From: Macrostomum lignano
Taxonomy: Eukaryota
DNA length: 24,843 nt
Direction: 5' to 3'
Assembly (NCBI GenBank): GCA_002269645.1
Contig: NIVC01005146.1
Location: 1 to 24,843, forward strand
A program made the position numbers and the translations under genes. Below the pieces are notes generated by a model. The model had not been told where the DNA came from, searched no databases, and saw nothing but the letters and a program-made list of their open reading frames with translations. Shown in pieces: positions 1 to 24,843 of this stretch; the stretch's first letter is position 1; the number at the start of each line of letters is the position of its first letter.

Positions 1-394
1 GAGGGCCAGCTCGTGATGTTGCGCAACTCCGTCATCAAGCGCGGCCAGACGCGGTGCCTGCATGAGCGCCAAGTGGAAGGGGCCGTTCCGAGTCCTAAGG
101 CGCCTGGGCGAGGTCATGACAATTACCGCATCCAGGACGAGACCGGCCGCAGGCGCCGGCTGGTGGTGCAACCACGACCGCCTCAAGCGCTTCGTGCAGC
201 GGCGGGCGTCACTGGAGCTCCCGGCCGCCGGCTGCCGACTCCGACAACGACGGCACCGCCGCAGAGCCGCCGGGCAGGCGGCCGATCCTGGCGGCGACGC
301 GGTGACCTTCTGGCCCGAGCTGCAGCAGATGAGGCACCAGAGGAGCCGCCGGCGCACCGGCCGAGCCGGTCAAGGTTCCGCGGCGGTCGGCTAG
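1..394 (+). mobile_element. Ty3/Gypsy LTR retrotransposon pol 3' end (integrase C-terminal GPF/Y region), frameshifted
   Basis: Frames 1 and 2 alternate to give EGQLVMLRNSVIKRGQTR / SAKWKGPFRVLRRLGEV / NYRIQDETGRRRRLVV / HDRLKRF, matching the Gypsy integrase tail (KWxGP[FY]xV...xxYxI...VVHxDRLK). Frame switches occur near 60, 118 and 170. The sequence is GC-rich. Confidence 0.85.
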
Positions 395-460
395 AGAGCG
401 GCGGCCACTTGACTTGTACATGGCGGGCTTTGCTTGACTCGGGAAATGTCTTTTGCTTCT

Positions 461-473
461 AGGGGGAAATTAG
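461..473 (+). other. Polypurine tract of the Gypsy element
   Basis: AGGGGGAAATTAG lies immediately before TGTAGT (474) and downstream of the integrase sequence. Confidence 0.7.
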
Positions 474-674
474 TGTAGTCTGGCTTGTTGGTGCGCGTGC
501 ACTAGCTTGATGTGCACGTCTGGCTGGTTTGGGGCTGGGGTTTAGCGCTGCGGCGTGTGCGTGCTTAGGGTGGCTACACCCACCCAACTTTGGCAATAAA
601 TATATTGGCGTTAGCCAGTGAGGTCTCCTCACGTTTTTGTTATTCACTGCAACTCAACCCACGGTCTTGCACTA
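474..674 (+). mobile_element. Short 3' LTR of the Gypsy element (right end uncertain, ~651 or ~674)
   Basis: Starts TGTAGT right after the PPT and has AATAAA at 595-600. Candidate ends are ACTGCA (646-651) or GCACTA (669-674). The 5' LTR and TSD are outside the window and cannot be checked. Confidence 0.6.
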
Positions 675-1235
675 TGAATTGGAATGAAGGCCATGCTGCA
701 CAGGCGTCAAAAATTATCGATGCTCTTCGATTTCGTTCACATTATTATAAAATGCATTCGCAACACATGGTACAGTATATGAAATCTACTATAGACTATA
801 GAAACTATAGATGCTTTTTGGCTTTATCAAAATCTTCCTTAGTCCTCACTTACATGTACGATTCTTAATCTCTGCTGCATGCTCGCGAATTCTCTCACAC
901 GCAGAAATGTAAACAGATTTCCGTAATTTCACTAAAATAACATGAAATATATATCTTATGGAAACAACTTGCAAATCTGATATTGCTGTTGAAATGTGTT
1001 TGACGTCTCAGACTCGGCCAAGATTATGCCTTTGCAGAGCTGCTGAGCACTAATTATTCTGCACCCTCGTACATGTACATGTGGTCCGTTGAAGAGATAT
1101 TGATGTGCTGTTGCGATATGAACGATAAGATTTTTGTGTAACAAAAGGTGCTTGTAACAAGGACTACAAAATTATTCGAAGAACTCTTTGACATCCAATC
1201 CGATCGTGACAGAGGCTCTGTCGCACTGGTGACGG

Positions 1236-1340
1236 GTCATTTCGTCAAAAACATTTTCGTCAAAAGCCTTTTTATCAAAAAGTCATTTCGTCATTTCGTC
1301 AAAAGCCTTTTCGTCAAATAGTCATTTCGTCATTTCGTCA
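1236..1340. repeat. Short-motif array (TTCGTCA x7 plus a variant), typical of a transposon subterminal region
   Basis: TTCGTCA at 1241, 1256, 1287, 1295, 1310, 1326 and 1334, interleaved with AAAAGCCTTT spacers. Confidence 0.75.
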
Positions 1341-1486
1341 GTGTTGTAAACAGATACTGTAGAAGTATAACACTTGTTTTAAGGGATGTTTCTAAGAAAA
1401 ACTATTTTAATTTTTAAAACTTCTTTTTCATTTCAAAGCAAGTGCTTCTAAGAAACACGCTTATTTCTAAGAAACACGCATGCTGA

Positions 1487-1615
1487 TCAGCTGATGCCTG
1501 TCTTGCAGGTAATGTGGTACCATTTACCACAGGTATCACAGTCAATTGCTGGATCAGAATTTCTCACTGCCTTTCTACACTCAGGACAGCGAGATATCTG
1601 CCTTGTTTGTGGCAT
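1487..1615 (-). pseudogene. Truncated PHD-finger coding remnant (42 aa), probably transposon-derived
   Basis: MPQTRQISRCPECRKAVRNSDPAIDCDTCGKWYHITCKTGIS*: CxxC...CDxCxxWYHxxC is the PHD pattern. The last CxxC pair is missing. Too short for the ORF track. Confidence 0.75.
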
Positions 1616-2472
1616 AACAATAATTAATATTTGTCAATCGCGCAGCTGATTAAAACAATCTCTACCTATAAAAATAACCAAAATTATGCTGAAATGAAGA
1701 TTTTATAAATTAGGCGCCTAAAAACACTTTTTATAGAGGAATCAGAGAAGTAAATATTTAGTGATTGACGTTTCATTTTTATATCAAGACGATGCCAAAA
1801 CCTTGCATAAGGCTACATGGGCAGTGGCTTACAGTGGATCGAAGTTGTAATAAAAAACGTGGAACAGTAAATAATAAAAAAAAGACAGACAGATAAATGT
1901 TAAAATTTGGAAACAGGAAAATTAAGATTCTGAAATGTTATTAATAATTCAGAGGCATGGCGCTTGTGCGCTTAAAAATTTAGGAGTGACAATTTATAAG
2001 TTACATTTTCATTATTTTTTTCTAAAAAAGCACTTACCCACAGTGAAAAAACATGTTAACTGAGATAATTTCAAAAAAAATTCAGAGCGTGAAAAATTTT
2101 ATCAAGGTAAATTTAGCAGTTTAGTTTGCCGAATAATTACTGTTAAACTACTGTTAAAGTGTTTATATCTTACTGTTCAGTGATCTTTAAACAATATAAA
2201 CTTAGACTTGAACTTTTACGATGTTAGGAACTTAGTCCATCTAGTCTACTAAGTACCCATACCCGATCTGTTTGAATTTTCAGTAAACGAATTAGCAAAA
2301 TATTTTTTTCTGTATCAATGGGTCCCAGTAACTTACTCTTTAATCAAATAAGGCGCAAAATAAAGCAAGCTTTTCTATCTTTTTTGACTGTTAAGATTAC
2401 AGAACAGTAAGCCTTTTTTAACGTCTTGACTCCCTGCTTCGCGTGTAAAGTTAAAAACAAAATTTAAAAATT

Positions 2473-2666
2473 TTAATAATTAAATTCGCAATAAAATTCC
2501 AGGTTATAAGGCCGAACCGTCACTGCATCATCGACCCATTCGCCTAAGAATTTTGGAGTACTTCTGAGCTGACCCAGACTTCTTCGAATCCTTAAATGAG
2601 AAAGTTAGCGACTTCTTTTGAAAAATGCAACATGCAAAATAGCCAATTGAATGGTAAAAGCTCGGG
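2473..2666 (-). pseudogene. Candidate terminal exon of the RNF213-like gene (disrupted)
   Basis: CAG acceptor at 2669-2667, phase 0, matches the donor at 3770. It reads [37 protein letters not shown], then after a +1 correction in an A4 run KFLGEWVDDAVTVRPYNLEFYCEFNY*. It needs a stop and an indel fixed, so support is weak. Confidence 0.3.
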
Positions 2667-2678
2667 CTGACTCAGATC

Positions 2679-2710
2679 GACAGACAGACAGATGGATAGA
2701 CAGACAGACC

Positions 2711-2794
<84 letters not shown>

Positions 2795-2797
2795 CTA

Positions 2798-2828
<31 letters not shown>

Positions 2829-2861
2829 TAGACAGACAGACAGAAAGACAGACAGACAGAC

Positions 2862-2918
<57 letters not shown>

Positions 2919-2921
2919 CTA

Positions 2922-2994
<73 letters not shown>

Positions 2995-3009
2995 CAGACA
3001 GAAAGACAC

Positions 3010-3042
<33 letters not shown>

Positions 3043-3052
3043 CAGACAGACA

Positions 3053-3092
<40 letters not shown>

Positions 3093-3225
3093 CAGACAAG
3101 ACAGACAGACAGACAGACAGACAAGACAGACAGACAGACAGACAGACACAGACAGACAGACAAGACAGACAGACAGACAGACAGACAAGACAGACAGACA
3201 GACAGACAGACACAGACAGAAAGAC

Positions 3226-3260
<35 letters not shown>

Positions 3261-3274
3261 CAGACAGACAGACA

Positions 3275-3339
<65 letters not shown>

Positions 3340-3388
3340 CAGACAGACAGACAAGACAGACAGACAGACAGACACAGACAGACAGACA

Positions 3389-3459
<71 letters not shown>

Positions 3460-3473
3460 CAGACAGACAGACA

Positions 3474-3518
<45 letters not shown>

Positions 3519-3549
3519 CAGACAGACAGACAAGACAGACAGACAGACA

Positions 3550-3590
<41 letters not shown>

Positions 3591-3646
3591 CAGACAGACA
3601 GACAAGACAGACAGACAGACACAGACAGACAGACAGACAGACAGAC

Positions 3647-3677
<31 letters not shown>

Positions 3678-3760
3678 CAGACAGACAGACAGACAGACAA
3701 GACAGACAGACAGACAGACAGACACAGACAGACAGACAGACAGACAAGACAGACAGACAG
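2679..3760. repeat. (GACA)n/(TGTC)n microsatellite, ~1.08 kb, with GACAA/GACACA interruptions
   Basis: Directly visible; it accounts for all DRQT/CLSV low-complexity ORFs. Confidence 0.99.
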
Positions 3761-3770
3761 TCTCTCTCAC

Positions 3771-4436
3771 CAAAATTTTCTCCAGTTCGTCGCAGAGCGG
3801 CAGCAGCAGGGCCAGCGGAGCCGCTCCGATTTCGGCCAGCAGATTGTCCAGGCAGTCAGGCCGAGTACCGGTGGGCCGGTTAGCCGGCTCCCTCAGCGCT
3901 TCGGCCGCAGAAATTGACGCATTCGATGAGGATTTCGCAACGTGTCGAAGGCAGGTCAGGCGCAGCCAGCTCAAGGCCTCGAGTCGAGCGTCTTCTGGCA
4001 GCAGCTCGACGAGCCGCCGGGCTGTCGATGCATCTGACGTCTCCTGAGAATTTGAACGCTTGCGACGCAGATCCGGAAGCACCACTGAGTACAACTCAGC
4101 CTCAGCTGCTTCAAGGAGCGCTACCAGGCGTCGGAGAGGAGTCGGGTCTGACAAAGACATCGTGGAAGAGGACAAAGACTCGCCGGAAGCTTGACTATTA
4201 ACGCCGGGCAGCGGCGGCCAGGACGACCTGCTGGGAATGGCGCCATCCGATGCCGCAGAGTTGAGAAATTCAGCCAAACTGGCGTCGCCGATGCTGCAGT
4301 TTTCTTCTGCCAGGCAACGGTGCGCGTAGGACAGGGCGAGGCGACAAAAGTCGGCGAGGCGGCGAGCATAGGCTGTGTCCTGCTGCTGGCGCCGGCGGAC
4401 AAAGCGCTGCTCAGCATCGGTCAGGCGAGCCGACTT
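3771..4436 (-). CDS. GC-rich internal exon (666 nt, 222 aa, phase 0/0) of the RNF213-like gene, C-terminal region
   Basis: Acceptor CTGAC...TTTTCAG|AAG at 4437, donor TTG|GTGAGA at 3770. Open frame [33 protein letters not shown]...[11 protein letters not shown]. Phase matches the donor at 6421. Confidence 0.75.
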
Positions 4437-4541
4437 CTGAAACGAGTCAGTTGAGAGTCAAAGGTGTTCCTAATAGGTTTTTTTTTCAAGTATGCCGTAA
4501 CTTGACTGCCGACCCGAACCCCAACGAAAGACCTCATCCCG

Positions 4542-4612
4542 GATGCCGTGGCGCAGTGGTCCAGCGGGCGCTCTGATGTGCCAGCTGCTCAGGCTCGATT
4601 CCAAGTGCAGTC
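4542..4612 (+). mobile_element. tRNA-derived SINE head or tRNA pseudogene (Pol III A and B boxes)
   Basis: A-box TGGCGCAGTGG at 4549-4559 and B-box GGCTCGATTCC at 4592-4602 with tRNA-like spacing. The T and acceptor stems pair poorly, so this is not a functional tRNA. Confidence 0.55.
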
Positions 4613-4845
4613 ACATTAATTTGGGGCTAAATTGGAATCTCGGCTTGGCTCTGCTCGTGCAATTAACGCCCTTGAGGGCCAACCACCAAGGCACAGTGAA
4701 GTGTACATGCCTTGCCTTAGATGTATGTAGACATAAAAGAAGCATCATTTAAAACATAAAATAAGTGTCAAGTCAAAAAGAAAAGAAGAGCATCAGTCAT
4801 GAAAAGCATAAAAGAAACGTCATGTCGAATATAGAAGATTCATTT

Positions 4846-5082
4846 GGGAATTGCTACGATGTCAAGACTGGGAGGGAATTGCTATAATGCTGTGTTTCTT
4901 GGGAGAATTACTGAAATGTCAAGGCTTACGGTGGAATAACTCTTTAGGGTTAGGTCTAGGGCGGATTTGTTGAGATTTCAAAGATTATGGGGGCGTTGCT
5001 GAGATGCCAAGGCTCTCGGGGGAAGCTGATATGCCAAGGCTTACAAGGAGAATTGCTAAGGTTATTGCAAGGAGAAGCTAAA
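4846..5082. repeat. Degenerate ~27-30-bp minisatellite (GGAGAATTGCTGAGATGYCAAGGCTT-like)
   Basis: Recurring GGGAATTGCTA, ATGTCAAG and ATGCCAAGGCT units. Confidence 0.55.
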
Positions 5083-5592
5083 TGCAGTTCAAAAATTTGT
5101 ATTCCATACTTTGTTGGCTTCCCAACGGGAAGCGCAGATTGCTAGTAACTAACTAAAGCCCCTGGTAGTCATTGGAAGTCAAATCTCAACAGTTTTTCAG
5201 TGTAGAAAGTTCATTCTTACCCTGCCCTGCATGGCCTGTATAATGATACAATTGGCCAAACCATGTGGTTAGACTTATATTTGCCCTTCTAAATCTCCTA
5301 AGAAAGTGTGTCCTTCTCTGCAATATACCGTTGGGAACAAATATAAAAAATCTTTTTTTTAAAACCGTCAGCTGTAACTTGCTGTCTCCTAGCTGCTATC
5401 TATAGTTGGGGTGTGAGGCACGTTTGCTGATTGCATTGACTACGCTAGGTGAGAGAAAAATTTATTCAAGTCAGCGTTAATTTAGTCAGCGCGTGTCCGA
5501 CCAGTGCAACTATCAAGTGAATTTTGTAAGACGCAGAAACTGCGCTGCTTAGCTGCATAAAAATCTGAACATTGCATGGGTCAGCTACAACC

Positions 5593-5805
5593 AACATGCG
5601 GAGAGCGCAGTTCCAAGAAATCAACAACCCCGAATTAGGTAGCGGAACCATTTTGGAAAGACTGCAAGCGCAAAAGAAAGTGTCACATTATAGTTAGAAG
5701 CTATAATAAACGTACACCTAAAGATACATGTAACATGCGCAGAGCGCATTTCCAAGAAATCATCAACCCCGATTTTTTCCACCACCATTTTGGACAGACT
5801 GCAAG
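5593..5805. repeat. Diverged direct duplication of ~75 bp (period 139)
   Basis: AACATGCG.AGAGCGCA.TTCCAAGAAATCA.CAACCCCGA...CCATTTTGGA.AGACTGCAAG starting at 5593 and 5732. Confidence 0.8.
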
Positions 5806-5868
5806 AAGCAAACTAAAGTGCTTCTTATTCCAGTTAGTAGTTACGCTTGAATAATAAGTGTATGAATC

Positions 5869-6099
5869 CCTACTAAGGGATTGAATAAGGGCCCTTCTGC
5901 GAAGGTCCGTCGGGTTGATGACGACCTCTAGCACCGCGGCAAGGTGCAGCGCCGGGTCTCTAGTGGGGTGCACCATCGGGTTTCTGGCGGGGTGCGCTGT
6001 CGGGCCTCTAGTACCGCGGTAAGGTGCACCTGTGCTAGACACCGTCATCAGCCCGACGGACCTTCTAAAAAAGGGCCCTAATTCAATCGCTTCGGTAGG
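5869..6099. mobile_element. Fold-back/MITE-like element with ~45-55-bp inverted arms
   Basis: 5879-5923 GATTGAATAAGGGCCCTTCTGCGAAGGTCCGTCGGGTTGATGACG pairs with 6043-6088 CGTCATCAGCCCGACGGACCTTCTAAAAAAGGGCCCTAATTCAATC. Internal direct repeat CTCTAG.ACCGCGG.AAGGTGCA. No clear TSD. Confidence 0.65.
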
Positions 6100-6421
6100 A
6101 ACAACAGTTGGAATGTGAGGCGTTGCAAATTGCAAGAGTTGCGATTCGACCCTAGCCCGTCTGCATCTGCATCGACGGAACCACCGTGTCAGATCGGACT
6201 CTTGATTTCGTCAAGACGCGGTCGACGTGGTCAGTAGTGAGCCAGTTGATACTTTTTGAAAGACAAGTGGTCTGTAGCTAGCTGCATTTTACAAATGCTT
6301 ATAAAATACAACCTGGAAAGTAAAAACTAACTAGGTGTTATTTGTCTATCATTAAAGTATAAACCGTAAAAGACAATCTTAGGGTCTTTTAGAAGATTAT
6401 TCTTTTATCAAAGCTCCTTAC

Positions 6422-8722
6422 CGAATCCGATTCTGGACAATTGGCCCGAAACGCCTCTATCATTTGAGACAGGCTTCTCTGCTCCGCGCTTGCCAGCCGC
6501 GGCTCCCACGGTAGCAGGCGGACAAAGCATTTGTCAGCCAGGACCTCGCGGAAGACCGCCGTCTCTAGGAGACCCCAATCGATTTGCAAATCACGATTAG
6601 CAGTATGCGAGGCAAACATAGCCGACAGGTGATCGAGCTTGTCAGCTGACAGAGCTGGCAACCGATCCGGGCTGGAGAGGAGATCCGCAGTAGCGAGATG
6701 GCAGCAAGGTGTAGAGTCAAAGCTTTCACTTGCGGATAATAGAGGCTCCAATGCCTCACAAGTTTCGGTGAGGGCTAATCCGGCTGCCGCAATTAGAAAT
6801 TCGTTTTGATCACACAACAAGGGCTTAGCAGTCTCAATCAGTGGTGACAGTTCTGTGAAAAGAGCCCTTCGCAAAGGACGTTCAAGTGCAGCGGGTTATC
6901 TAAATTTAACATTAAGGCGTTAGGGTGCAGGCAGTTCCACGCGACTTGAGCATTGTCATGCATCGCCTTACAGTCAGGATACCTTTTCAGGAAATCCTCC
7001 ACCCTCCAGGCCTCAAACTCTTCCATTGAAAGTTGACCATCGATTCGCTTCGCAACGGCCGCGTGCCAAATTGTCAGGCGTCGAAGGTGATCAGAATTGG
7101 AAAGCACAGACCTGTGGCGCAGCACAAACTCTAGAAAGCGTCCAAACTTATCATTAACTTCTCCATCGGCCGGATCATCATCAGGGTTGCCACGGACTTT
7201 TACTTGATGGCAGTTAAACAGATGGCATATTGCATTAAGGTCGCTCTTGCACTTCGGAAACAACAGACAGTTGCGCGCTAAATGAAACTGCCTCGGTGTC
7301 GCGATTGCCTCGTCGATTTCATCGCAACTATCTGTGCTACCACAAGAGTCGACATCCAGGCCGTCCACAATCCAAGCGTACGAAAATTCACTTTTAAGTT
7401 GACGCTCGGTTAATCGATCGCGCTTAAACTTAATAATTGAGCTCTGTGGAGAAGCAAGGCAGCAAGCAAGTTGATATCGAGCAGCTGTAAGCCTGCAGTG
7501 GCTGGCTGATGAAATAGGAACTCTGAAAAGCACGCAAAGCTGAGTGAAGCACCCAAGTGCAGTCTTCTGTACTCAACTCGAGAAATTTAGCCAGTGATTC
7601 CAACTGGTCAAGAATAGCTGTTGGCTTTCTATTTGGCAGTTGAGAAAGTACGTTTAGCATGCAAGTCAACAGACACACAGCTATATATGAAACGAGTAGC
7701 TGAAGCGCTTTGTCTAAACCACTTGAGACTGGCGTGTCGTCCAGCCACTCAGTAACGTCGGTTTTAGAAAGGCCTTTATTATCAGTTGACTCACAGAAAG
7801 CACAATGGTATAATAGAATCCCTCGCATCTCCTCGGCATTCGCCTTGTAACTGTAACACTCATACAAGTGCAATATCTCGCAAAGAGCTCTGCTTCAGAG
7901 GCTCTAGGCTTTATTTTCTCGCTGCTGCAAATGTCAAGTGCGTCCCTTTTGCTTAGCTCATCAACAACACTGCCTGGTTTTGGTGGCCAATGGATAAAAA
8001 AGCTAAGGAGCGTCCGATAATACAATGTGGCTAGACAACGTGTCCAGGACTGGATTGACTGGTCAGGTTAGCTTCATCGAGGCAGCTGTCCCTTTCACTG
8101 CAGGATATTAGCAAAAGTGGATGCAGCTCATGGTGTGAAACCGCTGTTAGTCTTTCTTTTATTTCTCGAGTCAATGCTTTTTCCGGAGACTGAAAGTTCG
8201 CGAAGCACTTTTTGAACATGAACGCTTTCAATGTAGATAGAAAGCGTGTCACAATAGTATTGATTCTGATTTTCGTATTGTGATATACTTTTCCAAAAAT
8301 TCTTAATTTTTAGATAATCCGGCCTTCCTGGGACTAAAACATTGGAGAAGGCAGCAACTGCTTCAACATATAAATTTGTGTCAGAGCAGTCTAGGAATGG
8401 ATAGCGCAGACAGTAACTAGCCAGTTGAGAGGACTGACCGAAGCGAAGAAATTTGTCCCTATCAATGGTCGGCAAAAGCGACGCTGTGTGATCGAGTTTG
8501 AAGAGAGAGTGAAGCTCACCGAGTGTATATCGCTGCCGCAGACACCGTACGAATAGTAGCCAGAATGGGTGTAATTTTTGGGTGAGAATGCAGCGCTCGA
8601 GAAAGGCGAAAACGTCCGACTGATCATTACCAAAACAGAGAAACTTATTGTGCACGGCAGTTGCTTCCTTGACAGCATCGGAGAAAAAATTTATTGCATC
8701 AACCAAGTCGACCACCTCTGAA
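6422..8722 (-). pseudogene. RNF213: Frameshifted continuation of the giant RNF213-like exon (E3 core / CTD-proximal region)
   Basis: Chain of overlapping minus ORFs 8128-8715, 8031-8252, 7714-8025, 7430-7873, 6838-7533 and 6389-6874, ending at donor TCG|GTAAGG (6421). WLLFVRCLRQRY...DKFLRFG resembles the RNF213 E3-core segment as I recall it. Confidence 0.75.
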
Positions 8723-11700
8723 AATTTATCTCAAAGCTTGACTTTAGTTTGGGTCTCAGGTCTTCCAGAGATTTTAAAAGTTCCGTAGCATCCAGCTGGC
8801 TTGGCTTAAGAGTAGTCGCTAGAATGGAAAATAAGCCGGACTTTACTGTTGCATCTCCTATCTCTTCAACCTTTTCAGCAAATTGACTGAACAGTGAGTT
8901 TTCTTCGTCATCAAATTCTGTGATGTGTGACAATAAAAAGCTGGCAAAGCCCATAGGTAGTCTTCCTCTAATAAGCAGCTCTAAAATGCTATTCAGCAAA
9001 GGTTCCGTTAGCCGACGTGTATGAAGCAAACTGTAGTAAAAGTTGGACTCAATTAGCATTAGTCTTGCTTCATCTGGTGCAGAAGAATCAGAAAAAAGCT
9101 TGGCCGACTCTTTCTTCCATTCAAGTAGGACGCTGTCAGCGTCATTCGATAGCAGCCCACGACTCTGCAAACTATTATATGTAGAGATCACTTCCTCTAA
9201 TTTGATGCGCTTTCCGGCTGGTGCAAAAAATTTAAAAAATTTCAACAACGACTCGAGCTCAATTAGAAACCTGGGCCGTTCGTTCTTGTCGCGAACCAGC
9301 AGAAGTAAATTGGTGGCGATTCTTCTCCATTCGTCAAGATTTTTGATGCAGAGTTTTTCAAAGTTAGGACCACTTGGGACAAGCACTTTAAGCATGTTTT
9401 CAAAACGTTCATTTAGATCCTCAGTGTCTGAGCAAAGGACATCAACGTTTCTCTGTCGAAGGTATGCATGAACATTGAGAATTTGAGCTAATCGGAGGTT
9501 GCTGTCGTCAAAACAACCAAGAATAGTAATCACCGCGTCAGTGAGATCATCACAGTTCTTCAAACGATAACTAAGTATCTCCATCACACCATCACTCCTA
9601 TCCTGCCCACAAAAATTAATTGTAGCCATTTGAGTAAAGTCCATTAACATGTCGTCCGAAACAGGAATACGGCGCTCTAGGCCAAGCTGGGTTAAAAACG
9701 TTTGCATTTCGTTCTTGCAGTTATCAGCTGCATGGCCTAATGCTTTAAATATTTTGCAGAAACCAGAATACACAAGTGGGCTGTATGGACAGCTAATCTG
9801 CGTAAATTTGATAGGACGATCTGATTCAAATGCCGATGACTGCTCTCGCAAAATGTACTCAAACATCTGTTGCATCAGAGAATCAGCTACCGACCCACAC
9901 CATGAGCCTGCCTCAAAAAGTGAATAGTGACTCATAGCAATTAACAGCTTTGTAGTATTTTGCAATAACCGTTCTTCGATTGACGAGAGTACAAACTCGT
10001 GAAAGGAGGAATACATTGAGAGTCTTGTCGTCTCCACTGATAGGCGAACAAGCCAGTGCTCGGAATCAAAAGGCGGTTTTAGTTCCGCTTCATGCTTATC
10101 AAACAGAATAGATTCATTCAGAGTAAAGCGCCTGAAAGCGGCAGAGAATGGCGGGTTGTTTTTAAAAAAGATTAAGGCCCTCTGAATCTCCTCTTGCGAT
10201 CGCAGGACATCCATGAGAGCCTGCGGTACAACTTTATCAAACAACTGGAATAAGTAAGATTCATTTTCTTCAATGAATCGGCGCTGATTATTAAAAACAA
10301 GGTCAGAAAGAGAAAACTGCACCTCTGGGCAGATGCATTCAACGAAGTCGACTTGCCAATCAAGTAGTGGATTCCATTTCCACGAGTTTATTGTAAACTT
10401 AAGATCCTCTCTTTGTAGTTGCACTAGCATAACGACGAATTTTTTGCTTTTACATTCCGTCTGGTATTTTTTACAAATGTCGTCCAGCAGACAACGGGCG
10501 TGTAGGACATAGTTTTCATCAATGGATGGCTTGACTCGAATAATCATTAGTCCGTTTTGTTGATCTTGTCTGAAAAAATCGGAAAATACGTCAATCATAT
10601 CGCTTTCGCGTACAAAATCCATAAGTCGAATATCCCTGACAGTAAAATCCGAATCTGTCTCAAGGGATTCAATCTTAGTAAACAGAGAAGATTTCGTGTA
10701 AATATACAGCTTGCATATTTGACCTGGTTTGCAATTAGCAGCTCTGTCTTGAATAATATCCACAAAGCTCTTGTTCAGTGTTCGCGAACTCGTACTGAAA
10801 TACTCGGTTTGGTAGTTTTTCCTTTCTTCGATTGGAAGGTTAGAGAAAGTACATCTTAATACGGAGTCGGGTAGCATATGCGCTCTCAGTCGCTTAAACG
10901 CTGCATCTACGAAAGCTGAATGAGGCTCTCGTCCAAGTTTAAGCCGCTGGCCATCAAGAGCCTCGTTAATTAAGTAACAAAATGCAAGATCATCATAAAA
11001 ACCTAGAAACACTTCTGATGTTTTGAATTCAAGTTTGGACTCATTTTGAACAAGGTGGGTTAAAGTAATAACTTTCTTTTTTAGCAGTCCGCTGGATTCT
11101 TTTAATTCAAGAGCATCGACTGTATTCTTCAAAGAAAATGGTTGCTTCTCAAATCGGTTTAGAAACGGAGGATCCATGAGTCGCATATCTTGCACAACTG
11201 TTTTATTAACTAATACGATGCAACGAAAATTATTGTGCACAACACAGTTTTGATTGGCCTGAGTGCCCATCGCAATGCGACAGTACTTTTTGTTGGCGTA
11301 TTCAGAGTAATTCTGATTCAGCATGTCATACAAGCTTCCGTAGAGAAGATCGAAATCCTTAAAAATCAGGATCAACCCTTCCTCCATACACATGATTACT
11401 TCGTTGAGCTTTCGATACGTGAATTCCTCGGAAAATTGGTCTTTATCATAGCCGGATCCGTGCATTACTCTAAACTTGCGTTTCTCTTTCGTAAGTTCGT
11501 TGCATAGCAAGTCTAGACAGGAGTCGCCATCGCATATAAGCATCAAGTGACGCGCCGATGGATCTTGTAGATTTTTAAAAATCATGGTTTCAGCGACTGA
11601 TTTTTGTCGCGCTGTCTTCACACTTGCATCTAACAAATTTGGGAAGTGCTTTGTGAAAACACCCAGCGCCCTTTCGTGAGATAGCTTTAACCCGTTGAAG

Positions 11701-14700
11701 TTGCGCGCTAGTCCTTCTTTTAAAGCGAACACTTTTTCATCTTCACTATACATCTGGTCGCTTAAATACTTTAGAAGATAGTAAAAGTCGCGTAAGCCAT
11801 GAAAGTTTTCAAAGGGCTGCTTTTTATTTAAATATTCATGGCAAGCTTTAGCAATCTTCCTCTGGTCAACATCCTCAACGGTAATAGACTTTTGGTCTGA
11901 AAGAATAGCTTTTCCAGTATCGTACAACTCTTCCTCTGTCATGTCAGGCCGGGAAATGTGAATAGCTCGATTCATCTTAGCCGGGTCCAAAGCCCAGTTT
12001 GAAATTCCAATAACAGCTACTTCGCAACGACAATCGAGAGCCGACTGCGGCTCCAGAAGACTATGCAGAACCTTGAGAGGATTGTGCCGCGACTTTTCAG
12101 CCAGTCCAATCTCGTCGATCAGAACTACAGGTGTCATGAATGCGTCTCCAGATTTTTTAAGCTTGTTACGTGCCGATTCAAAAACTTTTTTTACTCCTTT
12201 TGAAGTCGATGCTTCAGAGCCTTGGAAGCTGGAGAAGCTCAACGAAGGATACTGTTGAAAAAGGGGGTGCTCAGAATCCTTGCCACGAAAGTTGCTGCGT
12301 ATGATGGAGACCGCTAGTGACTTGGAGCAGCCAGGTTTGCCAACAAGAAACACGGGGACTCTAGCATAGATGCAACAAAACAAAACAAATATATTCTCTC
12401 GAAGTGCTAAATTGACAGCTGTTTTAGGCGGACACTTCATAAAGCGAATAAAATTGGCCTGAACAATTTCTATCTCTTTACAAAGCTCATCTGCGTTAGT
12501 TTTAAAGTAGACAGAAATAGTTTCCAGATAGCGCTTTCGTATGGTACTTGTCGAGTTGCGAACGTAGTAGCATACATACAAAGCAAAAAGAGCGGCAATA
12601 CTTTCTTTATTTCGCTTAAAACTCGGATTTTCAGAACCTGTTTCGTTCCATTTTTTAAAGAATTCAAAAAAGAAGTGAAAGAATTCACAAAATCGTCGAA
12701 CGTCTCTCAGACTTGTAGCGTAGTCTGACTCTTCGTTAGAACGAACAAATTTTTGCGAAACTGTTATACACTTGACAACTTCTGCGAGCTGCAGTTCACT
12801 TTGGACATCGTCTAAGTTATCAGAGAGTGATGTTGTCAAAATTCTTCCAATGTATGCTTGCTCATCATGGTCAGTGAGACGACCAAAGTCCCAAACCAGC
12901 TCCACCATTGACTCGGGAAGAGGGTGCACTCGATAGACCAAGCTTTTCATCTCATCTTCTCGTAGTTCCTTTGTCTGAAAGCCAGCTGTGCTGCTGCTGC
13001 TCTTTGGGCGCAAAACGTAAGGATTACATGCCGCCATAAGTCTCAGGTTTGGAGGAAGACGCTCTCCAAGTAGCTTTTTGTGACATATTGCTTCTTTAAG
13101 GAGGCCGAGATGCTCACAAGTGTTAATTTCATCTAGAAACACCCATACAACGCCATCACACGCATTGCTGTAAACAAATTCTTTGTACTTCTCTTTTGCG
13201 ATACCTGACGCAGACCGAATACGTTTTACAATTTCTTCCTGCTCAACACCTGCATGAAAATTCATCACTTCAAGATCAACACCTTGAACATTAGCTAGAA
13301 AGCGAATCAAGCTGGTTTTACCGCAGCCAGTCTCACCCATGATCAGCACAGGAACATCTGCATCTATGCGGAGTGAGATCAGAACCATTTTTAAAAAGTT
13401 ATCTGCTGTTAGGCGGTAGTTCAACGTCTGGTCTGAACTAATTTGTGGAATGTCCCCTGGAGATCCTTTAGCCGCGATTCTCACAAGGCGATGAAGCAGT
13501 TGCTCCTCGGTTAGTTCAGAAAACTCTGTTAATCCTCTTGACGAACTTGCCTCGAACAAGCTTCTAAGCTCCTCAGGCACTTCATCGAGTTTTCTAAACA
13601 CAAGCTCTACTGCCGAGATGTCTTGCTTTTGAAAAACCGGCATGACATGAGCAGAATTTTCCCAGTTCAGCATGGATTTAAAGCGGTTCGCAGTCCTTTC
13701 ATACACATTAGTAAGAGTATCAACTTGCTGTTTTTGAACTGAGCCAAGTGATAAAACTGTCAGCTGCAGAGCTGAATCGATAATAAATGTCACCAAATCG
13801 CTACGGACATTGCTGTCCGTTTCAAAAACTCGTCGAAGGTTTTTTATTTTGAAGAACTCACTGCAGTAAAACTTTTTTAATTGGTTTGACATCAATTTTA
13901 AGCTATTTTCAATTAAAGAAAATGACAAATTAGCCCCTTCGTCTTGTTCTGAAAGGTAGCGTTTAAAAAGTCGCCGAAGTAAAATAACACATTCGCTCGA
14001 TGGCAAAGGCGATCCAAAATCTACTTCTTTGGTGTCCAATGTTTCTTCGTAGAGATTTTGAAGATATTTGCATACAACTTGAGTGCAGCTGAGCGGCTCT
14101 TCTGAGACACAGAGAGTTTCTAACCCAATACTCCAGCTGAGCCGTTTTTCACCGATTTGAGACAAAATCGTGAAACTATCTTCCAGCTTGTTATTGATGC
14201 TGTTGGCAACTTCAATGTAGACAGCATCAGGGTTAAAAGGAACAGTGTGATTGCTGCTTACTAAGCTCTTACAGAAAATTGCTTCGAAAATGATCAACTC
14301 AAGAACATCGGGATTATCAAGCCAGCCAATGTCAAGATGAACGGCACACTTTTTTCCTATTTTCTTTGATAGTTTCTTAATGAAGGAATCTTTCGTGACT
14401 GTGCCACTAATGTGCACATGTAATAAAGAGTCATGTCTGCACGCTTCTGAAAGTACTGTTTCAGTCTTTCCGATGCAAGGACGGTCCGAAGAATAGAAGT
14501 AAACGTGCTTAAAAGTACCTTTCACTACGGTTTTCAGTCGTTCAGATGAAATGGCCTTGACATTTACAATTTCATCGGAAAAAACGGTGAAAAGCGTGTG
14601 AGATCTGGCAGCCTTGCAAAACACGGCTACACGACCCAGCTTTTCTTTTTCTTTTTGTCGACCAATTTCAGCTATCAATTCACCCAAAACCTTCTGCTTC

Positions 14701-17220
14701 AAGTTCTGTGATTCAAGAAAGAAAAATGTCCTGTCAGACTGCTTGCTAGCCCTGCGCAAAGTAAGAATCACCTCTATTGAAGTAGTTTCTGGTGAGCAGA
14801 AAACGACTTCACTACTTAGCGGTAGCTCGCATTCCGAATTTGTCCAGACGTTTAGGAAAATTCCGATTACTTCCTTATCGTTAGGATTGATGGAAACCAA
14901 AAACAGCTTTCCTTTTTGAACATCTAGGGCGTTGTTTTTAGTAGTGACGCTTGCTTTTTCGCGCTGTAGCTCTGTAGAATGTTCTCTTAAAAAATAAAAA
15001 ATATTTTCAACACTTTCTTCCATATCGTTTTTTAAAAATGGAGCTTTATCCATGTTGATTGTCTCGTTGGTAGGCAGCGAAATGTTTAAGAAATTTAATA
15101 AATGTTCGACATCCGACCAGGATGTATTTTGGTCATTCACAAAGAAGCGAACCAAAATCATCAAATTAGTGCCAAACAAGTAATTAGCGTGCAAATACTT
15201 CTTACGCATTTCTTTTAAAAATGTGTTCCACTTTTTTAAACATTCTTCAAGTTCACTTTGTAGTCGCAGAATATCAGCGAATTTTAGCGACTCGGAAATT
15301 CTGTAATAACTGGGATGGCCGGCTTCCCAAAGTTTATAAAACATCGTAAATACATTTTCTAGTAAGTCAACATCCGTAATAAATTCCTTCAACTTTTGAT
15401 TGTCCTCCTGTGAGTCAGTAGAGTCAAAGTGTGTTGAACTCATTGTCATCAGAATACGGCTTCTGTGATCAATCATTTTTGCCAGGCTCAATCGGCGATT
15501 TCGAATTTGAACTGACATGTGAACAACTGACGCCTCATGCCTCTCTGAGGTAGTTGTACTGTCTATTTCGTCCTCTTTCTCGTCGCTCAATGCAGATGAA
15601 TTCAAACTGTTAGTAGCTGTTTTATTTATCTTTATGGTGACAGTCACCTGGTCCGGCTTCAGGCTAACAAATTCGAGTGCAAATTTTTTTGAAGTCTCTC
15701 CATGCGACCCAACACTAGAGTGAAGTTCTCGAATCGTATTTAGGTTTTTTTCACATTCATTCAACCTTTCTAACAAATTTTTCGTAGCCGTATCCTCTGA
15801 TGCGTCACGGGACTGAATATGACATCCAATAGAGCTGATTGAGCGATTGATACATTTAAATATCTCATGTATTAAAGGCTGCGAACTTGAGAAAAGTGGC
15901 TTCATTGCACGTTGTAGCAGAAACAATGAGTTGATAGTTGAAATGCTTACATCTTGACCAGCAATTTCACAGTCCATTAAGTGCTGGAAGTCAGAACCTG
16001 CCTGCTCCCGAATAAATTTTATAATTCCGTCTCTACAGTTGAAAACGCATTCAATAACGCACCAAGCGTTCTCAGTGACCGAGTTAAATTCATTGGACAA
16101 GTCATTGTGCAACTGCAAGAACGTTGACAATGTGATGTCGCTAGGCAGATTTAGGTACTCATGTAATAGTTCCAGCACACGTGAATCTTCACAGAAATTT
16201 TGACTTGAACTGTCTGAGCTGTCCGAGATGCTTCGCTTTTCTTTCTCAGGACACACAGATAAAGTTTCATGAAGCCACAAAAGTGCACTAAGTCTACTTT
16301 TCCACTCATTCCGCGACAGCACTTTGCAAAAGTTTTCAATGCCTCGACTAGCAAACAAAATTTTCTCTAGCAGTTGAAGCTCATTCGAAAGGTTAAAATT
16401 TCCTTCCAAACTTTGTGAAATATCCTCAATATCCTTTAGGCTGACCTCTTCAGCCACAAGACTCTTTGATACAAATTTTGTGTATTGATCAAAAGCTACT
16501 GGAAAAACTTCGTGCCAAAATTGTGAGCAAGTTATACCAGAGCTGCTAAGAGAGCTTTGCTCTGTAGCGACTTTCCGAAAGAAATAATTGAAAACAGATG
16601 ACTGAAGAGCAGTATTCGGGTCTAAATTGACGCCCAGCATATTTACGTCGATTCCGAATCTCTTAAAGACGGAAGTGTGAAGCATTTCACAGATTTTGAT
16701 ATTTTCGCTATGTCTCATAAATTCGGTAAAGGCCCTTTCGACCTCCTCCACGTCGGATAAATTGACGCTATATGACGTCTTGACTTCAGTAAAAAAAGCT
16801 ATAATTTCTTTCATTGCCATCTGTTGATGCCGCCAAGTATCGATAGCAGACTTCCCTTCTTTGACAACTTCTTGGAAATTTACTCTTCCAATTTGACTAT
16901 GCAGTAGCAAATTTGCAATAGAATCTATTGCCTCGCATGTTTGGCGCTCTTCATTTTCATCGCTCATATAGCCAGTGACGAACGCTTTGAATTCATTGGC
17001 TGTGAGATTGAAGCTGGTAAACTTTTGAAGGTAAGTGGACAAGCTATCAAGGCAATTTACTGCTTCGTTTACAAATTTCGTAGACAAGTCTTCATTCGCA
17101 GCTGATTCAACCCACTGCCAAATATGGCAATGGTGACGCAGGACCTGAATTTGTTGTTCGACTTCCGAGGCATTCTCTAAAGAAGCGCGCAATAATTCCA
17201 CCATTATGCTCACAGTATCT
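8691..17220 (-). CDS. RNF213: RNF213/mysterin-like giant AAA+ ATPase, uninterrupted part of a giant exon (stalk, dynein-like AAA core, E3 back/shell)
   Basis: 2,840-aa ORF with RNF213 signatures SDRPCIGKT, VLIMGETGCGKT, VFLDEINT, MAACNPY, LVYRVHPLPESM, VFLVGKPGCSKS, LIDEIGLAE, GISNWALDPAKMNR, GLRDFY, LYDMLNQNY and PFLNRFEK. Acceptor TTTTAG|A at 17221 is phase 2. Confidence 0.95.
12111..12341 (-). other. AAA4-type ATPase site: Walker A GKPGCSKS (12341-12318), Walker B LIDE (DE at 12116-12111)
   Basis: Motifs are read directly; the equivalent RNF213 module is catalytically active. Confidence 0.9.
13128..13337 (-). other. AAA3-type ATPase site: Walker A GETGCGKT (13337-13314), Walker B FLDE (DE at 13133-13128)
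   Basis: Motifs are read directly and are intact. Confidence 0.9.
14463..14489 (-). other. AAA2-type nucleotide-binding P-loop SDRPCIGKT
   Basis: Positional equivalent of the RNF213 SxRAGVGKS-type motif. Confidence 0.7.
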
Positions 17221-17811
17221 CTAAAACAAAAACGAAAGGTTGTTTTTTAGCATTAAATATTTAAAATAGCTACATTTATTTTACTTTTTACTACTAACAC
17301 GTGAATTTTTTAATTTCGCACGGCAGAGCTCAGTTGCTAAATGGATGGAATGTTTCAGCTAGTTTAAAAGACTAAAATTTAGTTATTCCAGGCCTAGGGC
17401 TTCAAGCTGGGTGTTACATTCAAAGACTACCTTAGAGACTCAAAGACTACTCAGAACTTACGAATTGTGTACTCGTAAATTTTTCAAAGGCTGACCCTCA
17501 AATTTTATCTTTTTCCAAAACGCAGCATGCAGACACCTAACTTTTCACCATTTGTTTAATACTTATTCTTTTTAAAGCTAAATTTATACAAAAGACGAAA
17601 GCATCACACCAATGTGCTAAAATGAGCCCCTGCAAAAATAGCTATAGTACAATACTACAATAAAGCAATTATACGAGTAAATAATTCGTCCTTGGTTATT
17701 TTTCGATAAGCTCTCGAACGAGCTGCATCCATTATGGAAATAAAAAATGAACGAGCTACCCCATGTGCGATTTTTTTTAAATTTTCAGCTGCATTAAAAC
17801 TTACTACTTAC

Positions 17812-19054
17812 CTATTTGGCTGATAATTCTTCGACTTAAGGACATCTTTTTGCAGAAAGTATTTTACGATATCGCTGCGTTCACTGCAGCTCTGCCGAAG
17901 ACACTCGGCACATATGTTGAATGCGACATTCAAAAGCTCTTGATTGGATGTTGAAAAAGCTGATTCTAAAGCGTTTCCACATAACCGTTGGTCCCGAAGC
18001 ACCTTTTCATACGCAACTAGACAGGCGTCTTTGAAATCTTTGTGTTCCGAATCCGAACAATCTAGTAACAGTTCTTCAGTAGCTTCTTGTGGCAATTTAT
18101 CGCTTTCTTCTTTGCAAACAAGAAGGTATGTGGACAAAATTTCATGCGATTGGCCCTTCATTTGCCCCGAAGTCTCTTTTAAATGAGTATCGATGGGCAA
18201 TGTGTTGAATTTTCTCACAAACGCAGACCGTAAGTGAGATTTTTTCTCAAGAATTTTCTTCACCAGCTGCCACGCAAAAGCGTCTTTTTGTTGAAGACAG
18301 GTAATGCTAAGAAGTTCAGCAAATGCTGGAGCACTGCAAATTTTATCCTCCGCAGGATAGTTCTCCAGAGACTTTAAGAAAGCGGCTCTAATTGTCTCAA
18401 TTTTATCAGCATTAGCGTCTTCAGAATTATCGGCTGGTAATATTATTCTGGCTGATTTAAGAATTTCTGGCACAGTTAGTCCTTTATCGCATTTCAGGCT
18501 TTCGAGTGCGCCAGATATTGCCCGTTCTCTTAGAACTTTCTTGATGAACGACAACACACTAGGATCTAATCCTTGTGTGCTTTCGGCGCTGTTCAAAAAC
18601 TCTTTTGCTTTTCGACTGCAGCTTTCTTTGTCGTTCGACGCAATATACAAAGCCAATGACGCTTCACAGTCGTTCAAATCGAAACCGTTTTTGTGAGCAA
18701 TGTAGCAAAACTCAATCATCATTTCGTCATTAGCATGGTTCTTGCTTCTCATAAGACAGTCAGTAACCACTGGAATGAATCTTAAGTCTAATCTTTTTGG
18801 ACACCTTAGCTTATCAAGAAGCGTAAGGAACGACGTGTTACATCTACCAGCACTAGATGAAGCCTTTCGATAAATTGCAAAAATCGTGTCAATGCAACCT
18901 GCATGGTCCAAGCACTTAAGGAAATCGTCGTCAAGTTCCGGAATTAGAGGATCATTAATGAAATTAAGAAACAAATCTGCCACTTTCGGTTCCAACGGTA
19001 TAACAGCGCCAAGCTGCCGTATGATTGACATGATCCGGACAAATAAAATGCCAG
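17812..19054 (-). CDS. 3' part of the transposon-split exon of the RNF213-like gene (N-arm/stalk region)
   Basis: ORF 17808-19031 plus in-frame AGILFVRI up to the TSD. Donor AG|GTAAGT at 17811 is phase 2 and joins A|GAT at 17220 to give AGA. Confidence 0.85.
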
Positions 19055-19062
19055 CAAGTGCT

Positions 19063-20232
19063 CAGTGTTGGGCAAGTTACTCAAAAAAAGTAACTTGCGT
19101 TACTGTAACTTAAGTTACCACTTTTTAAAAAGTAACTTACGTTAGCCTAGTAACTTTGAACAAAAACCCGGTAACTTTTAAGTTACTTCCGTTACTTACT
19201 TCCGTTACCTATGTTATAAACAAAATTTTCTGCTTTTTTAACATTGCAAATGTGCTGGAACAGCACAAATGATCGCGAAAGCCAGAAGGAAAAATACAAC
19301 AAAATTAATTTCAGTAACTGTATTAAATTTTAATCACTTTAGGCCCTTTCCGTAAAAAGAAGAGAAGCTGAAGGTCAGAAACGTTAAAGGCAAAACGCAA
19401 TTTAATTTTTAATAACATTATAAGTTATAATACACAAGGACAACTTAACGTAACTTCAGTTGTCCTTGATAATACATCGCTCGTAATAAGTACCTGGCTT
19501 TACTCCACTCTACAGTCTGCTTTACTAGTCTTTTTATTTTCAATTATTTGAAATTTTTTTCAATTTTTTCAATTATTTTTCAATTCATTAATATTAAATT
19601 ATTGTGCAGTGCAGTGCAGTGCCAGTGGACTTTAGTGGTGTAGCCAGGGAGGCCGCCTTAACAATCGTTGGGGCGGCAACTTCACCCCACCTGCAAGACA
19701 CCCCACCAGGGGGGGGTGGGGTTGGGCGTGGCGGGTGCATGAGGCATGGCCAGCCAGGCCAACCCCCCCCCCAATTAAAATTCCTGGCTACGTCGATCAC
19801 TGAGTGGATTTGTGGAGACTACAGATGAATTTCTTTCTTTGGTTGTTTGTTTCTAAGAACTAAACAAAATATTTTTATTAACTTAAAAACGAAAAGCAAA
19901 AATATTTTACCGAAAATAACAAAGTAAAAACATGTTTCAAGTATTTCTTTATTAATTACAGCGTAATACTGTATGATATTATTCACTTAGTTTTGAATTT
20001 AAGAATGAAAAATGCTAAAAATGTGACAACTGGCGTAATAGCTAAGCATATCAGTTTTAAATTTAAATATTGCGATTGTTGCAAAGTAACTGTAACGGAC
20101 TTCCGAAATTTGAGTAACTTACCGTTACTCCGTTACCAAAATAGGAAAGTAACTTGCGTAAGGAACGCTTTACGAAAAAGTAACTTGCGTTACCATTTAC
20201 AAGTTACTCGGTAACGGAAGTGCCCAACACTG
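19063..20232. mobile_element. Non-autonomous hAT-type DNA transposon (1,170 bp) inserted in a coding exon
   Basis: Perfect 12-bp TIR CAGTGTTGGGCA (19063-19074 and 20221-20232). 8-bp TSD CAAGTGCT (19055-19062 and 20233-20240). Subterminal GTAAC/GTTAC arrays (AAAGTAACTTGCGT at both ends). No transposase. Confidence 0.93.
19623..19802. mobile_element. GC-rich MITE-like insert nested in the hAT element
   Basis: Inverted GTAGCCAGG (19640-19648) / CCTGGCTAC (19783-19791), outer CAGTG/CACTG, G and C runs, in an otherwise very AT-rich element. Confidence 0.5.
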
Positions 20233-21019
20233 CAAGTGCTTTTCCTTCAGCAGAAAACGGATAAAATTGTGTTATTTGTGGGTTTAGAATGAAGAAAGTG
20301 ACACCGGCGATAAACTCATTAGAAAATCGGTTTTGCGCTGAAAAATCGGCGTTTTTCAGCAATGGCCTCAAAAACCTGCTGATAAAATGAATATAAATCG
20401 ATGGAATAGAATCGACGTTTTCAGTATTTTCAAAACACTCATAGCAGAAACTAAACATTAGAGTTGTTAAGGAACGGGAATCAGGTAGCTTTTTTAAGGT
20501 CTCATAGCGACCGAAGATGGCAAACTGAAGAAAGCAGTGCTCGTTAAGTTTGCGATAGCATTTTTCGCGGATTTTTCGCAATCGCCTTTCTGTGACTACA
20601 TCATTTAGTTTTTCAGTTAAAAGGCCGTGAATGCTTATCTGCTTATATCTTTCAAGAAAGACAAACTTATTTGCCAATTGTCGATACTCTTCACAATCAA
20701 ATAGATTGATCATCTCACCGCACTCACTAATATTAAATTGATATGAAATGTGCTCAGCAGCATCTGATCGAATATATACTTGCCATGCAGGCAAGCAGTA
20801 GTAGTTGGAGCCGTCTACTTTATTCGGGATTTCTTGGTACATTTCGAACTTCTTGTTTTTGAGCACCAGAGAAACAGTGAAACCATGCATTTTCCTTAAC
20901 ATATAACTCATTGCTACTTCTGCCAGTTCCTTACGAAGGCTGGGTTTTCCAACATTACAAAACTGATTATCTAAATAGCTGAATAGATCAGGCAGACAAA
21001 GCCGAAACTCGTATTGAAC
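20233..21019 (-). CDS. 5' part of the transposon-split exon of the RNF213-like gene
   Basis: Acceptor TTTTTAG|GTT at 21020, phase 0. Open frame VQYEFRLCLPDLFSYLDNQF...MSYMLRK...YPFSAEGKAL runs into the TSD. Confidence 0.85.
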
Positions 21020-22703
21020 CTAAAAAGTTATGTGCAATGTGCATGGTGGTGTTATTTGATTTGAAAGTACAAGCCTAAACTGACAAGACTTGGCGTTGAT
21101 ACTTACGTATTTGTTTTGGCTTTCTTGTGTCAAGTTCTGATACTCAGATTTACTAGACAAGACTGCTGACAGTAACTGAAATGTTAAAATAGAATATAAC
21201 TTTTAAGTATGTAATGCATATGTATGTAGCTATTTAATTTTTTGCACCTAGAGAAAATTGAGATATTATACAGGGTTTCTTTGCAAAGGTTCCAACTGTG
21301 AAATCAAACAAAGCTGTCAATATGCGCAGTTCTTTCACAGCTAAATGTTCTCATAACGGCTATTTCCTGCTAAAGTTAGCTGGCAATATGAGCTAACAAC
21401 AAAATATGCTGCATGTACTTGTAAATGTGTAAGTGAAGTAAAGCTCTGAAAATGACACAATCTCAGTTATTGAAGGGACCATGCAGTTGCCTGCCCAGTA
21501 ACCAGCAACATAATTAGATTATCTAAAAAGGCCAATGCTAATTAACCACTTCAATTACTCTTGAAGATTCCTGCCAGTCTAGAAAGTTAACTATGCCACT
21601 GCCACTGCTAGGACAAATCGTCCTTCACAAGAAGGGGGCAATGCAAACACAAGCTGATAATTTTTGGATAGAGAAGACTAAATTGATAATAACAACTAAA
21701 TGCTATAATATACTCGTAATTATTGATGCCATTTAAAATTTGGAAGGCAATGCCCCTCTCTCCCGACTCCGCCACGCCTGGGCACTGGGATGCTGTTATC
21801 ATAAAAGTATTAGAAATTATTTATGAATAAATACAACTCTGTTGAAATATACTTGCATATGGTCATTAAAATTGCCTTTTGTCATGCAAAATGTAATGCA
21901 ATAATAAAAAGTAATGCAAAATGTTTTAACTATGCATTGTTTAGGCACCCTATACTAAATGCTCCGTTAAAGCTTGCAGCAGCTGGAGGTTCGAGATAGT
22001 CTGGCTATTTCTCTTGATTACAAATACAAGTGTTTTTTTTAAATTATCGGTCTTATTTTTAAAGTTTTCGAAGTTATAGCTAGTTGAGTCAGAGGTTATA
22101 TTTAATTTGAGAGAAAGAGAGCAAAATAGAGAATAGGAGACTGTATTGGCTTTGAGCCAAGCTGAGTGTTTGAAGAGAGAGATCTACTGAATGCGCATGC
22201 TAGTGATCTATAAAATGAGGGCAATTTTGTTAGAGAAAAGTGAAAGGTAACAATCAGCCTTGCACGGTAACTTTAGCTGACTGCTGAATAGCCCCTGACC
22301 AGACTGGGTGAATGATCTACAGCATGTTGCAAGTTAAAGATAGAATATTTAGTATCTTACACTTGGGCACTAATATAGCTACCGGGACAACTAGCCGTGC
22401 AAGGAAATACAAAGGACTTTTAATATTTATAAAAATAATTTATAGAAAAGAAGGCAAACTTGTTTGCTCGTAACGTACATTAACTCACAGAAAGCAAAAG
22501 TCAAGGAAAGTTTAGGATTTAGAAATTTAAAGTTAAGTATAGGAATTAGATTTCAGCTTTAGATTGTCAAGCTTTACACTTAGGAAGAAATTTATGGAAG
22601 AGATTACAAAAAGGCTTAAAGCCAGCGTTAGAAGTAAAAAATAATGAATTCAAAGGGTACAAAAAATTTAGAAGTTAAAACTTGTTCTCTTAACTTCAAC
22701 TCA

Positions 22704-22999
22704 CGGCTGCGGCGCAGGGGAGGGGGGGGCCGTAGCCCCGGGTGACCATCCGCGGGGGGGTGACCACCCCTTTAACAAAAAATTCTGTAAGTATGCACAA
22801 GGCCACGAGAAATTTTGCCAAATGCCAGGGGTTAGGGGGCCATAGTTCGGATTGTGCATTAGTGTACGCCTTGTTTCTGGTGTTGCGGCGCACCGAATGA
22901 CCTTTTTTTGGTCCCTCGTTCTGTCTCCTAGGGGGCAGGGGGGTGACCACCCAACCACGCCCCCCCCCCAACTGGAGGTGCTGCGCCGCCACGCCACTG
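22704..22999. mobile_element. GC-rich MITE (~296 bp) with TCAACTCA target duplication
   Basis: TCAACTCA at 22696-22703 and 23000-23007. Inverted GCGGCGCAG/CTGCGCCGC. Right end CTGCGCCGCCACGCCACTG; left TIR decayed. Internal GGGTGACCA repeats. Confidence 0.7.
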
Positions 23000-23008
23000 T
23001 CAACTCAC

Positions 23009-23876
23009 CTCCGATGATACTGATGCATCCACTTCAGTATTTCCACCGAAAGCAGTCTTTGCAGCAGTTGTATCGGCACAAGTGTCAGTAGCGTCTGACT
23101 TTGCTGCAGTTGTATCGCCACTAGTGTCAGTAGCGTCTGACTTTGCTGCAGTTGTATCGCCACTAGTGTCAGTAGCGTCTGACTTTGCTGCAGTTGTATC
23201 GGCACAAGTGTCAGTAGCGTCTGACTTTGCTGCAGTTGTATCGGCACAAGTGTCAGTAGCATCTGACTTTGCTGCAGTTGTATCGCCACTAGTGTCAGTA
23301 GCGTCTGACTTTGCTGCAGTTGTATCGCCACTAGTGTCAGTAGCGTCTGACTTTGCTGCAGTTGTATCGGCACAAGTGTCAGTAGCGTCTGACTTTGCTG
23401 CAGTTGTATCGCCACTAGTGTCAGTAGAGTCTGACTTTGCAGCAGTTGTATCGCCACTAGTGTCAGTAGCGTCTGACTTTGCTGCAGTTGTATCGCCACT
23501 AGTGTCAGTAGCGTCTGACTTTGCTGCAGTTGTATCGGCACAAGTGTCAGTAGAGTCTGACTTTGCTGCAGTTGTATCGCCACTAGTGTCAGTAGCGTCT
23601 GACTTTGCTGCAGTTGTATCGGCACAAGTGTCAGTAGCGTCTGACTTTGCTGCAGTTGTATCGGCGCAAGTGTCTGTAGAGTCTGACTTTGCAGCAGTTG
23701 TATCGCCACTAGTATCAGTAGCATCTGACTTTGCTGCAGTTGTATCGGCACAAGTGTCAGTAGAGTCTGTCTTTGCTGCAGTTGTATCGGCACAAGTGTC
23801 AGTAGCAGCTGAGCTTTTGGCATAATATTCAGTAGTGCCAGTAGGTGACTTTGTTGCCGTTTTGATAGTCCGTGCA
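23009..23876 (-). CDS. Exon encoding a Thr/Ala/Asp/Ser-rich tandem repeat region (868 nt)
   Basis: Donor GAG|GTGAGT (23008) is phase 0 in the TDT..AAKSD frame and matches the acceptor at 21020. Acceptor AAG|T at 23877 is phase 2 and matches the donor at 24035 (AAG acceptors are less common). Confidence 0.75.
23048..23803 (-). repeat. Coding minisatellite: 18 x 42 bp, TDT(CA/SG)DTTAAK(S/T)D(A/S)
   Basis: Counted from the ORF translation: 9 CA-type and 9 SG-type units. Confidence 0.97.
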
Positions 23877-24035
23877 CTTGTTGAAGGCAAATGAAATTTT
23901 GAAAATGGTGAGTTATAACTGAAAACATAACTTTACAAGCCATACTCAAAAAGTTCAATTAGCGATAAAAAAACTGAAAAAATGCAAAATAAATAATGGA
24001 TAAGCAATTAGATAAAACACAACAAAAACACTTAC

Positions 24036-24452
24036 TGCAGCTTCTTAGCATTCTTCAACAGGGACTTGAAATATTCTTCTTCAAACAAAACACAGAAGGC
24101 AATGTCATTTTGAACTTTAACACTTTTAGTTATCAATTCAATTAAACCAGTTTGTTGACAAACAAAATCCTTTAAATGTTGAAGCTGGCTAGGAGAGAAA
24201 TCCACAATTGATATTTTTAATTCAATTTCAGGAAAGCCTTTGAGAAAATCTTCATCATCTGATGAGTCACTGTCAGTGTTGGAACTACCAGAAACTTGTT
24301 TTTAGTCACTGTCACCAAGTTGAAGTTGCCATTGCTTTGCTTCTGAAGTAACAGCTGCAAATCATCTTTCTTGGCATCAATTTTTTGACACAATCTTGAA
24401 AACTCTTTATCATTTAGTTGATACTTGATTTCTTCCTTCAGCTTGTAGGGAA
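24036..24452 (-). CDS. Upstream exon of the RNF213-like gene (one frameshift)
   Basis: Acceptor TTTTTCAG|TT at 24453, donor CA|GTAAGT at 24035. PYKLKEEIKYQLNDKEFSRLCQKIDAKK...VTK then QVSGSSNTDSDSSDDEDFLKGFPEIELKISIVDF...KKL. One extra A in the A5 run (24299-24303) makes it continuous and phase-consistent. Confidence 0.7.
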
Positions 24453-24843
24453 CTGAAAAAATGTATTTGAAATATGATAGATAAATATTGATGTCTTTTT
24501 AAAAAGAAAGCATACTTGCTAAGCAACTTATTCAGTATACTGAATATTTTTGGATGTCTATAGATAATGCTGTAATTTTGTTTTTAAAATAGTCCTATTA
24601 ACACCTTTTGTTGATTTATTGATTTAGTATTTATAATAAGTAAGCAAAATTAAATGTAATAAAGTGCTTAATTATGTAATATCTAGTTAAAAACTTTAAC
24701 AATCTAGAAGCTTAAGACTAAGTACTTAAGCATATTTGTTCAGATAGCTTACATTTTTCGAAAATTTGCCTACTTTTGCAACACTACTCATTTATTTAAA
24801 CAAATATTTAAAAGGCACAAATTTAATAAAATTGTTACATAAA

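Follow-up and report, generated by a model that had tools for sequence, protein, structure and literature searches.

The window analysed here is the whole of contig NIVC01005146.1 (24.8 kb) from the Macrostomum lignano assembly Mlig_3_7. It carries an RNF213-like gene on the minus strand, extending from ~2528 to the contig end. This gene is BOX15_Mlig007869, which had been deposited before and is uncharacterised. M. lignano is a neopolyploid flatworm, Mlig_3_7 is, according to its documentation, a redundant PacBio/Canu assembly with Pilon polishing, and the annotation is a genome-guided transcriptome. At least two near-identical, homeolog-like copies of the gene were found together with one diverged paralog group (P0079-81); to this extent the lineage expansion proposed in the first-pass annotation holds, and a wider expansion was unsupported. 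A transposon-bearing copy, here called A, is represented by the window and by a second contig (L001), and copy B by two contigs with an empty insertion site (L002 and L003). Among the M. lignano models, P0085 is BOX15_Mlig007869g3 and P0078 is PAA90242.1, on NIVC01000119.1. Scanning the window for Rfam families and tRNA genes gave no matches. The window is best read as a short redundant contig with copy A of an RNF213-family gene that is transcribed and encodes ~5,000 residues.

The proposed gene order runs from exon 0 (off-contig) through exons 1, 2 (the repeat exon), 2b and 3 to a giant exon 4 of ~10.8 kb, followed by exons 5 and 6 (Table 1). Transcript-derived gene models join these exons: P0084 spans exons 0-1-2-2b-3-4, P0085 exons 3-4 and P0082 exons 4-5-6. 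The deposited CDSs show an apparent 10-nt skip at ~16757-16748. Together the exons encode ~4,983 aa, to which exon 0 (whose start codon lies a few bases past the window end, off contig) adds 13 aa, in agreement with the ~5,000 aa estimated at first; the mRNA would be ~15 kb long. The splice sites (written with a slash at the junction) are as follows. Exon 1 has the acceptor TTTTTTCAG/ at 24453 and the donor CA/GTAAGT at 24036; mini-exon 2b has the acceptor ATTTCAG/ and the donor /GTAAGT (phase 0-0); the donor of exon 3 is AG/GTAAGT at 17811 (phase 2) and that of giant exon 4 is SDS/GTAAGG at 6421, shown with its encoded residues; exon 5 has the acceptor TTTCAG/ and the donor TTG/GTGAGA. An open frame of 2,851 codons covers 17246..8694, and the ORF of the giant exon is intact from 17220 to 8722. 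Compared with copy B, exon 1 of the window lacks one nucleotide near 24303 (GTGACT[C]AAAAAC), which accounts for its apparent frame switch and in-frame TAA. The structure differs in several respects from the six-exon model proposed earlier, in which two supposed exons (~21019-20233 and ~19054-17812) are a single exon 3 split by the transposon, and what was read as C-terminal exons from 8730 to 6422 is the giant exon continuing, its frames shifted by single-base gaps. That model also omitted the 69-nt mini-exon (21175..21107), and its range of 3771-24452 left out the true last exon (2590..2531).

Table 1 Features of the RNF213-like gene in the window, in the order of transcription
Feature	Coordinates	Strand	Description
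Exon 1	24037..24452	-	~139 codons; homologous to P0084 aa 14-154
Exon 2	23009..23918	-	303 codons, phase-matched; holds the tandem repeat
Mini-exon 2b	21107..21175	-	69 nt, 23 codons, LLSAVLSSKSEYQNLTQESQNKY; matches P0084 aa 266-290
Exon 3	17812..21019	-	677 codons after removal of the transposon and one TSD copy
hAT-like non-autonomous transposon	19063..20232	-	1,170 bp, within exon 3; also in L001
Giant exon 4	6422..17220	-	~3,600 codons; linker, AAA core, hinge, E3-like module
AAA3 Walker A	13314..13337	-	GETGCGKT; matched to the motif with K2426 in human RNF213
AAA4 Walker A	12318..12341	-	GKPGCSKS; human GKPGSSKS, K2775
Putative RZ-equivalent zinc knuckle	7793..7872	-	YCTCMSVTVYKANAEEMRG(I/T)LLYHCAFC; split in the window by a 1-nt gap at ~7849
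Exon 5	3771..4436	-	222 codons, C-terminal domain; 100% identical to P0082 aa 1698-1919
(GACA)n microsatellite	2679..3760		~275 units; last intron, noncoding
Exon 6 (last)	2528..2590	-	20 codons (2590..2531) and TGA stop at 2530-2528

The element in exon 3 has perfect 12-bp TIRs (CAGTGTTGGGCA) and an 8-bp TSD (AGCACTTG) at 20233-20240 and 19055-19062. Its excision in silico gives back the 677-codon exon 3 ORF; the insertion site is empty in L002 and L003, and exon 3 of copy B is an uninterrupted 681-codon ORF. No ORF of transposase length was found in the 1,170 bp, and no further copies of the element among the four loci examined. The insertion is real, derived and hAT-like: it resembles non-autonomous elements of the hAT superfamily in its 8-bp TSD, its short perfect TIRs starting CAG and its small size, hallmarks that suggest the superfamily. 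The two transposon-bearing contigs may represent one haplotype assembled twice, because they have 15 kb of identical sequence in common. The element probably makes this haplotype a null allele or a mis-spliced one, which extra gene copies would make tolerable.

The assignment of the gene to the RNF213 family was borne out by a phmmer search against PDB chains, in which the AAA core matched RNF213 over 925 residues (query 1255-2179 to human 2423-3362; E=4e-116) and midasin over 147 residues only. Human RNF213 has the Walker residues K2426 and E2488 in AAA3 and K2775 and E2845 in AAA4 (PMC11549300). In the flatworm protein both modules have Walker A and Walker B motifs that match the human ones column for column, and these motifs are intact, as had been proposed: GETGCGKT is followed by FLDE, ending at ~13128, and GKPGCSKS by VVLIDE, ending at ~12111 (human E2845). 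In the reconstructed protein the Walker A motif of AAA3 falls near residue 2,450, compared with 2,426 in human RNF213.

Relatives of the N-terminus were detected in M. lignano only, consistent with the earlier description of an unrecognised exon in this part. The repeat reported alongside it was confirmed inside the phase-matched exon 23918..23009, where a 42-bp unit is repeated 17.9 times (23057-23806) and encodes 18 tandem S/T/D-rich units of 14 aa (SDATDT[CS][AG]DTTAAK). Copy B has ~5 units where the window has 18. Pfam gave no match to CBM20 in fragments of the window, and an AlphaFold prediction for the opening 262 residues of exon 3 (20233-21019), made with a CBM20-like fold in mind, was uninformative (pLDDT 42).

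The C-terminal part of the giant exon was refractory to direct searches. Pfam on ten fragments, phmmer of all ORF segments of the window against 25 homologs, a search with the profile of the clade P0001-P0008 (clade C), a PDB search with the final 669 residues of the giant ORF (E<=10) and a homologous-protein search with the 763-aa conceptual tail all returned nothing significant. Relatives of the tail were linked only by an exhaustive search of representatives and by profile-profile comparison. In hhalign, the M. lignano tail matched clade C over 819 columns with 90.5% probability (E=1.3e-6). Clade C in turn matched the RZ-containing group, fish RNF213 included, with 100% probability (E=6e-50). 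Judged from these alignments, the C-terminal module is homologous to the E3/C-terminal region of RNF213, transitively through clade C. The stretch of ~650 residues that separates AAA6 from the aligned tail gave no matches.

In this module both the absence of a RING and the degeneracy of the RZ finger, as first suspected, were upheld. Pfam detected neither RING nor RZ in the window fragments, P0082 or P0083 (the 1,939-aa C-terminal and 3,947-aa models included), the RZ family PF20173 was absent, and a regular expression for the canonical (C3HC4) RING found it in fish homologs only. The automatic UniProt names of M. lignano models ('RING-type E3 ubiquitin transferase listerin' and 'RING-type domain-containing protein') were set aside, as Pfam found no RING in P0079-P0083. 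A custom RZ HMM that detects RZ in nine distant homologs found nothing in the M. lignano gene. The human RZ finger comprises the zinc ligands C4505, H4509, C4525 and C4528, the nucleophile C4516 and the general base H4537 (PMC11549300). A zinc knuckle could be placed at the equivalent position with moderate confidence through the two-step profile alignment; it keeps CxC...CxxC and lacks the nucleophile Cys-Gly (C4516) and the IGG..H (H4537), with four Cys and one His conserved in both copies. The apparently disarmed state is no peculiarity of this paralog, for it is found equally in the closest clade, P0001-P0008, including the octocoral protein.

A loss of ligase activity is suggested by these residues, and RZ-type transthiolation would be impossible for the flatworm protein. 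A tentative reading, to which we give well under even odds, is an old RNF213 subfamily of flatworm, octocoral and marine eukaryotes in which the two-site ATPase motor and the RZ zinc scaffold are kept by purifying selection, whereas the RING has been lost along with the two residues of RZ catalysis. Its members might serve as pseudo-ligase sensors, coat nucleators or regulators, with a copy-number-variable N-terminal repeat arm as a recognition or spacer region. It is equally conceivable, and again rather doubtful, that the protein has diverged without being disarmed and is still an E3 ligase, using another nucleophile (the knuckle Cys or another C-terminal Cys) or an unrecognised RING-like element. 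Such a ligase would fit the purifying selection on the tail (omega 0.25), the four Cys and the His that both copies keep at the RZ position, and the ~650 upstream residues that could not be assigned. It is opposed by the loss of the nucleophile Cys-Gly loop and the IGG..H base in M. lignano and clade C alike, and by the lack of any RING pattern or Pfam zinc finger across the 1,939-aa C-terminal and 3,947-aa models.

The window copy could also be a true decaying pseudogene, knocked out by the transposon and then frameshifted in the tail and in exon 1. The transposon interrupts a coding exon and has no clean GT-AG excision; the only ways of splicing it out in frame rely on weak sites and remove or add residues. 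About ten frame-breaking indels lie in 8720-6422 and one in exon 1. The single-base gaps or insertions of the tail are at ~8720, 8220, 8037, 7849, 7687, 7646 (two), 7527, 7484 and 6880; copy B reads through this stretch in a single ORF of 1,709 codons, up to the donor at 6421. In a three-way alignment of the window, L001 and L002, eight of the ten window-specific 1-nt gaps fall exactly on SNP columns between L001 and L002, and the window has no unique substitution in the tail, a signature of a collapsed consensus. As the gaps lie at sites that are polymorphic between the other contigs, the frame breaks in the last 2.3 kb of the giant exon are mostly consensus artefacts of a contig whose polishing was poor, and not decay. 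The indels at ~8220 and 7646 and the exon 1 deletion lie off known SNP sites and could be genuine. Short introns behind the frame switches were rejected: among all phase-compatible GT..AG pairs, scores reach at most 3.4, compared with 10.5 for a confirmed intron, and the continuous ORF of copy B further contradicts them. Equally, a decayed tail, or a protein cut short by the stop codon 8691-8693, was overturned by the position of the gaps on SNP columns. Frame breaks also occur in the contigs of copy B, in the 5' half of giant exon 4, and a fully intact gene is therefore found in no single contig. The dN/dS between the copies is 0.39 for exon 3, 0.33 for the 5' part of exon 4 and 0.25 for the tail, and on these ratios the gene is constrained, under purifying selection across all parts compared. 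Together with the 3,500 intact codons upstream and the documented redundancy of the polished assembly, these observations make a pseudogene improbable. A single-copy canonical RNF213 ortholog, its intact RING and RZ masked by sequence divergence, would agree with the human protein in length and co-linearity (AAA3 Walker A at ~2,450 compared with 2,426), but is hardly credible given at least two copies and a diverged paralog group, a custom RZ HMM that is blank here and finds RZ in nine distant homologs, and a canonical RING limited to fish homologs.

We therefore consider it likely that the window carries copy A of a real, constrained RNF213-family gene of ~5,000 residues, with gaps that are mostly artefacts and one transposon insertion. 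Its product would be an ATP-driven machine of the RNF213 type that oligomerises or coats a target surface; its role might be that of a sensor, a scaffold or a regulator, or it might catalyse through another nucleophile. One can only speculate about an immune, sensor or decoy function. To our knowledge, RNF213 is the sole known E3 uniting a dynein-like motor with RZ-type transthiolation. A ligase-deficient but constrained subfamily, if real, would be a natural separation-of-function variant, would imply that the ATPase or coat function is selectable on its own, and would offer an invertebrate amenable to RNAi and transgenesis for probing RNF213-type motors without ubiquitylation. For redundant assemblies of neopolyploid genomes more generally, a series of frameshifts can be created by the consensus where homeologs differ, and a second copy is needed before pseudogenisation is called.

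Compared with vertebrate RNF213/mysterin (human 8S24, mouse 6TAX), the flatworm protein is alike in its size of ~5,000 aa, its dynein-like AAA core (30-34% identity over ~930 residues), Walker A and Walker B motifs that are identical or nearly so in AAA3 and AAA4, the C-terminal region, homologous by transitive hhalign comparison, and a fast-evolving N-terminal arm. It differs in having no RING, only the CxC...CxxC ligands at the RZ position, without equivalents of C4516 and H4537, no detected CBM20, an N-terminus with the 18x 14-aa S/T/D-rich repeat, and a single 10.8-kb exon that encodes nearly the whole protein. Clade P0001-P0008, which comprises Dendronephthya gigantea LOC114521280 and otherwise proteins from marine metagenome or SRA assemblies, provides the best sequence matches (30-32% identity over ~2,000 residues). 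Its proteins likewise have AAA domains as their only Pfam detections and a degenerate RZ (CxCG...CPxC without the nucleophile loop). They are nonetheless only ~31% identical to the flatworm protein, their N-termini and ~650 residues after AAA6 are unalignable to it, and they lack the repeat exon. Finally, the RZ-containing RNF213-like proteins outside vertebrates (P0009 from Effrenium voratum, P0010, P0012, P0013, P0018, P0019, P0022 and P0023) share homology in the AAA core and the C-terminal domain, and most are also without a canonical RING; unlike the flatworm gene, they have kept the full C-x-C/H ... G-x-C-G ... C-x2-C-G-x2-I-G-G-x2-H pattern.

The minus-strand open frame 17246..8694 (2,851 codons) matched the human and mouse RNF213 cryo-EM chains with E=4e-116, query residues 1255-2179 aligning to human 2423-3362, which confirms the RNF213 family assignment of the first-pass annotation. 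Pfam recognised only AAA, AAA_5 and AAA_7 in this ORF. Residue-level alignment to the human protein showed the same AAA3 Walker A (IMGETGCGKT), a retained AAA3 Walker B (FLDE), and conserved AAA4 Walker A (GKPGCSKS vs human GKPGSSKS) and Walker B (LIDE vs human VLDE), so the AAA3 and AAA4 motifs are intact as had been claimed; the roles of the RNF213 Walker residues have been described (PMC11549300). Searched exhaustively with HMMER, the final 551 residues of the ORF retrieved a 100% identical deposited protein, P0078 (PAA90242.1, BOX15_Mlig007869g1), on NIVC01000119.1 of GCA_002269645.1 (Macrostomum lignano Mlig_3_7), and the N-terminal exons retrieved the deposited model P0085 (BOX15_Mlig007869g3). 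Mlig_3_7 was assembled from PacBio reads using Canu with Pilon polishing and contains 180 Mb of non-repetitive sequence in duplicate blocks with at least 95% identity; its gene models derive from a genome-guided transcriptome.

Introns were accepted on GT-AG ends and matching phase. Transcript-derived models join exons 0, 1, 2, 2b, 3 and 4 (P0084, from copy B, a second, transposon-free gene copy), exons 3 and 4 (P0085) and exons 4, 5 and 6 (P0082). The exons sum to 14,950 nt, or about 4,983 aa, with a further 13 aa from exon 0, in agreement with the proposed size of about 5,000 aa; the earlier exon list lacked exon 2b and the last exon. In both copies the deposited CDS (P0085, P0084) exits the giant ORF after ...SYSVNL via a 10-nt skip and stops 10 codons later (RRSKGPLPNL, then stop), by which one transcriptional unit is split into 'g3/g2' and 'g1' genes. 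An artefact of annotation or transcript assembly could account for the skip, as could a real event at the RNA level.

Coordinates of features in and next to the window
Feature	Position	Strand	Details
Exon 0	about 5-45 nt past window end		outside window; MASESGLTACVSI
Intron	24036 to 23919	-	GT-AG, phase-matched
Intron	23008 to 21176	-	GT-AG, phase-matched
Exon 2b	21175..21107	-	23 codons
Intron	21106 to 21020	-	GT-AG, phase-matched
Transposon in exon 3	20232..19063		1,170 bp; 12-bp perfect terminal inverted repeats (CAGTGTTGGGCA)
Intron	17811 to 17221	-	GT-AG, phase-matched
10-nt skip	16748-16757	-	TCCGACGTGG
Intron	6421 to 4437	-	GT-AG, phase-matched
Inverted repeat	5886-6080		56 nt with 77% complementarity, 83 nt apart; in the exon 4-exon 5 intron
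Intron	3770 to 2591	-	GT-AG, phase-matched
(GACA)n array	2679-3760		inside last intron
Last exon	2590..2531	-	stop 2530-2528
Short ORF	1490-1633	-	PHD-finger match (Pfam PF00628, E=1.2e-5; CPECRKAVRNSDPAIDCDTCGKWYHITC)
Short tandem repeats	1240-1340		intergenic; 15- and 39-nt units (TTTCGTCAAAAGCC...)

The segments ~21019-20233 and 19054-17812, previously listed as two exons, are a single exon parted by a transposon that has an 8-bp direct duplication (AGCACTTG) at its two sides. Taking out the element and one duplicate left a stop-free ORF of 677 codons. The copy B contigs L002 and L003 have an empty site with a single GGCTCTTG and an unbroken 681-codon ORF; the element was also found in contig L001. 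hAT elements typically show an 8-bp duplication and repeats that begin with CAG, and by these features the element would be hAT-like. The ends for its exact excision are not GT-AG, and the sole in-frame canonical splice option around it uses weak sites and deletes ~14 residues. The exact bridging by which the deposited CDS spans the element may stem from transcripts of the transposon-free copies, and the transposon-bearing haplotype probably represents an allele that is null or mis-spliced. The element (19747-19774) and the intron between exons 2 and 2b (22944-22971) each contain a similar G/C-homopolymer-rich motif. Of the four indels between the window and L001 upstream of 8721, three fall within or close to such stretches (22960, 22735, 19708).

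Downstream of 8722 the window carries long ORFs in shifting, overlapping frames, and no usable splice sites were found between these tail frames. Decay of the tail was dropped as a reading after analysis of the copy B ORF, comparison with L001 and a three-way alignment. In L002 the equivalent of the tail is one 1,709-codon ORF reaching the donor at 6421, which puts the giant exon at 17220..6422. Across 15 kb, 4 indels are the only differences between L001 and the window, and within 8720-6080 the two differ at 55 positions. No substitution in the tail alignment (window, L001, L002) was unique to the window, and 8 of its 10 private 1-nt gaps coincided exactly with columns in which the bases of L001 and L002 differ. 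This pattern is explained by a consensus that drops a base wherever two haplotypes or homeologs disagree, but not by independent mutation. Private frame breaks also occur in L001 (at 14395) and in the 5' half of the L002 giant exon; two of the window's indels, at ~8220 and ~7646, may be artefacts or real, as may the deletion in exon 1 (GTGACT[C]AAAAAC). In the L002 giant exon (4204-10032) the 5' half, AAA region included, is split over six or more frames, with the tail intact, a mirror image of the window that presumably reflects the same sort of consensus error. Divergence from L002 and L003 is mosaic, with 87-90% identity over N-terminal exons and introns (window 21808-17480) and 98-99% from the giant exon onward (17232-1), which suggests homeolog gene conversion or recombination, or chimeric contigs. 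Assembly artefacts and one transposon account for much of what looks strange at the locus (frame breaks, split exons).

Nei-Gojobori dN/dS between copies was 0.39 for exon 3 (window vs L002, dS 0.18), 0.33 for 2,160 codons in the 5' part of the giant exon (window vs L003) and 0.25 for the tail (L002 vs L001). Judged by these ratios, the gene, including its C-terminal module, has been under purifying selection.

Pfam assigned neither a RING nor an RZ domain to any fragment of the window, to the 1,939-aa C-terminal model, to the 3,947-aa model or to the octocoral relative. Among 25 homologs a C3HC4 regular expression matched three fish RNF213s only, and an RZ HMM trained on nine homologs had no match in the window or in the closest relatives, clade C (P0001-P0008). 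Profile-profile comparison linked the M. lignano tail to the clade C tail (90.5%, E=1.3e-6, 819 columns), and the latter to proteins with an RZ finger, fish RNF213 among them (100%, E=6e-50). At the RZ position M. lignano has YCTCMSVTVYKANAEEMRGTLLYHCAFC and clade C has CxCG...CPxC; both retain the CxC and CxxC columns aligned to the RZ zinc ligands, and the nucleophile Cys-Gly loop (C4516 in human RNF213) and the general-base IGG..H (H4537), whose roles have been described (PMC11549300), are absent. The RING is thus missing and the RZ degenerate, as had been suspected. Clade C shares this degenerate RZ and lack of RING, which are a trait of a clade and not of this paralog alone. Gene models of the diverged M. 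lignano paralog group P0079-81 (tail identity about 30%) are without the entire knuckle region. The automatic UniProt names of P0079, P0080 and the deposited model P0083 ('RING-type E3 ubiquitin transferase listerin', 'RING-type domain-containing protein') were rejected, as Pfam shows no RING.

Exons 1, 2, 2b and 3 yielded no relatives outside M. lignano, which makes 'non-canonical' a fair description of the N-terminus; this oddity is not surprising because RNF213 N-arms evolve fast (PMC11549300). The exon 2 repeat has 18 copies of SDATDT[CS][AG]DTTAAK, and about 5 in copy B. Structure prediction for the first 262 residues of exon 3 was uninformative.

Around the gene, the PHD-finger ORF lies ~900 bp downstream of the stop; none of the deposited models includes it, and it may be part of some other gene or element, in fragment form. 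The inverted repeat, within a spurious 169-codon ORF, looks like a small MITE-like element. The downstream flank (window 1-1000; L002 21000-25400) has 54% GC and long overlapping ORFs in several frames, and the next called gene in L002, ~8 kb on, encodes F5/8 type C (discoidin) domains.

These sequences have already been released as hypothetical proteins. We found no Macrostomum-RNF213 link in the literature covered, an absence that proves no novelty, and no description of an RZ subfamily lacking catalytic residues in the literature searched. An immune role would follow from family membership alone. The protein would be an ATP-hydrolysing machine of the RNF213 type, with a conserved C-terminal module that lacks the RING and the known catalytic dyad. 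Ligase activity might be kept via another nucleophile; most likely, RZ-type transthiolation would have no part in its action, and the protein would serve as a sensor, coat component or regulator. The gene is a new variant of the RNF213 family.
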